Made by a program: the position numbers and the translations under genes. Under the pieces are notes generated by a model, which was not told the DNA's origin, searched no databases, and worked only from the letters and a program-made list of their open reading frames with translations. Positions 1-64,000 of a DNA stretch of 64,000 nucleotides are shown in pieces. Origin of the DNA: an uncultured Chloroflexia bacterium (GTDB lineage: Bacteria; Chloroflexota; Ktedonobacteria; Ktedonobacterales; JADMIN01). The stretch is from the NCBI GenBank assembly GCA_963718915.1, contig CAVRAI010000004.1, positions 704,504 through 768,503 of the forward strand. Reading direction: 5' to 3'. Numbering within the stretch: the stretch's first letter is position 1; each line of letters begins with the position of its first letter.

Positions 1-2275
1 CCATCTCGCGCAGCACGGCAATGGCATTCTCGAACTGCCGGTTGCTGCGATAGTGCCGCGCCAGCTTGGCATACTCCTGCGTCTGTGCCTGGGGATCACC
101 CTGCCGCGCCGCGATTTGTCCCAGCGCCTGATAGACCTCGTCGTTGACGGCGCGCTGACTCTGCACCGACTGCAAGATCGCATTCCCCTGCTGCATCTGA
201 CCGGAAAGTTGATACGCATGTGAGAGCAGCAACGCCACTTCCATCTCTGGGTTGAGCGACTCTTCGCCCTCCAGACGCGGGCGCGCCATCCAGATGGCGG
301 GATCAGGTGGCATACGCCGTGTCAGCGCGGAAGCTTCCTCAAGCTCGCGCACCGCAGCCGCCGCGCCCTGTACATCGCCCGCCATCATCAGCGCCTGGCC
401 CGCGCCAAAATGCGCCAGCACCTCCATCCCAGAGGCGGTGGCAATCTGCTGGAAGCAGGTCAGCGCCTCATGGTGGTGTCCCGTCACCAGATGCACCTGT
501 CCCAGCGCGTAGCGCAGATCGGGATTCGTCGGGTTGAGGTCTGAGGCCTGAAGATAGTCGCGCGCGATATCGCTGTAACTGGCGAAATGTTCCCCGCGCA
601 ACGCGGCCAGTAGCCGCCCAAGCACCTCCATCGCGGAGACACGGCTGGAATTCATGCCAGGAGAGCTGATCGCGGGCGAGGCGACTGAGCCGGTGGCCAG
701 CGCCATCTGCCAGGTGGCCAGCGCCCGCACATTGGTCGGATCGAGCTGGAGCACCCGCTGAATCTCGCCGACAGCCTGCGGGACGCGCCCTGCCTTCATC
801 AGCGCCTGCCCGTAGCTCAGGCGCAACTGGCCGTTATTCGGCTGCGCCATGAGCGCCTGCTCGTATTCGCCGATGGCGCGGTCGGCGTAGCCCATGCGCA
901 GATAGGCATCGGCGGCGGAAATGCGCTCGACGAGCGCCTCATCGGAGCGCCCCTGGCGCGTGAGCAGCTCGATCAACTTGACCCGATACGTCAGATTGCT
1001 CGGCTCAAGTTGCAGGATGCGTCGGAATGTGGCGATGGCGTCATCGATGCGCCCGTGCGCCAGATACGTCTCGACCAGCACCGAATACTTGGCGACGGCC
1101 TGTTCGGACTTGCCCTGCCGTACATAAATCTCGCCGAGCAGCAGATGTACGTCGAGATACTGCGGCGCAAGCTCCATCACTGTCATACACTCTTCGACGG
1201 CGGCGGTGAGCAGCCCATGAGCTACGTAGTTCTCGATGCTGCGCACCGCCTGCGACACTTGCGAGCGCAATGGCTCCGGCAGGCTCATCAGGCTCGCCCG
1301 CCCGCTCCCTGCCATGCCCAGCGAGTTGATCAACTGCGCCAGATGATCGCCATTGGAGGCAGGCGTGCCACTATAGACGTTGGCATTCCCGCCCATCAGC
1401 GTGCCCATGCCGACGCCCATGCCGCCATTCATCCCGCCATTCATCCCGCCAGCCTGGGACGACGCGAAATCGGCCCCCGACGATCTGGCTGGGCCAGCAG
1501 ACATGCCGTCGGGCATGGGAAAGTCATTGAGCGGGGAATCAGGGATATCGCGCCGCGCGCCCGCCGTGCCACGCTGCGGAATCTTACCGGGCGTGCCGCT
1601 CCCGGCAGTAGGGCGCCGTCGCCGCGGCGGCTGTGGCTGTGGCGTTGTCCCCAGCACCTCGTGCATCATGCGCTCAACTTCCGCGACCTGTTCTCGCCAT
1701 CCCTGGCTTTTCAGGAAGCCAAGCAGCGCCGAGAAGACGGTCGAAGCGCCTTCGAGGTCGTTCATCTCGCGGTGCGCCTCGGCGGCCTCCTGGCAGAGCT
1801 GAAGGAGTTGATCCACCTCTTCCAGCGTCAGCGCGTCGAGGTTCACGCGGTCTACCGCCGCGTCGAAGTAGCGGGCGGCTTCTTCCAGGTTGCCCATCGC
1901 GCGGAAGCACTGACCGAGGGCGTAAAAGCAGGAAAGCGCATAGTCCGGGTCGTCCAGCAGCAGCTCAAACTGCGCGGCGGCTTCGTCCCAACGATCCGAT
2001 TCCTGATAGAGCCATCCGAGAAAGTAATGCACATCGGAGCGATTCACACCCGCGTCCAGCAGATCCTCACAGACGAGAACGGCTTCTTCCAGATTCCCTT
2101 CCTGCTGAAGCTGCTGCGCCTCACGCAGCGCTGCTCCAACCTGTGGGCCACTCACACGCGGACGCCCCCCGGACCGTCGGCCATCGTCCTGTGGCCTGCC
2201 ACGCCCCGAGCGCGAACCCGACATATCGCCCCAATCGCCAGAAGAGCCTCTTCTGCCCATACTCCAACTTCCCAT
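1..2275 (-). CDS. TPR-repeat protein, partial (3' end lies left of position 1)
   Basis: Absent from the ORF track because its stop codon is outside the window. The reverse frame is open from 2275 down to 1. My translation includes EGNLEEAVLVCEDLL, FYALGQCFRAMGNLEEAARYF, LGEIYVRQGKSEQAVAKY, MGYADRAIGEYEQALMAQP and YALGQVHLVTGHHHEAL, which are repeated TPR-type helix pairs, plus a central G/M/N-rich linker. Start is ATG 2275, with alternatives at 2308, 2260 and GTG 2155. Confidence 0.8.
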   Translation of the reverse strand, partial: MGSWSMGRRGSSGDWGDMSGSRSGRGRPQDDGRRSGGRPRVSGPQVGAALREAQQLQQEGNLEEAVLVCEDLLDAGVNRSDVHYFLGWLYQESDRWDEAAAQFELLLDDPDYALSCFYALGQCFRAMGNLEEAARYFDAAVDRVNLDALTLEEVDQLLQLCQEAAEAHREMNDLEGASTVFSALLGFLKSQGWREQVAEVERMMHEVLGTTPQPQPPRRRRPTAGSGTPGKIPQRGTAGARRDIPDSPLNDFPMPDGMSAGPARSSGADFASSQAGGMNGGMNGGMGVGMGTLMGGNANVYSGTPASNGDHLAQLINSLGMAGSGRASLMSLPEPLRSQVSQAVRSIENYVAHGLLTAAVEECMTVMELAPQYLDVHLLLGEIYVRQGKSEQAVAKYSVLVETYLAHGRIDDAIATFRRILQLEPSNLTYRVKLIELLTRQGRSDEALVERISAADAYLRMGYADRAIGEYEQALMAQPNNGQLRLSYGQALMKAGRVPQAVGEIQRVLQLDPTNVRALATWQMALATGSVASPAISSPGMNSSRVSAMEVLGRLLAALRGEHFASYSDIARDYLQASDLNPTNPDLRYALGQVHLVTGHHHEALTCFQQIATASGMEVLAHFGAGQALMMAGDVQGAAAAVRELEEASALTRRMPPDPAIWMARPRLEGEESLNPEMEVALLLSHAYQLSGQMQQGNAILQSVQSQRAVNDEVYQALGQIAARQGDPQAQTQEYAKLARHYRSNRQFENAIAVLREM

Positions 2276-2679
2276 CTGACGGCGCCTTGCCCTGCTAGCA
2301 TCATGCATCGGATGATGTCTGGCAATGGATGGGCAGGAAGCGCGTTGCGCGCGTCTGCGGACTGCACGAAATCAGCTATGTTTTCAGCATACGCCATCAA
2401 GCATTGCAAAGCAGTGATTTCAGGAATAATGGGCGATAGACACAGCGGGAACACCTCATGGGAGCTTCAGCGCCGGAGACCTGGGGTCATGCTGGAAACA
2501 TCTGAAGCATACGTCGCCCGGCGCTCAGTATAACATGGCTCAGCAGTGGCCAATTCATCAAGTCTGCGGACAGACAGGCATAGATAACCGCGTTCGGGAA
2601 AATAAGGCGCGCGAGCGGCCTGACGCCGTATGGTACTATCGTACCGGCGTCATCTGTGGCTCGCCCGCGTGTGGAGGCA

Positions 2680-3180
2680 TTATCCGCGATAGTTGTTGAA
2701 CTGGAGCGGCACGGGATAGTCCTTCGCCTTCAGGGCCGTAATAACCGCCTGGAGGTCGTCGCGGTTCTTACCGACGACACGCACCGCGTCCCCCTGGATC
2801 TGGCCCTTCACCTTTGGGAAGCTATCGCGAATCAGTTTGGTGATCTCTCTGGCAAGGTCTTGCGAGATGCCGCTTTGCAGCTCGATCACCTGCCGAACAC
2901 GGTTGCCACCCGCCTGCTCGATGTTTCCGGGCTTGAGGATCTTGATCGAAAGGCCGCGGCGAACGATCTTCGACTCCAGCACATCGCGCACGTTCTTAAG
3001 GGTGAACTCGCTATCAGTCAGGATGGTAATCGTCTTCTTCTTGGCGTCGTACGTCAACTCGGTGTGCGTATCCTTCAGGTCAAAGCGCGTGGTCATCTCG
3101 CGGCGTGTCTGATCGAGCGCGTTCGCCAGTTCCTGCTCGTCGTATTGCGAGACCACGTCAAAGCTGTTCTCTGCTGCCAT
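2680..3180 (-). CDS. yajQ: YajQ-family (UPF0234) nucleotide-binding protein
   Basis: 166-aa ORF. Begins MAAENSFDVVSQYDEQELANALDQ and ends QFNNYRG, and its size and full length match the YajQ family. Confidence 0.9.
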   Translation of the reverse strand: MAAENSFDVVSQYDEQELANALDQTRREMTTRFDLKDTHTELTYDAKKKTITILTDSEFTLKNVRDVLESKIVRRGLSIKILKPGNIEQAGGNRVRQVIELQSGISQDLAREITKLIRDSFPKVKGQIQGDAVRVVGKNRDDLQAVITALKAKDYPVPLQFNNYRG

Positions 3181-3318
3181 CTCAATCTATCTCCTTCGCT
3201 CGGCCCGCTACGAAAGTCAGGTACGCGACGCAAGCGTCAGAGGCAAGCGTCAGTCGCGTCCGGCACATTCTACCACCCGTAGCGGGAGACGCCGCGACAG
3301 GCACATCGCCGTGACGTA

Positions 3319-3888
3319 TCAGGGGAGCGCGAGCGGCCAGCGGGAGAGCGCGGTATAGCGGGCGGCGGGACGTAGCAGCTCGCTCTTCATCACCGCGATG
3401 GCCTCGGCCCGCCAGGTGGCGTCGGGCGGTGGCTCGTGCTGCACGCGCGCCAGCGCCGCCAGCGCGTCGTCGGTGAGTGGCTTCTTGATGCGCGCCAGCG
3501 TCAGGTGTGGCGAGAACGGACGCTCTTCACGGGGGAAACCACGCGCCGCGAGATCGTCGGCGACGGCAGCCTGCAATGCCAACAGCCGCGCCTTTTCGCC
3601 CGCCAGGCCGACCCAGATGACCCGTGGCGAGCGTGCGGAACCGAACGTGCCCAGGCCCGCCAGCCGCAGTGAGAATGGCGCATAGACGCCCGCGACGGTG
3701 GCCGCCGCCTGGGTTGCCGCCTTTACTTGCGCGTCGTCAAGCTCGCCGAGAAACGCCAGCGTCACATGCAGGCCCGCTGGATCCACCCAGTGTACCTCAG
3801 GAATCATTCGCGCCAGCCGCTCGATCCGCCTCCGCAGCGTGTTCCTGACCGCGTCGGGCAGTTCTAGCGCCAGAAATGTGCGTGTCAT
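3319..3888 (-). CDS. thpR: RNA 2',3'-cyclic phosphodiesterase (2H phosphoesterase, ThpR/LigT family)
   Basis: 189-aa ORF with both H-x-T-x motifs of the 2H superfamily (HVTLAFLG and HLTLARIK). Confidence 0.88.
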   Translation of the reverse strand: MTRTFLALELPDAVRNTLRRRIERLARMIPEVHWVDPAGLHVTLAFLGELDDAQVKAATQAAATVAGVYAPFSLRLAGLGTFGSARSPRVIWVGLAGEKARLLALQAAVADDLAARGFPREERPFSPHLTLARIKKPLTDDALAALARVQHEPPPDATWRAEAIAVMKSELLRPAARYTALSRWPLALP

Positions 3889-3950
3889 GGCTGCACCGTT
3901 TCCTACCTCGCATCCAGGCGCTATGGCGTCGGCATACCTTTACCATCTAC

Positions 3951-5333
3951 CTAGAATGTACGGCGCGGTGTCTTCTGTCCATTTTCATGCAGCGTCGCCA
4001 GGAAGACCTCGATATCGGACTCCGCCAGTAAACGCGAGAGGGCTGCGCCCCAGGCGTAGCGTCCGCGCTGGCGACGGTCGCTCAGCAGCAGGCGGATGCG
4101 GAATATGCCGTCGAAGCGGACGAATAGCCGTATCAGGTGGGGTTTGGCGCTGGCGTCGTAGACTTTGGCGAAGGCTGCGGCATAGGCAGCCGTGGCGTCG
4201 GGGGCTCCGGTGGCATCCGCCGTCTCCGACCTCTCCGATTTCTCCGACTTCTTGCCACGCCGGTGCGTCGCCACCTCACCTGCGGCGTGTTCCTCGGCTT
4301 TTGCCAACCCACGGATACGCTCGTCGCGCACGTTGCGCATCACACAGCGCGCAGTGAAGCCTTTCTCAGGTCCGCCCAGCGTCGGCAGGCCATGCTCGCT
4401 GAATCCGGCCATCGCGCTGATACGCAGGGCGACATCGCGGCGCGAGCGGGCCTCCAGCAACGGAACATAGGCGATGCCCGGCGACTCGGCGCGTTGCCGA
4501 TGCACTTTGCCAAGGGCAGCGGGCGCCCCCTCGGGCAGCGTCAATGAGACACCTTCCGGCAACAAGACTTTCTCAGGGATGCCCTGCGTGCGCTGGTGGA
4601 GGAAGATGTTGGTCTCGGACTGCGCCGCCAGGCTCTGCCACTCCACCGCCATCACCGCCGACTGCTGGCGGGCGACCGCGCGCAACTTATGATAGGCGGC
4701 GTGCGGTCCAAGCAGGCTGCGCGACTCGCGGACGAGCCGACCCGCCATCAGGAACTGCGTCAGGTCGAGGAGGAAAGCGGTCAGTTTGGCGCGCTCGGAG
4801 CTATCGGCGTCGCCATGCTGCGTCAGGAGCATCTGCGCGATCTCTTTGCGGCGCTCGGCGGGCATCCGGTTGATGGCGGCATGCGCTAGCTCGGTCACGT
4901 CGTCGTAGTAGCGCAGGCGCAGCACGCTGATATCGTTCGGCGAGACCATCAGAGGCACGAGGATTTCGATATCTTCCTCGAACTCCTTGACCGTGGTGGA
5001 GATGCGCGGCAGAAGGATGACGATAGCCAGCAGCCCCAGTGAGGCGGCGACGGCGATCAGGGCGATCTGCACAGACGTCGGCGCGGTGTTGGCGATGAGC
5101 GAGGAGCTGAGGTTGATCGCCAGGCTGAGCAACGTCGAGATGACCACTGCGCTTGCGAGCAATTCCAGTGCCCGCCCCTGGGCCGCGCGCGTCTCCTCAC
5201 GCAGTGTCGGTAGCGTATTTCGCCAGTCGTCGCTCATATCACCCTTTGCCCTCTCCCCCGGCTTACGGCCCGCTGCCGCTCCGCGCGCTCGTCGCGCACT
5301 TCTCGCCTTCGGCTCGCGCGTCAGCCCCCGCAA
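3951..5333 (-). CDS. Hypothetical membrane protein (two predicted N-terminal TM segments plus a ~330-aa domain of unknown function)
   Basis: 460-aa ORF. An Arg-rich N-terminus is followed by hydrophobic stretches LELLASAVVISTLLSLAINL and VQIALIAVAASLGLLAIVILL. I recognise no motif in the rest. An alternative start is ATG 5237 (MSDDW). Contains an imperfect 9-bp x3 repeat at 4222-4248 (KSEKSERSE). Confidence 0.65.
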   Translation of the reverse strand: MRGLTREPKARSARRARGAAAGRKPGERAKGDMSDDWRNTLPTLREETRAAQGRALELLASAVVISTLLSLAINLSSSLIANTAPTSVQIALIAVAASLGLLAIVILLPRISTTVKEFEEDIEILVPLMVSPNDISVLRLRYYDDVTELAHAAINRMPAERRKEIAQMLLTQHGDADSSERAKLTAFLLDLTQFLMAGRLVRESRSLLGPHAAYHKLRAVARQQSAVMAVEWQSLAAQSETNIFLHQRTQGIPEKVLLPEGVSLTLPEGAPAALGKVHRQRAESPGIAYVPLLEARSRRDVALRISAMAGFSEHGLPTLGGPEKGFTARCVMRNVRDERIRGLAKAEEHAAGEVATHRRGKKSEKSERSETADATGAPDATAAYAAAFAKVYDASAKPHLIRLFVRFDGIFRIRLLLSDRRQRGRYAWGAALSRLLAESDIEVFLATLHENGQKTPRRTF

Positions 5334-5470
5334 AAGGAGGGTAGCCAGAACGCCGGTTTCCGGCAGCGCCAGTATAGCATAGCTTGCACGCTACAGCAGC
5401 CCTGTTCAGGTTGCTGCGGTGCTATGCTGTGCTCAATGTCGCACGTCTGATAGACGGTGGAGGCAACATC

Positions 5471-6247
5471 ATGGCAGATACGGCTGATATGGCGGGGTCA
5501 TTCGCTGGCAAGGTGGTCGTGGTCACGGGCGGCGGGTCTGGCATGGGGCGGGCGGCGTCGCTCGCCTTCGGGCACGCTGGCGCGCGGGTGATGGTCGCGG
5601 ATATCCACGGCGGGACGGCTGAGGCGACGGCGGGGATGATTCGCGAGACTGGCGGCGAAGCGCAGTCCTTTGCGATGGATGTCTCACGCTCTGAGCAGGT
5701 CGAGGCGATGATCGAGGCGACGATGGCGGTGTGGGGTCGGATGGACTGCGCCTTCAACAACGCGGGCATCAACATCGAGCATGGGCCGCTGGTGGAGTGC
5801 AGCGAGGAGGAGTGGGAACGCGTGCTAGGGGTCAACCTGAAGGGCGTCTGGCTCTGCATGAAGGCGGAGATTCCGCGGATGCTGGCCAGTGGCGGCGGTC
5901 GGATCGTCAACAACGCCTCCATCGTCGGGCTGGCAGGCTCCCGCAACACGCCCGCCTACGTCGCCAGCAAGCATGGCATCGTCGGCCTGACCCGTGCCGC
6001 CGCGCTGGAATACGGGCAGGCGGGCATCCGCGTGAATGCGGTCTGCCCCGGCGCGATCAAGACGCAGATGTATCTCGACCGCGAGGGCGACGATCCCGCG
6101 AACAACGCGCGTATCGCCGACGCCAACCCACTAAACCGGCTCGGAAGCCCGGAGGATGTCGCGGGCGTGGTGCTCTGGCTCTGCTCGGACGCCGCGAGCT
6201 TCGTCACGGGCCACTGTCTGGTCGTGGACGGCGGCGAGACGGTGTAA
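5471..6247 (+). CDS. SDR-family oxidoreductase
   Basis: Has the TGGGSGMG cofactor motif, NNAG, and the catalytic YVASKHG (YxxxK) motif. Start moved to ATG 5471, which is preceded by GGTGGAGG; the ORF-track start is 5384. Confidence 0.88.
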   Translation: MADTADMAGSFAGKVVVVTGGGSGMGRAASLAFGHAGARVMVADIHGGTAEATAGMIRETGGEAQSFAMDVSRSEQVEAMIEATMAVWGRMDCAFNNAGINIEHGPLVECSEEEWERVLGVNLKGVWLCMKAEIPRMLASGGGRIVNNASIVGLAGSRNTPAYVASKHGIVGLTRAAALEYGQAGIRVNAVCPGAIKTQMYLDREGDDPANNARIADANPLNRLGSPEDVAGVVLWLCSDAASFVTGHCLVVDGGETV

Positions 6248-6412
6248 GCCGGTGTGCGGATGATGGCCCTACTATCCTCGCCGCCGCGTGAGAAAAAGTT
6301 CGACCCAGACGTCGGTGGCGCGGGCGCAGGCCAGTGCGGTATGCAGCGCGTAGCGGGTGGCGTCCAGCGCGTGATCGTACTGCTTGAGGGGCAGCTCGGC
6401 GAGGGCATCCCC

Positions 6413-6457
6413 GGACCTCACCCCCGGCCCCTCTCCAAAAGAGGGAGGGGAGCCAGA
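6413..6457. repeat. 45-nt GC-rich hairpin repeat, copy 1 (GGACCTCACCCCCGGCCCCTCTCC-AAAA-GAGGGAGGGGAGCCAGA)
   Basis: Near-identical to 37508-37552; the differences lie in and beside the loop and preserve the stem. Further G/C hairpins follow, for example CCCCTCCCgcgtcGGGGAGGGG. Confidence 0.8.
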
Positions 6458-6597
6458 TCCGGAGGCCACAGCAGTCGCCTCGTCGCCCCTCCCGCGTCGG
6501 GGAGGGGCGGGGCTGCCCCGCCGGGGTCCGCGCTTGCGGCGCCATTCCCTCCCCTGCTACAATGCGGGCAGAGACGTTGGCCCACAATGAGCCGCGC

Positions 6598-6633
6598 GTG
6601 AGAGACATGAGAGACGTGAGAGACGCTAGACAC
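6598..6633. repeat. 9-bp tandem repeat x4 (GTGAGAGAC / ATGAGAGAC / GTGAGAGAC / GCTAGACAC) in the lipA 5' region
   Basis: Read directly from the sequence. It ends 14 nt before the lipA ATG, just upstream of GAGGGA. Confidence 0.85.
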
Positions 6634-6647
6634 GAGGGATATCCAGC

Positions 6648-7523
6648 ATGGCCGTTCTCCCAAATGAGCGCCGCCCCGACTGGCTGCGGGTGCGTCTGCC
6701 CGTCGGCGACAACTATAACGACCTGAAGAACCTGATGCGCAGCAAGTCGCTGCACACCGTCTGCGAGGAGGCGCGCTGCCCCAATATGGGCGAGTGCTGG
6801 GCCAACCGCACCGCCACCTTCATGATCCTCGGCAGCGTCTGCACCCGTAGCTGCGGCTTCTGCGCCGTGGCAACCGGGCGACCGATGGCGCTCGACTGGG
6901 AGGAGCCGCGCCGCGTGGCCGAGGCGGTGACGCAGATGGGCCTCAACCATGTTGTCGTCACCTCAGTCAACCGCGACGAGCTGCACGACGGCGGCGCGAC
7001 CCTCTTCGCCGCCACCATTCGCTGGATACGCCGCATGAACCCAGCGTGCGCCGTCGAGGTGCTGACGCCGGACTTCAAAGGCTCGCGCGAGGCGCTCAAG
7101 GTCGTGATGGACGCAAAGCCCGACGTCTTCAACCACAATGTCGAGACGGTTCCGCGTCTCTATCGCCGGGTGCGCCCGCAGGCGGTCTACGAGCGCTCGC
7201 TGGAGGTGCTGGCCTGGGCAAAAGAGATGCAGCCCGAGAAGCCGACCAAGACAGGTTTTATGCTGGGCCTGGGTGAGACGCACGATGAGATCGTCGCGTT
7301 GCTGCGCGATATCCGCGCCCATAACATCGATATCGTCACCATCGGCCAGTATCTGCGCCCCTCGCCGCAACACCTGCCCATCGAGCGCTACGTCCCGCCG
7401 GATGAGTTCCGCGAATATGCGCGTATCGGTCGTGAGATGGGCTTCCGCAACGTCTATAGCGGGCCACTGGTGCGTAGCTCGTATCACGCCTGGGATCAGG
7501 TCAAGCAGCTCGCCGACGCATAA
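6648..7523 (+). CDS. lipA: Lipoyl synthase
   Basis: 291 aa. Both cysteine clusters are present: [13 protein letters not shown] and the radical-SAM [10 protein letters not shown]. Confidence 0.95.
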
Positions 7524-7574
7524 GCCGAACAGCAAAGCGTGAAGGTCATTCCAAAAGGCGCTGGCGCCTGGGGG

Positions 7575-7655
7575 AGCATGCCGTAGCGTAAACGCTACGG
7601 CGAATGGAGCAGACGATTTGGTCGGTCAGGCGAATTCGCTGGCAGGCTCCGGCTC
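7575..7655 (-). repeat. REP-like structured element, copy A (inverted orientation)
   Basis: The reverse complement reads GGAGCCTGCCAGCGAAT-N29-CCATTCGCCGTAGCGTTTACGCTACGGC. This matches copies at 10345-10416 and 11546-11623. The core palindrome GCCGTAGCGTaaACGCTACGGC is at 7580-7601. Confidence 0.75.
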
Positions 7656-7943
7656 GCTTCCCCGAAGGATAAGAACTCAAGCGGAAATGTTGTAATCCGA
7701 GGGATAAACAACGCCCGGAACGCCCCACCAGGCCATCCGCTCATGGTCTGATGAAAACGTCCGGGCGTCCCAGGAGAGCGTGCATGCGATTGGGAAACCT
7801 CACTGCTCTGCTGTACTCTACCAAAGCGCGGCGCAGACCTCCGCAGAAAGTGACGCGCCCAGCGCAGAAGCAGCGCAGAACCCGCGCACGTTTCGCCACC
7901 TCGCAAATCCACTGACGCCAGAAACTGCCGGAAGGAGCGCCCC

Positions 7944-9146
7944 GTGGCCACCTTTGACCCGCGCTACACAGACGAGCTACCGGAGATCGCCGATCTTGTC
8001 ATCATCGGCGGTGGCATCATCGGCGCGGCGACCGCGTATTTTGCCGCGCGGGCTGGGCTTCTGCCCATCGTGCTCGAAAAGCAGGCCATGCCCGGCACTC
8101 TTACGACGCCTAAGGCTACCGGAGCTTTTCGCGCGCAGTTCGATAATCCCGACGAGATGGCGCTGGTGCGCGAGGGCATCGACCTCTACACCAATTTTGG
8201 CGAACGTACCGGGCTGGATGGCTACGACCTCGGCATTCATCAGCAGGGCTACCTCTGGCTCGCCACGACCCCCGAGACGGCGCGACGCCAACGCGAACTG
8301 GTGGATGAGCAGCGCGCCTGGGGTCTGGATGATGTCGAACTGCTAGATGGCGATGAGGCGCGGCGGCGTTTCCCCTATGTGAGCGAAGATGTGCTGGGCG
8401 CGCGCTATCGTGCGGGCGATGGCTGGCTGGATGTGCGCAGGCTGCTGATGGGCTATGCGCGCGCCAGTCAGGCGCCGCTGGCGCTGGAAACGACGGTCAT
8501 GGGCATCGAGGTCGCGGGCGGGCGCGTGCATGGCGTGCGGACGAGCCGAGGCTACGTCTCTACCGAGCGCGTGGTGATCGCCGCTGGGCCATTCTCAGCG
8601 GAGGTCGGGCGGCTGGCGGGTCTCGACCTGCCGATCACCTGCGTCCGGCGACAGCGGCTGATTCTGCCGGAGACCCCCGAAGTTCCGCGGGATGCGCCGA
8701 TGACTATTGACGAGGAGACTGGCGCGCACTGGCGGCCCTGGCTCTCCGGCGCGCACCTGATGTGGACAACGCCCACCGAGCCAGCCACCCCGCCTATGGA
8801 AGATGTGCCCACCAGCCTCGCCTTCGCCTACGGGCTGCTCAACCCCGCCAGTGAGCACGCCGTCGCGCGCATCAGCCCGTTCTGGCGCGATGTCTGGCTG
8901 CGCAACACTGCACACTGGCTGCTCGTCGCCGGCCAGTATTCCTACACACCCGACCATCGTCCGCTGCTCGGCGCGACTCCAATTGAAGGTCTCTACGTCA
9001 ACTGCGGCTATAGCGGCCACGGCATCATGGGCAGTGCGGGCGGCAGTCGCCTGACGGTGGACGTTATCACTGGAGCCGTCGCCAGCGCCGACAACCCCTT
9101 CCGGCTGGATCGTCCCTTCGCCGAGCGCGCGCTCGATGTGCTGTAG
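7944..9146 (+). CDS. FAD-dependent oxidoreductase (DAO family, sarcosine/glycine-oxidase-like)
   Basis: 400 aa. GTG start lies shortly after GGAAGGAG. N-terminal dinucleotide fold is DLVIIGGGIIGAATAYFAARAG. Confidence 0.85.
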   Translation: MATFDPRYTDELPEIADLVIIGGGIIGAATAYFAARAGLLPIVLEKQAMPGTLTTPKATGAFRAQFDNPDEMALVREGIDLYTNFGERTGLDGYDLGIHQQGYLWLATTPETARRQRELVDEQRAWGLDDVELLDGDEARRRFPYVSEDVLGARYRAGDGWLDVRRLLMGYARASQAPLALETTVMGIEVAGGRVHGVRTSRGYVSTERVVIAAGPFSAEVGRLAGLDLPITCVRRQRLILPETPEVPRDAPMTIDEETGAHWRPWLSGAHLMWTTPTEPATPPMEDVPTSLAFAYGLLNPASEHAVARISPFWRDVWLRNTAHWLLVAGQYSYTPDHRPLLGATPIEGLYVNCGYSGHGIMGSAGGSRLTVDVITGAVASADNPFRLDRPFAERALDVL

Positions 9147-9190
9147 TGCGGGCGGTTGATGTGGTTTGGATCAGCATGCCGGAGCCAGAA

Positions 9191-10344
9191 ACGTTTGGTG
9201 TGAGTTAGGCGCTCGTGCACAGGGAGCAAGTAGAAAGGAGGCGCCACAGTGGCAGACTGAGGGAAAGACCAATTCCTCGAAAAGGAGGCCCTCAGATGCT
9301 CGATGTGGACACCTTCCTAACGACAGTCTACGTGTTGGTGGACGAGTACGACAAGACCGCCTTGCCGCCCGACCCGCCGACGCCTGGCCCCGCTCCGGCG
9401 CTCGCGCGCAGCGAAGCCTTGACGTTGGCGCTCTTCGCCCAATGGGGCCTGTTTGCGAGTGAGCGGGCCTTCTACCGCTATGCCGAGCGCCATTTGCGCC
9501 CGGCTTTCCCGACCTTGCCCGCGCGCAGCCAGTATAACCGCCAGGTGCGCCGCCTGAGTGCCGCCTTGATCGCGGTGGGCATCGCGGTGGGCCAGTGGGT
9601 CGCGGCGCGGCTGCGCGACACGCTGCGCGACACGCTGGCGGCAGCAGGCGGAGCAGGCGGAGCGGACGATGCCTACGAAGTGGTCGATAGCCTGGGGGTG
9701 GCGACGCGGCATAACCAACGCCGAGGACGCGGCTGGTTGCCGGGCCAGGCGGCGCGGGGCTACTGCAATCGGCTCGGCTGGTACGTCGGTTTCCATGTGC
9801 TGACCGTCGTCACGCCCCAGGGAATCCTCACCGGCTTTGGCATCGCGCCCGGCAACAGCGCCGACCAATGGCTCGCGGAGACGTTGTTCGCCGCCCGCCA
9901 CCACCCGCACTCCCGCTGGCCCGAGGTGGGCCAGCCGCACGCGCCGCACGCGCCGCACGCGGCGCAGTGGTATCTGGCCGATACCGGCTTTGAGGGCGCC
10001 CGCTGGGTCACGCCGTGGCGCACCCAGTACCAGGCGCGCGTCCTCATCCCGCCCAAGCGGGGCACCGAGCGTCAACGCCCCGTGCAGCCCTGGTCCCACG
10101 CTGCGCGCCATGCCTTTGCCCGCTGCCGCCAGATCATCGAGAGCGTCCATGACAAGCTCCTGCACACCTTCGGCCTGGAGCATGAACGCCCCCATGCGCT
10201 GCCGGGGTTCCGCGCCCGCCTCGCCGCGCGGGTGACGCTCCATAATCTCTGTTGTTGGCTCAATTACCAACTCGGACGTCCTTTGCTCGCTTTTGCTGAT
10301 CTGATCGACTGGTAAGGAGTGCCCAGATAACTCACACCAAACGT
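9191..10344 (+). mobile_element. IS982-family insertion sequence (1154 bp)
   Basis: Perfect 17-bp terminal inverted repeats ACGTTTGGTGTGAGTTA at 9191-9207 and 10328-10344. Flanked by AGAA and TGAA, an imperfect 4-bp target duplication. Encodes one DDE transposase ORF. The flanks rejoin to match the uninterrupted REP-like copy at 11546-11572 (TGCCGGAGCC-TGAA-GGCCCCGGCGAAT). Confidence 0.85.
9296..10315 (+). CDS. IS982-family DDE transposase
   Basis: Start is ATG 9296, preceded by AAGGAGG. The N-terminus FLTTVYVLVDEY, VVDSLG, GWYVGFHVLTVV...GFGIAPGNSAD, YLADTGF and RCRQIIESVHDKL fit the IS982 layout and give candidate D, D and E residues. Carries in-frame tandem duplications (RDTL x2, AGG x2, HAP/HAP/HAA). 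Confidence 0.8.
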   Translation: MLDVDTFLTTVYVLVDEYDKTALPPDPPTPGPAPALARSEALTLALFAQWGLFASERAFYRYAERHLRPAFPTLPARSQYNRQVRRLSAALIAVGIAVGQWVAARLRDTLRDTLAAAGGAGGADDAYEVVDSLGVATRHNQRRGRGWLPGQAARGYCNRLGWYVGFHVLTVVTPQGILTGFGIAPGNSADQWLAETLFAARHHPHSRWPEVGQPHAPHAPHAAQWYLADTGFEGARWVTPWRTQYQARVLIPPKRGTERQRPVQPWSHAARHAFARCRQIIESVHDKLLHTFGLEHERPHALPGFRARLAARVTLHNLCCWLNYQLGRPLLAFADLIDW

Positions 10345-10416
10345 TGAAGGCCCCGGCGAATCACCCTATCCAGCCAGCGCATGCGCCCATTCGCCGTAGC
10401 GTTGACGCTACGGCCT
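10345..10416 (+). repeat. REP-like structured element, copy B (right part; left part 9177-9190 is separated by the IS)
   Basis: Reads TGAAGGCCCCGGCGAAT-N31-CCATTCGCCGTAGCGTTGACGCTACGGCC. Lies immediately downstream of the thiY-like stop codon. Confidence 0.8.
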
Positions 10417-10422
10417 GCTCTC

Positions 10423-11487
10423 TCACGAGCATGCGGGCAGAAACTGGTTGGTGAACGCCGCGCTATAATCAGGCTCTTTGGTGACCGGATTGCCGTTGGT
10501 GTCCTGAATCGCGTGGTGGTTGAACATGAAGCGCGGATAGTTTGTCCACGAGGCCAGCGACTGTGTGCCCCAGCACGGCTCGCCCGGCGCGTAGAGCGGG
10601 CTGAGATACGCCTGACTCTTGTAGACCAGTTGCGGATCGTCGAAGCTGCCCTTGGGCGCGCCGTTAATCAGTAGCTTTGCCGCGTCGTCGGGGTGCTGGA
10701 TGGCGTATTCGTAGCCCTCGGCGGTCGCCTTCATAAAGCGCTTGATGATGTCGGGGTGCTGCTGGATGAACTGCTGATTCGTGATGATAACCGGCGACGA
10801 GTAGTCGGGGATGCAGTAGTCCGGCAGCGGGAAGACATTAAGCGCGACACCCTGCACCTGCGCCTCGATGCCCTCCCAGCCCATGTAGACCCAGGCGAAA
10901 TCGAACTGACCGCTCTTGAGCGCCGCGATGGGATCAAGCTGCGTCGTGACGTTCTGGAAATTGGTGCTGGGCGCGCCCGCGCAACTGAGCATCTGGGAGA
11001 TGACTGGCTGCTCGTATGCTCCGCCAAAACCCGCGTAGCGCTTGCCCGCCAGCTTCGCGACGCTATCTAGCCCGGAACTCTTGAGCGTGATGAGCGCCGA
11101 GGTGTTGTGTTCGATGATCGCGCCCACCGAGACGATGGGCACATCCTGCGCGCGGAATGTCGTCACCGATTCGGGGAAGCTGATGCCGAACTCCGCCTTG
11201 CCCGTGCCCACAAGCTGTTCGGGATAGACGCTACTCGAATAGGGGGTCAGCGACAGATCAATGCCATTTTGCCGGTAATAGCCCTTCTGCATCGCCACAT
11301 AGATACCGGTGTGGTTGGTGTTGGGCGTCCAGTCGAGGGCGAGCGAGACCTTCGCCACTGGGCCGTCATATGATGACGTGGTGGACTGGCCGATGCAGCC
11401 CGCGAGTAGCGGCAGCGCCACCAGCAGGAGCAGCGCGACCAGTTGTGGAGCCGATTTGATACGACGCAATTGTGCGAATGATTCCAT
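10423..11487 (-). CDS. thiY: ABC transporter substrate-binding lipoprotein, NMT1/THI5-like (thiamine-pyrimidine precursor binding, ThiY-like)
   Basis: Start is ATG 11487, preceded by AGGAG. Lipobox LLVALPLLAGC. LDWTPNTNHTGIYVAMQKGYY is typical of NMT1/THI5-type binding proteins. It is the last gene of the TPP-riboswitch operon. The symbol is an inference. Confidence 0.8.
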   Translation of the reverse strand: MESFAQLRRIKSAPQLVALLLLVALPLLAGCIGQSTTSSYDGPVAKVSLALDWTPNTNHTGIYVAMQKGYYRQNGIDLSLTPYSSSVYPEQLVGTGKAEFGISFPESVTTFRAQDVPIVSVGAIIEHNTSALITLKSSGLDSVAKLAGKRYAGFGGAYEQPVISQMLSCAGAPSTNFQNVTTQLDPIAALKSGQFDFAWVYMGWEGIEAQVQGVALNVFPLPDYCIPDYSSPVIITNQQFIQQHPDIIKRFMKATAEGYEYAIQHPDDAAKLLINGAPKGSFDDPQLVYKSQAYLSPLYAPGEPCWGTQSLASWTNYPRFMFNHHAIQDTNGNPVTKEPDYSAAFTNQFLPACS

Positions 11488-11545
11488 GAATGAAGAACTC
11501 CTTCGGTGGCCAGATGAACTGGTCTTGATAATATTTGGGGTCATC

Positions 11546-11623
11546 TGCCGGAGCCTGAAGGCCCCGGCGAATTTCCCCACCGAAGCAACCAGCCCATTCG
11601 CTATAGCGTTTACGCTACCGCCC
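11546..11623 (+). repeat. REP-like structured element, copy C (intact)
   Basis: Reads TGCCGGAGCCTGAAGGCCCCGGCGAAT-N25-CCATTCGCTATAGCGTTTACGCTACCGCC. It is intercistronic, between the permease stop (11677) and the binding-protein start (11487). Confidence 0.8.
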
Positions 11624-11676
11624 GCCATCCCCTACGCAAACGCCAACAACGCAGGCTGCTTTCGCCTCGCATTTCG

Positions 11677-12492
11677 TCACTCCCTACGTTGGCGTTGCAG
11701 GTAATACCACGGCAGCGCCAGACGCTCCACAATCGCCACCGAGGCGAAGAGCGCGATGCTCAGGAGCGCGGTGACGACGATGGCTGCCAACACCCCCGCC
11801 GTCGCGAAGGAATGTTGCTTGAGCTGCATGTAGAATCCCAGGCCCGCGCTTGCCCCGACATACTCGCCGAAGATCGCGCCGATGACGCTATACGCGATGG
11901 CGATGCGCACGCCCGAGAAGAGCGACGGCAGCGCGCCCGGCAGCCGCACCGACCAGAAGATGCGCACTGGCCCCGCGCCGAACGCACGAAACAGCCGGAT
12001 AAGCTCGGGGTCGGCGGAGCGCAGCCCATCCGCCAGCGCCACGACGATTGGGAAGAAGCAGACCAGCAGGACGACGATAGACTTCGAGACCAGCCCGAAC
12101 CCGAACCAGAGCACAAGCAGCGGCGCCAGCGTGATGATCGGGATCGTCTGCGACGCCACCAGCAGCGGATAGATCGCCCGCCGCAGCCATGGCGAGAAGT
12201 CGATCAGCGTGCCGAAGACAATCCCAGCTACCAGCGCCAGCGCGAAGCCAATCAGCGTCTCTTGCAGCGTCACCAGCATGTGTTGCCAGAGGATATCGCG
12301 CTGGCCCACCAGCACCCCCCAGACGGCGAGCGGCGTTGGCAGGATCTGCGCATCAATCGTCGGCTGGCTGGCGTACCACTGCCAGAGCAGCACGAGCGCC
12401 GCCAACAGCGCCAGGGCCGGGATAGTAGCCGCCATGGTGCGACGGGAGACTCGCCACCATCGTGCTATGGGCCACGCCGACAGAATGGGCAT
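11677..12492 (-). CDS. thiX: ABC transporter permease (NitT/TauT-type, ThiX-like)
   Basis: A multi-TM protein with the permease signature region (DGLRSADPELIRLFRAFGAG). I drop the first 94 R/P/A-rich codons of the listed ORF because they overlap the ATPase gene. Start is ATG 12492. Confidence 0.8.
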   Translation of the reverse strand: MPILSAWPIARWWRVSRRTMAATIPALALLAALVLLWQWYASQPTIDAQILPTPLAVWGVLVGQRDILWQHMLVTLQETLIGFALALVAGIVFGTLIDFSPWLRRAIYPLLVASQTIPIITLAPLLVLWFGFGLVSKSIVVLLVCFFPIVVALADGLRSADPELIRLFRAFGAGPVRIFWSVRLPGALPSLFSGVRIAIAYSVIGAIFGEYVGASAGLGFYMQLKQHSFATAGVLAAIVVTALLSIALFASVAIVERLALPWYYLQRQRRE

Positions 12493-12557
12493 CGCTCCAG
12501 TGTCTGTGGCGCTGGATGAAGCGCTCTTGGTGGTATCTGGTGAGTCATGCAGCGTCT

Positions 12558-13340
12558 TCAAGCCGCGCCTCCCGTCACCTCGGCGTCGAGCAGCGATGCC
12601 AGCAACTCCGCCTTGATCGCGACAATTTCCGGGCGCGCGAGCATCTCCAGCCGTCGCGGGCGTTCCAGCGGCACGGCGCGCTCCAGGCGGACGGTTCCGG
12701 GGCGCGGCGTGAGCACATAGATACGGTCGGATAGTAGCAGCGCCTCGTCGAGGTCGTGGGTGACGAGCAGGCACGTCGCGCCTAATCGCTCCCAGAGATC
12801 GGCAAGCCAGCGCTGCAAGCCAGTGCGGGTGAGGGCGTCCAGCGCGCCAAACGGCTCATCCAGCAGCAAGAGATTGTGGGCCGCCAGGACGGTTCGGGCG
12901 AAGGCGACCCGCTGGCGCATGCCGCCGCTGAGCGTGGCGGGCCAGGCGCGCTCGAATCCCGCCAGCCCAAACTCGGCGAAGAGGGCACGGGCGCGAGTCG
13001 CCGCCTCAGTCCGCGACACACCCTGCGTCTGGAGTCCGGCTATCGCGTTGCCGAGCGCGGTGCGCCAGGGGAGCAGCAGATCGCGCTGTGGCATGTAGCC
13101 TGCCCGCCCGAGCAGCCGTGCCTGTGTGTCGCCACGCAGGGCGACCGTGCCGGAGGTAGGTGTCTCCAGTCCGGCGAAGATGGAGAGCAGTGTCGTCTTG
13201 CCAGAGCCACTTGGCCCAACGAGTGCGACAAACTCGCCCTCATCCACATGCAGCGAGACGCGCTGAAGGGCGAGAAGATCAGCGCCACCAACGCGGTAGC
13301 GCATCGTGACCGCGCGCGCCTCTAACAGTGGTGTTCCCAT
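12558..13340 (-). CDS. thiZ: ABC transporter ATP-binding protein (ThiZ-like)
   Basis: Walker [10 protein letters not shown], signature LSGGMRQRV and Walker B LLLDEPFGALD. Start is ATG 13340, preceded by GGAGGG. Confidence 0.88.
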   Translation of the reverse strand: MGTPLLEARAVTMRYRVGGADLLALQRVSLHVDEGEFVALVGPSGSGKTTLLSIFAGLETPTSGTVALRGDTQARLLGRAGYMPQRDLLLPWRTALGNAIAGLQTQGVSRTEAATRARALFAEFGLAGFERAWPATLSGGMRQRVAFARTVLAAHNLLLLDEPFGALDALTRTGLQRWLADLWERLGATCLLVTHDLDEALLLSDRIYVLTPRPGTVRLERAVPLERPRRLEMLARPEIVAIKAELLASLLDAEVTGGAA

Positions 13341-13426
13341 CGCCTGCCCTCCAGATTGCCAGCACATTTCAGTGGCTTTATGTCAGTGCATCCGGGAGGT
13401 TGAGACAGACCCGCGAGGCGCGCACA

Positions 13427-13462
13427 CAAAAAGGGACGCCGACGTATCATGCCAGCGTCCCC
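13427..13462 (-). terminator. Intrinsic terminator / expression platform of the TPP riboswitch
   Basis: The reverse strand reads GGGACGCUGGC-AUGAUAC-GUCGGCGUCCC followed by UUUUU. It sits between the aptamer and the thiZ start. Confidence 0.75.
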
Positions 13463-13477
13463 ATCGTGTGAAGCGTT

Positions 13478-13566
<89 letters not shown>

Positions 13567-13783
13567 CCGTTGCGGTTGTTCAGTATTCGGTTGTCACATA
13601 GAGATGTACCATGTTTGCCCAAATGCGTCAAGCCAACGCATTGTGACTGGAACATAGATTCAAGTTATCCACCGCCTCTGTGGATATGCACCCTCAAATG
13701 TGGAAATCTTGTTCTAGTTGAATCACATGACGCGGAAACCTGGTTTCCAAAGCAGCGAGTCTGCGAAAGAAGAGTGGACTATC

Positions 13784-13812
13784 TCAACACCACACGTGAA
13801 CCATGCTACAAT
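13784..13812 (+). promoter_or_regulatory. Candidate sigma-70-type promoter for mutS
   Basis: TCAACA, a 17-nt spacer, then TACAAT, with a TGC extended -10. Lies about 60 nt upstream of the mutS ATG. Confidence 0.4.
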
Positions 13813-13874
13813 AGCCGGGTCGGGTTCATACCGATACTCCACATCCGCCCGCTGTCTGGCAAAGAGGAGTTGCC

Positions 13875-16556
13875 ATGGCCTCACCCGCTCGCCGCCAATA
13901 CCTCGATATCAAGGCGCAGCATCAGGATGCGCTGCTTGCCTACAACATAGGCGACTTTTATGAGTTCTTTGACGAAGACGCGCGTATCGTTGCCCGTGAG
14001 CTGCAGATCGTCCTGACCGCGCGCAGCTATGGGCCGGGTGAGGCGGTGCCGCTAGCGGGGGTGCCGACCCATGCGCTTGAGACGTATCTGGCGCGACTGG
14101 TGGCGCGTGGCTACAAAGTGGCCGTCTGCGACCAGGTCAGCCCACCGGGCAAGGGGCTGGTGAAGCGCGAGGTGACGCGCATTCTGACGCCTGGGACGGT
14201 GGTCGAGCCGAATATGGTGCCCGTCCGGCGAGATAACTACCTCGTCGCGCTGGCATTCGGCGCGCGTGGCGGCGCGGGGCTGGCGGTGGTCGAGGCGAGC
14301 ACCGGCGCGTTCTCCTGCGTCGAATGGTCGGCGTCGCGTCTGCCTGCCGCATTGCGCGCCGAACTTGAGCGGCTGGCTCCTGCCGAGGTACTGCTCGCCG
14401 AGGGTATCCAAGCACATCCTGAGCACCTGATTGGCGAAGGCGACTGGCTTGCGCACTGGACACTCACTCCCTGCAGCGATTCGTGGTTCGAGGAGGACGG
14501 CGCGCGCCGCCGCATGTGTCGTCACTTCGGCGCTGCCACGCTCGTCGCCTATGGCTGCGAGCACCTGCCGCTGGCCGTCAGCGCGTCGGGCGCGATTCTG
14601 GCCTACCTCGAACGAATGAATCCGACGTTGCTTTCTTTGCTGACCGATCTCAAGACCTATGACACCGCCGGTTTCGTGGAAATTGACGGCAGGACCTGGC
14701 GGGCGCTGGAGGTGATCGAGCCAGCGCACGCGATACATGCCAGGACGGGCAGGGAGTCGCCAGCGACACTGCTGGCGACGCTCGACGCCACGCGGACAGC
14801 GATGGGCGCGCGGTTGTTGCGTCGGTCGCTCCTGCAGCCGCTCCGCAACCGTGCCGCGCTCGAAGAGCGGCTCGACGCCGTCGCCGAGTTGCATGCCACA
14901 ACAGCTATGCGCCAACAGCTGGCCAGCGCGCTTGACGGTCTCGGCGATCTGGAGCGCCTGATTGCGCGCATCATCCATGGATCGGCGGCGCCACGAGAGG
15001 TGTTTGGTCTGGAGAGCGCTCTGGCGCGCGTCCCAATGGTCGCTGCCGCGCTCCGTGATACGAAAGTGTCTGCGCTGGTGCGTTTGCGCGAGGATCTGGA
15101 CGCCTGTCCGCGAGCGCGTGAGTTGATTGTGCGGGCGCTGGCCGAGCCTGGCGCGGGAACTGGTCGCCTCATCCGCGCGGGCTATAACGCCGAACTGGAT
15201 ACACTGGCCCAGTCCGCCGCCGAGGCGCGCCAGTGGATCGCAATGCTGGAGGCCGACGAACGCGAGCGGACAGGCATCAAGTCGCTCAAGGTAGGGTTCA
15301 ATAAGGTCTTCGGCTATTACATCGAGGTCACCACGCCAAATCTGAGCCGCGTGCCTGAGGATTATCAGCGTCGGCAGACTATTTCCACGGGTGAGCGCTT
15401 TGTCACACCTGAGTTGAAGGCGCATGAGGCGCAGGTGTTGCACGCCAGCGAACAGATCGAGGTGATGGAGCGGGCGCTCTACGGTGACGTGTTGCGGTCG
15501 CTGGCTGGTTCCGCTACGCCAATGCGCCGGACTGCTGCGGCGCTGGCGGAGGTAGATATGTGGCTGGCGCTGGCGGAGGTAGCGCTGGCGCGGAACTATG
15601 TGCGTCCTGAATTGGTCGATGGAACCTGTTTGGAAATCGTCGCGGGGCGACATCCCGTCGTCGAAGTGGCGACTGAGGGCGCCGAATTCATCGCTAACGA
15701 CACCCACCTCCGCGCGCATGAGCATGATGGCCAAGCTGGCGTGAACTCGATTGATGATGCGCACGCAATCATGCTGCTGACCGGGCCGAATATGGCGGGC
15801 AAGTCCACCTATCTGCGGCAGGTGGCGCTCATCACGCTGCTGGCGCAGATTGGCTCGTTCGTCCCAGCGGCGTCGGCGCGTATCGGGTTGGTGGATCGCA
15901 TCTTTACACGGGTGGGCGCGGAGGATGACCTCGCGCGCGGTTTGAGCACGTTCATGCTCGAAATGGTGGAAACCGCCTACATTCTGCGGCATGCAACAGC
16001 GAAAAGCCTTGTGGTTCTGGACGAGGTGGGCCGGGGCACCAGCACCGCCGATGGGTTATCTATTGCACGCGCAGTCGTCGAATATCTGCACGACTACGTT
16101 GGCGCGCAGACGCTCTTTGCTACCCACTACCACGAGCTAGCCGATCTCGCCGAGTCGCTGCCCCGCGTCGGCGTCTTCCGCATGGCGGTTGCCGCGCGAG
16201 ACGATGGCGCGATTTTCCTGCATCGGGTCGTTCCGGGAGCCAGCGCTGATAGCTATGGGGTTCAGGTCGCGCGGATGGCTGGGTTGCCCGCACCCGTCAC
16301 CGAACGCGCATCGGCCCTGCTATTGCAGCATGCCAGCGCTCAGCGGCTGATCGCGGAGTCACCAGCCGCGTATGTCGCCTCAGCCAGTGAAGACACTCAG
16401 ATAGACTCAGTGGTGACGCGGCGGGAACGCGAACTGGCGCTCGATCTGGCCGCCGCCAATATTGCCGCGATGACGCCGATAGAAGCGATCAACGCGCTCT
16501 TTGCCTTGCAGCAACGGGCGCTTCAGCTGCTGCGCGCGGCGGATGAGGGAGTGTGA
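13875..16556 (+). CDS. mutS: DNA mismatch repair protein MutS
   Basis: 893 aa. N-terminus is RQYLDIKAQHQDALLAYNIGDFYEFF. Walker A is TGPNMAGKSTYLRQ. Confidence 0.97.
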   Translation: MASPARRQYLDIKAQHQDALLAYNIGDFYEFFDEDARIVARELQIVLTARSYGPGEAVPLAGVPTHALETYLARLVARGYKVAVCDQVSPPGKGLVKREVTRILTPGTVVEPNMVPVRRDNYLVALAFGARGGAGLAVVEASTGAFSCVEWSASRLPAALRAELERLAPAEVLLAEGIQAHPEHLIGEGDWLAHWTLTPCSDSWFEEDGARRRMCRHFGAATLVAYGCEHLPLAVSASGAILAYLERMNPTLLSLLTDLKTYDTAGFVEIDGRTWRALEVIEPAHAIHARTGRESPATLLATLDATRTAMGARLLRRSLLQPLRNRAALEERLDAVAELHATTAMRQQLASALDGLGDLERLIARIIHGSAAPREVFGLESALARVPMVAAALRDTKVSALVRLREDLDACPRARELIVRALAEPGAGTGRLIRAGYNAELDTLAQSAAEARQWIAMLEADERERTGIKSLKVGFNKVFGYYIEVTTPNLSRVPEDYQRRQTISTGERFVTPELKAHEAQVLHASEQIEVMERALYGDVLRSLAGSATPMRRTAAALAEVDMWLALAEVALARNYVRPELVDGTCLEIVAGRHPVVEVATEGAEFIANDTHLRAHEHDGQAGVNSIDDAHAIMLLTGPNMAGKSTYLRQVALITLLAQIGSFVPAASARIGLVDRIFTRVGAEDDLARGLSTFMLEMVETAYILRHATAKSLVVLDEVGRGTSTADGLSIARAVVEYLHDYVGAQTLFATHYHELADLAESLPRVGVFRMAVAARDDGAIFLHRVVPGASADSYGVQVARMAGLPAPVTERASALLLQHASAQRLIAESPAAYVASASEDTQIDSVVTRRERELALDLAAANIAAMTPIEAINALFALQQRALQLLRAADEGV

Positions 16557-18313
16557 GAGCTGTGCCGGAACGAATCGCGCCACTAGCGCGCGAGGTGATC
16601 GAGCGGATCGCGGCGGGCGAGGTGATCGAGCGGCCCGCCTCGGTCATGCGCGAGTTGATCGATAACGCGCTGGACGCCAACGCTACGATGATCCGCGTCG
16701 AGTTACAGGATGGCGGTCTGCGGCTGATTCGCGTCGCGGACGATGGCGAGGGCATTCTGGCGGACGACCTGCCCCTGACTGTGACGCCGCATGCCACCAG
16801 CAAAGTGCGCAGCCTGTCCGACCTGGAGCACATCGCTACGCTTGGATTCCGTGGCGAAGCACTGGCCAGCATCGCCGCCGTCGCCGAAGTGGAGATTGCC
16901 AGCGCGGCTGACGAGCGCGGCATCGCGTGTACCCTGCGCGCTGGCCCAGATATGCCAAGCGTGACGACTGAGTTACCTCGTAGTCGTGGCACAACCGTCA
17001 CGGTGCGCGCTCTGTTCGCGACAGTTCCGGCGCGGCGCGCCCTATTGCGAAGCTCGCGGGTTGAGGTGGGGCGGTCGCTGGCGGTCGTGCGCGCCTATGC
17101 GCTGGCGCATCCGGCGATTCACTTTATCCTGGTGAGCGATGGCGCCGTAGTGCTTCAGACTAGTGGTTATGATCGCGCAGAGGCCATCGCGGCGATCTAT
17201 GGCAGCGATGTGGCGCGGGCGTCGCTGACCATTGGTCCGGTACAGGCAGGCGAGGCCACAATCTCCGGGATAGCCGCCTCGCGCGCTTTTCATAGCAGTA
17301 ACCGCGATCACGTGTTGCTGGTCGTCAACGGACGACCAGTGGCGAATCACGCGCTGCTGGCCGCGCTCGAGGCAGGCTATCGCCCGCTGTTGCGGAAAGG
17401 GCGCCATCCGCTGCTGATCGCCGAGGTGACGGCGCCGCTCAACCAGGTGGACGCCAATATCCACCCATCGAAGACAGAGGTGTTGCTGCGGCACGAACAG
17501 GCGCTGGCGGCGGCGCTACGTGAGGCGGTCCACACAGCGATGGGGCAGGCGCCACTCAATGCGCTGGCGAGCGCTGGCGACCTCGCCACCGGCCAGTTTG
17601 CGCGTCCGCTACAACTGCGCTTTCCACAACGGCGTATCCGTCGGGCGACACGTCTGGCCGAGCGACCTCGGTCTTACGCTACAAACGATGAAGAGACCGC
17701 GCTTGGTACCGATGCAGGTGAGTGGGAGCCGCTGGCTCAGTTCGACGAGACGTTGATCCTGGCGAGGACGGCGAACGGACAACTGCTGCTGATAGACCAG
17801 CACCGGGCGCACGAGCGCATCCTCTACGAGCGCCTGCTCCAACGCCGCCATCTCCTGCGTGCCGCGAGCGCGACCGATAGCGCTGCCAGCGAACAATCCG
17901 CGCAGATGCTCTTGCAGCCGCTGTTGGTGGAACTTTCGCCGCTCCAGGCACGCCAACTCGAACCGCGGCTGGATGAACTGCGCGCGCTCGGTCTGGATTG
18001 CCAGCCGTTCGGCGACAGCGTTTTCCTGGTGCGTGCTGTACCCCACCTGCCCGGAATGGCATATGACGCCGCCGCAGTTGCCGCCTCACTGACCGAGGAT
18101 GCGGCGACCGATAGTAACGACTGGCTGGATGTGGTGTGTATCTCGCTGGCGTGTCGAACGGCCATCCGGCGCGGACAACCCCTTACGCAAGAAGAGCAGC
18201 GGGCGCTACTGGCCGATTTGCGCTCGGTGCTGGTGGTGGCGACATGCCCCCATGGCAGTCCACTGTTGCTGCGCTATAGCCCTTCGGGACTGGCACGAGC
18301 GTTTGAGTGGTAG
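16553..18313 (+). CDS. mutL: DNA mismatch repair protein MutL
   Basis: 586 aa. The GTG start overlaps the mutS stop (GTGA). GHKL ATPase motifs IAAGEVIERPASVMRELIDNALDA. Confidence 0.95.
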   Translation: MRAVPERIAPLAREVIERIAAGEVIERPASVMRELIDNALDANATMIRVELQDGGLRLIRVADDGEGILADDLPLTVTPHATSKVRSLSDLEHIATLGFRGEALASIAAVAEVEIASAADERGIACTLRAGPDMPSVTTELPRSRGTTVTVRALFATVPARRALLRSSRVEVGRSLAVVRAYALAHPAIHFILVSDGAVVLQTSGYDRAEAIAAIYGSDVARASLTIGPVQAGEATISGIAASRAFHSSNRDHVLLVVNGRPVANHALLAALEAGYRPLLRKGRHPLLIAEVTAPLNQVDANIHPSKTEVLLRHEQALAAALREAVHTAMGQAPLNALASAGDLATGQFARPLQLRFPQRRIRRATRLAERPRSYATNDEETALGTDAGEWEPLAQFDETLILARTANGQLLLIDQHRAHERILYERLLQRRHLLRAASATDSAASEQSAQMLLQPLLVELSPLQARQLEPRLDELRALGLDCQPFGDSVFLVRAVPHLPGMAYDAAAVAASLTEDAATDSNDWLDVVCISLACRTAIRRGQPLTQEEQRALLADLRSVLVVATCPHGSPLLLRYSPSGLARAFEW

Positions 18314-18322
18314 CCTCCCTCC

Positions 18323-20092
18323 TCAGATGGCAAGTTCTGATCCACTGGAGTGCGGTGGAAGCCGATCTGCAAACGGCCCAGCGTGCAGCCGGGCACTAGC
18401 AAGATACCGCTCGACCTGACGCGCCTCTTCCGGGGCATCCCACCCAAGCTCTGGCCCGACAAGATGCGCTACCTCAGCCGCGATGCCTGTCCCACGCAGA
18501 TGGTCTTCGAGCGCGATATGCGTGCGCCGCTGCAGCACATCTTCCAGCGTCAATGCCATTTCCTCACGGCAGACGTAAAGCGTCTCGGCGCGAATATAGG
18601 GCAGGTCAGGAAGCAGGCGCGTGGTCAGACTATTATCCCGCTCGACGAGCGCCAGGACATCAAGCGCGTCGGCTCCATACGCGCCACCGAGATGGGCGAT
18701 GATATCGTCAGCCAGCCCCAGCGCTCGCCCGCGCGTTCGAACGAGTTGCCGCGCCTCGGCCCATCCGCCAGACCCGCGCAGCGTAAGTTTGAGCGTTGGG
18801 TGATTCATCTGCCGTTTTTCGCGACGGTCGATCCGATCCATGACATCCTGCGCCATGCGCCGGTAGGTAGTCATCTTGCCGCCGGAGACCGAGATCAGCC
18901 CGGCTTCGCTCACGACGACTTCATGAGAGCGTGAGAGACGCGCCAGTCTGCTGTTGCCGCGACGCACACGGAGGAGGGGACGATTACCAGCAAAACTAGT
19001 GAGGATATCGTCGCGTGTTACCTGTCGGCGCAGATAGCGGTTGAGGTGGTGAAGCAGGTAGTTGACGTCCTCATCGGTTGCCACAGGTCGCTCTATGTCG
19101 CGGACGGGCGTATCGGTGGTGCCCACTAGCGCGCGCGATTGCCACGGCACAATGAAGATGATGCGCCCATCCTCGGTTTCTGGCAGCACAATCGCCTCTT
19201 CATCGATCCCCAGCGTCGCGCGGTCGAAGACGAGGTGAACCCCCTTGCTCGGCGCGATGTGTAGCCCCGGCGCTTCCCCTGCCAGTCGCTCGATCTGCTC
19301 GGCCCACACTCCCGTCGCGTTGACAATGTGTCGCGCCCGGATGAGCCACTCGTTGCCCGTCGGGGTGAGCGAGTCGCGCACCCAGGCTCCAGTGATGCGC
19401 TCGCCATCATGCTCAAAGCGCACAGTCTCTGCGTAGTTGGCAACTTGCGCGCCGTGTGCTGCCGCCGTCCGCAGCACCGTTATCGTAAGCCGGGTATCGT
19501 CGGTGCTTGCGTCGTAGTAGATATAGCCGGTCTTGATGCCGTCGGGCCTTAATGACGAGGCGCGCTCTATTGTCTGTTCGCGTGAGAGACGGCGATGCTC
19601 GCCGACGTTCTCTTTCCCCGCGAGGACATCGTAGATCCAGAGGCCCGCGTCGAGAATGAATCCCAGACCGATACCGAACGGTGGCGCAATGGGCAGCCCG
19701 ACGGGGCGGCGTGAGGTGTCATAGAGGGGCAAGATGAATGCGAGTGGTTGAACCAGGTGAGGCGCGTTACGTAGCAGCCGTCCGCGCTCGATCAACGCCT
19801 CGCGTACCAGCGCAATATCGAACTCTGGCAGGTAGCGGATGCCGCCATGCACCAGCTTGGTGGACCAGCTACTTGTGCCGCTGGCGAAGTCGCCGCGCTC
19901 GACCAGTCCGACGCGATAGCCACGCGCCGCCGCATCCAGCGCGACACCCGCGCCGGTAATGCCGCCTCCGATGACCAGCACATCCAGCGGATCAGCCGCC
20001 ATGGCCTGGAGTGCTGCCTGCCGTCCCGTCTCTGCCTGCTCGACCATCGCCTGCTCCTGCCTAGACAACGCTCCCTCTCGCCCAAATTCCAT
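18323..20092 (-). CDS. glpD: FAD-dependent glycerol-3-phosphate dehydrogenase
   Basis: Contains DVLVIGGGITGAGVALDAAARGYRVGLVERGDFASGTSSWSTKLVHGGIRYL. The start may instead be the internal ATG 20047. Confidence 0.9.
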   Translation of the reverse strand: MEFGREGALSRQEQAMVEQAETGRQAALQAMAADPLDVLVIGGGITGAGVALDAAARGYRVGLVERGDFASGTSSWSTKLVHGGIRYLPEFDIALVREALIERGRLLRNAPHLVQPLAFILPLYDTSRRPVGLPIAPPFGIGLGFILDAGLWIYDVLAGKENVGEHRRLSREQTIERASSLRPDGIKTGYIYYDASTDDTRLTITVLRTAAAHGAQVANYAETVRFEHDGERITGAWVRDSLTPTGNEWLIRARHIVNATGVWAEQIERLAGEAPGLHIAPSKGVHLVFDRATLGIDEEAIVLPETEDGRIIFIVPWQSRALVGTTDTPVRDIERPVATDEDVNYLLHHLNRYLRRQVTRDDILTSFAGNRPLLRVRRGNSRLARLSRSHEVVVSEAGLISVSGGKMTTYRRMAQDVMDRIDRREKRQMNHPTLKLTLRGSGGWAEARQLVRTRGRALGLADDIIAHLGGAYGADALDVLALVERDNSLTTRLLPDLPYIRAETLYVCREEMALTLEDVLQRRTHIALEDHLRGTGIAAEVAHLVGPELGWDAPEEARQVERYLASARLHAGPFADRLPPHSSGSELAI

Positions 20093-20249
20093 CTACATAA
20101 TTTATCACAGGCAGGCTGACGCGCCTCAACGTTGCTGGGAAACATTTGTCGCTCAGGACGGCTCTATCCTGGCGAGATGGTATACTGCGCCAACTGCATC
20201 ATCGCGTGATGTAATTTCGACGGAATATCGTGACAGTATTGAGGAGGCC

Positions 20250-21593
20250 ATGCTGGAGACGACTCCGCAGATAGAAACGACTGCATATCAAGGCCCACGT
20301 TATGTCGTCGGCCGTTACCGCGTGCGGGTCGAGTCGCTGCTGCCCGATGGCCTGGCGCGCGGCGTCATCGTAGAAGTGATCGAGCCGCCAATTGAGGCTG
20401 ATTTTGCCGCCGTTCATGGTTCCGGGCGCGCCGTCGAGGCGCCGACTGAGTTCACTTTCATTGGTGGGCTGCCCGGCGAGATCGTAGACCTCGATGCACG
20501 GTGGAGTCTTCCGCGTCCAGGTCGCAAGCGGGCGAAGCGCGTGCCGCCGCCGCGGTTGCGGCTCATCGCTGTCGTTGCGCCCGCGCCAGAGCGCGCTACG
20601 CCGGGCTGTCCGGTCTTTGGCGAATGCGGTGGCTGCCAGCTTCAGCATATGGACTACGCATCGCAATTGACCTGGAAGCGAAATCGCGTCGTCGCCGCGC
20701 TGGATGCGGCAGGATTCAGCGACCCTCCAGTCGAGGCTGCCATCGGCTGCGACTCGCCTTGGGGCTATCGGAACCATATGCGCTTCTCTGTGAACTGGGA
20801 GGGGCAGCCTGGCCTGACCGCACGCGGCAGCCACCGGATTCTCCCGCTTACCGTCTGCCCGCTAGCGCATCCTTCCATCAATAGCGCGCTCGCCACCCTG
20901 GCAGCGGAACATCTGGCGCGTCCGCAGATCGTGATACGTTACGGCGTGGCGACAGGCCAAATGCTTGTCCAGCCTCAGCCCACTGGCGATGCTCTGAATC
21001 GCCTGCTGGCTGTGGGACTCGATGTGCGCGACGAGACCATCGAGGAGGAGATGGGCGGCGCGCGCTTTCGCATCCGCCCCAGTTCGTTCTTCCAGACGAA
21101 TACGGCGCAGGCGAACCGTATGGCGGCGCTCGTGCTCGACCAAATGCCCTCGGGGCCGGATGTGACGCTGGTGGACGCTTACTGTGGTGTAGGTGTGTTC
21201 GCCCGTTTGCTCGCGGAAAGCGCCGGAGCTGTACTTGCTATTGAGGAGTCAGCTAGCGCGATCCGTGACGCACGCTGGAACCTGCGCGGCTCACCCAATG
21301 TAGAGATTATCCAGGCGAAGGTGGAAGACGTGTTGCCAGGCATGACGCGTCGGCTGGATGGGCTGGTCATCGATCCGCCACGCGCTGGTTGCCAGCGTCC
21401 TGTACTGGATGCCTTGATTGCTCGCCACGTGCCGCGTGTCGTCTATGTCTCATGCAATCCTGATACCCTGGCGCGCGACCTCGCCATCCTATGCCTGCAT
21501 TCCGATGCCTATAGACTCGTTTCAGTGCAGCCGCTCGATATGTTCCCACAGACGGCGCACATTGAGAATATCGCCGTGCTGGAGGCTCGTTGA
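20250..21593 (+). CDS. 23S rRNA (uracil-C5)-methyltransferase, RlmD/TrmA family
   Basis: Fe-S cysteines CPVFGECGGCQLQH, SAM motif DAYCGVGVFA, and VYVSCNPDTLARD. Start is ATG 20250, preceded by GAGGAGG; the listed 19959 start would overlap glpD. Confidence 0.88.
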   Translation: MLETTPQIETTAYQGPRYVVGRYRVRVESLLPDGLARGVIVEVIEPPIEADFAAVHGSGRAVEAPTEFTFIGGLPGEIVDLDARWSLPRPGRKRAKRVPPPRLRLIAVVAPAPERATPGCPVFGECGGCQLQHMDYASQLTWKRNRVVAALDAAGFSDPPVEAAIGCDSPWGYRNHMRFSVNWEGQPGLTARGSHRILPLTVCPLAHPSINSALATLAAEHLARPQIVIRYGVATGQMLVQPQPTGDALNRLLAVGLDVRDETIEEEMGGARFRIRPSSFFQTNTAQANRMAALVLDQMPSGPDVTLVDAYCGVGVFARLLAESAGAVLAIEESASAIRDARWNLRGSPNVEIIQAKVEDVLPGMTRRLDGLVIDPPRAGCQRPVLDALIARHVPRVVYVSCNPDTLARDLAILCLHSDAYRLVSVQPLDMFPQTAHIENIAVLEAR

Positions 21594-22327
21594 TGACCTG
21601 TTCGCCCATGCCCCTGTATCTTGCCTCGGCCTCGCCACGTCGCAGCGAGCTGCTCACCCGCGCTGGCATCGCATTCGAGCGCCTGCTCGTGCCAGTTGAC
21701 GAGGATGCTCTCTCCGCAAGTTATATGGGGCCGTTGGAGCGGCTCGGCGAATATCTGGCCCGTGAAAAAGCGTTGGCGGCCTTGCATGCGCTTGCTCAGT
21801 CGGGGCGGCAGGGCAGAGTGCTTGCCTCGGATACAACGGTGCTGCTCGATGGCCGCTCACTGGCAAAGCCACGCGATCTGGCAGAGGCAGAGGCGATGCT
21901 GCGCATGTTGCGCGGACGCGAGCATATCGTGGCGACGGGTGTCGCTCTGGCGGGTGATGATCCCGAGAGTATCGTCTCGGCAACCTCAGCAACACGTGTG
22001 CTTATGCGCGAGTTCAGCGATGCTGAGATCGCCGCCTATGTGGCGACAGGGGATCCACTGGACAAAGCGGGCGCATATTCGATCCAACATCCAGACTTCT
22101 CGCCGGTAGAGCGGTTCATCGGCTGCCATCTCGGCGTTATTGGGCTGCCGGTCTGCCTGGTTGGGGCGCTACTCGGCCAGTGGCCAACAGACATGTTAGT
22201 CGCCGAAACGTCCTCAACCGCTTCGCCGCTCTGCTCCTGGTCGGCCACGTGCTCGGCGCCACTCCCGGCGGCCGCATCTATCCGACGGATGCCCACCATA
22301 CCGAAAAAAGCCAGCGAGACACCATGA
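21593..22327 (+). CDS. maf: Maf-family nucleoside triphosphate pyrophosphatase
   Basis: Contains LYLASASPRRSELL and DKAGAYSIQ. The ATG overlaps the rlmD-like stop (TGATG), with GGAGG 7 nt upstream. The C-terminal ~45 aa are longer than usual for Maf. Confidence 0.85.
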   Translation: MTCSPMPLYLASASPRRSELLTRAGIAFERLLVPVDEDALSASYMGPLERLGEYLAREKALAALHALAQSGRQGRVLASDTTVLLDGRSLAKPRDLAEAEAMLRMLRGREHIVATGVALAGDDPESIVSATSATRVLMREFSDAEIAAYVATGDPLDKAGAYSIQHPDFSPVERFIGCHLGVIGLPVCLVGALLGQWPTDMLVAETSSTASPLCSWSATCSAPLPAAASIRRMPTIPKKASETP

Positions 22328-23298
22328 GCGGGCAGCCTGTGCGCGGGCGCTACGCTCCATCGCCGACGGGCGCGCTACATCTGGGCAACCTGCGAACTGC
22401 GCTGCTTGCCTGGCTTTTTGTCCGTGCGGCTGGTGGAAGATTTGTGTTGCGGATCGAAGACCTTGATCTGCCGCGTACCCGTCGGGGCGCCGCCCAGACG
22501 ATGCTGGCCGATTTGCGGTGGCTCGGTCTTGACTGGGATGAGGGGCCGGATGTTGGTGGGCCGTTCGGGCCGTATCGTCAGAGTATGCGCCAGGCTCTTT
22601 ATGACGAGGCGATTGCCCGACTGCGAGAAAAAGGGTTGCTCTATCCGTGCTATTGCACGCGCGCCGAGCTGGCACAGATTGCGAGCGCGCCGCAAGGGGA
22701 TGAAGGCCCACGCTATCCTGGTATCTGCCGTCATCTCACCGCGAAGGAACGCGCGGCGCGTGAGGCGTCTGGTCGGCGGCCAGCATGGCGATTCATCGCT
22801 CCCGAATCGTCGATCCAGTTCGATGACTTGCTATCTGGAACGATCTCCGAGTCGGTTGCCGCTACAGTTGGGGACTTCGTCGTACGCAGAAGCGACGGTA
22901 TTGTATCCTACCAACTGGCGGTCGTTGTTGACGACTCGCTGATGGCGATGACTCAGGTTGTTCGAGGCGCCGACTTGCTGGCTTCCACTGCTCGCCAGCT
23001 TGCCCTCTATGATGCGCTGGGATACGCGCGCCCGAGGGAGTACGCGCATGTTCCGTTGATGTTGGATGCTGCAGGCGTGAGATTAGCCAAACGCGATGCT
23101 GCCGCTGGTCTGGATGCATTGCGGGCGGCAGGATTGGCGCCGAGTCAGGTTCTGGCGTCGCTCGCCGCGAGTTGTGGCCTGTATCCTGCAGAAACGTCTA
23201 CTACACCTGCGAATCTGTTGGCCGCGTTTGATCCCTTACGCCTCAACGGATACCAGACGCCTATACGCCTTCCTTACCAAGCGCGAGAGACATCATAA
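22324..23298 (+). CDS. gluQ: tRNA glutamyl-Q(34) synthetase (GluQRS)
   Basis: Start is ATG 22324, overlapping the maf stop (ATGA). Contains RYAPSPTGALHLGNLRTALLAW, Zn-site-like YPCYCTRAE...YPGICRHL, and a truncated GluRS-like size (324 aa). Confidence 0.88.
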   Translation: MSGQPVRGRYAPSPTGALHLGNLRTALLAWLFVRAAGGRFVLRIEDLDLPRTRRGAAQTMLADLRWLGLDWDEGPDVGGPFGPYRQSMRQALYDEAIARLREKGLLYPCYCTRAELAQIASAPQGDEGPRYPGICRHLTAKERAAREASGRRPAWRFIAPESSIQFDDLLSGTISESVAATVGDFVVRRSDGIVSYQLAVVVDDSLMAMTQVVRGADLLASTARQLALYDALGYARPREYAHVPLMLDAAGVRLAKRDAAAGLDALRAAGLAPSQVLASLAASCGLYPAETSTTPANLLAAFDPLRLNGYQTPIRLPYQARETS

Positions 23299-23376
23299 AC
23301 GAGTATTGTCTCATCTTCGCACCGTCATGCTCCTAGCGACCGATGCGCCTGTTAGCATTCTGGAAGGAAGCTGCTC

Positions 23377-24111
23377 GTGGATCCATCTCTCGGTGAACAA
23401 CCCACCATGGCTGACGAAGAGGGAGCGTTTATCCGCTTCCTCGATATCGCTGGCCATGACCTGCGGAATCCAATCGCGGTGCTCAAGAGCCACGTCCAGC
23501 TATTGCAGCGGCGTCTGAAACGAGAGGGTGGCCGCGCCGATGATATGCGTGACCTCGGCCGAATGGCGTTTCAGATCGAGCGTTTGACTGTTCGGCTTGA
23601 CACGTACCTGGAGGCGGCGCGCATTGCACAGGGTCAATTCAGTCTTCAGCCCGATGCAACCGCAACGGATCTGGTCGCGATAACTCAGCGGTTAGTCTCG
23701 GTTTATGGGATGGCGAGCCGCGCGCATACCGTGATGTTTGAGATGCCTGATAAGCTGGTGGTCGCCAGATGGGATGCGTCACGAGTGGAGTTGGCGCTCG
23801 GGAACCTGTTGTCGAATGCGCTCAAGTACAGTCTCAGGGGGAATGTTCAGGTGCGGATAAGGCGCGATCCGTCAGAGGCGCACATTAGCGTGACGGATTC
23901 AGGCATCGGGGTGCCTGAAGGCGAGGAAGACACCATCTTCAACGCTTATACCCATGGCTCGAACGTTGAGAACCCAGGAGTGGGTCTGGGATTATACGTT
24001 GCGCGTGAGATTGTGCATGGTCATGGCGGCGAGATTGGGGTCACTTCGCCACAAGGAGGAGGCGCCACATTCTGGTTTACCTTACCACTAGCAGGTATCG
24101 CGGCAGACTGA
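23377..24111 (+). CDS. Soluble sensor histidine kinase (HisKA + HATPase_c only)
   Basis: H-box FLDIAGHDLRNPIAVLKS, N-box LLSNALKYS and G-boxes DSGIGV / GVGLGLYVAREIV. No TM segment, and no adjacent response regulator. Confidence 0.85.
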   Translation: MDPSLGEQPTMADEEGAFIRFLDIAGHDLRNPIAVLKSHVQLLQRRLKREGGRADDMRDLGRMAFQIERLTVRLDTYLEAARIAQGQFSLQPDATATDLVAITQRLVSVYGMASRAHTVMFEMPDKLVVARWDASRVELALGNLLSNALKYSLRGNVQVRIRRDPSEAHISVTDSGIGVPEGEEDTIFNAYTHGSNVENPGVGLGLYVAREIVHGHGGEIGVTSPQGGGATFWFTLPLAGIAAD

Positions 24112-24133
24112 ATTGATGCGCGGGACTCTGGCT

Positions 24134-25450
24134 CTATTTGAGCGAGGGAAGGCTAAAGAGTTCTTCAGGCGCGTCAGATGGCACGATCACAGTCAGCGCA
24201 AGCGGCGCGATGCTGAACGTCATGGGCAGCTTGCCTATTAGCTCACCATCTACCTGTACAGGCAGGGGATCGTCGGCCTCAACGCGAATATTGCGCGCCC
24301 GTTCGTACCGTACGCGCGGGCCACGCCGCGGACGCCGCAGAAATGCATTGCGCAGGACGCCCATCCGATAGATCAGACCGCCGCCTCCCACGGTGACGAT
24401 ATCCAGCAAGCCGTCATCCGCGACGGCGTGGCGGGTGAATGTGAGTGCGCCGCCATAGAGGCGTGTGTTGCCGACCACGAGCATGAGCGACGAGATCTCT
24501 CGCCGTTTGCCGTCATGCTTGATACGCACCAGCACAGGCTTATGCGTGACGCCCAGCACTCCCACCGTGGTCAAATAGTCCAGCATCTTCAGCCCAACGC
24601 GCTTGAGCACGCTTCGTTCGACCCTTTGCGCGACCTCGGCGTCGAATCCGACGCCAGCCATCATCAGGAAGTAGCGATTTCCCGCGCGTCCCAGGTCTAC
24701 CCGCCGACGCACGCCATAGAGCAGAACGCGCGCCGCGTCGGGCAGACTCAGCGGAATACGTGTTTCGCGCGCCCAGACATTCACCGTGCCGAGCGGCAGT
24801 ATGCCGAGCGCCGTTGAGTGGCCTGCTAGCTCTTGAATGATCTCGTTGATCGTGCCATCGCCCCCAGCGGCAATCACCATCTCCATGCCTGTGCGTACAG
24901 CTTCGCGAGCCAGAACGGACGCATGTCCAGGCCGCTCGGTCAGACAGACCTCGACAGGAAGGCCGGCGTCAGTGAGCGCTGCGGCTACCTGATTGAGCTG
25001 ATTGAGGGCCAGAGGCATTCGTAGAGTGCCTGAGCGTGGGTTGGCGATGATACGCGCGCGTGGACGAGCGCTATCGTCGTCGTCCTCCTGCGTATCATGT
25101 TTGCGCCGTGTCGGAGCAGGTAAGACATAATACGCGAGGCGGGCTATCGCGCTCATACGGCGCAGCGTTGTGGGTCTGGTCAGCGCCAGTGGGCGGCGCA
25201 GCCGCTCGCGCCATTCGAGCATATGCAGCCCAATCACACTCACGTTGGTAACAGCGCGGATGCGCGGTGAGTTCCAGAGGGAGCGCCAGCCATCCGCCAC
25301 GGAATGCCAGAATGCATGCCAGCTTTTCGTGGGGAGGGATGAGGAGGAAGAGGTGGAGACCCGAGGGCTACCATCCATGACGCATCCTCCTGCCAGCCGT
25401 ATGGGGCGCGCCTGCGAACGCCGAGCGGCCGTCTGGTTGGAGAGAGACAT
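24134..25450 (-). CDS. Diacylglycerol/lipid kinase family protein (YegS/DAGK_cat)
   Basis: Contains RIIANPRSG, AAGGDGTINEI and GILPLGTVN. The ~130-aa N-terminal extension is uncertain, and an internal start is possible. Confidence 0.8.
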   Translation of the reverse strand: MSLSNQTAARRSQARPIRLAGGCVMDGSPRVSTSSSSSLPTKSWHAFWHSVADGWRSLWNSPRIRAVTNVSVIGLHMLEWRERLRRPLALTRPTTLRRMSAIARLAYYVLPAPTRRKHDTQEDDDDSARPRARIIANPRSGTLRMPLALNQLNQVAAALTDAGLPVEVCLTERPGHASVLAREAVRTGMEMVIAAGGDGTINEIIQELAGHSTALGILPLGTVNVWARETRIPLSLPDAARVLLYGVRRRVDLGRAGNRYFLMMAGVGFDAEVAQRVERSVLKRVGLKMLDYLTTVGVLGVTHKPVLVRIKHDGKRREISSLMLVVGNTRLYGGALTFTRHAVADDGLLDIVTVGGGGLIYRMGVLRNAFLRRPRRGPRVRYERARNIRVEADDPLPVQVDGELIGKLPMTFSIAPLALTVIVPSDAPEELFSLPSLK

Positions 25451-25500
25451 GACTCGCCGCTATGTATAGTATTACGAGGCGGCAGCCTCAAAAGTTGCCA

Positions 25501-28149
25501 TTAGCTGATGCGCGGAACGCGTGCGAGCAGTTCCGAAGTCACTTCATATGCGATGGTTCCCAGGTTGCGAGCGACCTCGTCGGCTGTCAATTCATCCTCT
25601 CCCTGGCGTCCGATGAGCACAACTTCGTCTCCCTGGCGCACGCCGGGGATGTGGGTGACATCGATCATGCACTGGTCCATGCAGACGCGGCCCACTAGTG
25701 GCGCGCGCGCTCCGCGAACGAGCACCTCGCCCCAGTTCGCGGGGGCACGACGGAATCCATCAGCGTAGCCCACTGGCAGCACGGCAATACGTGTCGGCGC
25801 GGTGGTGGTGTATGTCGCGCCATAGCTGACGCCTTCGCCCGCGGGAACATCTTTCACCTGCGCCACCTGTGTTTTGAACGCCAGCGACGGGTGAAATCCT
25901 TCGGGCAGGCGCATCTCGTCGGAGGGTGAGAGTCCATAGATGGCGATGCCAGGGCGTACCATGTCATAGCGCGACTGCGGCAGTGCGAGCGCCGCCGCGC
26001 TGTTTGCCGCGTGAACTATCGGCGGACGCAAGCCATGCGCATCAAGCGCAGCCAGCACCTGCTCGAAGCGGTCAAGCTGGCGCATAGCATAGGTCTGGTC
26101 GGCAGCGTCGGCGGTGGCGAAATGGGTAAAAATGCCCTCGAAGATGAGTCCTGGCAACGAGCGCACCTCATCACAGAAGCGGACGATTCCATCGACGTCC
26201 TCCGCGCGCAGACCAAGTCGCGCCATGCCAGTATCTACCTTGACATGGACAGGGATCTGTCCATTCAGATCGGTGGCCGCCTGCGAGAGCGCGCGTGCCA
26301 GATCCGGCGCAAAGAGCGTCGCCCGCAGATTCATGCGCACCGCTTCCCGCGCCTGCCACGGGGCGATGTAGCCGAAGACGAGGATAGGTACGTCGAGACC
26401 GGCGCGCCGGAGCGGTTCTGCTTCGCTGACGGTAGCAACGCCCAGCCACTCCGCCCCATTGCGCACAACGGTTCGAGCGACCCGTAAAGCGCCGTGGCCG
26501 TAGGCGTCGGCTTTCAGGCTGACCAGCAGCCGCACATCCGGCCCCACGATCTGCTTGAAGAGTTGGGTATTCTTGCCTATCGCGCTCAGGTCAATCTCCA
26601 GCCATGTGGGACGATCTGGTCGCATCACGACGATACGTCGCCATGCTTGTGTCTGGCGATCAAGCATGTCTTCGGCGCGGCGCGGATCGGCGAGCAATAG
26701 CGCTGTGACTTTCTCCATGCGCATCTCTTCCGACCCTTTGATATAGACTAGCGGCGCGGCAGTGCTCGACTCACTGGCGTGGCGTGCGAACGCGAGCACG
26801 GCGGTGGCGCAATCTTCGGGCGCATGCGCGATTGTGATATGGCTGGCGTCCATCCCACCTTTCAAAGCCGATGCGGCAATGCGCTCCGCCCGCAGGCCCT
26901 GAGTGATGAGGTAGTCGGCGTGGTGGGCGGCAGCGACGCCAAGTTGATCGTGCGCCCGCCGTTCGCTGGCGCCGAGCCCCAGCATGTCGCCCATCACGGC
27001 AATCGTCGGCGCGTGTTCGTGCTGGTGGTGCGCCAGTACGGCGAGCGTTGCCAGACCTGCGGTGGCGCTCTCGGGGGTGGCATTGTGCGAGTCGTCGATG
27101 ATGCGTAGGCCTTGCGTTCCAGGCAGTAGCCGCATTCGGCCCGGTAGGGGTTGCAGCAGAGAGAGTGTTGCAAGCGCCTGCTCGCGCGGAATACCGAGCG
27201 CAAGCGCAACTGTTAGCGTCGCCAGTACAATCGTAGCCCAGGCGTCGCCATGCAGGTGTGGAAAGCTCAGCAAAGTCTTGTCGCTGATAGGTTCATCGAT
27301 TGATTCGAATATCAGGCCGTCGCCACTATGTTGTGCGAGTGGCTGAACGCGCAGGTGGATTGGCCGCTCGACGGTGGTACTGTTGCCGAAGAAGAGAGTC
27401 CTGGCGTTCGTACGAGTGGCCATAGAGCGTACTCGCGGATCGTCGGCGTTAAGAACGGCCAGCCCGTCGACTGGAAGCGAGGCAGGAAGCTCCGTCAGTT
27501 CCTCGGCGAGCCGCGCGATTGTACCGAAATACTGGAGATGCGATGCGCCAATGTTTGTGACGACGCCGATGCGCGGCAGAGTAAGCGTGCAGAGCTGGCG
27601 GATTTCGCCAGGGTGATCGGCGCCCATCTCCAGCACAGCATAACGATGGGACGGCTCCAATCGGCCGAGGGAAAGCGGCAGCCCCAGGGCATCGTTATAG
27701 TTGCGCCACGAGCGGAATGTTGGCGCCTGGAGGCCAAGCACATCGGCAATTGCCTCTTTGCAGGTGGTCTTGCCGGTTGCCCCGGTGACGGCGATGACCT
27801 CGGGATGCCAACGGGCCAGAATATACTGGGCGTATTGGCGAAGCGCCAACCGGGTATCGGGTACGATGAGCAGGGTCGCTCCAGTCGAGGTAAGATCTGC
27901 CAGAAGCTCAGGTCGGGTCTCGCGCAGGGTATCTAGCCAGCCACGTTCCAACAGCGCCGCGGCGGCTCCACGTTCCAGTGCATCGGTAGCGAATTCGTGA
28001 CCATCACCATGCATCCCATGAACCGCGACGAAGCAGTCGCCAGGCGCTACAACACGCGAGTCATGCGCGAATCCTTCAAAAGTGGTGTGGGCGCCAGCTT
28101 GTAGCACATCTGCGTTGGTTGCGCATATCAGATCGTCGAGGGGAATCAT
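25501..28149 (-). CDS. murF: Bifunctional UDP-MurNAc-tripeptide:D-Ala-D-Ala ligase (MurF) / alanine racemase (Alr) fusion
   Basis: 882 aa. The N-terminal half is MurF (DSRVVAPGDCFVAVHG..DGHEF, VTGATGKTTCKE). The C-terminal half is Alr (WLEIDLSAIGKN, PLP-Lys motif VSLKADAYGHGA, GEGVSYGATY). Confidence 0.9.
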   Translation of the reverse strand: MIPLDDLICATNADVLQAGAHTTFEGFAHDSRVVAPGDCFVAVHGMHGDGHEFATDALERGAAAALLERGWLDTLRETRPELLADLTSTGATLLIVPDTRLALRQYAQYILARWHPEVIAVTGATGKTTCKEAIADVLGLQAPTFRSWRNYNDALGLPLSLGRLEPSHRYAVLEMGADHPGEIRQLCTLTLPRIGVVTNIGASHLQYFGTIARLAEELTELPASLPVDGLAVLNADDPRVRSMATRTNARTLFFGNSTTVERPIHLRVQPLAQHSGDGLIFESIDEPISDKTLLSFPHLHGDAWATIVLATLTVALALGIPREQALATLSLLQPLPGRMRLLPGTQGLRIIDDSHNATPESATAGLATLAVLAHHQHEHAPTIAVMGDMLGLGASERRAHDQLGVAAAHHADYLITQGLRAERIAASALKGGMDASHITIAHAPEDCATAVLAFARHASESSTAAPLVYIKGSEEMRMEKVTALLLADPRRAEDMLDRQTQAWRRIVVMRPDRPTWLEIDLSAIGKNTQLFKQIVGPDVRLLVSLKADAYGHGALRVARTVVRNGAEWLGVATVSEAEPLRRAGLDVPILVFGYIAPWQAREAVRMNLRATLFAPDLARALSQAATDLNGQIPVHVKVDTGMARLGLRAEDVDGIVRFCDEVRSLPGLIFEGIFTHFATADAADQTYAMRQLDRFEQVLAALDAHGLRPPIVHAANSAAALALPQSRYDMVRPGIAIYGLSPSDEMRLPEGFHPSLAFKTQVAQVKDVPAGEGVSYGATYTTTAPTRIAVLPVGYADGFRRAPANWGEVLVRGARAPLVGRVCMDQCMIDVTHIPGVRQGDEVVLIGRQGEDELTADEVARNLGTIAYEVTSELLARVPRIS

Positions 28150-28757
28150 TAACGGCTCTCATCGTCCTCATTCGAGGGTGGGGTTCCAACCGGATCACCA
28201 ATGACAGCCAGGAGGTCGCCCTGGTTGACTGCCTGGCCTTTGCTCACGCGCAGACTCTTGACCATGCCCGCGCGAGGCGCAGGGAGATCGTTCTCCATTT
28301 TCATCGCTTCGAGCACAATGATGGCCTGGCCGCGCTCAACCTCAACACCTTCCTCGACGAGCAAGTTGGAGACAAGTCCCGGCATAGGGGCGCGGATATT
28401 CGCGTCGCCTGAGGCGTGCGCTCCGGCAGCCAGTGAGGCAAGCGCGCGTGCTCTCTCGTCGGCGAGGCGTACACGATACACCTGTCCGCGGACATGCACC
28501 TCAAAGACGCTCGATGTTCCGTCTTCCTCGTCAGCAGCCACTGGTTGCACAAAGATGTCGAAGGATTGAACGCCGAGGAGCAGACTATAGTGGCCAGCGT
28601 GATCAGAGGCGGCCTTTCCGGCTGAGAGCGCCGCGCCTCCGACAGGCTGCCAATCCACCGTCAGGTGATTGTCGCCTACCGTCACCTCACGCTGATGGCC
28701 ATCTTCCTGTAAGCCAATCGTGTAGGTCTGTTCGCCAATCGTGGCGACATAGCGCAT
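28149..28757 (-). CDS. Biotin/lipoyl attachment domain protein (BCCP-like)
   Basis: The C-terminus IVLEAMKMENDLPAPRAGMV has the biotinyl-lysine AMKM motif. Its stop overlaps the murF-alr start (TAATG). Confidence 0.8.
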   Translation of the reverse strand: MRYVATIGEQTYTIGLQEDGHQREVTVGDNHLTVDWQPVGGAALSAGKAASDHAGHYSLLLGVQSFDIFVQPVAADEEDGTSSVFEVHVRGQVYRVRLADERARALASLAAGAHASGDANIRAPMPGLVSNLLVEEGVEVERGQAIIVLEAMKMENDLPAPRAGMVKSLRVSKGQAVNQGDLLAVIGDPVGTPPSNEDDESR

Positions 28758-28822
28758 GCTGAGTCTCCCGTCTACTCCACATCAAACTTCAATAGGTGTT
28801 GGCGCTCTCCATGCGCACCCCA

Positions 28823-29674
28823 TCAAAATGTATAGTGGATCGTGACCGTGCCCTTGCCGCCATCGCTTGCTACGGTAATCGTAAAGTCCGCGAAAAAGGC
28901 TGAGCAGTTAATGGTAAATGGAACGGCGACGCTGCCTCCAGGATCGACCGAACCACTGGACTTGCCAAGCGCGATGGCCGTAGCCTTCGATGTTGTGACC
29001 GTGAAAGAAAGCGGTGTATCGCCGCTGTTAGTGACCTTGAAGGACTGTGTGCTATTACATTGCGAACCGTGAACGGTCATCGACGTCGTCGCAAGGGCCA
29101 GTTTGGGGCCAGCGGCGATGCTGGCCGTGACAGGGATATGAATGGACGTCTCGGTTGTGATGACGGTAACTTGCGCGGAATAACTTCCTGGCGACACATC
29201 AGCAGGCATCGCGACCACGCTGAGCGTCATTGTACCTCCAGGCGCGAGAGTTCCGCTGCGTGGCGTGATGTTGAGCCAGGCGACACTCGCCGTAGCATGC
29301 CATACTGCCGGGTCGGTACCGCTGTTGTTGACCTGAACATTGAGGTTGGTGCTGCTTCCTGATATCGCCTGGACCGTCAGCGCATTGGGTGTTGCCTGAA
29401 GGATATTGGCGTTTGGAATCGGCCCCAAGAAGGTCAGGTTTTTGTGCAGGAATCGATTTGCCTGCACACAGACTGTTCCCGGGCAGGCCGTAGGCTTTGC
29501 CAGCACCACCCCCAGGCCTCCAACCAGCGCCAGCACAAGTACCGCGAGCAGGACGAGGCGTGGCCAGAGACGTTTGCGCGGTTCACTTGCTTTATATGGG
29601 ACGCGCGAATCTGGTTGTCCAGGCATCCGACTGGCTGCGAAGGCGGGATAGTGCGCCGATGCTAGCGTCGGCAT
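28823..29674 (-). CDS. Membrane-anchored protein with two beta-sandwich (BACON/Ig-like) repeats
   Basis: N-terminal TM segment LVLLAVLVLALVGGLGVVLA. Followed by two repeats of the type W..ITPRSGTLAPGGTMTLSV...YSAQVTV and FKVTNSGDTPLSF...GSVDPGGSVAVPFTI. The domain family name is tentative. Confidence 0.7.
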   Translation of the reverse strand: MPTLASAHYPAFAASRMPGQPDSRVPYKASEPRKRLWPRLVLLAVLVLALVGGLGVVLAKPTACPGTVCVQANRFLHKNLTFLGPIPNANILQATPNALTVQAISGSSTNLNVQVNNSGTDPAVWHATASVAWLNITPRSGTLAPGGTMTLSVVAMPADVSPGSYSAQVTVITTETSIHIPVTASIAAGPKLALATTSMTVHGSQCNSTQSFKVTNSGDTPLSFTVTTSKATAIALGKSSGSVDPGGSVAVPFTINCSAFFADFTITVASDGGKGTVTIHYTF

Positions 29675-29713
29675 TGGTTGTTCACGTTGCCTGCCAGGCC
29701 TGGCAGACGATGG

Positions 29714-31570
29714 TTACTCCCCATACTCCCCATACTCCCCATACTCCCCATAGCGGCGGCCATCGCTGGCGCCTGGCTCGTGTCGGCCCGCTGGTCGAGA
29801 CGCAGGGCCGTTTGGCGCGTAGGATTGACCAACACTACTATAGGCATAACTTTCTGAGGCATAACTTTCTGAGGCGTAGCTATCCTGGGAGTTACGACGC
29901 GCTTGAGATGGTCTGCGCGGGCCAACATCCGCCCGACGAGGCAGTACCTCGCCCGTCAACAGATCCTCCCACTCGGGCGGTAGTTCGCCCTGCAAGGCGG
30001 GATTGGTCAGTCGCGGCAGCCCCAACTCCGTTGCCGAGAATCCGCCACGATAGCGCAGCGCCTCACTATGTGGGCCGCTCTGTCCCCAGTCGGCGCGCGA
30101 CATGTCATAGCCGTTATCCACTCGCGCGAGCCGTTGGTCGGTGTACTCTGAAGGGAAGTCGGTAGAGTCCGCTCTACTTGACCCACCTCGGCTGGGCGAA
30201 TTGTGGGCAAGACGCCAGTCATCGTCACGCGCGGCCTGGCGACGTGGCGCATTATCTGGCCGTGGAAAATCGTCCCCATAACCGCGTGACGCGCCGTTCT
30301 CGGCTGGCCATGCGTCATGTCTCCATTCGGGATCATCGCCAATCGGCGGCATCACCGGCGCGCTGGGTCCGCCCATTCCGCTGTCTGGCGGAGGCAATTG
30401 CGGGCGCGAGACCAGCGGGCGAGCAACTGGAGTCGCGGGAACACGCTCGGTATACTGGATACCGTCGGCTGCAGGCCACCCCTGTGACATGGGCGCTCCG
30501 GCCTGTTGCGCGCCATAACCATTCATCGGTGGAAAAGGCGGCTGCTGAGGCTGCATGGCTGGACCGGCGGGAGCCGGTAGTGCGCCTATGCGCGCGCCAG
30601 GGCCAATCGGACCAGGCGCGCCCCACGAGTCAGGAACGCCTGATTGAGCAGCTCCCTGTGGCATCCCCACGGACTGTGCGGATTGCCCTGGCGCCGGGAG
30701 CGCGGGTGGCATATGCGTTGGTGGCATGGCAGGCTGCTGCTTCAAGGTCGCATCTAGCGCCTGGGCCAGCGCCATTGCCGAAGGGAATCGGTCACCGGGA
30801 TTTTTCGACATCGCCTGCTGGATGATCGGGTCGAGCGCCTGGACGCCTGGTGGCAGTGATGGATCAACCTGCCCCAGACGCGGCGGTGGATAGTGCATGT
30901 GTGCGTCCCGCAGGTCTGCTGGCTTGGAGCCACTGAATGGTGGGCGTCCAGTGAGTGTGGCGAAGAGAATCGCGCCGAGGCTGTAAATATCACTTTGCTG
31001 CGTGAACTGGCCAGAGAATGACTCCGGCGCGAGATATTCGACAACGTCCACGCCTGAGCCTGAGTGATTCATGTCGAGTTGGCGAATGTCCCAGAGCATG
31101 CCAAAGTCGCCGAGAAGAACATGACGGCCTTCGAACAAGAAGACGTTGCTGGGCTTAAGATTGCCGTGAACCAGGCCAAGGCTGTGCGCATACGACAGTG
31201 CGCTTCCTAACTGATGAAAGAATGGAGCGACGTCACTGACGCCGAGACGGCCGCCCCGCGCGATCCAGTCACGCAGAGTGCCATCAGCCACCCAGGGTGT
31301 CGCGAGATAGAGGTAACCATTCTCTTCGCCACTGGCAACAACAGGCAAAATGTGTGGATGGCTGGCCAGCCGCGCCGCAGTCTGGATGATGTGCTGAAAG
31401 TTGGGGAGGAAACTGGGATATCGGGCAAATTCAGGATAGATAACCTTGATGATGACATCGCGACCATTCGCGGTGAGTGCCCGCGCACGATAGACCTCGG
31501 CGATGCCAGCGCTCGCAACTTGCTCGGTTAGCTGGTAGCCGCCCAACGTCCGGCCCTGCAGCCCTGCCAT
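29714..31570 (-). CDS. Ser/Thr-kinase-fold protein with HRD->HGN substitution and a long P/G/Q-rich tail (probable pseudokinase or atypical kinase)
   Basis: Start is ATG 31570, preceded by GAGGAG. The kinase fold is recognisable (VIIKVI, LVHGNLKPSNVFL, GDFGM, YLAPE). However, the Gly-loop is degenerate (VASAGIAEV) and the catalytic Asp is Asn. No TM or PASTA domain. The C-terminus carries SYASE x2 and YGE x4 tandem repeats. Confidence 0.8.
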   Translation of the reverse strand: MAGLQGRTLGGYQLTEQVASAGIAEVYRARALTANGRDVIIKVIYPEFARYPSFLPNFQHIIQTAARLASHPHILPVVASGEENGYLYLATPWVADGTLRDWIARGGRLGVSDVAPFFHQLGSALSYAHSLGLVHGNLKPSNVFLFEGRHVLLGDFGMLWDIRQLDMNHSGSGVDVVEYLAPESFSGQFTQQSDIYSLGAILFATLTGRPPFSGSKPADLRDAHMHYPPPRLGQVDPSLPPGVQALDPIIQQAMSKNPGDRFPSAMALAQALDATLKQQPAMPPTHMPPALPAPGQSAQSVGMPQGAAQSGVPDSWGAPGPIGPGARIGALPAPAGPAMQPQQPPFPPMNGYGAQQAGAPMSQGWPAADGIQYTERVPATPVARPLVSRPQLPPPDSGMGGPSAPVMPPIGDDPEWRHDAWPAENGASRGYGDDFPRPDNAPRRQAARDDDWRLAHNSPSRGGSSRADSTDFPSEYTDQRLARVDNGYDMSRADWGQSGPHSEALRYRGGFSATELGLPRLTNPALQGELPPEWEDLLTGEVLPRRADVGPRRPSQARRNSQDSYASESYASESYAYSSVGQSYAPNGPASRPAGRHEPGASDGRRYGEYGEYGEYGE

Positions 31571-31773
31571 AGCCTTCTCCTCACCACACAGCACATCCAC
31601 ATGCGCACTTCAGACGATTCCAGCGAAATTTCCCTGGGCTAGTATATCATGACTCCCTCTAACGCAATGCCCAAATGGCCCAAGATTGCCCGTATCTCCT
31701 ATGGGTACACAGGCTCTTTGCCCCTGCGGATGATAAGAGATAAAGGTGTTGCTGGCTGCGCGATAACGGCGTC

Positions 31774-33375
31774 TCATCCGCCATACGGGCCGATGTGGTG
31801 ATCCATCGCGTATTTATAGGTGGTGTTCGCAACCCAGGCCTGGCAGCCGCCGTCTCCGCTGCGCTCTTTGTTCACTGTGATGACAAGTTTCGCCGCGCTC
31901 CCACCGTTGGGGTACTGATCATCAGGCGCCAGCGAGATCCACCATGACTGCGGGCTGCCCTCTTCGAGCTGAGCCGTGCCGGACTTGCCGCCCTCTTGTG
32001 TTGAGGAAAACTTCAGTGGCGGGCCACCATGTGGATCGGGGTAGGTATTGCCGGTGCCATGGTCGACCACGGCCCACATCGCCTTGCGAATTCCGGCGGC
32101 GGTCGTCGGGGAGATGACCTGTTGATTTGAGGTATCCGCCCCGAGTAAGACGTGCGGCGAGACTAGCACGCCATCGGCGGCTATACTGCTGGTCAACTCC
32201 GCCATCGTCAGCGGTGAAATCAGCAACTGGCCCTGGCCAAATCCACTTTCCGCCAGCAGATTGACGTTGAAGTCCTGGGGCTGGCCGTTGCTACCGATCG
32301 CGTTAAAGGCGCTGCTCTGCTTGTATGGCGCGTCAAACGGCACTGCATCCACAGGCGTTCCCGGTGTTGCGATGCCAAAGCGCCGTATATAATCCAGCCA
32401 TTTATCCGAGCCAGTCGCGACGGCCAGGCGAGCAAAGATGACATTATCGCTATAGGCGTACCCATCTATCAGCGGCATCGGGAAGGTGGCGACATTGTTG
32501 CCAGTCTGCCACGCGCCAGCATAATAGTCGTCCCAGCGAATTGGCTCGCCGTTGATGACGTAATTGAGCGCCTCATCCTTGGTATACATGTCGTCAAGTG
32601 AGGCCATGCCAGAATCAAGTGCGGCGAGCAAAGTCAGTGTTTTGAACGTAGACCCAGGCGCGTAGAGACCTTGCGTTGCTCGATCGAGAAGCGGTAGCCC
32701 TGTATCGGCCTGTAGTTGCTGGAAGTACCCGGGTTTGTCAATCTGATTTGGGTCAAACGATGGCTTGCTGACCATTGCCAGAATCTCGCCGTTATGTGGA
32801 TCTTCAACAATCATGCTGCCAGGTGGATGTGAGCCTGCGGCCTGGCAGAGGCCGTTTAACCCTGAGAGATATTCGCTATCGTAGGCGTTGCTCGCCTCGA
32901 CCTGAAGATTGATATCAATGGTCAGGTGAATATCCTGGCCATGTCGCGGGCGATGGAGCAATTTATCTGTGACATCACTGGGCGTCACACCATGCTGAAT
33001 GCCTGCCAGTGCGTCATTGAAGGCGCTCTCGACACCAGCCGTGCCGTACTGCGTGCTGTAGTAGCCGAGCAAAGGAGCCAGCCCCGATGTCGCGACACGA
33101 GGGTCATACTCGCGGCGATACCCACAGGGCTTCTCCGTTGGGTCCTGGACAGTCCACGCCAACTTTACGCCGTTGCGGTCGTAGATCGTGCCACGGAGCG
33201 GAGCATCGTAAGGAGGGCATGTTCGCGAGTCATAGGATCCGTGCGCCAGCACTGGGCCATTGAAAAACGCCTGATTGAAAACCTGCACATAGGCGGCGAC
33301 ACCGCTAACGATGAGAAACAGGATGAGAAAGGTTGTGAACAGGCGGCGAATCGAACCAGTTGTCAATGTATTCAT
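31774..33375 (-). CDS. Class B penicillin-binding protein (PBP2/FtsI-type transpeptidase)
   Basis: N-terminal TM anchor, plus the STFK, YSDN and KSGT motifs. Confidence 0.9.
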   Translation of the reverse strand: MNTLTTGSIRRLFTTFLILFLIVSGVAAYVQVFNQAFFNGPVLAHGSYDSRTCPPYDAPLRGTIYDRNGVKLAWTVQDPTEKPCGYRREYDPRVATSGLAPLLGYYSTQYGTAGVESAFNDALAGIQHGVTPSDVTDKLLHRPRHGQDIHLTIDINLQVEASNAYDSEYLSGLNGLCQAAGSHPPGSMIVEDPHNGEILAMVSKPSFDPNQIDKPGYFQQLQADTGLPLLDRATQGLYAPGSTFKTLTLLAALDSGMASLDDMYTKDEALNYVINGEPIRWDDYYAGAWQTGNNVATFPMPLIDGYAYSDNVIFARLAVATGSDKWLDYIRRFGIATPGTPVDAVPFDAPYKQSSAFNAIGSNGQPQDFNVNLLAESGFGQGQLLISPLTMAELTSSIAADGVLVSPHVLLGADTSNQQVISPTTAAGIRKAMWAVVDHGTGNTYPDPHGGPPLKFSSTQEGGKSGTAQLEEGSPQSWWISLAPDDQYPNGGSAAKLVITVNKERSGDGGCQAWVANTTYKYAMDHHIGPYGG

Positions 33376-33498
33376 CAGGTGGCAAGCTCCGCTCGCGTGT
33401 CTGACTGATCTCGTTCCGACACTTAGACGTTACAGCCATGCGCTGGGTTGCGCGGTCTGAGTGTAGCACCCGACGTTGGCAGCGTCAAAGCCAGTAGT

Positions 33499-34383
33499 TC
33501 ACATTTTGCGCTCAACTGTACGAGTACGATGAATTTTCTGAAGGCCACGTTGCTGGTGTAGCAGGTACCGTTCGCTTCCAGACAGCCTTTGCCGTGTATG
33601 CGTGTCGCCAACCCGTTTCAATTGATCGAATAGCGCCAGCCAATCTCCCAGGGATATCGCAGCCGGTTTCACGTCAAGATTGATCCCCAGTTCGCGCTCT
33701 ATGAACCTCTTTTGTTGCCTGGTAAATATATCGCTGAGAGGAGTGATGTGATTCGGCTGCCAGTGAGTGAACATATAGACGGCGAAGTCGCGAAAGGACT
33801 GTCGGTCAGCGCGCGAGACCAGTGGTGGACCGCGCTTGCGTAGCCGCAGCATCACGACATCGACTCGCGGGGCAGGCAGAAAATCGGTGCGCCGGAAACG
33901 ATGTACGATTTCTAGCTCGAACCAGGGCTTGAGCAGAATCGAACGGAGCGATTCGCCTGGCCTTCCCAGGTACATGTGCGCTGCATCTTGCTGCATGGTC
34001 AGATATGCCTCATCGACCGGGTGCTCATTGGTGGTGAGTCGGGTAACGATGGCCGAAGTGATATTGAACGGAATGTTCGCAAACACCTTGTAGGAGTTGT
34101 GTGGGAGAGGATGCCGCAGGAAATCGCCGATGTGAATGGTCACATTTGGGTAATCGCGAAGGATTCGCTGGAGCCGATGCGCCAGCCGCGCGTCTTTCTC
34201 GATGGCCACGACTTCACGGTACCGTAGCGCGAGTTGTTCGGTGATGAGGCCCTCTCCTGGACCAATCTCATAGACAGTGTTATCACTACCGAGGTCAAAT
34301 TGGTCGAGAAGAGAGGCGACCAGGCGGGAATCTCTGAGAAAGTTTTGGGATAGCAGCGCGCGTTCGTGGGGCCAGGATGACAT
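33499..34383 (-). CDS. rRNA adenine N6-methyltransferase, Erm-like (rRNA adenine dimethylase family)
   Basis: Contains LSQNFLRDSRLV, VYEIGPGEGLITEQL, VVAIEKDARL, YKVFANIPFNITSAIV and F.PAPRVDVVMLRL. Length and C-terminal domain resemble Erm rather than KsgA/RsmA. The target nucleotide cannot be read from sequence. Confidence 0.7.
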   Translation of the reverse strand: MSSWPHERALLSQNFLRDSRLVASLLDQFDLGSDNTVYEIGPGEGLITEQLALRYREVVAIEKDARLAHRLQRILRDYPNVTIHIGDFLRHPLPHNSYKVFANIPFNITSAIVTRLTTNEHPVDEAYLTMQQDAAHMYLGRPGESLRSILLKPWFELEIVHRFRRTDFLPAPRVDVVMLRLRKRGPPLVSRADRQSFRDFAVYMFTHWQPNHITPLSDIFTRQQKRFIERELGINLDVKPAAISLGDWLALFDQLKRVGDTHTRQRLSGSERYLLHQQRGLQKIHRTRTVERKM

Positions 34384-34693
34384 GACGCTTTCCTTTCAAG
34401 ATGTGGGCTGGCGACAGGCGCAAAAAAGCCGCAGAGCTGGATGGCTCATGCGACTGAGTGCGAAGCCCGATCTTGAAAAGACGGCGGAGCAGGTAACGCG
34501 CCATATTCATGCGTTATGACATGAAACGCGCGCGTCCGAGCGGGAGTCCTGAAAGGGCCTCGCTTATACCTGCCGAATCCGTGTCATGGTGTAGAATCCC
34601 TGGAAGTTGTATGCACCGTACATCATGGAAACAGTATAGAAGGCGACAGCGAACTTGTCCAGGCGTCGGCCCGCGAACTGTTCAAGGTAACCC

Positions 34694-34722
34694 TTGCATC
34701 CATTCGGCGTCTGTGATACTAT
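34694..34722 (+). promoter_or_regulatory. Candidate promoter for tRNA-Ala(GGC)
   Basis: TTGCAT, a 17-nt spacer, then TACTAT. Lies about 33 nt upstream of the tRNA 5' end. Confidence 0.5.
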
Positions 34723-34755
34723 TGAGGGGCTGGTGGCGCATGCTACCAGCATGAC

Positions 34756-34828
34756 GGGCCTGTGGCGCAGCTGGGAGCGCGTCTGCATGGCATGCAGAAG
34801 GTCAGGGGTTCGAATCCCCTCAGGTCCA
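34756..34828 (+). tRNA. tRNA-Ala (anticodon GGC)
   Basis: I folded the cloverleaf by hand. Acceptor GGGCCTG/CAGGTCC has the G3:U70 identity pair, the anticodon loop is ATGGCAT, and the T-loop is TTCGAAT. No encoded CCA. Confidence 0.9.
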
Positions 34829-34883
34829 CCCAATCCATCTCACCACCCATTAGGGGTATCTCAACAGGAACGCAACGATGCGC

Positions 34884-34921
34884 TGGCCTTTCACCCACCA
34901 CGGGCGGAAGGCCATTTCTTA
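34884..34921 (+). terminator. Intrinsic terminator after tRNA-Ala(GGC)
   Basis: TGGCCTTTC-N13-GGAAGGCCA followed by TTTCTT. Confidence 0.65.
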
Positions 34922-35012
34922 TGTCTGAACCTCTTCCCGGTCCTCCCTGCTCTCTCGGCGTCGAGGAGGCCGCGGCTGCCAGGATGAGGTGAAGAGGAGG
35001 TTTGCATATCTT

Positions 35013-37505
35013 ATGGTTCGCTCGAAGTATTCGCCCGCTGATATCGAACGGAAGTGGCAGGAGCAATGGGCTGCCGATGATCTTTATACCGCCAGAGATG
35101 ATGATGTTCGCCCGAAATACTATAACCTGGTGATGTTTCCGTATCCGTCAGGCGACCTGCATATCGGCCACTGGTACAACTACACCGGCGCGGATATGTA
35201 CGGACGCTTCATGCGGATGCGTGGCTACAACGTGATGCAGCCGATTGGCTTCGACGCCTTTGGCCTGCCTGCCGAAAACGCCGCCATCAAAAATAACATC
35301 CAGCCACGCACCTGGACGCTCGATAATATCGCCCGCATGCGTAAGCAGTTGCGGACGTTGGGCGCGGGCTGGGATTGGTCACGAGAGGTTGTCACCTGTC
35401 TGCCGGATTATTACACCTGGACGCAGTGGGTCTTCCTGCAATTTTATAAGCATGGACTGGCGTATCGCACCAAAGCGCCCGCGAACTGGTGTCCGACCTG
35501 CAACACGACACTCGCGAACGAGCAGGTCGTCGGTGGCGAGTGCGAACGTTGCCATAGTGTCGTAGAGCGGCGCGAGATCGATCAGTGGCTGCTGCGTATC
35601 ACTAAATATGCCGATGAATTGCTGCGCTATGACGGCATGGACTGGCCCGAAAAGACGCGGCTGATGCAGACCAACTGGATTGGCCGGAGCGAGGGCGCTG
35701 AAGTGCGGTTCATCGCGGAAGCGCCAGCAGGCAAGGGCAAAAGCGTCGAGCGTATCGAGATTCCAGTGTTTACGACGCGCCCTGACACGATTTATGGTGT
35801 CACGTTCTTTGTGCTGGCCCCGGAGCATCCGCTGGTGGAGCGACTGACGACTCCAGGACAGCGAAAGGCCGTCGAGGCGTATCTGGAGCAGGTGCGCCAT
35901 GAGACGGAGATCGAGCGCCTGAGCGCCGATGCCGCGCGCCCGAAGACGGGCGTTCCGCTAGGCACGTACGTAACGAATCCTGTTAGCGGTGAGCAAGTGC
36001 CCATCTGGATCGCCGATTATGTGCTCATGGGATATGGCACGGGCGCGGTCATGGGAGTGCCCGCCCACGACCAGCGTGACTTCGAGTTTGCCCGTAACTT
36101 CGACCTTCCCGTGCGCGTGGTCTATCAGGAAGAGGATGGATTGCTCGATGGCGAGACGATGACCGAAGCCGTCTCGCATGTTGGCCACGTCGTCAACTCA
36201 GGCTCGTTTGATGGTCTGCCCGATAGCCCGGACACGATCCGCACGTTCATCAAGTATATCGAGCAGATTGGCGCGGGGTCGGCCACCATCAACTATCGCC
36301 TGCGCGACTGGCTCATCAGCCGCCAGCGTTATTGGGGCGCGCCGATTCCCATCGTCTACTGCGAAGATCATGGCGCGGTTCCAGTACCAGAAGACCAGTT
36401 GCCGGTGGTGCTGCCCGATGAGGTGCAGTTCAAGCCGACTGGTGAGTCGCCATTGCGCTATGTGCCGGAGTTCCTGAATACGACCTGCCCGACATGTGGC
36501 AAGCCCGCCACGCGCGAGACCGATACGATGGATACGTTCATCTGCTCGTCGTGGTATTTCCTGCGCTATACCGACCCAGACGATGCGATGCATCCCTGGA
36601 CGGCGGCATCGATGGAAAAGTGGATGCCGGTCGATATGTACATTGGCGGGCCTGAGCACGCCACAATGCATCTGCTCTATGCGCGCTTCTTCGTCAAGGC
36701 GCTGCGCGATATGGGGCTGGTATCGGTTGACGAGCCATTTACGCGCCTCTACCATCAGGGGATGGTACTGGGGCCGGATGGCCAGAAGATGTCGAAGTCA
36801 CGCGGCAACGTGATCGCGCCTGATAATGTCATTGGTCGCTACGGCGCCGATGCGGTGCGCTGCTATCTGATGTTCATGGGGCCATTCGATCAAGGCGGTC
36901 CATGGAACAATCAGAGCATCGAGGGTGTTGCGCGCTTCCTGAACCGTGTCTGGGCGCTGGTGACCGAAACGATTGAAGCACAGTCGGGCGATTCCATACG
37001 GTCGGAGCAGGGAGCCGCTGCCGAGCGGTTGCGCCACAAGGCGATTGCCCGCGTGACGGCGGACTTCGGTGAGTTGCGTTTTAATACGGCGCTGGCGGGG
37101 CTGATGGAGTATGTCAATGGCCTGAACCACCTGCGCGAAGAGCCTGCCGCGGTCGTGCGTGATGCGCGCTTCATGGCGGCAGTCGATGAGCTTTTGGTGT
37201 TGCTGGCGCCAATGGCTCCGCATATGGCGGAGGAGCTGTGGCATCAGCGCGGACACAAAGAGAGCGTCCACCTGCAAGCCTGGCCAGAGTACGATCCATC
37301 GATGACAGTAGATGACATCGTGACACTGGTCGTGCAGGTGAACGGCAAGGTACGCGACAAGTTAGAGGTCGCGCCTGGCCTCACCGATGAGCAGGCGCGT
37401 GAGCTGGTGCTGTCCAGCCCCAGGGTGCAGTCCGCGCTGGAGGGACGAGCGCCGAAGAAGTTCATCTACGTGCGCGACCGCAACCTGGTGAATGTCGTCG
37501 GGTAG
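35013..37505 (+). CDS. leuS: Leucyl-tRNA synthetase
   Basis: Contains PYPSGDLHIGHWYNY (HIGH) and KMSKSRGN. About 830 aa. Start is ATG 35013, downstream of GAGGAGG; GTG 34989 is an alternative. Confidence 0.95.
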   Translation: MVRSKYSPADIERKWQEQWAADDLYTARDDDVRPKYYNLVMFPYPSGDLHIGHWYNYTGADMYGRFMRMRGYNVMQPIGFDAFGLPAENAAIKNNIQPRTWTLDNIARMRKQLRTLGAGWDWSREVVTCLPDYYTWTQWVFLQFYKHGLAYRTKAPANWCPTCNTTLANEQVVGGECERCHSVVERREIDQWLLRITKYADELLRYDGMDWPEKTRLMQTNWIGRSEGAEVRFIAEAPAGKGKSVERIEIPVFTTRPDTIYGVTFFVLAPEHPLVERLTTPGQRKAVEAYLEQVRHETEIERLSADAARPKTGVPLGTYVTNPVSGEQVPIWIADYVLMGYGTGAVMGVPAHDQRDFEFARNFDLPVRVVYQEEDGLLDGETMTEAVSHVGHVVNSGSFDGLPDSPDTIRTFIKYIEQIGAGSATINYRLRDWLISRQRYWGAPIPIVYCEDHGAVPVPEDQLPVVLPDEVQFKPTGESPLRYVPEFLNTTCPTCGKPATRETDTMDTFICSSWYFLRYTDPDDAMHPWTAASMEKWMPVDMYIGGPEHATMHLLYARFFVKALRDMGLVSVDEPFTRLYHQGMVLGPDGQKMSKSRGNVIAPDNVIGRYGADAVRCYLMFMGPFDQGGPWNNQSIEGVARFLNRVWALVTETIEAQSGDSIRSEQGAAAERLRHKAIARVTADFGELRFNTALAGLMEYVNGLNHLREEPAAVVRDARFMAAVDELLVLLAPMAPHMAEELWHQRGHKESVHLQAWPEYDPSMTVDDIVTLVVQVNGKVRDKLEVAPGLTDEQARELVLSSPRVQSALEGRAPKKFIYVRDRNLVNVVG

Positions 37506-37507
37506 CG

Positions 37508-37552
37508 GACCTCACCCCCGACCCCTCTCCCACCGGGAGAGGGGAGCCAGAC
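37508..37552. repeat. 45-nt GC-rich hairpin repeat, copy 2 (GGACCTCACCCCCGACCCCTCTCCC-ACCG-GGGAGAGGGGAGCCAGA)
   Basis: Matches 6413-6457. Followed by a perfect 15-bp hairpin (37548-37562 / 37571-37585). Confidence 0.8.
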
Positions 37553-37588
37553 TCGCCCGACCTATGCACCGGTCGGGCGAGTCTGGAA

Positions 37589-37611
37589 GAAACCCGCGCA
37601 GGCGGGTTTTG
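37589..37611. terminator. Bidirectional intrinsic terminator between the convergent leuS and ABC ATPase genes
   Basis: AAACCCGC-gcag-GCGGGTTTT, with A and T tracts on both sides. Confidence 0.7.
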
Positions 37612-37662
37612 TGGCCAAGCGAGAGCGAGGCCGCTCAGGCGCGGTTTCAACCGCCAGCCTCC

Positions 37663-38472
37663 TTATGCCTCTTTTATCTGACCAAGGAAGGTGCGCAGGC
37701 GGTCGTTCTTTGGAGCGTTGAAGAGTTGATCGGGTGCCCCCTCTTCCTGGATGATGCCGCCATCCATGAAGATCACGCGGTCTGCCACATCGCGGGCGAA
37801 GCCCATCTCGTGCGTGACGACGATCATCGTCATCCCCTCCTCGGCAAGCTGGCGCATCACTTTGAGGACTTCTCCCACTAGCTCCGGGTCGAGGGCGGAG
37901 GTTGCCTCGTCGAAGAGCATCAGCTTGGGATCCATGGCCAGCGCGCGCGCAATGGCGACACGCTGCTGCTGCCCGCCAGAGAGCCGTGCGGGATAAGCGT
38001 CAGCCTTCTCGCCAAGGCCGACCTTTGCCAGCAGTTCATGGGCGCGCGCCTCCGCCTGCTCTTTCGAGATGCCTTTCACCTGCATGGGCGCCTCGACGAT
38101 GTTTTGCAGCGCCGTCAGGTGGGGGAAGAGATTGAAGCGCTGGAAAACCATACCGATCTCTGCACGAATCCGCGCGACGTTGCGCTCGCTATCCTCCACC
38201 AGCTTGCCGTCAGACGCCTCGCGGTAGCCGATCAGCTCGCCGTCAACATAGATACGTCCGCGATTGATCTTTTCGAGGTGATTGATGCAGCGGAGGAAGG
38301 TCGTCTTGCCCGACCCGCTCGGGCCAATCACGACGACCACCTCGCCACGCTGCACCCGCATGTTGATACCGCGCAGCACCTCGTTGTTATGAAAGTATTT
38401 GTGAACGTCCAGGGCATCCACCATCGGTCGCGCCCCGTTCGCCTGCGCGCTTGCGCCACTCAGCATTGCCAT
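37663..38472 (-). CDS. Amino acid ABC transporter ATP-binding protein (GlnQ-like)
   Basis: Contains [49 protein letters not shown], and an SD of AAGGGAGAG. Confidence 0.9.
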
Positions 38473-38525
38473 AGTGTTATCTCTCCCTTTCGGCGTGTGC
38501 TGTTGGATTCGCCTACTCTAACCCC

Positions 38526-39380
38526 TTAATGCACAGGTAATGGTCCAACTTCTCGATGACCCATGCCAACTACACGCTGCCACCAATTGGCCCCCTTTAC
38601 GCCTGGCTCGATCTCTGAGGCGCCCAGCCTGCGCTCGATGTAGCTCTGGATGAAACCCCAGATGGTGGTCAGAAGCAGATACCAGAGCGAGGCCACGACC
38701 AGGAGTTCCGGGATAGCGAAGAGTGGTCCGCCAATCGAGAGCGATGTATTGAGCAGTTCATAGAGCCCTGCCGCATACGCGAGCGAGGTGTTCTTGAGCA
38801 TATTATTGAATTCATTGCCCAGGGGTGGGATGATGACGCGGAAAGCCTGAGGCAAGATGATACGGCGCATCGCCAGCGGATAGGTCATTCCAAGCGACTT
38901 GGCGGCTTCGAGTTGACCAGTGTCTATGGCGCCGATTCCAGCGCGGACGATTTCTCGCATATAGGCGCCCTCGTTCAGAGAGAGCGCAAGCAATGCCGCC
39001 AGGAATGAATCAAGAAAAATCGGGCCAACGCCGTGGGTGAAGCCAATCAGTGAGAACAAGTCAAAGGAGCGCAACGGGCGAACCAGGCCAAGATAGGGGA
39101 AGAGATAGAAGACAAAGAGGATCTGTACCAGCAGCGGGGTTCCACGGAAAAACCAGACGTAAATGGCAGAGATGCCTCTGAGGACACGCCAGCGGCTTCG
39201 GCTCATGAAGTAGAGGAGCAGTCCAATGAGCGTGCCCAGGAATTGAGCAATGACGGCGAGGATGATAACCAGGATAACACCCTGTATGATTGGCGCTGCA
39301 AGTAGGTATTTCCAAACATAGGCCCAATTGAAACTGTGATTGAGCGTGACGAAGTTTTGCAGCCACTGGAGTATGCCCAT
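38526..39380 (-). CDS. Amino acid ABC transporter permease (HisM/GlnP-type)
   Basis: Multi-TM protein with the EAA loop EAAKSLGMTYPLAMRRIILPQA. Confidence 0.88.
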   Translation of the reverse strand: MGILQWLQNFVTLNHSFNWAYVWKYLLAAPIIQGVILVIILAVIAQFLGTLIGLLLYFMSRSRWRVLRGISAIYVWFFRGTPLLVQILFVFYLFPYLGLVRPLRSFDLFSLIGFTHGVGPIFLDSFLAALLALSLNEGAYMREIVRAGIGAIDTGQLEAAKSLGMTYPLAMRRIILPQAFRVIIPPLGNEFNNMLKNTSLAYAAGLYELLNTSLSIGGPLFAIPELLVVASLWYLLLTTIWGFIQSYIERRLGASEIEPGVKGANWWQRVVGMGHREVGPLPVH

Positions 39381-39563
39381 TGTTTGTCTCCCCTCATTTC
39401 TTGAGCAGTACCTGGCTCACCTGCTACGCCGGAGGGAGCAGACATACGTCCAACCTGCGACAGCGGGGCTCGGCATCGCGTGCAAACCGGCGAAATGGAA
39501 CGGTCGAGGCATTATACCCCGACCGTCCGCAACTTCGTGCTATGCCATCTTGACTGCGAAGGG

Positions 39564-40508
39564 TTAGGAGAGTGGCGGGTAGGCCAACTTCTGCACACCC
39601 CAGTTGGTCAGAATCTTGAGGTATGTGCCGTCGGAGCGCATCGCCGCAAGCGCATTGGTGATGGCTGTCTCGAGCGCCGAATTGTCTTTGCGCATCACGA
39701 TGCCCTGTGGCGAAGGCGAGACGGTGATGCCGCCAGACTCGAGCTTGCCAGAATTCTGCTTGGAATAGTAGTCGGTCACTGGCTGGTCTTGATAGCTGGC
39801 GTCGGCGCTGCCATTAACTACCTGCAGCACGACATCATTCTGTGATGCGAAGTGTACCAGTTTGATCTTGTTGTCTTTGCAGACCGCTGCCTGACCAGAC
39901 GTGCCGTCGCCCGTGCCATTCGCGTCCTGTAACTCAGCAAGCTCGACGGTATTATCCTGTGCAGCGACGATCTTGCCACACATCGCGTCAATCGAGGTGA
40001 TGCTCTTGGGATTGCCTGTCTGAACGAGGATGGACTCACCGGCAGTGAAGTAGGGAATCATGTCCACCTTCTGCTGGCGGTCAGAGTTGATGGTGAACGA
40101 TGAGATGGACATGTCGTAGCGCTGCTGACCAAGCGTCGGGCCAGAAAGGTCAGGGATGATCGAGCCGAAATCTGCCTTGATGATGTTAGGCGTCAGGCAG
40201 AGTCGCTTGGCAAACTCGCGGGCGAGGTCCATGTCATAGCCGATGTAGTTGCTTGGGTTGGTGGGATCTGAGTATTCAGCCGGAGCATACGTCGTATCGC
40301 TGGCAATCGTCAATTTCCCCGGACTTACCAGGTGCCAGCTTGCGACGGTAGAGGACGACGGACAGTTTGCATTGTTACCACCGGTTGTTGGGGTTGTCGT
40401 GGTTCCACAGGCCGAGAGCAGGAGCGAAAGCCCCATTGCGGCTCCAACCACTCCAACAGTCATAACCCGCCGCATTCTTGACGGGGTGCGCATTGACGCG
40501 GGTATCAT
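39564..40508 (-). CDS. Amino acid ABC transporter substrate-binding lipoprotein
   Basis: Lipobox LLLSACG, a type-3 SBP layout (GYDMDLAREFAKRL, FTINSDRQQKVD), and an SD of AAGGAGAAG. Confidence 0.85.
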   Translation of the reverse strand: MIPASMRTPSRMRRVMTVGVVGAAMGLSLLLSACGTTTTPTTGGNNANCPSSSTVASWHLVSPGKLTIASDTTYAPAEYSDPTNPSNYIGYDMDLAREFAKRLCLTPNIIKADFGSIIPDLSGPTLGQQRYDMSISSFTINSDRQQKVDMIPYFTAGESILVQTGNPKSITSIDAMCGKIVAAQDNTVELAELQDANGTGDGTSGQAAVCKDNKIKLVHFASQNDVVLQVVNGSADASYQDQPVTDYYSKQNSGKLESGGITVSPSPQGIVMRKDNSALETAITNALAAMRSDGTYLKILTNWGVQKLAYPPLS

Positions 40509-40932
40509 CCAGTCTTCTCCTTGCTACAACATCACCATACGCCTGAGAGGATGCCGGGAAAAGCTCATGTGTGTAACGAGTGTACCATTCCCACGCAAGA
40601 CCTCTGGTGCGCTGTCGCAGACCTATTGCACAGGGCAACAGCTAAGATAAAGTACGCATCTTCGTGGTGTAATCTTACAGGCTCAGGCTATGTAAGGGGG
40701 AGAAATCGCCCCATGTGGCGCACTCGAAGCTGGTCTTTGGCGCGCGGTTAGCGGCTGTTGGAGAAGCGCTCTCAGCGCCAGGGGATGGTTGCGCAGTGAA
40801 AAAATGCGGGGAGAGTAGCCCACCCGCTCTCTCTCCGCAATTGCATGCGATTGGGAAACCACATACCTGATGAGACGTATCGAAGTCCTGGTTGCGCCGT
40901 TAGCCTTCGCCGCCTGGTACTTTTTGTGTCTG

Positions 40933-41763
40933 CTAGAAGTGTAGTTCAGGGCCATGCTGCCGCAACCAGACACGCCGATCGCGGTAATCCGGGCAGTGTT
41001 CGGCCACCAGCGCCCAGAAGCGCGGCGAGTGGTTGCCTTCTTTGAGATGCGCCAATTCGTGAATGACGATGTAGTCCAGCACGGCAAGTGGCGCCAGGAG
41101 GAGCCGCCAGTTGAAATTGAGGTTACCCTGACGCGAACAGCTTCCCCAGCGACTCTTTTGATCCCGTATCGCGATGCGCCCGTAGCTGTAGCCGAATTGG
41201 GCATTCCACTGGGCTGCTCGCTCGGCGAAGACATGATGCGCCTGACGACGATACCAGCGCTCGATGGTCACCCGCACCGCGTCGGGGGACGCGGCATCCA
41301 GAAAGAGGCGCAGTGTGCCCTCTTCCATCACAGTGGTCTTGCGTCTGCCCGGGTGGCTGGTATCGAGCACGAGGCGCAATTGTCCGCCCGCAAAGGGAAG
41401 AAGTGCGCCTGACTGAAGTGGTGTCTCGACCACGGAGAGAGGTGGCTGCGCATAGCGCTCCAGCATTTTGGTGATCCAGTCGGTCTTTTCGCGCATCACT
41501 GCCTCTATGCGCGCAACGCTGACGCCAGGCGGCGTCGTCACCTCCAGTCCGTTGCCGGGACGCACCTCGAAGCGCAAACGTCGGGCGCGTCGGCTGATGC
41601 GATGGCGGTAGGTGATCGTGGCATCGCCAAGGCTGATTGCCCGTTGGCGAACAGTCGAGGGCTTCGGTGCGGCGTGGGGCGTGCCTTTGCGTCCAGAACT
41701 GGTACGTCCTGATGGTGTTTTGGGTGTTGTAGCCGACGAGGTGGCCGATGCGTTCTCTGGCAT
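40933..41763 (-). CDS. YgjP-like M48/DUF45 zinc metallohydrolase
   Basis: The C-terminus VIHELAHLKEGNHSPRFWALV carries an HExxH motif. The N-terminal ~40 aa are S/T/P-rich. Confidence 0.8.
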   Translation of the reverse strand: MPENASATSSATTPKTPSGRTSSGRKGTPHAAPKPSTVRQRAISLGDATITYRHRISRRARRLRFEVRPGNGLEVTTPPGVSVARIEAVMREKTDWITKMLERYAQPPLSVVETPLQSGALLPFAGGQLRLVLDTSHPGRRKTTVMEEGTLRLFLDAASPDAVRVTIERWYRRQAHHVFAERAAQWNAQFGYSYGRIAIRDQKSRWGSCSRQGNLNFNWRLLLAPLAVLDYIVIHELAHLKEGNHSPRFWALVAEHCPDYRDRRVWLRQHGPELHF

Positions 41764-41958
41764 GCCTTATCCTCTCCTTCAGCTAGCAGGTGGGATATCG
41801 TTTCTCATATGTGCATGAGATATGCGCACGAGCGCACGATCATTTTGGTGGGACTATCGTAGCGGGAAGTCAATCCCCAGGCGAGAGTGACAGTACCAAC
41901 AGCCCCCGGCCATTGGTCATAGGTAATTGTGGAGTGCGAAAATTGCCCGGCAATTCGC

Positions 41959-41987
41959 TTGACTTGCGCCCTGCGTTGTGATATGCT
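41959..41987 (+). promoter_or_regulatory. Candidate rRNA promoter
   Basis: TTGACT, a 17-nt spacer, then TATGCT, with an A/T-rich stretch (GAAAATT) upstream. Lies about 265 nt upstream of 16S. Confidence 0.6.
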
Positions 41988-42136
41988 CTCTTTTGCGTCT
42001 GGCGCTTGGCGTCAGAGCGGTGGTTGCCATCGCACAGTACCTGAACAACCGAAGAGTGAGAAGCAGCAGTATGCTCTAAGTGTTCGCAGTGCCAGGAATT
42101 TTCCAGCACTGTGACGATGCGGGTAGCATACGTCAA

Positions 42137-42147
42137 TGTTCTTTGAG
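42137..42147 (+). promoter_or_regulatory. boxA-like antitermination element in the rRNA leader
   Basis: TGTTCTTTGAG resembles the Gram-positive-type boxA consensus TGTTCTTTGA(A/G)A. Confidence 0.5.
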
Positions 42148-42251
42148 TCGTGCAAACGACGCAGTAACAAGCGAGTGGAATGACATGTATTGCGAGGAGG
42201 TCGCACGCGACAAGGCGTCGGCGGACTTGCAGGCATATAGACCACAGAACT

Positions 42252-43794
<1,543 letters not shown>

Positions 43795-43975
43795 GGGAGT
43801 ATCCAGGTCAGGAAACCTCTTCGGAGGCACCCTTGACCTCACTTCCATGTCGAGGTGCATGGTTGCCATTTGTGTGGTACCATGCATCGCAGAAACGTAT
43901 CTATTCGCATCATAGCGCAGGTTGCTTCTCACTCTTCGGTTGTCGCAGGAAGTCGTCCGGCGGCTTGCCAACTGC

Positions 43976-44049
43976 GGGCCTGTAGCTCAGCTGGTTAGAG
44001 CGCAGTCCTGATAAGACTGAGGTCCTCCGTTCGAGCCGGAGCAGGCCCA
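43976..44049 (+). tRNA. tRNA-Ile (anticodon GAU)
   Basis: Folded by hand. Acceptor GGGCCTG/CAGGCCC, anticodon loop CTGATAA, T-loop TTCGAGC. Confidence 0.92.
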
Positions 44050-44095
44050 CCCGCACATCGATAGTATGGTTCGCGATTTGGTCGCTTTGCCTTCT

Positions 44096-44168
44096 GGGGG
44101 CGTAGCTCAGTTGGGAGAGCATCTGGTTTGCATCCAGAGGGTCAGGGGTTCGAGTCCCCTCGTCTCCA
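44096..44168 (+). tRNA. tRNA-Ala (anticodon UGC)
   Basis: Acceptor GGGGGCG/CGTCTCC with G3:U70, anticodon loop TTTGCAT, T-loop TTCGAGT. Confidence 0.92.
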
Positions 44169-44249
44169 CCCATGTTGCCCAGGCAGCGCCTCCCAGCGTG
44201 ACCAGGTATCGATCGTGTGATTCACTCGCGAGTTGTGAGACGCGGGGGG

Positions 44250-44366
44250 ATTGGTGACTAGAGCGGAGGGGACACACTCGTTCCCATCCCGAACACGGTC
44301 GTTAAGCCCTCCAGCCCCCACGATACTGCAGGGGCAGCCCTGTGGGACAATAGGACGTTGCCACTC
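44250..44366 (+). rRNA. rrf: 5S ribosomal RNA
   Basis: Reads UUGGUGAC..GCGGAGGGGACACACUCGUUCCCAUCCCGAACACGGUCGUUAAGCCCUCCAGC...AGGACGUUGCCAC. This aligns block for block with Bacillus-type 5S as I remember it. It is enclosed by the GC stem CGCGGGGGG/CCCCCCGCG. Ends are +/- a few nt. Confidence 0.88.
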
Positions 44367-44393
44367 CCCCCGCGCACCACAACCGCACTCTTG

Positions 44394-44421
44394 GCCCGAA
44401 GCGAACAGCTCCGGGCTTTTT
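44394..44421 (+). terminator. Putative terminator of the rRNA unit
   Basis: GCCCG-N13-CGGGC followed by TTTTT. The stem is short. Confidence 0.5.
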
Positions 44422-44515
44422 GCTATTATCTGGTTGGTGGTTTCGTTTGTAGATATGTAGAGATAGACACCATCACAATGGCCGTTATTACATGGCTGTG
44501 AGCGAGGGAAGCGCA

Positions 44516-45763
44516 ATGCAAGGCAAGCATATTGTGCTGGGTGTATGTGGCGGGATCGCTGCTTATAAGGCGGCCGACCTCACTAGCAAGCTGCAGCAGG
44601 CGGGTGCGCTCGTCGATGTCGTGCTCACCGAACACGCCATCGAGTTTGTTCAACCGCTGACTTTCTCCTCGCTCAGCCATCGCTCCGTCTACACCAACCT
44701 GTGGGAACCGACTGGCGAGGTTGCCGCCCAGCACATCAAGCTTGGCCAGCAGGCGGATGCGCTGGTGATCGCGCCTGCCACCGCCAATACAATTGCGCGC
44801 CTGGCGCACGGCATGGCCGACGATATGCTCACCACCGTGGCGTTGGCCACTACTGCTCCATTGCTCATCGTGCCAGCGATGGAACACCATATGTATTATC
44901 ATCCGGCGACACAGGCTAACCTCCACCTGCTGGAGCAGCGCGGCGCAACCATCCTGCCGCCTGAAGAAGGCCACCTGGCATCGGGCGCGATAGGCAAGGG
45001 GCGTTTTCCGGACACGCCGACGATTCTCGCCGCCATTCACCGATTGTTGGGACGTGCGGGTGATCTTGCGGGCAGACGCGTCGTCGTCACGGCTGGCGGG
45101 ACGCGCGAGCCAATCGATCCGGTGCGTTTCGTCGGCAATCGTTCCAGCGGATTGATGGGCTTCTCGCTGGCTGAGGCGGCGCGCGACCGTGGCGCTACGG
45201 TGACAATCATCACAGGCTCTTACAGCGCAACACCACCCGTGGAAATCCCGCTGATGTACGTTGAGTCTACGCGGGATATGCTCGATGCTGTAGTGGCCGC
45301 GTGCGCCGATGCCGACGTGCTTATCATGGCAGCGGCAGTCGCGGATTATGCGGTGGCCAAGCCCGCCGTGCACAAGATCAAAAAAGGGTCGGCGGCGGAA
45401 AACGCCGATGGCTCGTTGACATTGCATCTCATTCCTAACCCTGATATTCTCCAAGAGTTGGCGAAGTTGCCCGCGATGCGTTCTCTGGTGCGCGTCGGCT
45501 TTGCCGCGGAGACCGAACATATCGCCGCGAACGCTGCCAGGAAGCTTACCGCAAAGGATCTGGATATCCTCGTCGCCAACGATGTTGCCCGGAGCGATAT
45601 TGGATTCCAGGCGCCAGATAACGAGGTGACGCTCTATCACCGTGATGGCACGGTCGAGGAGCTACCTTTCCAGGCGAAGCGTGCCGTCGCCGACGCCATC
45701 TGGGATCGTGTTTCTCCGTTGGTGCGTGCGCGAGCCACGGCCGCTATTGATTTGCACAACTGA
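44516..45763 (+). CDS. coaBC: Bifunctional phosphopantothenoylcysteine decarboxylase / phosphopantothenate-cysteine ligase
   Basis: Contains MQGKHIVLGVCGGIAAYKAADLTSKL and the CoaB half (VTAGGTREPIDPVRFVGNRSSG). Start is ATG 44516, preceded by GAGGGAAG. Confidence 0.93.
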   Translation: MQGKHIVLGVCGGIAAYKAADLTSKLQQAGALVDVVLTEHAIEFVQPLTFSSLSHRSVYTNLWEPTGEVAAQHIKLGQQADALVIAPATANTIARLAHGMADDMLTTVALATTAPLLIVPAMEHHMYYHPATQANLHLLEQRGATILPPEEGHLASGAIGKGRFPDTPTILAAIHRLLGRAGDLAGRRVVVTAGGTREPIDPVRFVGNRSSGLMGFSLAEAARDRGATVTIITGSYSATPPVEIPLMYVESTRDMLDAVVAACADADVLIMAAAVADYAVAKPAVHKIKKGSAAENADGSLTLHLIPNPDILQELAKLPAMRSLVRVGFAAETEHIAANAARKLTAKDLDILVANDVARSDIGFQAPDNEVTLYHRDGTVEELPFQAKRAVADAIWDRVSPLVRARATAAIDLHN

Positions 45764-45933
45764 TATCGCGCACCATAATTGGAGTAGATGTTACGTGTGC
45801 GCCGGTCCCATAGCCGTTGCCGCTTCGCAAGGCCAGTGCTACACTGCCAGTGCTTTTCAGTCTTTTGTGGCCCATCTGCGCGACTCCAGGGCGGCCATTC
45901 CACGAGTGGAGAAGAACGATGCAGGAGGCGTCA

Positions 45934-48900
45934 ATGCCGAACCGCACTCGGCGTCGCCTGCGACCAGCTTTCGCTGCTATTCGGCCATACTCATCTGATG
46001 AGGTCGAGACGACCACCACTGCCGCGGCACGTCGGGTGAGCACGATTTCGGATCGTGTGTGGGGCTGGCTGGCACGCCGTGATCCCCTCTTCTGGGCGAT
46101 GGTCGGTATCGCGCTCGTCGCGCTGGTGTTACGGCTCTACGGCATCAACTGGGACGCTAATAATCACCTCCACCCCGATGAGCGTGAAATCGTCTTCAAG
46201 GCGATGTGTCTCTCATTTCCCGGTACGCCGCGAATTGGTAATTGCGATCCAGCCTATACGGGTCCGGGCTGGCTGCTTTCGCCAAATTCGCCCCTCAATC
46301 CGCACTTTTTTGCCTATGGTTCATTCCCGCTGTATCTGTTGGCCGCGGTCGCGCATGGTCTTGCCTGGATTACCCATCTTACCGGTGGGCGATTTCTGCC
46401 GCCAGATGGAGGAACCTGGGACGATTTCAATCACTTTACGCTGGTGGGTCGGGCGATTTCGGCAATATTCGACGCTGGTACCGTTCTGCTGGCTGGCCTG
46501 ATTACCCGTCGGCTCGCGGGCCGCTGGGCAGCGCTGCTGGCGGCGGCGTTTGTCGCGACAATCCCCTTCGAGGTGCAGGTCGCGCACTTCTACGCTGTGG
46601 ACACCCTAATGCTGTTTTTCGTCATGCTGACGCTCTACGGCTGCATGTTGCTCGTGCAGGGAGCGGGTTCACCAGCCTCGCGGGATCGCCTCGCGGCAGG
46701 CCAGTGGTGGGCATGGCGTCTGGGCGTGCTGATCGGCGTCGCGTATGCGCTGGCACTCGCCACAAAGGTGAGCGCGCTGCCGCTGGCGGTACCGATTCTT
46801 GTGGCTCTGGCGCTCTGCTGGTGGCGGCGAGGGATGGATTCCATGTTACTCGCGTTCATGGGAGTCGTCTCGACCGGCCTTATCGTATTTACGCTTGTCA
46901 GTCCCTATACGTTCCTCGATTGGAAGGAATTTCAGCAGCAGGTCACCGAGCAGACGATGCTCTCACAAGGCCAGCTGGACTACCCCTACGTGCGCCAGTT
47001 CGCGGATGCGACCAATTACATCTATCCTTTGCGGCAATTGTTGCTGTATGACATGGGTTTGCCGCTTGGGGTGCTCGGCCTTGCAGGCTTTGCCTGGGCA
47101 ACGAGCAAGCTCTGGCGCACTCTAAATACCGACTGGCTGATTCTTGTTTCGTGGCTGGCCGTCTACTTTGGTATTGTCGGCGGCGCATACATGAAGTTCA
47201 GCCGGTACATGCTCCCCGTCTTCACCGGGCTGGCAATCTGCGGCGCGGCGGCGCTTGCCGCATTGAGCGCGTGGGGGCTGCGTCGGCTACGCGCTATCAG
47301 CGAAAGTCAAGCGGAAGCTAAACAGCGACGCTGGTGGCGCCGCGATCCGTTCGCGCTGCCGATGGCGCGCTGGGCAACGACGCTCTGGGGTGTGCGCTGG
47401 TGGCGTGGGGTCTGTCTGGCTATCGCGCTAGGGGTGTTGGTGGCTTCCAGTTTTGCCACGCTTGCTCTGCTCAACATCTACAGCGAGCCGAATACCCGTG
47501 TGCAGGCATCCGTCTGGATCTATGACCACGTATCCGCTGGCTCGACGCTGACCAACGAGGTCTGGGACGATCCGCTCCCGATAGAAGCGCCGCCTGCGCG
47601 CGTCGACGCGCAGGGAGTTGGATATACCGCCAGTGGCGCGGTTATCAACCCATCGGAGTACCAGCAGATTGGCCTCAATCTGTATGACGATGACACGCAG
47701 CAGAAAGCCGTCCAACTGGCGCAGAGTCTCGCCAGCGCCAATGTTGTCGTCATCAGTAGCCAGCGGCTGGTCAAGTCCATCCCCAAACTGCCTGACCGCT
47801 ACCCTATGACCACGCGCTACTACGATCTGCTCTTCGCGGGCAAGTTGGGATTTCAAACTGGCGGCGCACTTCGAGAACCACCCAAACCTCCTGGGCATCA
47901 CGCTCGACGACAGCGGAGCGGACGAGAGCTTCTCGGTCTACGATCATCCGCCGGTCTGGATCTTCACACGCGAGGGTGCGGGTTTGACCCAGGCGCAGCT
48001 GACTCAGGAACTGACGAACGGCCTCTATTTGCCAGCGGCATCGCATCGCTCTGGCAGCCAGAAATCGCTGCTGCTCTCATCACAGGATGCGGCGGCGGAT
48101 AACCAGTCGCAGCCACTCGGCGTGCAGTTCCCGGCAAATAGCCTTGCCAATTCGATCCCATTGCTCTGGTGGCTGCTTATCATCGAACTCCTGGGCATTG
48201 TGAGTTTCCCGCTCGCCTTCAGCGCGTTTCCCGGATTGCGCGACCGTGGCTGGGGCTTGAGCAAGCTGCTTGGGCTACTCGTCCTGGCATGGGCCATCTG
48301 GCTGCCTTCCAGTCTGCATGTGTTGCCATTTGATCGCTGGGCAGTTGTCCTGATGTTCGGCGTGCTGGCGGCATTCGGCGCGCTTGTCGCCTGGCTACGA
48401 CGCGATGCCCTCTGGGCATTTATCCGGGCACGTTGGCGGCTACTCGTTATTGGCGAGGCGTTCTTTGTGGCGGCGTTCCTCTTCTTCGTCTGGATTCGCG
48501 CGCTCGACCCTGATCTCTGGCATATCTATCGCGGCGGCGAAAAGCCAATGGAGCTCGCCTTCCTGAACGGCATCCTACGCAGTCGCTTTATGCCGCCGCT
48601 TGATCCCTGGTTCAGTGGTGGCTATATCAACTACTACTACTACGGCCAGTATCTGATTGCCGTGCTCATCAAACTGACCGGCATCGCCCCAACTACTGCC
48701 TTCAATCTGGCGATTCCACTGCTGTTTGGCCTGACGTGTTCCGCTGCCTATTCGGTGGTTGCCGGGATGACCGGTCGCTGGTGGGCGGGTCTGATGGGTG
48801 GGCTTGGCCTGGCTGTCGTGGGCAATCTGGATGGTCTGCTGCAACTGATCGGCCAGCTTCAGGCATCGCTTGCCGGGCAGATTCCACCTGCCTTCGATTA

Positions 48901-50576
48901 CTGGCGTAGCAGTCGTGTCATCCCGTTTACGATCAACGAGTTCCCATTCTGGAGCTTCCTCTACGCCGATCTCCATGCTCATCTGATTGATCTGCCAATC
49001 GTCGTGTTGATTATCGCTGCCTGTGGCTCGCTTCTGCGTGGCGCGAGCGTCTTCGGACAACACTGGCGGTCGGTGGTTCCGACGCTGGCGGTCGTGGCGC
49101 TGGCGCTTGGGGCGGCATGGTGTACGAATACATGGGATTTGCCGACGTATGGCTTGCTGGTTGCGCTCGTACTGATGTTGCGGCTGTTCCCGAATGGAGG
49201 CGTGGGCTTCTGGCGGACGCTGAAGAGCCTCTCATGGTCCGCCATTCGCAATGTGGCGCTGGCCGTGGTCCTGACATTCGCAGGCGCATACGCGCTCTAC
49301 CTGCCATTCCACGCGAATTTCCAGAACTTCGTCAGCGGTACCGGGCCGGTCACCACGCCTACGAATCCCGCCCAGTTTGTTACGCTGTTCGGCATATGGC
49401 TCTTCCTGGTGGCGAGCTTCCTATTCCTCGAACTGTGGGATCGCGTCGAGCGTACATTTGGTGGCGAGGATCGAACTGGTCAGGCGCAGCGCCTCATCCT
49501 GCTCACGCTTGCAAGTATCGTTGTTCTGTTGCTGGCGTTTGCCATCAGCCTCAAAGTGCTGTTGCTCGTGCTGCTCGGCGCTGGCGCGTATCTCGCGCTT
49601 GGGAAGCCGCCACTCAGCGGTCAAACGGTTGACCTATCTGGTGATTTTGCTAGGCCTGGGGGTTGCCTTCGGCGTCGAAGTCATCTACGTACGCGACTTT
49701 CTGGATAACTCCGACTGGGAGCGGATGAACACGGTCTTCAAGTTCTACTATCAGGTGTGGACCCTGCTCTCGCTTGGAGGAATACTGGCGCTGACTCAGA
49801 TGCTCGGACGCATCTTCCCGATGCGCTCCACCGAGGCGACACAGCAAGATGGCGACGATGAGACTGGTCAGGAGTTGATAGAGGAAGAGGAGTCTTCAGG
49901 CCAGGTTGCGCCCTCACATCCTCGTGGCGTGGAGTGGGCAGGCGTTTTGCGCGGCGGCATGCGGATCGTATGGGTATTGGCATTCGCTGGTCTGCTCTTT
50001 GGGTCGTCGATCTTTCTGATCGAGGGCACAAAAGCGCGAGTGAGCGATCCCGCTGTTTGGGCCGCCGTGCAGCCGCCACCGGGTGGCGTTCAGCCACAAG
50101 GTCTCTCGCTAGATGGTATGGCTTATATGCGCGGTTGGTATCCAGGTGACTACGCAGCAATCACCTGGATCAATGACCATATCGCGGGCGCGCCAACTAT
50201 CGTGGAGGCGAGCAATGGCCCGTATGCGTGGTATAGCCGCGTCTCGATTTACACAGGACTGCCCGATGTGTTGGGCTGGAGCAGTCACGAATCACAGCAG
50301 CGTTACGGTGATCAGGTCTATGCGCGTCAGTCGGATGTGCAGACATTCTATGGATCCGAGGATCCCGCTGCCGCAGTGAACTTCTTGCGCGAGTACAGCG
50401 TCAAGTATGTCTACATCGGCGGCCTCGAGCGCACCTGTTATATGACCAATGACCAGGGAGGCTGTGTGCCAATGTCTGGCGCGGCGCTCGATAAATTCAC
50501 ATCACTGGCGCATGCGGGCGTATTGCGTGCGGTTTATCAGAATAGTGATGTGGTGATCTATCAGGTGGTTGGCTAA
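45934..50576 (+). pseudogene. ArnT/PMT-like (GT-C) + Chlor_Arch_YYY/DUF2298 fusion membrane protein, interrupted by two +1 frameshifts (or two sequencing indels)
   Basis: Three ORF fragments lie in successive frames: 45934 to ~47853, ~47853 to ~49603, and ~49603 to 50576. The sequence carries on sensibly across both junctions (..YYDLLFAGKLGF|KLAAHFENHPNLLGITLDDSGADESFSVYDHPPVWIF.. and ..LLGAGAYLALG|SRHSAVKRLTYLVILLGLGVAFGVEVIYVRDF..). The N-terminal part has LHPDEREIVF. The C-terminal part is paralogous to 50576-53200, including INYYYYGQYL. Start is ATG 45934, preceded by AGGAGG. Confidence 0.65.
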
Positions 50577-53200
50577 TGGGCGAGACGATTTTCTGGTGGT
50601 TGGCAATTGAAGTGATCGGTCTCGCTGGGCTGCCCCTGACCGCGCTGGTCTTCGCCAATCTGCCTGATCGCGGCTGGTCGCTGGCCAAACCGTTCAGCTT
50701 GCTTATGCTTGGCTGGCTGATCTGGTTTCCCCTCACCCTCATCTCGGCGCTGCCATTCAACCGTGTTTGGATTGTACTGACACTACTCCTCTATCTCGCG
50801 GGGAACGTTGCGCTTGTGTGGAGGGTGGCGCGCGTCAGAAATGCGCTCGCAGCGCTTTTTGCACGGCAGCGCGGCTATCTCATTCTCACCGAACTCCTCT
50901 TTATCGTGGCGTTCGCGGCGATGGTCTGGGAGCGGTCCTTTACTCCCGCAGTGGTGGACACCGAAAAATTTATGGATGTGGCGTTCCTCTCGTCGATCTG
51001 GCGTGCTCCCCACCTGCCACCACCTGACCCATGGCTCAGTGGCCAGTCTATTAACTACTACTACTTTGGCCACTATCTGATAGCGCTGCTCGCAAAGCTG
51101 CTTGGCACTGTTCCCGGCACGGCCTTCAATCTCGGCATTGGCCTCATCTTTGCGCTCACGGCGGTGGCGGTGTTTGGTGTCGCCGCTAATCTCTTCGCCG
51201 TGGTGTCTCCCACTAGGCGAGGATTCTGGCGCGGGCTGGTTGGATTGACCTCGGCGTTCTTTGTGCTGATTCTCGGCAACCTGAACGGGGCGCAGGTCTG
51301 GTGGCAGAACGCGCAGGATCTGGCGCGCCAGTTGCCAGCGCTCTACAGCAGCCCGTGGGCATGGTTACTCCATCGCGATGTCTGGACGCGCTACGACTGG
51401 TGGGCGCCTTCGCGAGTCATCCCCAACACGATCAACGAGTTTCCGGCGTTCAGTTTTGTTCTTGCCGATCTACACGCGCATGTGCTGGCGCTACCCTTTG
51501 CGACTGTGGCTATCGGTCTTGCGTGCAACCTGCTGCTTGCGCGTAGGTCAGGCATTCATGCATTTGGTGATGGGCGTCTGAGTTTGCTCGTACTTCTGGC
51601 TTGCGGTGTGGCGATAGGTGGGCTGTATGCCATCAATGGATGGGACTTACCCACCTATCTGGGACTGGCAGTGCTGGCGCTCGCGATTCAGCAGTGGCTG
51701 GCGCATGAGCGGCGGTTCAGCAAACCGCTCTTCATCGATTTCCTGACGGTCGCACTGTTACTCTGCGCGCTGTGTTTTGTCGCATACTTGCCATTCTATC
51801 GCGACTATTCCTCGCCAGGAGAAGGCGTGGGGCTGGTTCCATTTAATGCGCGCACTCCTATAGGCTACGAAGTGGCTATTTTCGGTCTGCCCCTGTTTGT
51901 GCTGCTCTCGCTGGCGACGGTGCGATTGGTGAAGCGCTGGCCTGCGCCGGGCGCGCAGATCACTTTGGCAACTGGAGTGGTGCTGGCATTGGGATCTTTG
52001 CTTGTGCCCAACGCGACACTCTGGACGTTACTCGGGGCACTGCTGGTGGTAGCTGTCTGCGCCTATCTAGCGGCTGGTCTACTGGGGCTGCGGTTAGGTA
52101 GTGGTCTACCTGCGGATGCGCTCTACCCCCACGAGGATGCGCGCGAGAATGAACGGTTGCGCGCCAGGGCGTGGCTCTGGTGCCTCAGCGGTACGGCTGT
52201 CGCGCTGATTGCCGCCTGCGAGCTAGTCTTTCTCCGAGATGTGTTTGCTGGGGGAGATCAGGGCCCGCTTGGCTCGGCCTTCCGAATGAACACCGTCTTC
52301 AAACTGTATTATCAAGCATGGCTGCTGCTGGGCATCGTCGCGGGGCCAGCGCTCTGGTGGTTGCTTGCTGGCGCATTTCGCTGGTTGCGCACTGCTTTCG
52401 TTGCGCATGATTGGGCGGAGCCACAACCGGCTCTAGTGCGCGTGGCGCCGGGCGCGCAGATGCTTCATGGTGAGGCTGGCTCGCTGGCGACCCTCGCCGC
52501 GAGCGACCCCTATGCGGATCTCTCGGCGGCTGTTCCACCAAATAGTTCAATATCGGCGGGAACCGATACACATGAGCCACCGTCCATACACAGTGGGCAT
52601 AGACGCACTGGGCCAGATGCGTTGCGCGCACTCGGTGCGGGTGGTATCGTACTCTGGATACTTGTGTGTGCGGCGCTGGTTGGCGCGGCTACGATCTATC
52701 CCATCATGGCGACCGCGGCCCGTACGGCTAATTTCACGCTGTCACGCTCGCTTGACGGCACGGCCTATATGAGCACCGATCTGGTGAATCAGGGCGATGC
52801 GCAGGCCATTGCGTGGCTCAATGCCCACGTGACGGGTGATGCGGTTATCGTCGAAGCCGCGCAATATGACGAGTACACGCACAATGGTCGTGTCTCGGCC
52901 TTTACGGGGCTGCCAACGCTGATTGGTTGGGGAGGCCACGAGCTACAGTGGCGTTACAACTGGTTGCAGCAGCCAGGGCGAGGCAATCTCATTACACAGC
53001 GGTTGAATGCTGTGGCGCAAATTTATACCGATACCAGCGAGCAGCAGGTGTTGAAGCTGCTCCATCAATACTCAGTGAGCTATGTATATGTTGGCGCGGC
53101 GGAACGCCAGTTATATCCATCGGCTGACCTGGGTCGTTTCGCGACGTTTCTCCGCATGGTCTATCATTCCGCTGATGTGACCATCTACGCGGTTCCATAA
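50576..53200 (+). CDS. Chlor_Arch_YYY / DUF2298 family polytopic membrane protein
   Basis: 874 aa with many TM segments. Contains SINYYYFGHYLIALLAKL, VIPNTINEFPAFSFVLADLHAHV and MNTVFKLYYQAW. The ATG overlaps the upstream stop (TAATG). Confidence 0.85.
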   Translation: MGETIFWWLAIEVIGLAGLPLTALVFANLPDRGWSLAKPFSLLMLGWLIWFPLTLISALPFNRVWIVLTLLLYLAGNVALVWRVARVRNALAALFARQRGYLILTELLFIVAFAAMVWERSFTPAVVDTEKFMDVAFLSSIWRAPHLPPPDPWLSGQSINYYYFGHYLIALLAKLLGTVPGTAFNLGIGLIFALTAVAVFGVAANLFAVVSPTRRGFWRGLVGLTSAFFVLILGNLNGAQVWWQNAQDLARQLPALYSSPWAWLLHRDVWTRYDWWAPSRVIPNTINEFPAFSFVLADLHAHVLALPFATVAIGLACNLLLARRSGIHAFGDGRLSLLVLLACGVAIGGLYAINGWDLPTYLGLAVLALAIQQWLAHERRFSKPLFIDFLTVALLLCALCFVAYLPFYRDYSSPGEGVGLVPFNARTPIGYEVAIFGLPLFVLLSLATVRLVKRWPAPGAQITLATGVVLALGSLLVPNATLWTLLGALLVVAVCAYLAAGLLGLRLGSGLPADALYPHEDARENERLRARAWLWCLSGTAVALIAACELVFLRDVFAGGDQGPLGSAFRMNTVFKLYYQAWLLLGIVAGPALWWLLAGAFRWLRTAFVAHDWAEPQPALVRVAPGAQMLHGEAGSLATLAASDPYADLSAAVPPNSSISAGTDTHEPPSIHSGHRRTGPDALRALGAGGIVLWILVCAALVGAATIYPIMATAARTANFTLSRSLDGTAYMSTDLVNQGDAQAIAWLNAHVTGDAVIVEAAQYDEYTHNGRVSAFTGLPTLIGWGGHELQWRYNWLQQPGRGNLITQRLNAVAQIYTDTSEQQVLKLLHQYSVSYVYVGAAERQLYPSADLGRFATFLRMVYHSADVTIYAVP

Positions 53201-53215
53201 GTCAGGAGTGAGTCT

Positions 53216-55981
53216 ATGGCTCGAAAGAGTAACAGCGCTGAAGGCGGCGGGTCTCGGCATATGAGCGCTGCGAACATCTATCGGTCGACCCAGTCGGCGT
53301 CTGAGGCTGCCTCGGTTGATGCGGCGCTATCGCTAACAAACGCAGAGATAGATGCTCCTGAAGAAGATGTAGCACAAGATGATGCTGTGCCTGTTCTGAC
53401 ATCCATCTATGATCGTACGCCAGTCCGCGAACGACTCGAATATCAGGCGCGACAGATGTGGGACTACATCCGATCTATGCGGCTTGAGCAGTGGCTCTGG
53501 ATCGGCGTAATTCTGCTGGCGACGATTTTGCGCTTCTGGGATTTGGGCGCAAAACCGCTTCATCATGACGAGAGCATGCATGCGTTTTTCTCGTTGACAT
53601 TCGCTCGTAATCCTGCGAGCTATGAGTATGATCCATTGCTCCATGGGCCGTTTCAGTTCCATGCTGAAGGCTTCATTTTTATGGTGATACTGGCTGCTGA
53701 GCGTATTTTTGGCGTTGGTGGCGCGGCTGGGAACCCATGGATCAACGATGCGACTGCCCGAATCTTACCAGCGATATTTGGCGTCGGAATCGTCGTGCTG
53801 CCACTTGGCCTGCGGCGCCAGCTTGGCCGCATTGGCGCGCTGGTTGCCGCGCTGCTGCTGGCGGTCTCGCCCACTTTCGTTTACTTCTCTCGCTTCCTGC
53901 GCGAAGACATTTACTTCAACTTCTTCATGTTCGCGGTGGTGATCTGTGCGGTGCAATATGCTCACAAGCGCACTATTCGCTGGATAGTAGGTCTTTTTCT
54001 CTCGGCCATCTTAGCGTATGCCACCTTTGAAGGCATCTACCTGACCTTGGTCATCTTCGCCTCGTTCCTGGTGCTGCTCGTGCTCTGGGAACTCTCCTAC
54101 AGTCTGGCGCGTCGCCTGCCAAAGGAGTTGACGCGACGCGAGCGGCTCTTCTTCAGTCGAGCGGGGCTGCTGCTGGTAGCAGGCGGCATCGGTGGTATTC
54201 TGGCCTACATCGGCCTGCACATCCTGAACAACCTCAGCACCTATATCACCACGCATACTGCCCAGACAGATATCCAGATCGTTCAATTGGAAAACACGAC
54301 GGTGCTGGTTCTGCTCTATCTGAGTATCATTGTCGCCATCACGGTCATTGGCGTCTTGCTCTGGCAAATCTCGCGTGATGATAGCCGTGTCAGCTTTGAG
54401 GGCGAGCCATACGATGACGCCGACGAAGAACACGTGCCAGGTAAGTCGTTTTCCAATCGGCTCGAGGCGATCTTTACCGCGCCTGGACGGCGGATCGCGG
54501 CCATTCGCGAGCGCATCGATCCCGACGAGAAGCCCTTCCTGCATATGTTGCTTGGGATTAGTTGGGTGCACTGGTTCGTTGGGATTGTCGCGGCATGGGT
54601 GGTTTTTGCTGCCCTTTACTGGGTGCTGCCCCCTGGTCCTCAGGGCAATCTGACATGGGGGCAGGGCTTCCAGATTGGTGTCGGCAGGGGCGTCTGGCAG
54701 GGCCTCTATTACTGGTTGCAACAACAACAGATCGCTCGTGGTGGGCAGCCGATCTATTACTACATGTTGCTGCTGCCACTCTACGAGCAGCTTGCCATCG
54801 TCTTTGGCATTGGGGGCGCGGTCTATGCGCTATTCCGCCCGACTCGCTTCCGCCTCTTCCTGGTCTGGTGGTTTGTTGTCTCCATGGGCCTGTATTCCTG
54901 GGCAGGGGAGAAGATGCCGTGGCTCTCGATCCACATTCTGCTGCCGTTGATGTTGCTGGCGGCGATTATGATCGAGCGGCTGATTGAGGCATGCATCGAT
55001 CTCTCGTGGGATGTTCGGCTACAGGGAGCGCGCGCGCTGCTCTTGCGCCCGGCGGAACAGGTTCAATTGGCCACCGAAGCAAGTCTCAACGCGAGCAGTT
55101 CGGGTGACATAGCCACCGAGCAGAGCCGGTTCTCTGAATCCAGTGCGGATAGGGAAAATGATATCGTCAGAGAACAGGTGCAACACAACCCCTGGAACCC
55201 ACCTGCCTTCTTCATATCCATCCAGCGGTTCTTGACGCCGGTAGGGCGGGTTATTCAGCGCGTGAAACGTGCAGTTGCCTGGCGCTCCGTCGGAACCATT
55301 GCGACGGCAGCGCTGGCGCTGGCGCTCTTCATCCCGATGATTCATAGTATGGTCGAGCTCGCCTACGTGGAACCAGCGGATGGTCCACAAGAGATGATGA
55401 CCTATGTGCAGACGACGCCAGATGTCACTGCGGCGATGGCGAAGATCAACGCTGCGGATCAGAAGCTCCATGCAGGTAATCACCAGCTACAGGTATGGGT
55501 GGGCCAGGGCGAGGAATGGCCAATGTACTGGTATCTGCGCGACTATTACCTGGATCCCCATCCGGGAACGTATGTAACCTTTGATCCAGCCAGCCTTACT
55601 GATAAGTTTGCCCAGGGCGTGCCTGCTCCCGATGTGCTCATCCTGCTGCCGTCCGACGCGGCCACGTTTATGGCGGCGCATCCTGGCTATCATGCGAAGC
55701 AATACAAATTGCGCTCGTGGTGGGATGAGTCGTATAAGCTGCCGCTTTGCAGCGCGACGGTCAAATCAATGTGTACGACGTCCGCGGATTGGGGAACTGG
55801 TGTCGGGCTAGGTAACTACCTGAGCTACGGCAGCCAGCCTCCCGCCAACGCGAAGTTCGATCTGGGGCGGACCGTGAATCGGCTCTGGAACTGGCTCTGG
55901 TACCGCCAGCCACTGGGTGATGTCAATGGCTCGTACGATTTTACGCTGGTCGTTCGCGATGGACTTCCTATTCAACCATAG
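53216..55981 (+). CDS. TIGR03663-like (Agl23-like) GT-C-fold polytopic membrane protein
   Basis: 921 aa. Contains LGAKPLHHDESMHAFFSLTF..YEYDPLLHGPFQFH followed by many TM segments. AGGAG lies upstream of the ATG. The family assignment is from memory of the motif. Confidence 0.8.
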   Translation: MARKSNSAEGGGSRHMSAANIYRSTQSASEAASVDAALSLTNAEIDAPEEDVAQDDAVPVLTSIYDRTPVRERLEYQARQMWDYIRSMRLEQWLWIGVILLATILRFWDLGAKPLHHDESMHAFFSLTFARNPASYEYDPLLHGPFQFHAEGFIFMVILAAERIFGVGGAAGNPWINDATARILPAIFGVGIVVLPLGLRRQLGRIGALVAALLLAVSPTFVYFSRFLREDIYFNFFMFAVVICAVQYAHKRTIRWIVGLFLSAILAYATFEGIYLTLVIFASFLVLLVLWELSYSLARRLPKELTRRERLFFSRAGLLLVAGGIGGILAYIGLHILNNLSTYITTHTAQTDIQIVQLENTTVLVLLYLSIIVAITVIGVLLWQISRDDSRVSFEGEPYDDADEEHVPGKSFSNRLEAIFTAPGRRIAAIRERIDPDEKPFLHMLLGISWVHWFVGIVAAWVVFAALYWVLPPGPQGNLTWGQGFQIGVGRGVWQGLYYWLQQQQIARGGQPIYYYMLLLPLYEQLAIVFGIGGAVYALFRPTRFRLFLVWWFVVSMGLYSWAGEKMPWLSIHILLPLMLLAAIMIERLIEACIDLSWDVRLQGARALLLRPAEQVQLATEASLNASSSGDIATEQSRFSESSADRENDIVREQVQHNPWNPPAFFISIQRFLTPVGRVIQRVKRAVAWRSVGTIATAALALALFIPMIHSMVELAYVEPADGPQEMMTYVQTTPDVTAAMAKINAADQKLHAGNHQLQVWVGQGEEWPMYWYLRDYYLDPHPGTYVTFDPASLTDKFAQGVPAPDVLILLPSDAATFMAAHPGYHAKQYKLRSWWDESYKLPLCSATVKSMCTTSADWGTGVGLGNYLSYGSQPPANAKFDLGRTVNRLWNWLWYRQPLGDVNGSYDFTLVVRDGLPIQP

Positions 55982-56017
55982 CATAGGCCTGGCGCTGAAC
56001 AGAGAGGTGGCGTGCTG

Positions 56018-56753
56018 ATGAACCAACAGACGCACGCTGAACAGGCGCCGCTGGACATGCTGGAGGAGCGCATCGGCGCCTCCTTCAGCGACAGTACGCT
56101 GCTTGTCCGCGCGCTGACCCATCATTCAATCTGCCCGCAGACGGCACAGCGCGACGCCTATGACACGCTGGAGTTTCTCGGCGATGCGCTTATCAGCGCC
56201 TATGTCGTGGAGCACCTCTTTCAGGCCTATCCCGATGCGACCGAGGGCGAGTTGACCGCGCTGAAGTCGGAGGTGGTCAGCCGGAGGGTGTTTGCGCAGA
56301 TTGGGCTAGGCCTTGGCCTCATGGAGTTCATCCGCGCTGATCCAGCCAGCCTGCGCACCTTTAATGATCGTTCGCGCGAGTCGCTGTGCGCTGACGTGCT
56401 GGAAGCGTTGGTTGGCGCGATCCACCTGGATGCCGGACGGGCGGCGGGCGAAGATTTTTGTCGGTCGGTTCATTCTGCCGGTTATTCCTGAGGTGCGAGC
56501 GACCCTAGGCGAACGCAATCCCAAGGGCGCGCTCCAGCAGCATGTCTTACGTCAGTCGGGGCAACTTCCACGCTATGAAGTGCTCGATGAGCGTGGTGAG
56601 AGTAACGACCGCAGCTATCTTGTCGGCGTCTTCGCGGGAGATCGCCTGCTTGGGCGCGGCGAGGGCAGCAGCATTAAAGCGGCTGGCAGAGAGGCGGCTC
56701 GTGCGGCGCTCGCAGGCGAATTTCCCAATGGCAACGGGCCATTCACAGAATAA
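56018..56753 (+). pseudogene. rnc: Ribonuclease III, interrupted by one +1 frameshift (or a sequencing indel)
   Basis: The catalytic domain lies in one frame (DTLEFLGDALISAYVVEHLF..CADVLEALVGAIHLDAG). The dsRNA-binding domain lies in the next frame (AKIFVGRFILPVIPEV..NPKGALQQHVLRQSGQLPRYEVL..SSIKAAGREAARAALA). The junction is at about 56441-56452. Confidence 0.7.
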
Positions 56754-57825
56754 GCATCGCATCGCCGAAGCTGTAGAACCGATACCGTTGAACAACCGCC
56801 TCTTCATAGGCGCGCAGTATCAACTCGCGGCCAGCGAACGCACTCACCAGCACCAGGAGCGTCGAGCGCGGCAGGTGGAAATTGGTGATCATCACATCCA
56901 CTGCCCGAAACTCCGAGCCGGGCCGGAGAAATAGCGATGTGCGCCCGCGATAGGGTGTCACCAGCGCGGATGCGCTTGCTAACGCGCCTTCACCTTGCGC
57001 TCGCTGCTCAGCAGTCAGCGCGGCAACACTCTCCAGCACGCGCACTGACGTTGTGCCGACGGCGACTATTCGCCCTCTGTTAGGCCGTGTCGTGTTGATC
57101 TTCTCCGCCGCTTCAGCATCCAGTTCGATCTCTTCTGTGTGCATCACATGCTCTTCGAGGTTGTCTTCTTCGATGGGTCGGAAGGTGTCCAGGCCAATGT
57201 GCAGTGTGACGGTTGCCAGGCCAATACCGCGTGCGGTGAGGGAGGCGAGCAGTTGTGGGGTGAAGTGCAGCCCAGCTGTTGGCGCTGCGGCTGATCCCGG
57301 CAGGCGGGCGTAAACGGTCTGATAGCGCTCGGCGTCGGCTAGCGGCGCATGGATATAGGGTGGCAATGGCACCGTGCCAACCCGCGCGATTGCGTTGGCA
57401 ACCACGCCCTCGCGAGCGGCCAGATGGACGATGCGCCCTCCAGATGGGGTGCGTTCAAGAATCTCCGCGGTAAGTAGCCCGTCACCAAAGAGCACGCGCT
57501 GGCCCGCGCGCAACCGCCGCCCTGGACGCACCAGCGCCTCCCAATAGTCCAGTCCCAGATCGTTGCGGATTGCCAGCAGGAGGATTTCTGCCCGGCCGCC
57601 ACTGTCCTGCTTCACGCCTAGTAGGCGCGCTGGTAGCACACGGCTCTGATTGGCGACCAGCAGATCACCCGTATGCAGATAATCTCCGATATCGCGGAAA
57701 TGTCGGTGCTCGATCCGTCCGTCGCTGCGATGCAACACGAGCAGACGCGAGCTATCACGTGGTTCAATGGGCGTTTGTGCGATTAATTCCGGGGGCAGGC
57801 CGTAGGTGAAATCGGAGATATTCAT
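56743..57825 (-). CDS. queA: S-adenosylmethionine:tRNA ribosyltransferase-isomerase
   Basis: 360 aa. Contains MNISDFTYGLPPELIAQTPIEPRDSSRLLVL, PLPPYI and GTTSVRVLES. Its 3' end overlaps the rnc 3' end by 11 nt (convergent genes). Confidence 0.93.
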   Translation of the reverse strand: MNISDFTYGLPPELIAQTPIEPRDSSRLLVLHRSDGRIEHRHFRDIGDYLHTGDLLVANQSRVLPARLLGVKQDSGGRAEILLLAIRNDLGLDYWEALVRPGRRLRAGQRVLFGDGLLTAEILERTPSGGRIVHLAAREGVVANAIARVGTVPLPPYIHAPLADAERYQTVYARLPGSAAAPTAGLHFTPQLLASLTARGIGLATVTLHIGLDTFRPIEEDNLEEHVMHTEEIELDAEAAEKINTTRPNRGRIVAVGTTSVRVLESVAALTAEQRAQGEGALASASALVTPYRGRTSLFLRPGSEFRAVDVMITNFHLPRSTLLVLVSAFAGRELILRAYEEAVVQRYRFYSFGDAMLIL

Positions 57826-57860
57826 GGGTCATATTATATCTCAGTGTGGCCGATACAGCG

Positions 57861-58463
57861 CTACCGAACAGGCTTGACAGGCTTGGGCGCAATTGTTCCG
57901 GGTGGTGGAAGCCGCTTCATATCTGCTGCAGGTTCGACTGAGCGATGGGCAAGTCTTCCGATGAATGGGTAGGTATACTTTTTACCCAGCAGGGAGGCAA
58001 TGGCTCCTACAATTGATGACGAAAAGAAGAATATCGTCGCGCCAACCGGAATAAGAAATAAGCCGATCACCGAGCCAATCATGCTCCCGCCCGCAATCTG
58101 CCCGGGCAAACCACTTGACTCGGAACCGCCAACGGAGAGAATTGTCGTAAGTAGCAGAAGGCCAATCGCCAGAAAGACAATGATATGGCCTAACGTCTGC
58201 CAGAGGACGGCCTGCCGCGCCTGCATCGCCACATAGCGTGATCGACGTCGTTGAGTGAACCAGATCACTGACGCGAGCAGCATTCCTGGTAAACTGAAGA
58301 GAGTCAGTAGATGGGCGACGGCGGCGAGGATGCGTTCCAGGGCAGTTGGACGAATGGGATAGCGCACCTCGGACCAGTGCGTTGGCCCGTCATTCGTAAA
58401 TATTGGCGCCGATCCTTTCCACGTTACGTGCGCGAAAATCTGGATACGGAAAGCGCGATGCAC
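57861..58463 (-). CDS. DUF4870-like small membrane protein
   Basis: Contains LAAVAHLLTLFSLPGMLLASVIWFTQRRRSRYVAMQARQAVLWQ plus further TM segments. The start is uncertain. Confidence 0.65.
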   Translation of the reverse strand: MHRAFRIQIFAHVTWKGSAPIFTNDGPTHWSEVRYPIRPTALERILAAVAHLLTLFSLPGMLLASVIWFTQRRRSRYVAMQARQAVLWQTLGHIIVFLAIGLLLLTTILSVGGSESSGLPGQIAGGSMIGSVIGLFLIPVGATIFFFSSSIVGAIASLLGKKYTYPFIGRLAHRSVEPAADMKRLPPPGTIAPKPVKPVR

Positions 58464-58708
58464 AGCTTACGCCAGAAGGTGGCGGACGGTCAAGCGATAA
58501 TTTGAGAGTCGCACGGTGTGGATTTTAGTCATTGCTCTCGAATCGCTCGCGCAAGTGTGCTATATTCAGGTATCGTGCGCTACAAAGTACCGTTCAGGCA
58601 CTGGCAACAGGCCAGAATATGGTATGGTGTGGCGATGTATCGGCGAGAAACTGGGCAGCGGAGGCGAGGTCGTGGCTCCTGCCTGTCCGGACTAATCACT
58701 ACTCATGA

Positions 58709-60724
58709 ATGAGAGGGCCGCAAGTGGACGACCTTCACCCAGATAGCGATGATGCCAAAGTTGTGAAGATCCCCAGTGATACCAGTGATATCAGCGATAA
58801 CGGTGATGACACGGCAGAGATGTCGGATTCTCCGGTAACAGACAATGCAGCCGCTGCCGAGGTTGCAAGCAGTGAAAGCGCCGGGCCTGACAATGCAGCC
58901 ACCGACGAGTTAGGCGCGGGCAAGGCGGAAGATGGCGCATCTTCGTCGGAAGATAGCAAAGATGCGTCTGCGGCGCAGCAACCAGAGTCAGAGGAGACGC
59001 CCTCCGCCGATGCAGCGGATGAGGAAGAAGTGGATGCCACATCGGATGATACTGAGCCTATGCCGGCGATCAATATCCCATCGGCACAGAGTGCATCAGT
59101 TTTTTCAACGGTTCGCGAACTCGGCCGAGATGCCTGGGGGCGCATTCTGCTAGCATGGCGCAACGACGCGCAGACATCATCTGGCCAGGAGCCACCAGCG
59201 GTGCTGCTGGAGCGGACTGCGCTCGATGTTGTGGCTGCAAGGCGCATCGTCGACTTCCACCTTTACCACGCGCGCCTGTTGGCGCCGAGAGCAGTCGTTC
59301 AGCGCGAGGGTGAGACCCACTGGCTAGTCGTCGAAGCGCCCGCCAACTATGAAGCGCCCTTTGAGGCGATTGGCGATGGTGGGCGGCTGGAGGTGCGGAG
59401 TGCGCTCAAGGCAGGGGTAGGGCTTGCCAACGCGCTTTCGTACCTTCACACCAATGGCGTCGCGCATGAGAACGTTGGGCCAATGGCAATCCTGGTTCAC
59501 GATGGCCGTGCCTATCTCAGCGGGGTCGAACGGTGTATGCTTGTTGAAGCATCCGACGAAACCGGCGCAGCTCTCTTCTCTGCTGATGTCAATGGGTTGG
59601 GTCGTTCACTTGCGATGCTTGCAGGGCTGCCTGACGAGGCTTCCGACGACGAGACTGCCCCCGCGCAGGCGCTTCGGGCTATCGCGGCTCGTGCGGATGC
59701 TGCTGGATACGCGACCGCGGAAGAGCTGGCGCAGGAGTGTGGGGCGGCGCTACAGGAACCCGCTCAAACGTTGCCAGAAGCGGATGAGACCGCAACACAT
59801 GCGTTGGCGTTTCATTGTGGAACGGCCACCACGATCGGATTGCTCCGTACCCAGAACCAGGATGCTCTTGGTTGCACGGTTCTGGAGATACGTGACGATA
59901 TTGGCAGGGATCAACCACTTGGTATCTTCCTCGTCGCGGACGGCATGGGAGGCGAGGCAGCCGGGGAAATTGCCAGCCGTATCGGCGCGCGTATCGCGAC
60001 AGCGGAGATTATGCAGCAGTTGCTTTCTCCGACGGTGGCTATGCCCGCCATCGATCCATTCTCTCCCGAATTTACCTCGGGAACCACAAGCGTCGCGATG
60101 CTTGTCCAGGCGCTTGCGGTAGCGGTTGACCGTGCCAATCGGCAGGTGCGCGAGCTTGCCAGAACACTGCAAGAGTCTACCGGGACGACGCTGACGGTCG
60201 TTGTCGTAGCGGGCAGTCGGGCTGTTCTTGCCCATTTGGGAGATAGCCGCGCCTATCTCTTACGCGCGGGCACCCTAGTGCAGTTAACCAAGGATCACTC
60301 ACTACTGGCACGGCTCACGGAGCTTGATCATCCACTGCTCAACGATCCATCGTTCGGCATGCCACGGAATTATCTCTATCGCTCATTGGGCCAGGAAGAT
60401 GAAGCGCCGCCCGACCTGATGGAGTTTCCCATTGCTCCAGGCGACCGCATGTTGCTGTGCAGCGATGGCCTCTGGGATGAATTGGATGACGCGACGATTC
60501 AGCGTTGCCTCACCAGCACCGATGACCCGGCGGAATGCGCCAACCATCTGGTGCGTCTGGCCAATGCATCGGGCGGTCACGATAACAGCACAGCCGTCGT
60601 CGTCTTTGTGGAAGCGCTACGCGATGACCCAGCCACGGAATTTACGCCCGAACAGATTGATGCGATTTTGCGTGCGTCGGGCGCTTTGGACGAGGAAGAG
60701 GGCGAAGACGACAGCGAAAACTAA
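58709..60724 (+). CDS. Acidic disordered region + degenerate kinase-like domain + PP2C phosphatase fusion protein
   Basis: The C-terminus is PP2C (RTQNQDALG, FLVADGMGGEAAGEIAS, LCSDGLWD, GGHDNSTAVVV). The middle region is kinase-like with HEN in place of HRD and no DFG (LSYLHTNGVAHENVGPMAILV...AYLSGVE). The N-terminal ~140 aa are D/E/S-rich. Confidence 0.8.
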   Translation: MRGPQVDDLHPDSDDAKVVKIPSDTSDISDNGDDTAEMSDSPVTDNAAAAEVASSESAGPDNAATDELGAGKAEDGASSSEDSKDASAAQQPESEETPSADAADEEEVDATSDDTEPMPAINIPSAQSASVFSTVRELGRDAWGRILLAWRNDAQTSSGQEPPAVLLERTALDVVAARRIVDFHLYHARLLAPRAVVQREGETHWLVVEAPANYEAPFEAIGDGGRLEVRSALKAGVGLANALSYLHTNGVAHENVGPMAILVHDGRAYLSGVERCMLVEASDETGAALFSADVNGLGRSLAMLAGLPDEASDDETAPAQALRAIAARADAAGYATAEELAQECGAALQEPAQTLPEADETATHALAFHCGTATTIGLLRTQNQDALGCTVLEIRDDIGRDQPLGIFLVADGMGGEAAGEIASRIGARIATAEIMQQLLSPTVAMPAIDPFSPEFTSGTTSVAMLVQALAVAVDRANRQVRELARTLQESTGTTLTVVVVAGSRAVLAHLGDSRAYLLRAGTLVQLTKDHSLLARLTELDHPLLNDPSFGMPRNYLYRSLGQEDEAPPDLMEFPIAPGDRMLLCSDGLWDELDDATIQRCLTSTDDPAECANHLVRLANASGGHDNSTAVVVFVEALRDDPATEFTPEQIDAILRASGALDEEEGEDDSEN

Positions 60725-60736
60725 AGGAGATCGCTG

Positions 60737-61480
60737 GTGAGCATGCACCTGACCGTATACGATCTTGCAGGCCGAGTGGCGCTGGTTACAGGCGTCACGG
60801 GTGGTCTCGGCCCGGCGTTGGTTCGTGCGTTCGTCGAGGCTGGCTCCGTGGTCATCGGTATCGGTTCGCGGGCGGGCGAGGAGCGGGAGGCGGCTATTCG
60901 CATGCTCCTCGACAGCGATGGCAATGATCGATTTAGCCTCGTGGCGGTGGACGCCACGGATGAGGCAGGTGTTGCTCAGGTAGTCGCTGATACACGGGCA
61001 GCGCACGGCCACTTAGATATCCTGGTCAACGGAATCGGCGGATTTCATGCCGGTGAGCCAGTCTCAAAGACGCCACTGGAGACCTGGGAGCATATGTTTG
61101 CCCTGAATCTGCGGCCAACATTCCTCTTCTCCAAATATGCCTCCCGCGCCATGGTTGACCAGAGCTGGGGTCGAATCATCAACCTGTCGTCGCGGGCGGC
61201 GCGCAGCGGCCGCAAGAACGCCGCCGCCTATGCTGCCGCAAAGAACGCTGTCATTACGCTGACGGAGGCGCAGGCTGATGAGCTTCGCGATGCCGGGGTG
61301 ACTGTCAACGCGATCCTGCCCAGCATTATCGATACGCCCGCCAACCGCGCGGGAATGCCCACCGCGGATACCAGCCGCTGGCCCACGGCAGAGCAACTCG
61401 CCAGAGTGGTGCTTTTTCTTGCCTCAGACGACGCTGGCCTGATCAGCGGCGCATCTATCCCAGTCTATGGGCGCGCCTGA
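60737..61480 (+). CDS. SDR-family oxidoreductase
   Basis: GTG start 7 nt after AAGGAG. Contains ALVTGVTGGLGPAL, NGIG and YAAAKNA. Confidence 0.85.
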   Translation: MSMHLTVYDLAGRVALVTGVTGGLGPALVRAFVEAGSVVIGIGSRAGEEREAAIRMLLDSDGNDRFSLVAVDATDEAGVAQVVADTRAAHGHLDILVNGIGGFHAGEPVSKTPLETWEHMFALNLRPTFLFSKYASRAMVDQSWGRIINLSSRAARSGRKNAAAYAAAKNAVITLTEAQADELRDAGVTVNAILPSIIDTPANRAGMPTADTSRWPTAEQLARVVLFLASDDAGLISGASIPVYGRA

Positions 61481-61499
61481 TGACGAGCTTCGCGCAGTG

Positions 61500-62345
61500 T
61501 CATTCGCCAATGGTGACTTCATTGTGGACCGCGAGGACGCCAGGAACGTGCCAGACATCCTGCTCGGCGGAGGCGCGATGCCGTGGTGATGGCAGCACAC
61601 CCCGGAGGGTCACGTCTCCATCACGAACGAGCACACGCACCTGAGGCGTGTAAGGGGCTATTGCTGGATTGATGTTCAGGATATCCCAGATAGCAGCGGT
61701 CAGCGCCCCATCGGAGCGAAGCAGGAGGCCCGCGGCGACCTGTTCGGCGCTGGCATCCAGCATGAGCCGCGAGCTACCGCTGCCGAACGGAAATCCGCTG
61801 CTTTCGTGAGTCGATGAGACGACCCAGGCGGGCGGGAGCATAACCTGCTGGCCGCCAACCTCCACCAGCTTGAAAAGCGGATCGGATGGATTATCCACAT
61901 CGGCGAGCACGTTATTACGGATGCGCACGACGATATGCTGAGCGAGTCCAGCATCGGTGTCGAGAGCGAAGCCTTCCAGCCTTCCCGCGTAGCCATCGTG
62001 GCAATAGACTCGGATACCTCCGCGAAGTTCCACACTCTCAGGCGTCGGCGTTGGCGGTTGATCCGTGTTCAGTGGGATGGTGCGTACCTGCCGTTGCCAG
62101 GGGGCATCGCTGGATCGGATACGCAGCCATAGCTCACCTGATGGGGGTCGCAGTAAGGCGGCAACGACACGCCCCGTCGGCCCACCAGGGCCTCCCCGAT
62201 AGCGGGCAGGAACCGAGGGTACGTTCTCGCCGCGAATCTTCTGTCCGAAGCGGAAGATTTCGCGTACCGTACCGATTTCGCCATTCACATCACCGAAATC
62301 GAAAGCGCCCTCGCCTGTTCCACGAATCGCCACGCCGACCTCCAC
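61500..62345 (-). CDS. Hypothetical protein with a C-terminal BON-like domain
   Basis: 281 aa. The C-terminus VRVLVRDGDVTLRGVLPSPRHRASAEQDVWHVPGVLAVHNEV fits BON. The central region is PRC-barrel-like (tentative). Confidence 0.65.
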   Translation of the reverse strand: MEVGVAIRGTGEGAFDFGDVNGEIGTVREIFRFGQKIRGENVPSVPARYRGGPGGPTGRVVAALLRPPSGELWLRIRSSDAPWQRQVRTIPLNTDQPPTPTPESVELRGGIRVYCHDGYAGRLEGFALDTDAGLAQHIVVRIRNNVLADVDNPSDPLFKLVEVGGQQVMLPPAWVVSSTHESSGFPFGSGSSRLMLDASAEQVAAGLLLRSDGALTAAIWDILNINPAIAPYTPQVRVLVRDGDVTLRGVLPSPRHRASAEQDVWHVPGVLAVHNEVTIGE

Positions 62346-62654
62346 TGCCTGATCTCAAGAGCTCGCCGCCTGTTTCCAGCGACATGAACCGTCCTGCACA
62401 CAGTCATTCCACCATATCATAATGAAGCACGTGCCGGGCTGCAAGGCCCGTACGTCATAACGGTTGAGGACAAGCAGACGCCACACGGCGTACGAATCTC
62501 CGTAAATGGCAGACGTTCGCGTGAGCAGTTGTAGCGTAACTGGCGAAGCAGGAGTACAATAGCTGTGATGCCCATATGGAAAACCATGCACGCGAGTCGA
62601 GAGGCAGTGTGCCGTAGCCACTGGTCTCACGCCTCTGTATTTCAGGAGGAAACT

Positions 62655-62966
62655 GTGTCTACAGACGTTATACTCAGCATCATTGGTGTGGTACTTGCGC
62701 TCCCCGGCGGGCTGTTCGTCGCTGGGTTGTCGAGCATGGCGCGGGCGAAATGGGCGGCGCTCTTTGGAGGACTTGTCGGCGGGGTTGTGGTTGCAGGGGC
62801 GATACTCTTCTGGGTAAATGCGGCCAATATCGGCATCGATGGATTGTCGTACTTCTTTGGCGTCTTCTTCGCCGCGTCCATTGGTGTCATGTTGGGAGCG
62901 TTAGTGGTCAATTTCCTCGTGGGTCTGGCGAGCCGAAATAGCAACGAGTCAGCGATCGAGCGCTAG
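62655..62966 (+). CDS. Small hydrophobic membrane protein
   Basis: GTG 62655 lies 5 nt after AGGAGG. 103 aa with three or four G/A/V-rich TM segments. A terminator follows. Confidence 0.6.
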   Translation: MSTDVILSIIGVVLALPGGLFVAGLSSMARAKWAALFGGLVGGVVVAGAILFWVNAANIGIDGLSYFFGVFFAASIGVMLGALVVNFLVGLASRNSNESAIER

Positions 62967-63006
62967 CCATCTCGGCTGCCGTCACCAGCGAATGGCAATT
63001 AGAAAG

Positions 63007-63040
63007 CCCCTGATGCCAGTTATGGCCAGGGGTCTTTTAT
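63007..63040 (+). terminator. Intrinsic terminator
   Basis: CCCCTGaTGCCA-gtta-TGGCcAGGGG followed by TCTTTTAT. Confidence 0.7.
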
Positions 63041-63065
63041 TGGCGATTATGCAGCCGGTGAGGTG

Positions 63066-64000
63066 TCAGCTCACTTGAGCGCTCTCTATATCCGCCGACG
63101 GACCCAGCTGGAGACCGAGAATGCCTCCCAGGTTCTGAAGCGCCTGCAATTCTGCTGCGGTTGTTCCACTTACCAACTCGTCGAGGATACGGAGCGCGGC
63201 GGGAGTATCCAGATCGTGGCGGAGGGCATCGGAGAACCGCTGGCGTACTGAGTTCGTCGCGCTATCGTCGTCGCTTGTGGCATGCGCGCTGCTCTCCAAA
63301 CGGGACACGGCATCGGCGTAACGCGCGGCGCGTGCGGCGCTCTGGCGCATATCAGCGTCGGTGTACTGCCATGGCTCGCGGTAGTGGTGCGAAAGCAGCA
63401 GCACCCGTACAGCGCCAGGCGTGTATGTTTCGAGTAGATTCCGCACCAGCACCAGGTTGCCGAGCGATTTGCTCATCTTCTCTTCGCCTAGATAGACCAT
63501 GCCGCAGTGCATCCATATCTGCACGAAAGGCCGCTCACCACTTGCGTTCTCACTTTGAGCAATCTCGCAGGTATGGTGCGGAAAGATCAGATCGGCGCCG
63601 CCGCCATGGATATCAATTCGGTTGCCGAGATGGCCCATCGCCATCGCGCTGCATTCGATATGCCATCCCGGTCGCCCCATTCCCCACGGACTCTCCCATG
63701 ATGGCTCGCCCTCCTGATGCGCCTGCCATAGCACAAAGTCCAGTGGGTCATTCTTGCGTGGATCGTCCGGCGTATTACCGCGCTCATTCGCCGTTGTCAG
63801 CCATGTGGCGTAGCCATTGTAACCGCCAGCCTCAGCCAGCGCGCCAAAGGTCGGATCACTGGCGACGGAGAAATACACCCAGCCATCGCGCACGTAGGCA
63901 TTGCCGTGCTCAATGAGCTTCTCGATCACGTGAACCATGCACGGGATTTCGTTCGTCGCCCAGACATAGTGTGTGGGTGGCAAGATGTTCAGAGCGCGCA
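63066..64000 (-). CDS. cysS: Cysteinyl-tRNA synthetase, partial (5' end beyond the right edge)
   Basis: Contains GWHIECSAM, DIHGGGADLIFPHH and KMSKSLGN. The reading frame stays open to position 64000. Confidence 0.92.
   Translation of the reverse strand, partial: RALNILPPTHYVWATNEIPCMVHVIEKLIEHGNAYVRDGWVYFSVASDPTFGALAEAGGYNGYATWLTTANERGNTPDDPRKNDPLDFVLWQAHQEGEPSWESPWGMGRPGWHIECSAMAMGHLGNRIDIHGGGADLIFPHHTCEIAQSENASGERPFVQIWMHCGMVYLGEEKMSKSLGNLVLVRNLLETYTPGAVRVLLLSHHYREPWQYTDADMRQSAARAARYADAVSRLESSAHATSDDDSATNSVRQRFSDALRHDLDTPAALRILDELVSGTTAAELQALQNLGGILGLQLGPSADIESAQVS

Follow-up and report, generated by a model that had tools for sequence, protein, structure and literature searches.

The only assayed relative of the proteins considered here is Agl23 of Haloarcula hispanica (HhAgl23), which was described as a putative hexose-P-dolichol flippase (PMC11182771). 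It was demonstrated that purified HhAgl23 translocates M5GN2-PP-Dol in liposomes and rescues the yeast rft1-delta mutant, and lipid-linked glycan translocation, not sugar transfer, is the sole biochemical activity reported in the Agl23 family (PMC11182771). The corresponding model, TIGR03663, presently bears the name 'flippase activity-associated protein Agl23'. Neither a GT-C fold nor a YYY partner is discussed in the Agl23 literature. For the YYY family (DUF2298/TIGR03662), which comprised 6,929 cluster representatives at E<=1e-3 (50% identity clusters), no functional literature was found. The first-pass annotation of this DNA had described the families treated below as being of unknown function; this was sustained for YYY, but gene 3 is not strictly of unknown function because an archaeal activity is assigned to TIGR03663 through HhAgl23 (PMC11182771), and this goes part of the way towards refuting the claim.

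Three consecutive genes of these families were located in a 10-kb block of the window, that is, the whole stretch of 64,000 nucleotides of a Ktedonobacteria-type (Chloroflexota) genome that was analysed (Table). The stop codon of gene 1 and the start codon of gene 2 overlap in a TAATG at 50574-50578, and genes 2 and 3 are separated by 15 nt. The translational coupling proposed for proteins of roughly 870-1550 aa was retained, but no single ORF spans gene 1; the size range is valid solely after frame correction, since gene 1 encodes 1546 aa when one base is removed at each of two sites. All of the motifs quoted in the first-pass annotation were found (INYYYYGQYL/INYYYFGHYL, TINEFPFWSF.../TINEFPAFSF..., MNTVFKFYYQVW/MNTVFKLYYQAW, LHPDEREIVF and HHDESMHAFF), and HMM searches agreed with its family assignments (ArnT/PMT-like plus YYY, YYY, and TIGR03663), the TIGR models scoring above their curated cutoffs. 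Orthologs of the operon number in the hundreds among database entries, and the instance in the window is an ordinary one.

Table. Positions in the window of the features of the three-gene operon and of the flanking rnc gene
Feature	Position	Strand	Description
AGGAG ribosome-binding site, gene 1	45923..45927	+	read from sequence; 6 nt upstream of ATG 45934
Gene 1, segment a	45934..47853	+	aa 1-640 of the corrected protein; coding potential in frame 1
Frameshift site 1	47851..47854	+	one surplus base, either C47854 or a T from the TTT run
Gene 1, segment b	47855..49603	+	end of soluble domain, linker, first ~470 positions of YYY module; coding potential in frame 2
Frameshift site 2	49601..49605	+	one surplus base in GGGAA run; from ortholog protein and DNA alignments
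Gene 1, segment c	49605..50576	+	remaining YYY module and predicted extracytoplasmic C-terminal domain; includes TAA stop
Gene 2, stand-alone YYY protein	50576..53200	+	intact ORF, 874 aa
AGGAG ribosome-binding site, gene 3	53204..53208	+	within the gap between genes 2 and 3
Gene 3, TIGR03663/Agl23-family, PMT_2-like GT-C protein	53216..55981	+	intact ORF, 921 aa
rnc (RNase III)	56012..56753	+	flanking, outside the system; also frameshifted

We consider it reasonably probable that the operon encodes two pairs of PMT-like and YYY modules that use polyprenyl-phosphate sugars to glycosylate an acceptor in the envelope, and that the breaks in gene 1 are assembly errors. Four predicted GT-C-fold modules would form two pairs, in each of which a YYY module is joined by a PMT_2-like module that bears a D-E catalytic-loop motif. 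The first pair would be fused inside gene 1, and the second would consist of gene 2 (YYY) and the translationally coupled gene 3 (Agl23 family). The proteins would reside in the cytoplasmic membrane with their acidic/His motifs and C-terminal domains on the outer face, and sugars would be passed from polyprenyl-phosphate carriers to an acceptor in the envelope outside the cytoplasm, which would be a glycoprotein or a wall polysaccharide. Gene 3 is the putative counterpart, in bacteria, of archaeal Agl23; besides transferring the sugar, or in place of this, it may translocate the lipid-linked donor or present it. The families themselves are already catalogued, and the role of the bacterial system is most likely envelope glycosylation, a putative assignment.

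The gene neighbourhoods of YYY were surveyed, a locus being regarded as informative if at least 3 kb was present on both sides of YYY. At 45 of the 46 informative loci, which represented five or more lineages, the YYY module either formed one protein with a PMT_2-like module or lay next to one. All three families were found together at every Ktedonobacteria-like locus (21/21) and every Actinomycetota locus (4/4), while YYY and PMT-like modules of Dehalococcoidia and Patescibacteria had no Agl23-like gene nearby. Co-occurrence, for which the first-pass annotation had named Chloroflexi and Archaea, is conserved at the loci surveyed: the near-universal link is that of YYY with a PMT_2-like module, whereas the full three-family association is lineage-restricted. 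Proteins of 2.4-2.7 kaa with a PMT-like-YYY-YYY architecture, equivalent to gene 1 fused to gene 2, represented at least 10 clusters.

The Actinomycetota clusters also contained two small conserved GT2 genes, whose best matches, all sub-threshold, were ArnC, PgfS, dolichyl-phosphate hexose transferase, PpgS and AglJ; the presence of these ArnC/DPM1-like genes suggests that donor synthesis and donor use are combined there. No polyprenyl-phosphate-sugar synthase was found within 10 kb at the Ktedonobacteria and Dehalococcoidia loci, and no GT2, flavoprotein or flippase-like neighbours were found within 10 kb in the window and at the Ktedonobacteria-like loci. Housekeeping genes were the neighbours in Ktedonobacteria (coaBC, rnc, queA) and in Dehalococcoidia (ligA, pth, eno). 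An association with UppS/polyprenyl synthase was dropped because it was seen at one Patescibacteria locus only. Promoter and terminator scans revealed nothing beyond chance.

Gene 3 matched TIGR03663 in two stretches with 246.2 bits (cutoff 126.25) and also exceeded the gathering thresholds of PMT and PMT_2, and its database homologs carry the NCBI name Agl23. The marks of the TIGR03663 family, which we take to be an N-terminal DE dipeptide, an HGP tripeptide and conserved Arg residues, were all present in the protein: the DE dipeptide lies in the HHDES motif (D118-E119, nt 53567-53572), and residues D118, E119, H143, G144, P145, R182, R201, R226 and R229 were invariant in 38 Agl23-like sequences. 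Comparison of the Agl23-like profile with PDB sequences yielded nothing meaningful. The AF2 model of gene 3 (pLDDT 74) had STT3 (STT3A/B), ArnT, Pmt4 and AglB as its best Foldseek matches, and ALG12 and Pmt1-Pmt2 were matched as well.

An H-x-DE motif at the start of a predicted external loop had been noted in genes 1 and 3, and this was borne out. The dipeptide opens the helix that comes next after TM1, and in the HPDER motif of gene 1 both residues (D82-E83, nt 46177-46182) were invariant in 19 PMT-like partner modules from five lineages. The loop is predicted to be extracytoplasmic because an Arg-rich N-terminus precedes that helix, which is the one basis for the outward orientation. Judging from sequence, the D-E motif and the invariant acidic/His residues are consistent with the conventions of GT-C catalytic sites.

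These data bear on a division of labour in which the sole task of gene 3 would be to flip or scramble polyprenyl-(di)phosphate-linked glycans, and the YYY and PMT-like modules alone would be transferases using the flipped donor. The assignment of gene 3 to TIGR03663 by NCBIfam, the translocation of M5GN2-PP-Dol by HhAgl23 in proteoliposomes together with the rescue of yeast rft1-delta (PMC11182771), and the position of gene 3, which always followed the YYY gene in the Ktedonobacteria-like triad, speak for it. However, the gene 3 model has the fold of a GT-C glycosyltransferase, and a pure scramblase would not need the conservation of D-E at the canonical catalytic position, of HGP and of Arg. 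Moreover, a separate flippase-like gene (TIGR00374) stands beside Agl23 in the Actinomycetota clusters, and Dehalococcoidia and Patescibacteria, as noted, do without a nearby Agl23-like gene. This division of labour is therefore possible but rather unlikely.

Gene 2 scored 538.9 bits with TIGR03662 (cutoff 300.25) and 353.5 bits with DUF2298. As had been claimed, it is paralogous to the YYY part of gene 1 along the whole length (32% identity, E 1e-71). Its protein contains approximately 16 predicted TM helices followed by an AglB-like C-terminal domain. Across 26 YYY modules, the YYY motif itself (Y161-Y163) and the polar residues E130, D151, E288, D298, H300, H302, D357, R570 and N572 were invariant. 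An alignment of 34 YYY C-terminal domains showed the conserved string ...VxEA...RVSxFTGLPTxxGWxxHExQWR, with G, A, W, E, G, G, R, G and E as invariant residues. No relationship between YYY and the Agl23-like family was detected by hhalign.

The significant Foldseek matches of the gene 2 AF2 model (pLDDT 81, pTM 0.86) were GT-C enzymes only: AglB (2e-5), DPY19 (2e-5), STT3 (4e-4) and AftA (2.5e-3). Superposition of the model on solved GT-C enzymes places the YYY protein in the GT-C fold, with global TM-scores that were low (0.26-0.37, normalised to query length) and with the comparison made at the level of overall fold. The GT-C-like nature proposed from the letters alone was thus supported by structure searches with both the YYY and the Agl23-like models.

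Considering that AglB (7e9s, 3wak) headed the full-length structural matches and that STT3 was among them, the YYY proteins might be divergent STT3/AglB/PglB oligosaccharyltransferases (OSTs) that transfer glycans en bloc to envelope proteins, with the PMT-like partner adding or priming sugars. In line with this, the C-terminal domain resembled the C-terminal globular domain of AglB-S2 (3vu0) in structure (E 0.04, TM 0.54), and the 3vu0 chain was the sole non-TIM match of the C-terminal sequence profile, at a sub-significant E of 0.16. Furthermore, a T-I-x-E string containing the invariant E288 precedes a TM helix and recalls what we take to be the TIXE motif of OST EL5. However, T285 and I286 of this string were not invariant across phyla, DPY19 scored equally to AglB, and AftA gave the highest TM-score. 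A WWDYG-like motif was absent from the alignment of 34 C-terminal domains, no STT3 match was obtained for the YYY protein in Pfam, and the full-length YYY profile found no OST and nothing meaningful among PDB sequences; the number of predicted TM helices also exceeds the 13 of OSTs. We therefore regard an OST function of YYY as quite unlikely.

Gene 1 spans 45934-50576 (4643 nt, not a multiple of 3) and contains more than one ORF. Frame 1 is coding up to ~47853; the reading then passes into frame 2, which it leaves at ~49603 for frame 3, ending at 50576, and two 1-nt insertions relative to intact orthologs, at ~47854 and 49601-49605, account for the changes. Segment a encodes a PMT/PMT_2-like GT-C module (Pfam PMT, 42.5 bits, gathering 22.7; PMT_2, 29 bits, gathering 26.1) and then a soluble domain, ending ...ADESFSVYDHPPVWIF, that runs past the frameshift. 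Site 1 reads GGATTT[C]AAACTG, where intact orthologs have GFKLAAHF (protein alignment with P0001-P0030), and the DNA alignment with the relative L002 placed the insertion at 47854. Segment b carries the motifs GEKPME, PPLDPW, INYYYYG and TINEFP...ADLHAH and matched positions 1-436 of the DUF2298 profile (336 bits) and positions 4-466 of TIGR03662 (343.3 bits). The surplus base of site 2 sits within CTTGGGAAGC, where orthologs have LALGSRHSAVKRLTY. The YYY stretch of segment c, RMNTVFKFYYQVW, continued the same profiles (DUF2298 positions 426-488; TIGR03662 positions 469-726, 205.2 bits). By its sequence matches, gene 1 unites two modules in one protein, a PMT/PMT_2-like one at the N-terminus and, in the C-terminal two thirds, a YYY one of the DUF2298/TIGR03662 type.

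Taken as deposited, with two frame-disrupting insertions, gene 1 could be a genuine, recently inactivated pseudogene, the system then decaying or being reduced to genes 2 and 3; the coding-potential frame scan and Pfam checks revealed no further frameshift in the other ~53 kb of the window. However, removal of one base at each site restored a stop-free protein, and orthologs of up to 92% identity are unbroken (~1545 aa), including every short-read ortholog. The dN/dS values against L002 were 0.065, 0.062 and 0.121 for the three segments of gene 1, as low as those of the intact genes 2 (0.119) and 3 (0.105), indicating purifying selection on all three genes. In addition, a third single-base insertion 6 kb away, at ~56454 in a T5 run, splits the housekeeping gene rnc into a separate RNase III-domain ORF and a dsRBD ORF, while rnc is unbroken (244 aa) in the relatives L001 and L002. 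In the long-read MFD MAGs of this clade (loci L005, L014, L037 and L050), the same operon genes were broken over many frames, and the window probably derives from a long-read MAG as well. Inactivation of gene 1 is thus improbable. Because orthologs are intact, dN/dS is low, rnc is frameshifted and the operon is shredded in related long-read MAGs, errors of assembly are the most likely cause of the breaks in gene 1, and the organism therefore probably makes the intact 1546-aa protein. Such probable errors in gene 1 and rnc would lead annotation pipelines to call pseudogenes.

Programmed +1 frameshifting, which had been prompted by a TCAAAC hexamer near both frame changes, was rejected because the ortholog alignment placed site 2 ~20 nt upstream of the hexamer, the hexamer occurred at chance (19 observed vs 15.9 expected) and the orthologs were unshifted. 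Two overlapping ORF pairs that had been suspected as frameshifts proved to be separate genes (Maf and GluRS-like; ABC permease and ATPase).

It is very unlikely that the proteins are not glycosyltransferases but a GT-C-like scaffold with another task in the membrane, such as polymerase or ligase activity on lipid-linked polymers, recycling of the carrier lipid, or the scrambling of lipids. This would agree with YYY having no known activity, with the translocation shown by Agl23, which alone among the relatives was assayed, and with the remoteness of the fold similarity (10-14% identity). On the other side, the invariant acidic/His residues and the D-E motif agree with GT-C catalytic-site conventions, and ArnC/DPM1-like GT2 genes lie alongside in Actinomycetota.

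With the glycosyltransferase pairs as the preferred reading, YYY, a large family without functional literature, is now placed by modelling in the GT-C fold with an AglB-like C-terminal domain, and a short list of its invariant acidic/His residues is defined as mutation targets. YYY is hardly ever met without a PMT_2-like or Agl23-like module, be it as a neighbour or within one protein, and this pairing provides a testable hypothesis for the assembly of the little-understood envelope glycoconjugates in many Chloroflexota, Actinomycetota and Patescibacteria. Re-examination of archaeal Agl23, hitherto seen as a flippase, as half of a GT-C pair is also suggested. A broader proposal, which we offer as doubtful, is that YYY, with ~7,000 clusters at 50% identity, forms a GT-C glycosyltransferase family that has so far escaped recognition, that its AglB-like C-terminal domain binds the acceptor, and that it functions solely as one half of a two-module enzyme, the other half being PMT_2-like or Agl23-like. 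The donor-handling half would then account for the 'flippase' phenotype seen with Agl23 in archaea, and the pair would glycosylate proteins or polymers of the envelope independently of a sequon (non-N-X-S/T) in Chloroflexota, Actinomycetota, Patescibacteria and Archaea.

Among known systems, the mycobacterial Emb/Aft enzymes offer a precedent in which several large outer-face GT-C enzymes jointly build a wall polysaccharide from a polyprenyl-phosphate sugar. AftA gave the highest TM-score among the YYY matches (0.37/0.48), and AftD was matched too; however, the families differ from the YYY system, and neither arabinose nor a wall-polysaccharide acceptor is indicated here. The C-mannosyltransferase DPY19, a Dol-P-Man-dependent GT-C enzyme, matched the YYY model with a Foldseek E-value of 2.2e-5, essentially that of AglB, but is eukaryotic, shares 10-12% identity with YYY and has no match to the AglB-like C-terminal domain. 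STT3/AglB/PglB (GT66) provided the best full-length fold matches of YYY and a similar C-terminal globular domain, whereas YYY has no detectable sequence relationship to them, lacks WWDYG and has more predicted TM helices.

The N-terminal module of gene 1 and gene 3 resemble the PMT/ArnT-type enzymes (PMT/PMT_2; GT39/GT83) in their Pfam matches and in the D-E at the start of the predicted first extracytoplasmic loop, and Pmt4, Pmt1-Pmt2 and ArnT are structural matches of gene 3. However, the scores are marginal (27-42 bits), no MIR domain was found by Pfam, a distinct C-terminal soluble domain (...ADESFSVYDHP...) is present, and the module is covalently fused or obligately adjacent to YYY. Gene 3 differs from Agl23 of Haloarcula hispanica in being bacterial, in its length of 921 aa, and in its disordered N-terminus, long helical insertion (~residues 307-394) and additional C-terminal domain, but shares with it the TIGR03663 score, the DE and HGP motifs and the conserved Arg, and it adjoins TIGR03662 (YYY) genes.

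The first-pass annotation described three consecutive plus-strand genes encoding giant membrane proteins, and this arrangement was found, with genes 2 and 3 intact; however, gene 1 was not a single ORF. Gene 1 ends and gene 2 begins in an overlapping TAATG, the 15-nt gap between genes 2 and 3 contained AGGAG, and every quoted peptide motif was located in the translated sequence. AGGAG was also present 6 nt before the gene 1 ATG (45934). Translation of gene 1 changed from frame 1 to frame 2 at ~47853 and from frame 2 to frame 3 at ~49603, the third frame continuing to the stop (50576), and a codon-usage scan gave the same three segments. Deletion of one base per junction yielded a corrected protein of 1546 aa, which was used as the search query.

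Positions of the features discussed, in the window or, where a locus is named, in a related locus from another genome or metagenome
Feature	Position	Strand	Remark
Gene 1 (PMT-like and YYY modules)	45934-50576	+	4643 nt, split over three frames
Gene 2 (YYY)	50576-53200	+	874 aa, intact ORF
Gene 3 (Agl23-like)	53216-55981	+	921 aa, intact ORF
Gene 1/gene 2 overlap	50574-50578	+	TAATG
Gene 1, frameshift 1	47851-47854	+	One extra base, GGATTT[C]AAACTG; orthologs GFKLAAHF
Gene 1, frameshift 2	49601-49605	+	One extra base in CTTGGGAAGC; orthologs LALGSRHSAVKRLTY
rnc (RNase III)	56012-56753	+	Break at ~56454
L056, Actinomycetota example	4067-9715 and 16618-20315		YYY/PMT-like/Agl23-like cluster with extra conserved genes
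L080, Patescibacteria	6249-8323 and 13261-14295		Flanks of a PMT-like and YYY gene pair
rRNA operon	42252-44366	+	16S - tRNA-Ile(GAT) - tRNA-Ala(TGC) - 5S
L005, same rRNA gene order	1666-3803		Independent long-read MAG
L001, 5S gene	8336-8452		Upstream of coaBC
Ser/Thr protein kinase and BACON/Ig-like ORFs together	28823-31609	-	Single stop between the ORFs
Ser/Thr protein kinase ORF	29714-31609	-
BACON/Ig-like ORF	28823-29713	-	Same frame as the kinase ORF
Mur ligase/alanine racemase ORF	25501-28158	-	885 aa
TPP riboswitch	13469-13580	-	61 bits (gathering score 54.3)
ABC transporter genes	11677-13382		Downstream of the riboswitch

Pfam and NCBIfam searches upheld the proposed families for all three genes. 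The N-terminus of gene 1 matched PMT (42.5 bits) and PMT_2 (29 bits) in Pfam, and its remainder was DUF2298/TIGR03662 ('Chlor_Arch_YYY'), to which gene 2 belonged over its whole length (354 and 539 bits, respectively). Gene 3 scored 246 bits against TIGR03663, whose cutoff is 126 and whose present name is 'flippase activity-associated protein Agl23', and also matched PMT/PMT_2. The suggested paralogy of the gene 1 YYY part and gene 2 was borne out by end-to-end alignment (32% identity, E 1e-71). The similarity of gene 3 to the gene 1 N-terminal module was limited to TM1 and the D-E region (E 1e-3), and hhalign found no relationship between the YYY and Agl23-like families. Neither family's profile matched PDB sequences.

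The AlphaFold model of gene 2 (pLDDT 81, pTM 0.86) gave significant Foldseek matches to GT-C enzymes only: Archaeoglobus fulgidus AglB and DPY19 (both E 2e-5), STT3 (E 4e-4) and AftA (E 2.5e-3), the last with the highest TM-score. The gene 3 model (pLDDT 74) matched STT3A/B, ArnT, Pmt4, AglB and ALG12. Its invariant D118-E119 pair, modelled where the first helix beyond TM1 begins and preceded by an Arg-rich N-terminal segment, is predicted to occupy the canonical GT-C catalytic position, and by the positive-inside rule this loop would face outward.

To survey the families across lineages, the YYY alignment was searched against species-representative genomes, and the 79 resulting loci were annotated with three HMMs built for this analysis (YYY, Agl23-like and gene 1 N-terminal module). 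The order fusion-YYY-Agl23-like, in which the fusion is PMT-like-YYY, was found in all 21 Ktedonobacteria-like loci of sufficient length, and the same triad was present in a Caldilineae locus and in one other Chloroflexota locus. In the Actinomycetota/Thermoleophilia loci, each of the four modules had a gene of its own (Agl23-like, YYY, PMT-like, YYY), Dehalococcoidia had chiefly the PMT-like-YYY fusion alone, and in Patescibacteria the YYY gene was adjoined by PMT-like genes. Where at least 3 kb was available on each side, a PMT_2-like module was fused or adjacent to YYY in 45 of 46 loci. Among 1.84 billion cluster representatives, 6,929 YYY relatives were found at E<=1e-3; the top matches included at least ten proteins of 2.4-2.7 kaa (among P0385-P0404) in which genes 1 and 2 are fused as PMT-like-YYY-YYY, and another database protein, P0439, is a YYY-YYY tandem. 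From this survey, the recurring unit is a PMT_2-like module, of the 'HPDER' or the Agl23 'HHDES' type, together with a YYY module, and the operon in the window comprises two such pairs. Two close homologs of genes 2 and 3 (P0137 and P0279, 71-76% identity) are labelled 'Nitrososphaerota archaeon' and lie on a 5-kb contig; considering their likeness to Ktedonobacterales proteins, this label is probably a binning error and not an archaeal occurrence.

Acidic and histidine residues were among the invariant positions of both modules. These were R67, D82, E83, G129, R173, Q215, H218 and R424 in the PMT-like partners, and E130, M133, P149, D151, Y161-163, G165, N185, E288-F289-P290, D298, H300, H302, D357, P406, R570, N572 and F575 in the YYY modules. 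The helix pattern of the AF2 models and the Arg-rich alternate loops suggest that they lie on the outer face.

In the window and in close relatives, the flanking genes were housekeeping ones, with coaBC on the upstream side and, on the downstream side, rnc, queA and a DUF4870 gene. Six Actinomycetota loci (L049, L055, L056, L057, L072 and L077) conserved two small GT2 genes, whose best NCBIfam matches, all sub-threshold, were polyprenyl-phosphate glycosyltransferases (ArnC, PgfS, haloarchaeal dolichyl-phosphate hexose transferase, PpgS and AglJ), together with a CrtI/amine-oxidase-like flavoprotein and a TIGR00374 'flippase-like' membrane protein. Some Actinomycetota/Thermoleophilia loci also contained GT4, epimerase/dehydratase and FkbM methyltransferase genes. 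In L080, UppS, a flavoprotein from the family seen in Actinomycetota and a polyprenyl synthetase flanked the PMT-like and YYY genes, a single occurrence that may point to a connection with the synthesis or modification of carrier lipids.

The best-supported reading, held with moderate confidence, is that the two pairs form an extracytoplasmic glycosylation machine. The GT-C pairs would draw sugars from polyprenyl-phosphate carriers and pass them to an envelope acceptor, and gene 3 would handle the lipid-linked donor, possibly translocating it too. The analysis shows the families, the fold, the paralogy, the conserved pairing and fusion, the purifying selection and the invariant acidic and histidine residues, whereas topology, donor class, catalysis and acceptor are inferred from them. 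It is rather unlikely that gene 3 is instead a pure flippase supplying YYY transferases. A member of its family, Haloarcula hispanica Agl23, is a putative hexose-P-dolichol flippase; after purification it moved M5GN2-PP-Dol across the membrane of proteoliposomes, and it rescued yeast rft1-delta (PMC11182771). That paper discusses neither a GT-C fold nor a YYY partner.

The C-terminal domain of YYY bears on whether the module is a divergent OST-like en-bloc transferase. In the gene 2 model, this domain matched AglB-S2 over the isolated globular domain at the C-terminus (3vu0; E 0.04, TM 0.54), and a profile of 34 such domains from five lineages matched the same chain non-significantly (E 0.16), spurious triosephosphate isomerase being the only other match. 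Two weak, independent signals, from structure and from sequence profile, thus point to an AglB-like domain. However, the WWDYG motif was absent from the 34-domain alignment and Pfam STT3 did not match YYY; therefore, YYY is outside the OST family as defined. En-bloc transfer by a divergent OST-like YYY was judged improbable.

That gene 1 is a true pseudogene was judged very improbable. The corrected frames were free of stop codons, and the best of the 689 homologs retrieved were intact proteins of ~1545 aa with PMT_2 and DUF2298 architecture from Ktedonobacterales MAGs (<=92% identity); the homolog alignment placed both extra bases. Comparison with L002, a syntenic metagenomic contig of 85% DNA identity, gave dN/dS values of 0.065, 0.062 and 0.121 for the gene 1 segments, as low as those of genes 2 (0.119) and 3 (0.105), indicating purifying selection. 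DNA alignment with L002 also revealed a third coding 1-nt insertion, located within a T5 stretch of the adjoining rnc. Pfam confirmed that this leaves the RNase III domain and the dsRBD of rnc in separate ORFs, whereas relatives have an unbroken rnc (244 aa). The long-read 'MFD' MAG loci L005, L014, L037 and L050 of the synteny survey showed the same operon fragmented into up to 15 frame pieces. Therefore, the breaks in gene 1 and rnc are most probably assembly indel errors. A scan of limited sensitivity found no further frameshifts in the remaining ~53 kb of the window. Proteins with 100% identity to those of genes 2 and 3 are encoded on one 1.05-Mb contig, which has a long-read-MAG-like profile. 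Programmed frameshifting at a TCAAAC hexamer near both breaks was considered and rejected, since the ortholog alignment shifted the second site off the hexamer, whose frequency was not above chance. A function other than glycosyl transfer was the least probable alternative.

Directly upstream of the block, the rRNA operon lacks a 23S gene, and its tRNA-Ala and 5S genes are only 78 nt apart. Since this order was repeated in L005 and four other relatives, L001 among them, had a 5S gene upstream of coaBC, it looks real and not a local misassembly. Elsewhere in the window, the kinase and BACON/Ig-like ORFs may be two neighbouring genes or a single gene interrupted by an in-frame stop. An unusual joining of two peptidoglycan-precursor enzymes was found in the ORF that links Mur ligase middle and C-terminal domains to a complete alanine racemase. 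A TPP riboswitch preceded ABC transporter genes.

The families are already catalogued: NCBI labels homologs 'DUF2298 domain-containing protein' and 'flippase activity-associated protein Agl23', and the genes in the window are an ordinary ortholog set, gene 1 with probable assembly errors. TIGRFAM curators reportedly remarked on the co-occurrence of TIGR03662 and TIGR03663. Literature searches for DUF2298, TIGR03662 and 'YYY domain' found no functional studies; the literature searched contained no description of YYY as GT-C/AglB-like, of the near-obligate way in which it is paired with or fused to PMT_2-like modules in several phyla, or of what this pairing implies for Agl23. A precedent for outer-face transfer from dolichyl-phosphate-mannose is Haloferax AglS, which acts downstream of the GT2 synthase AglD and the flippase-associated AglR (PMC3871713).
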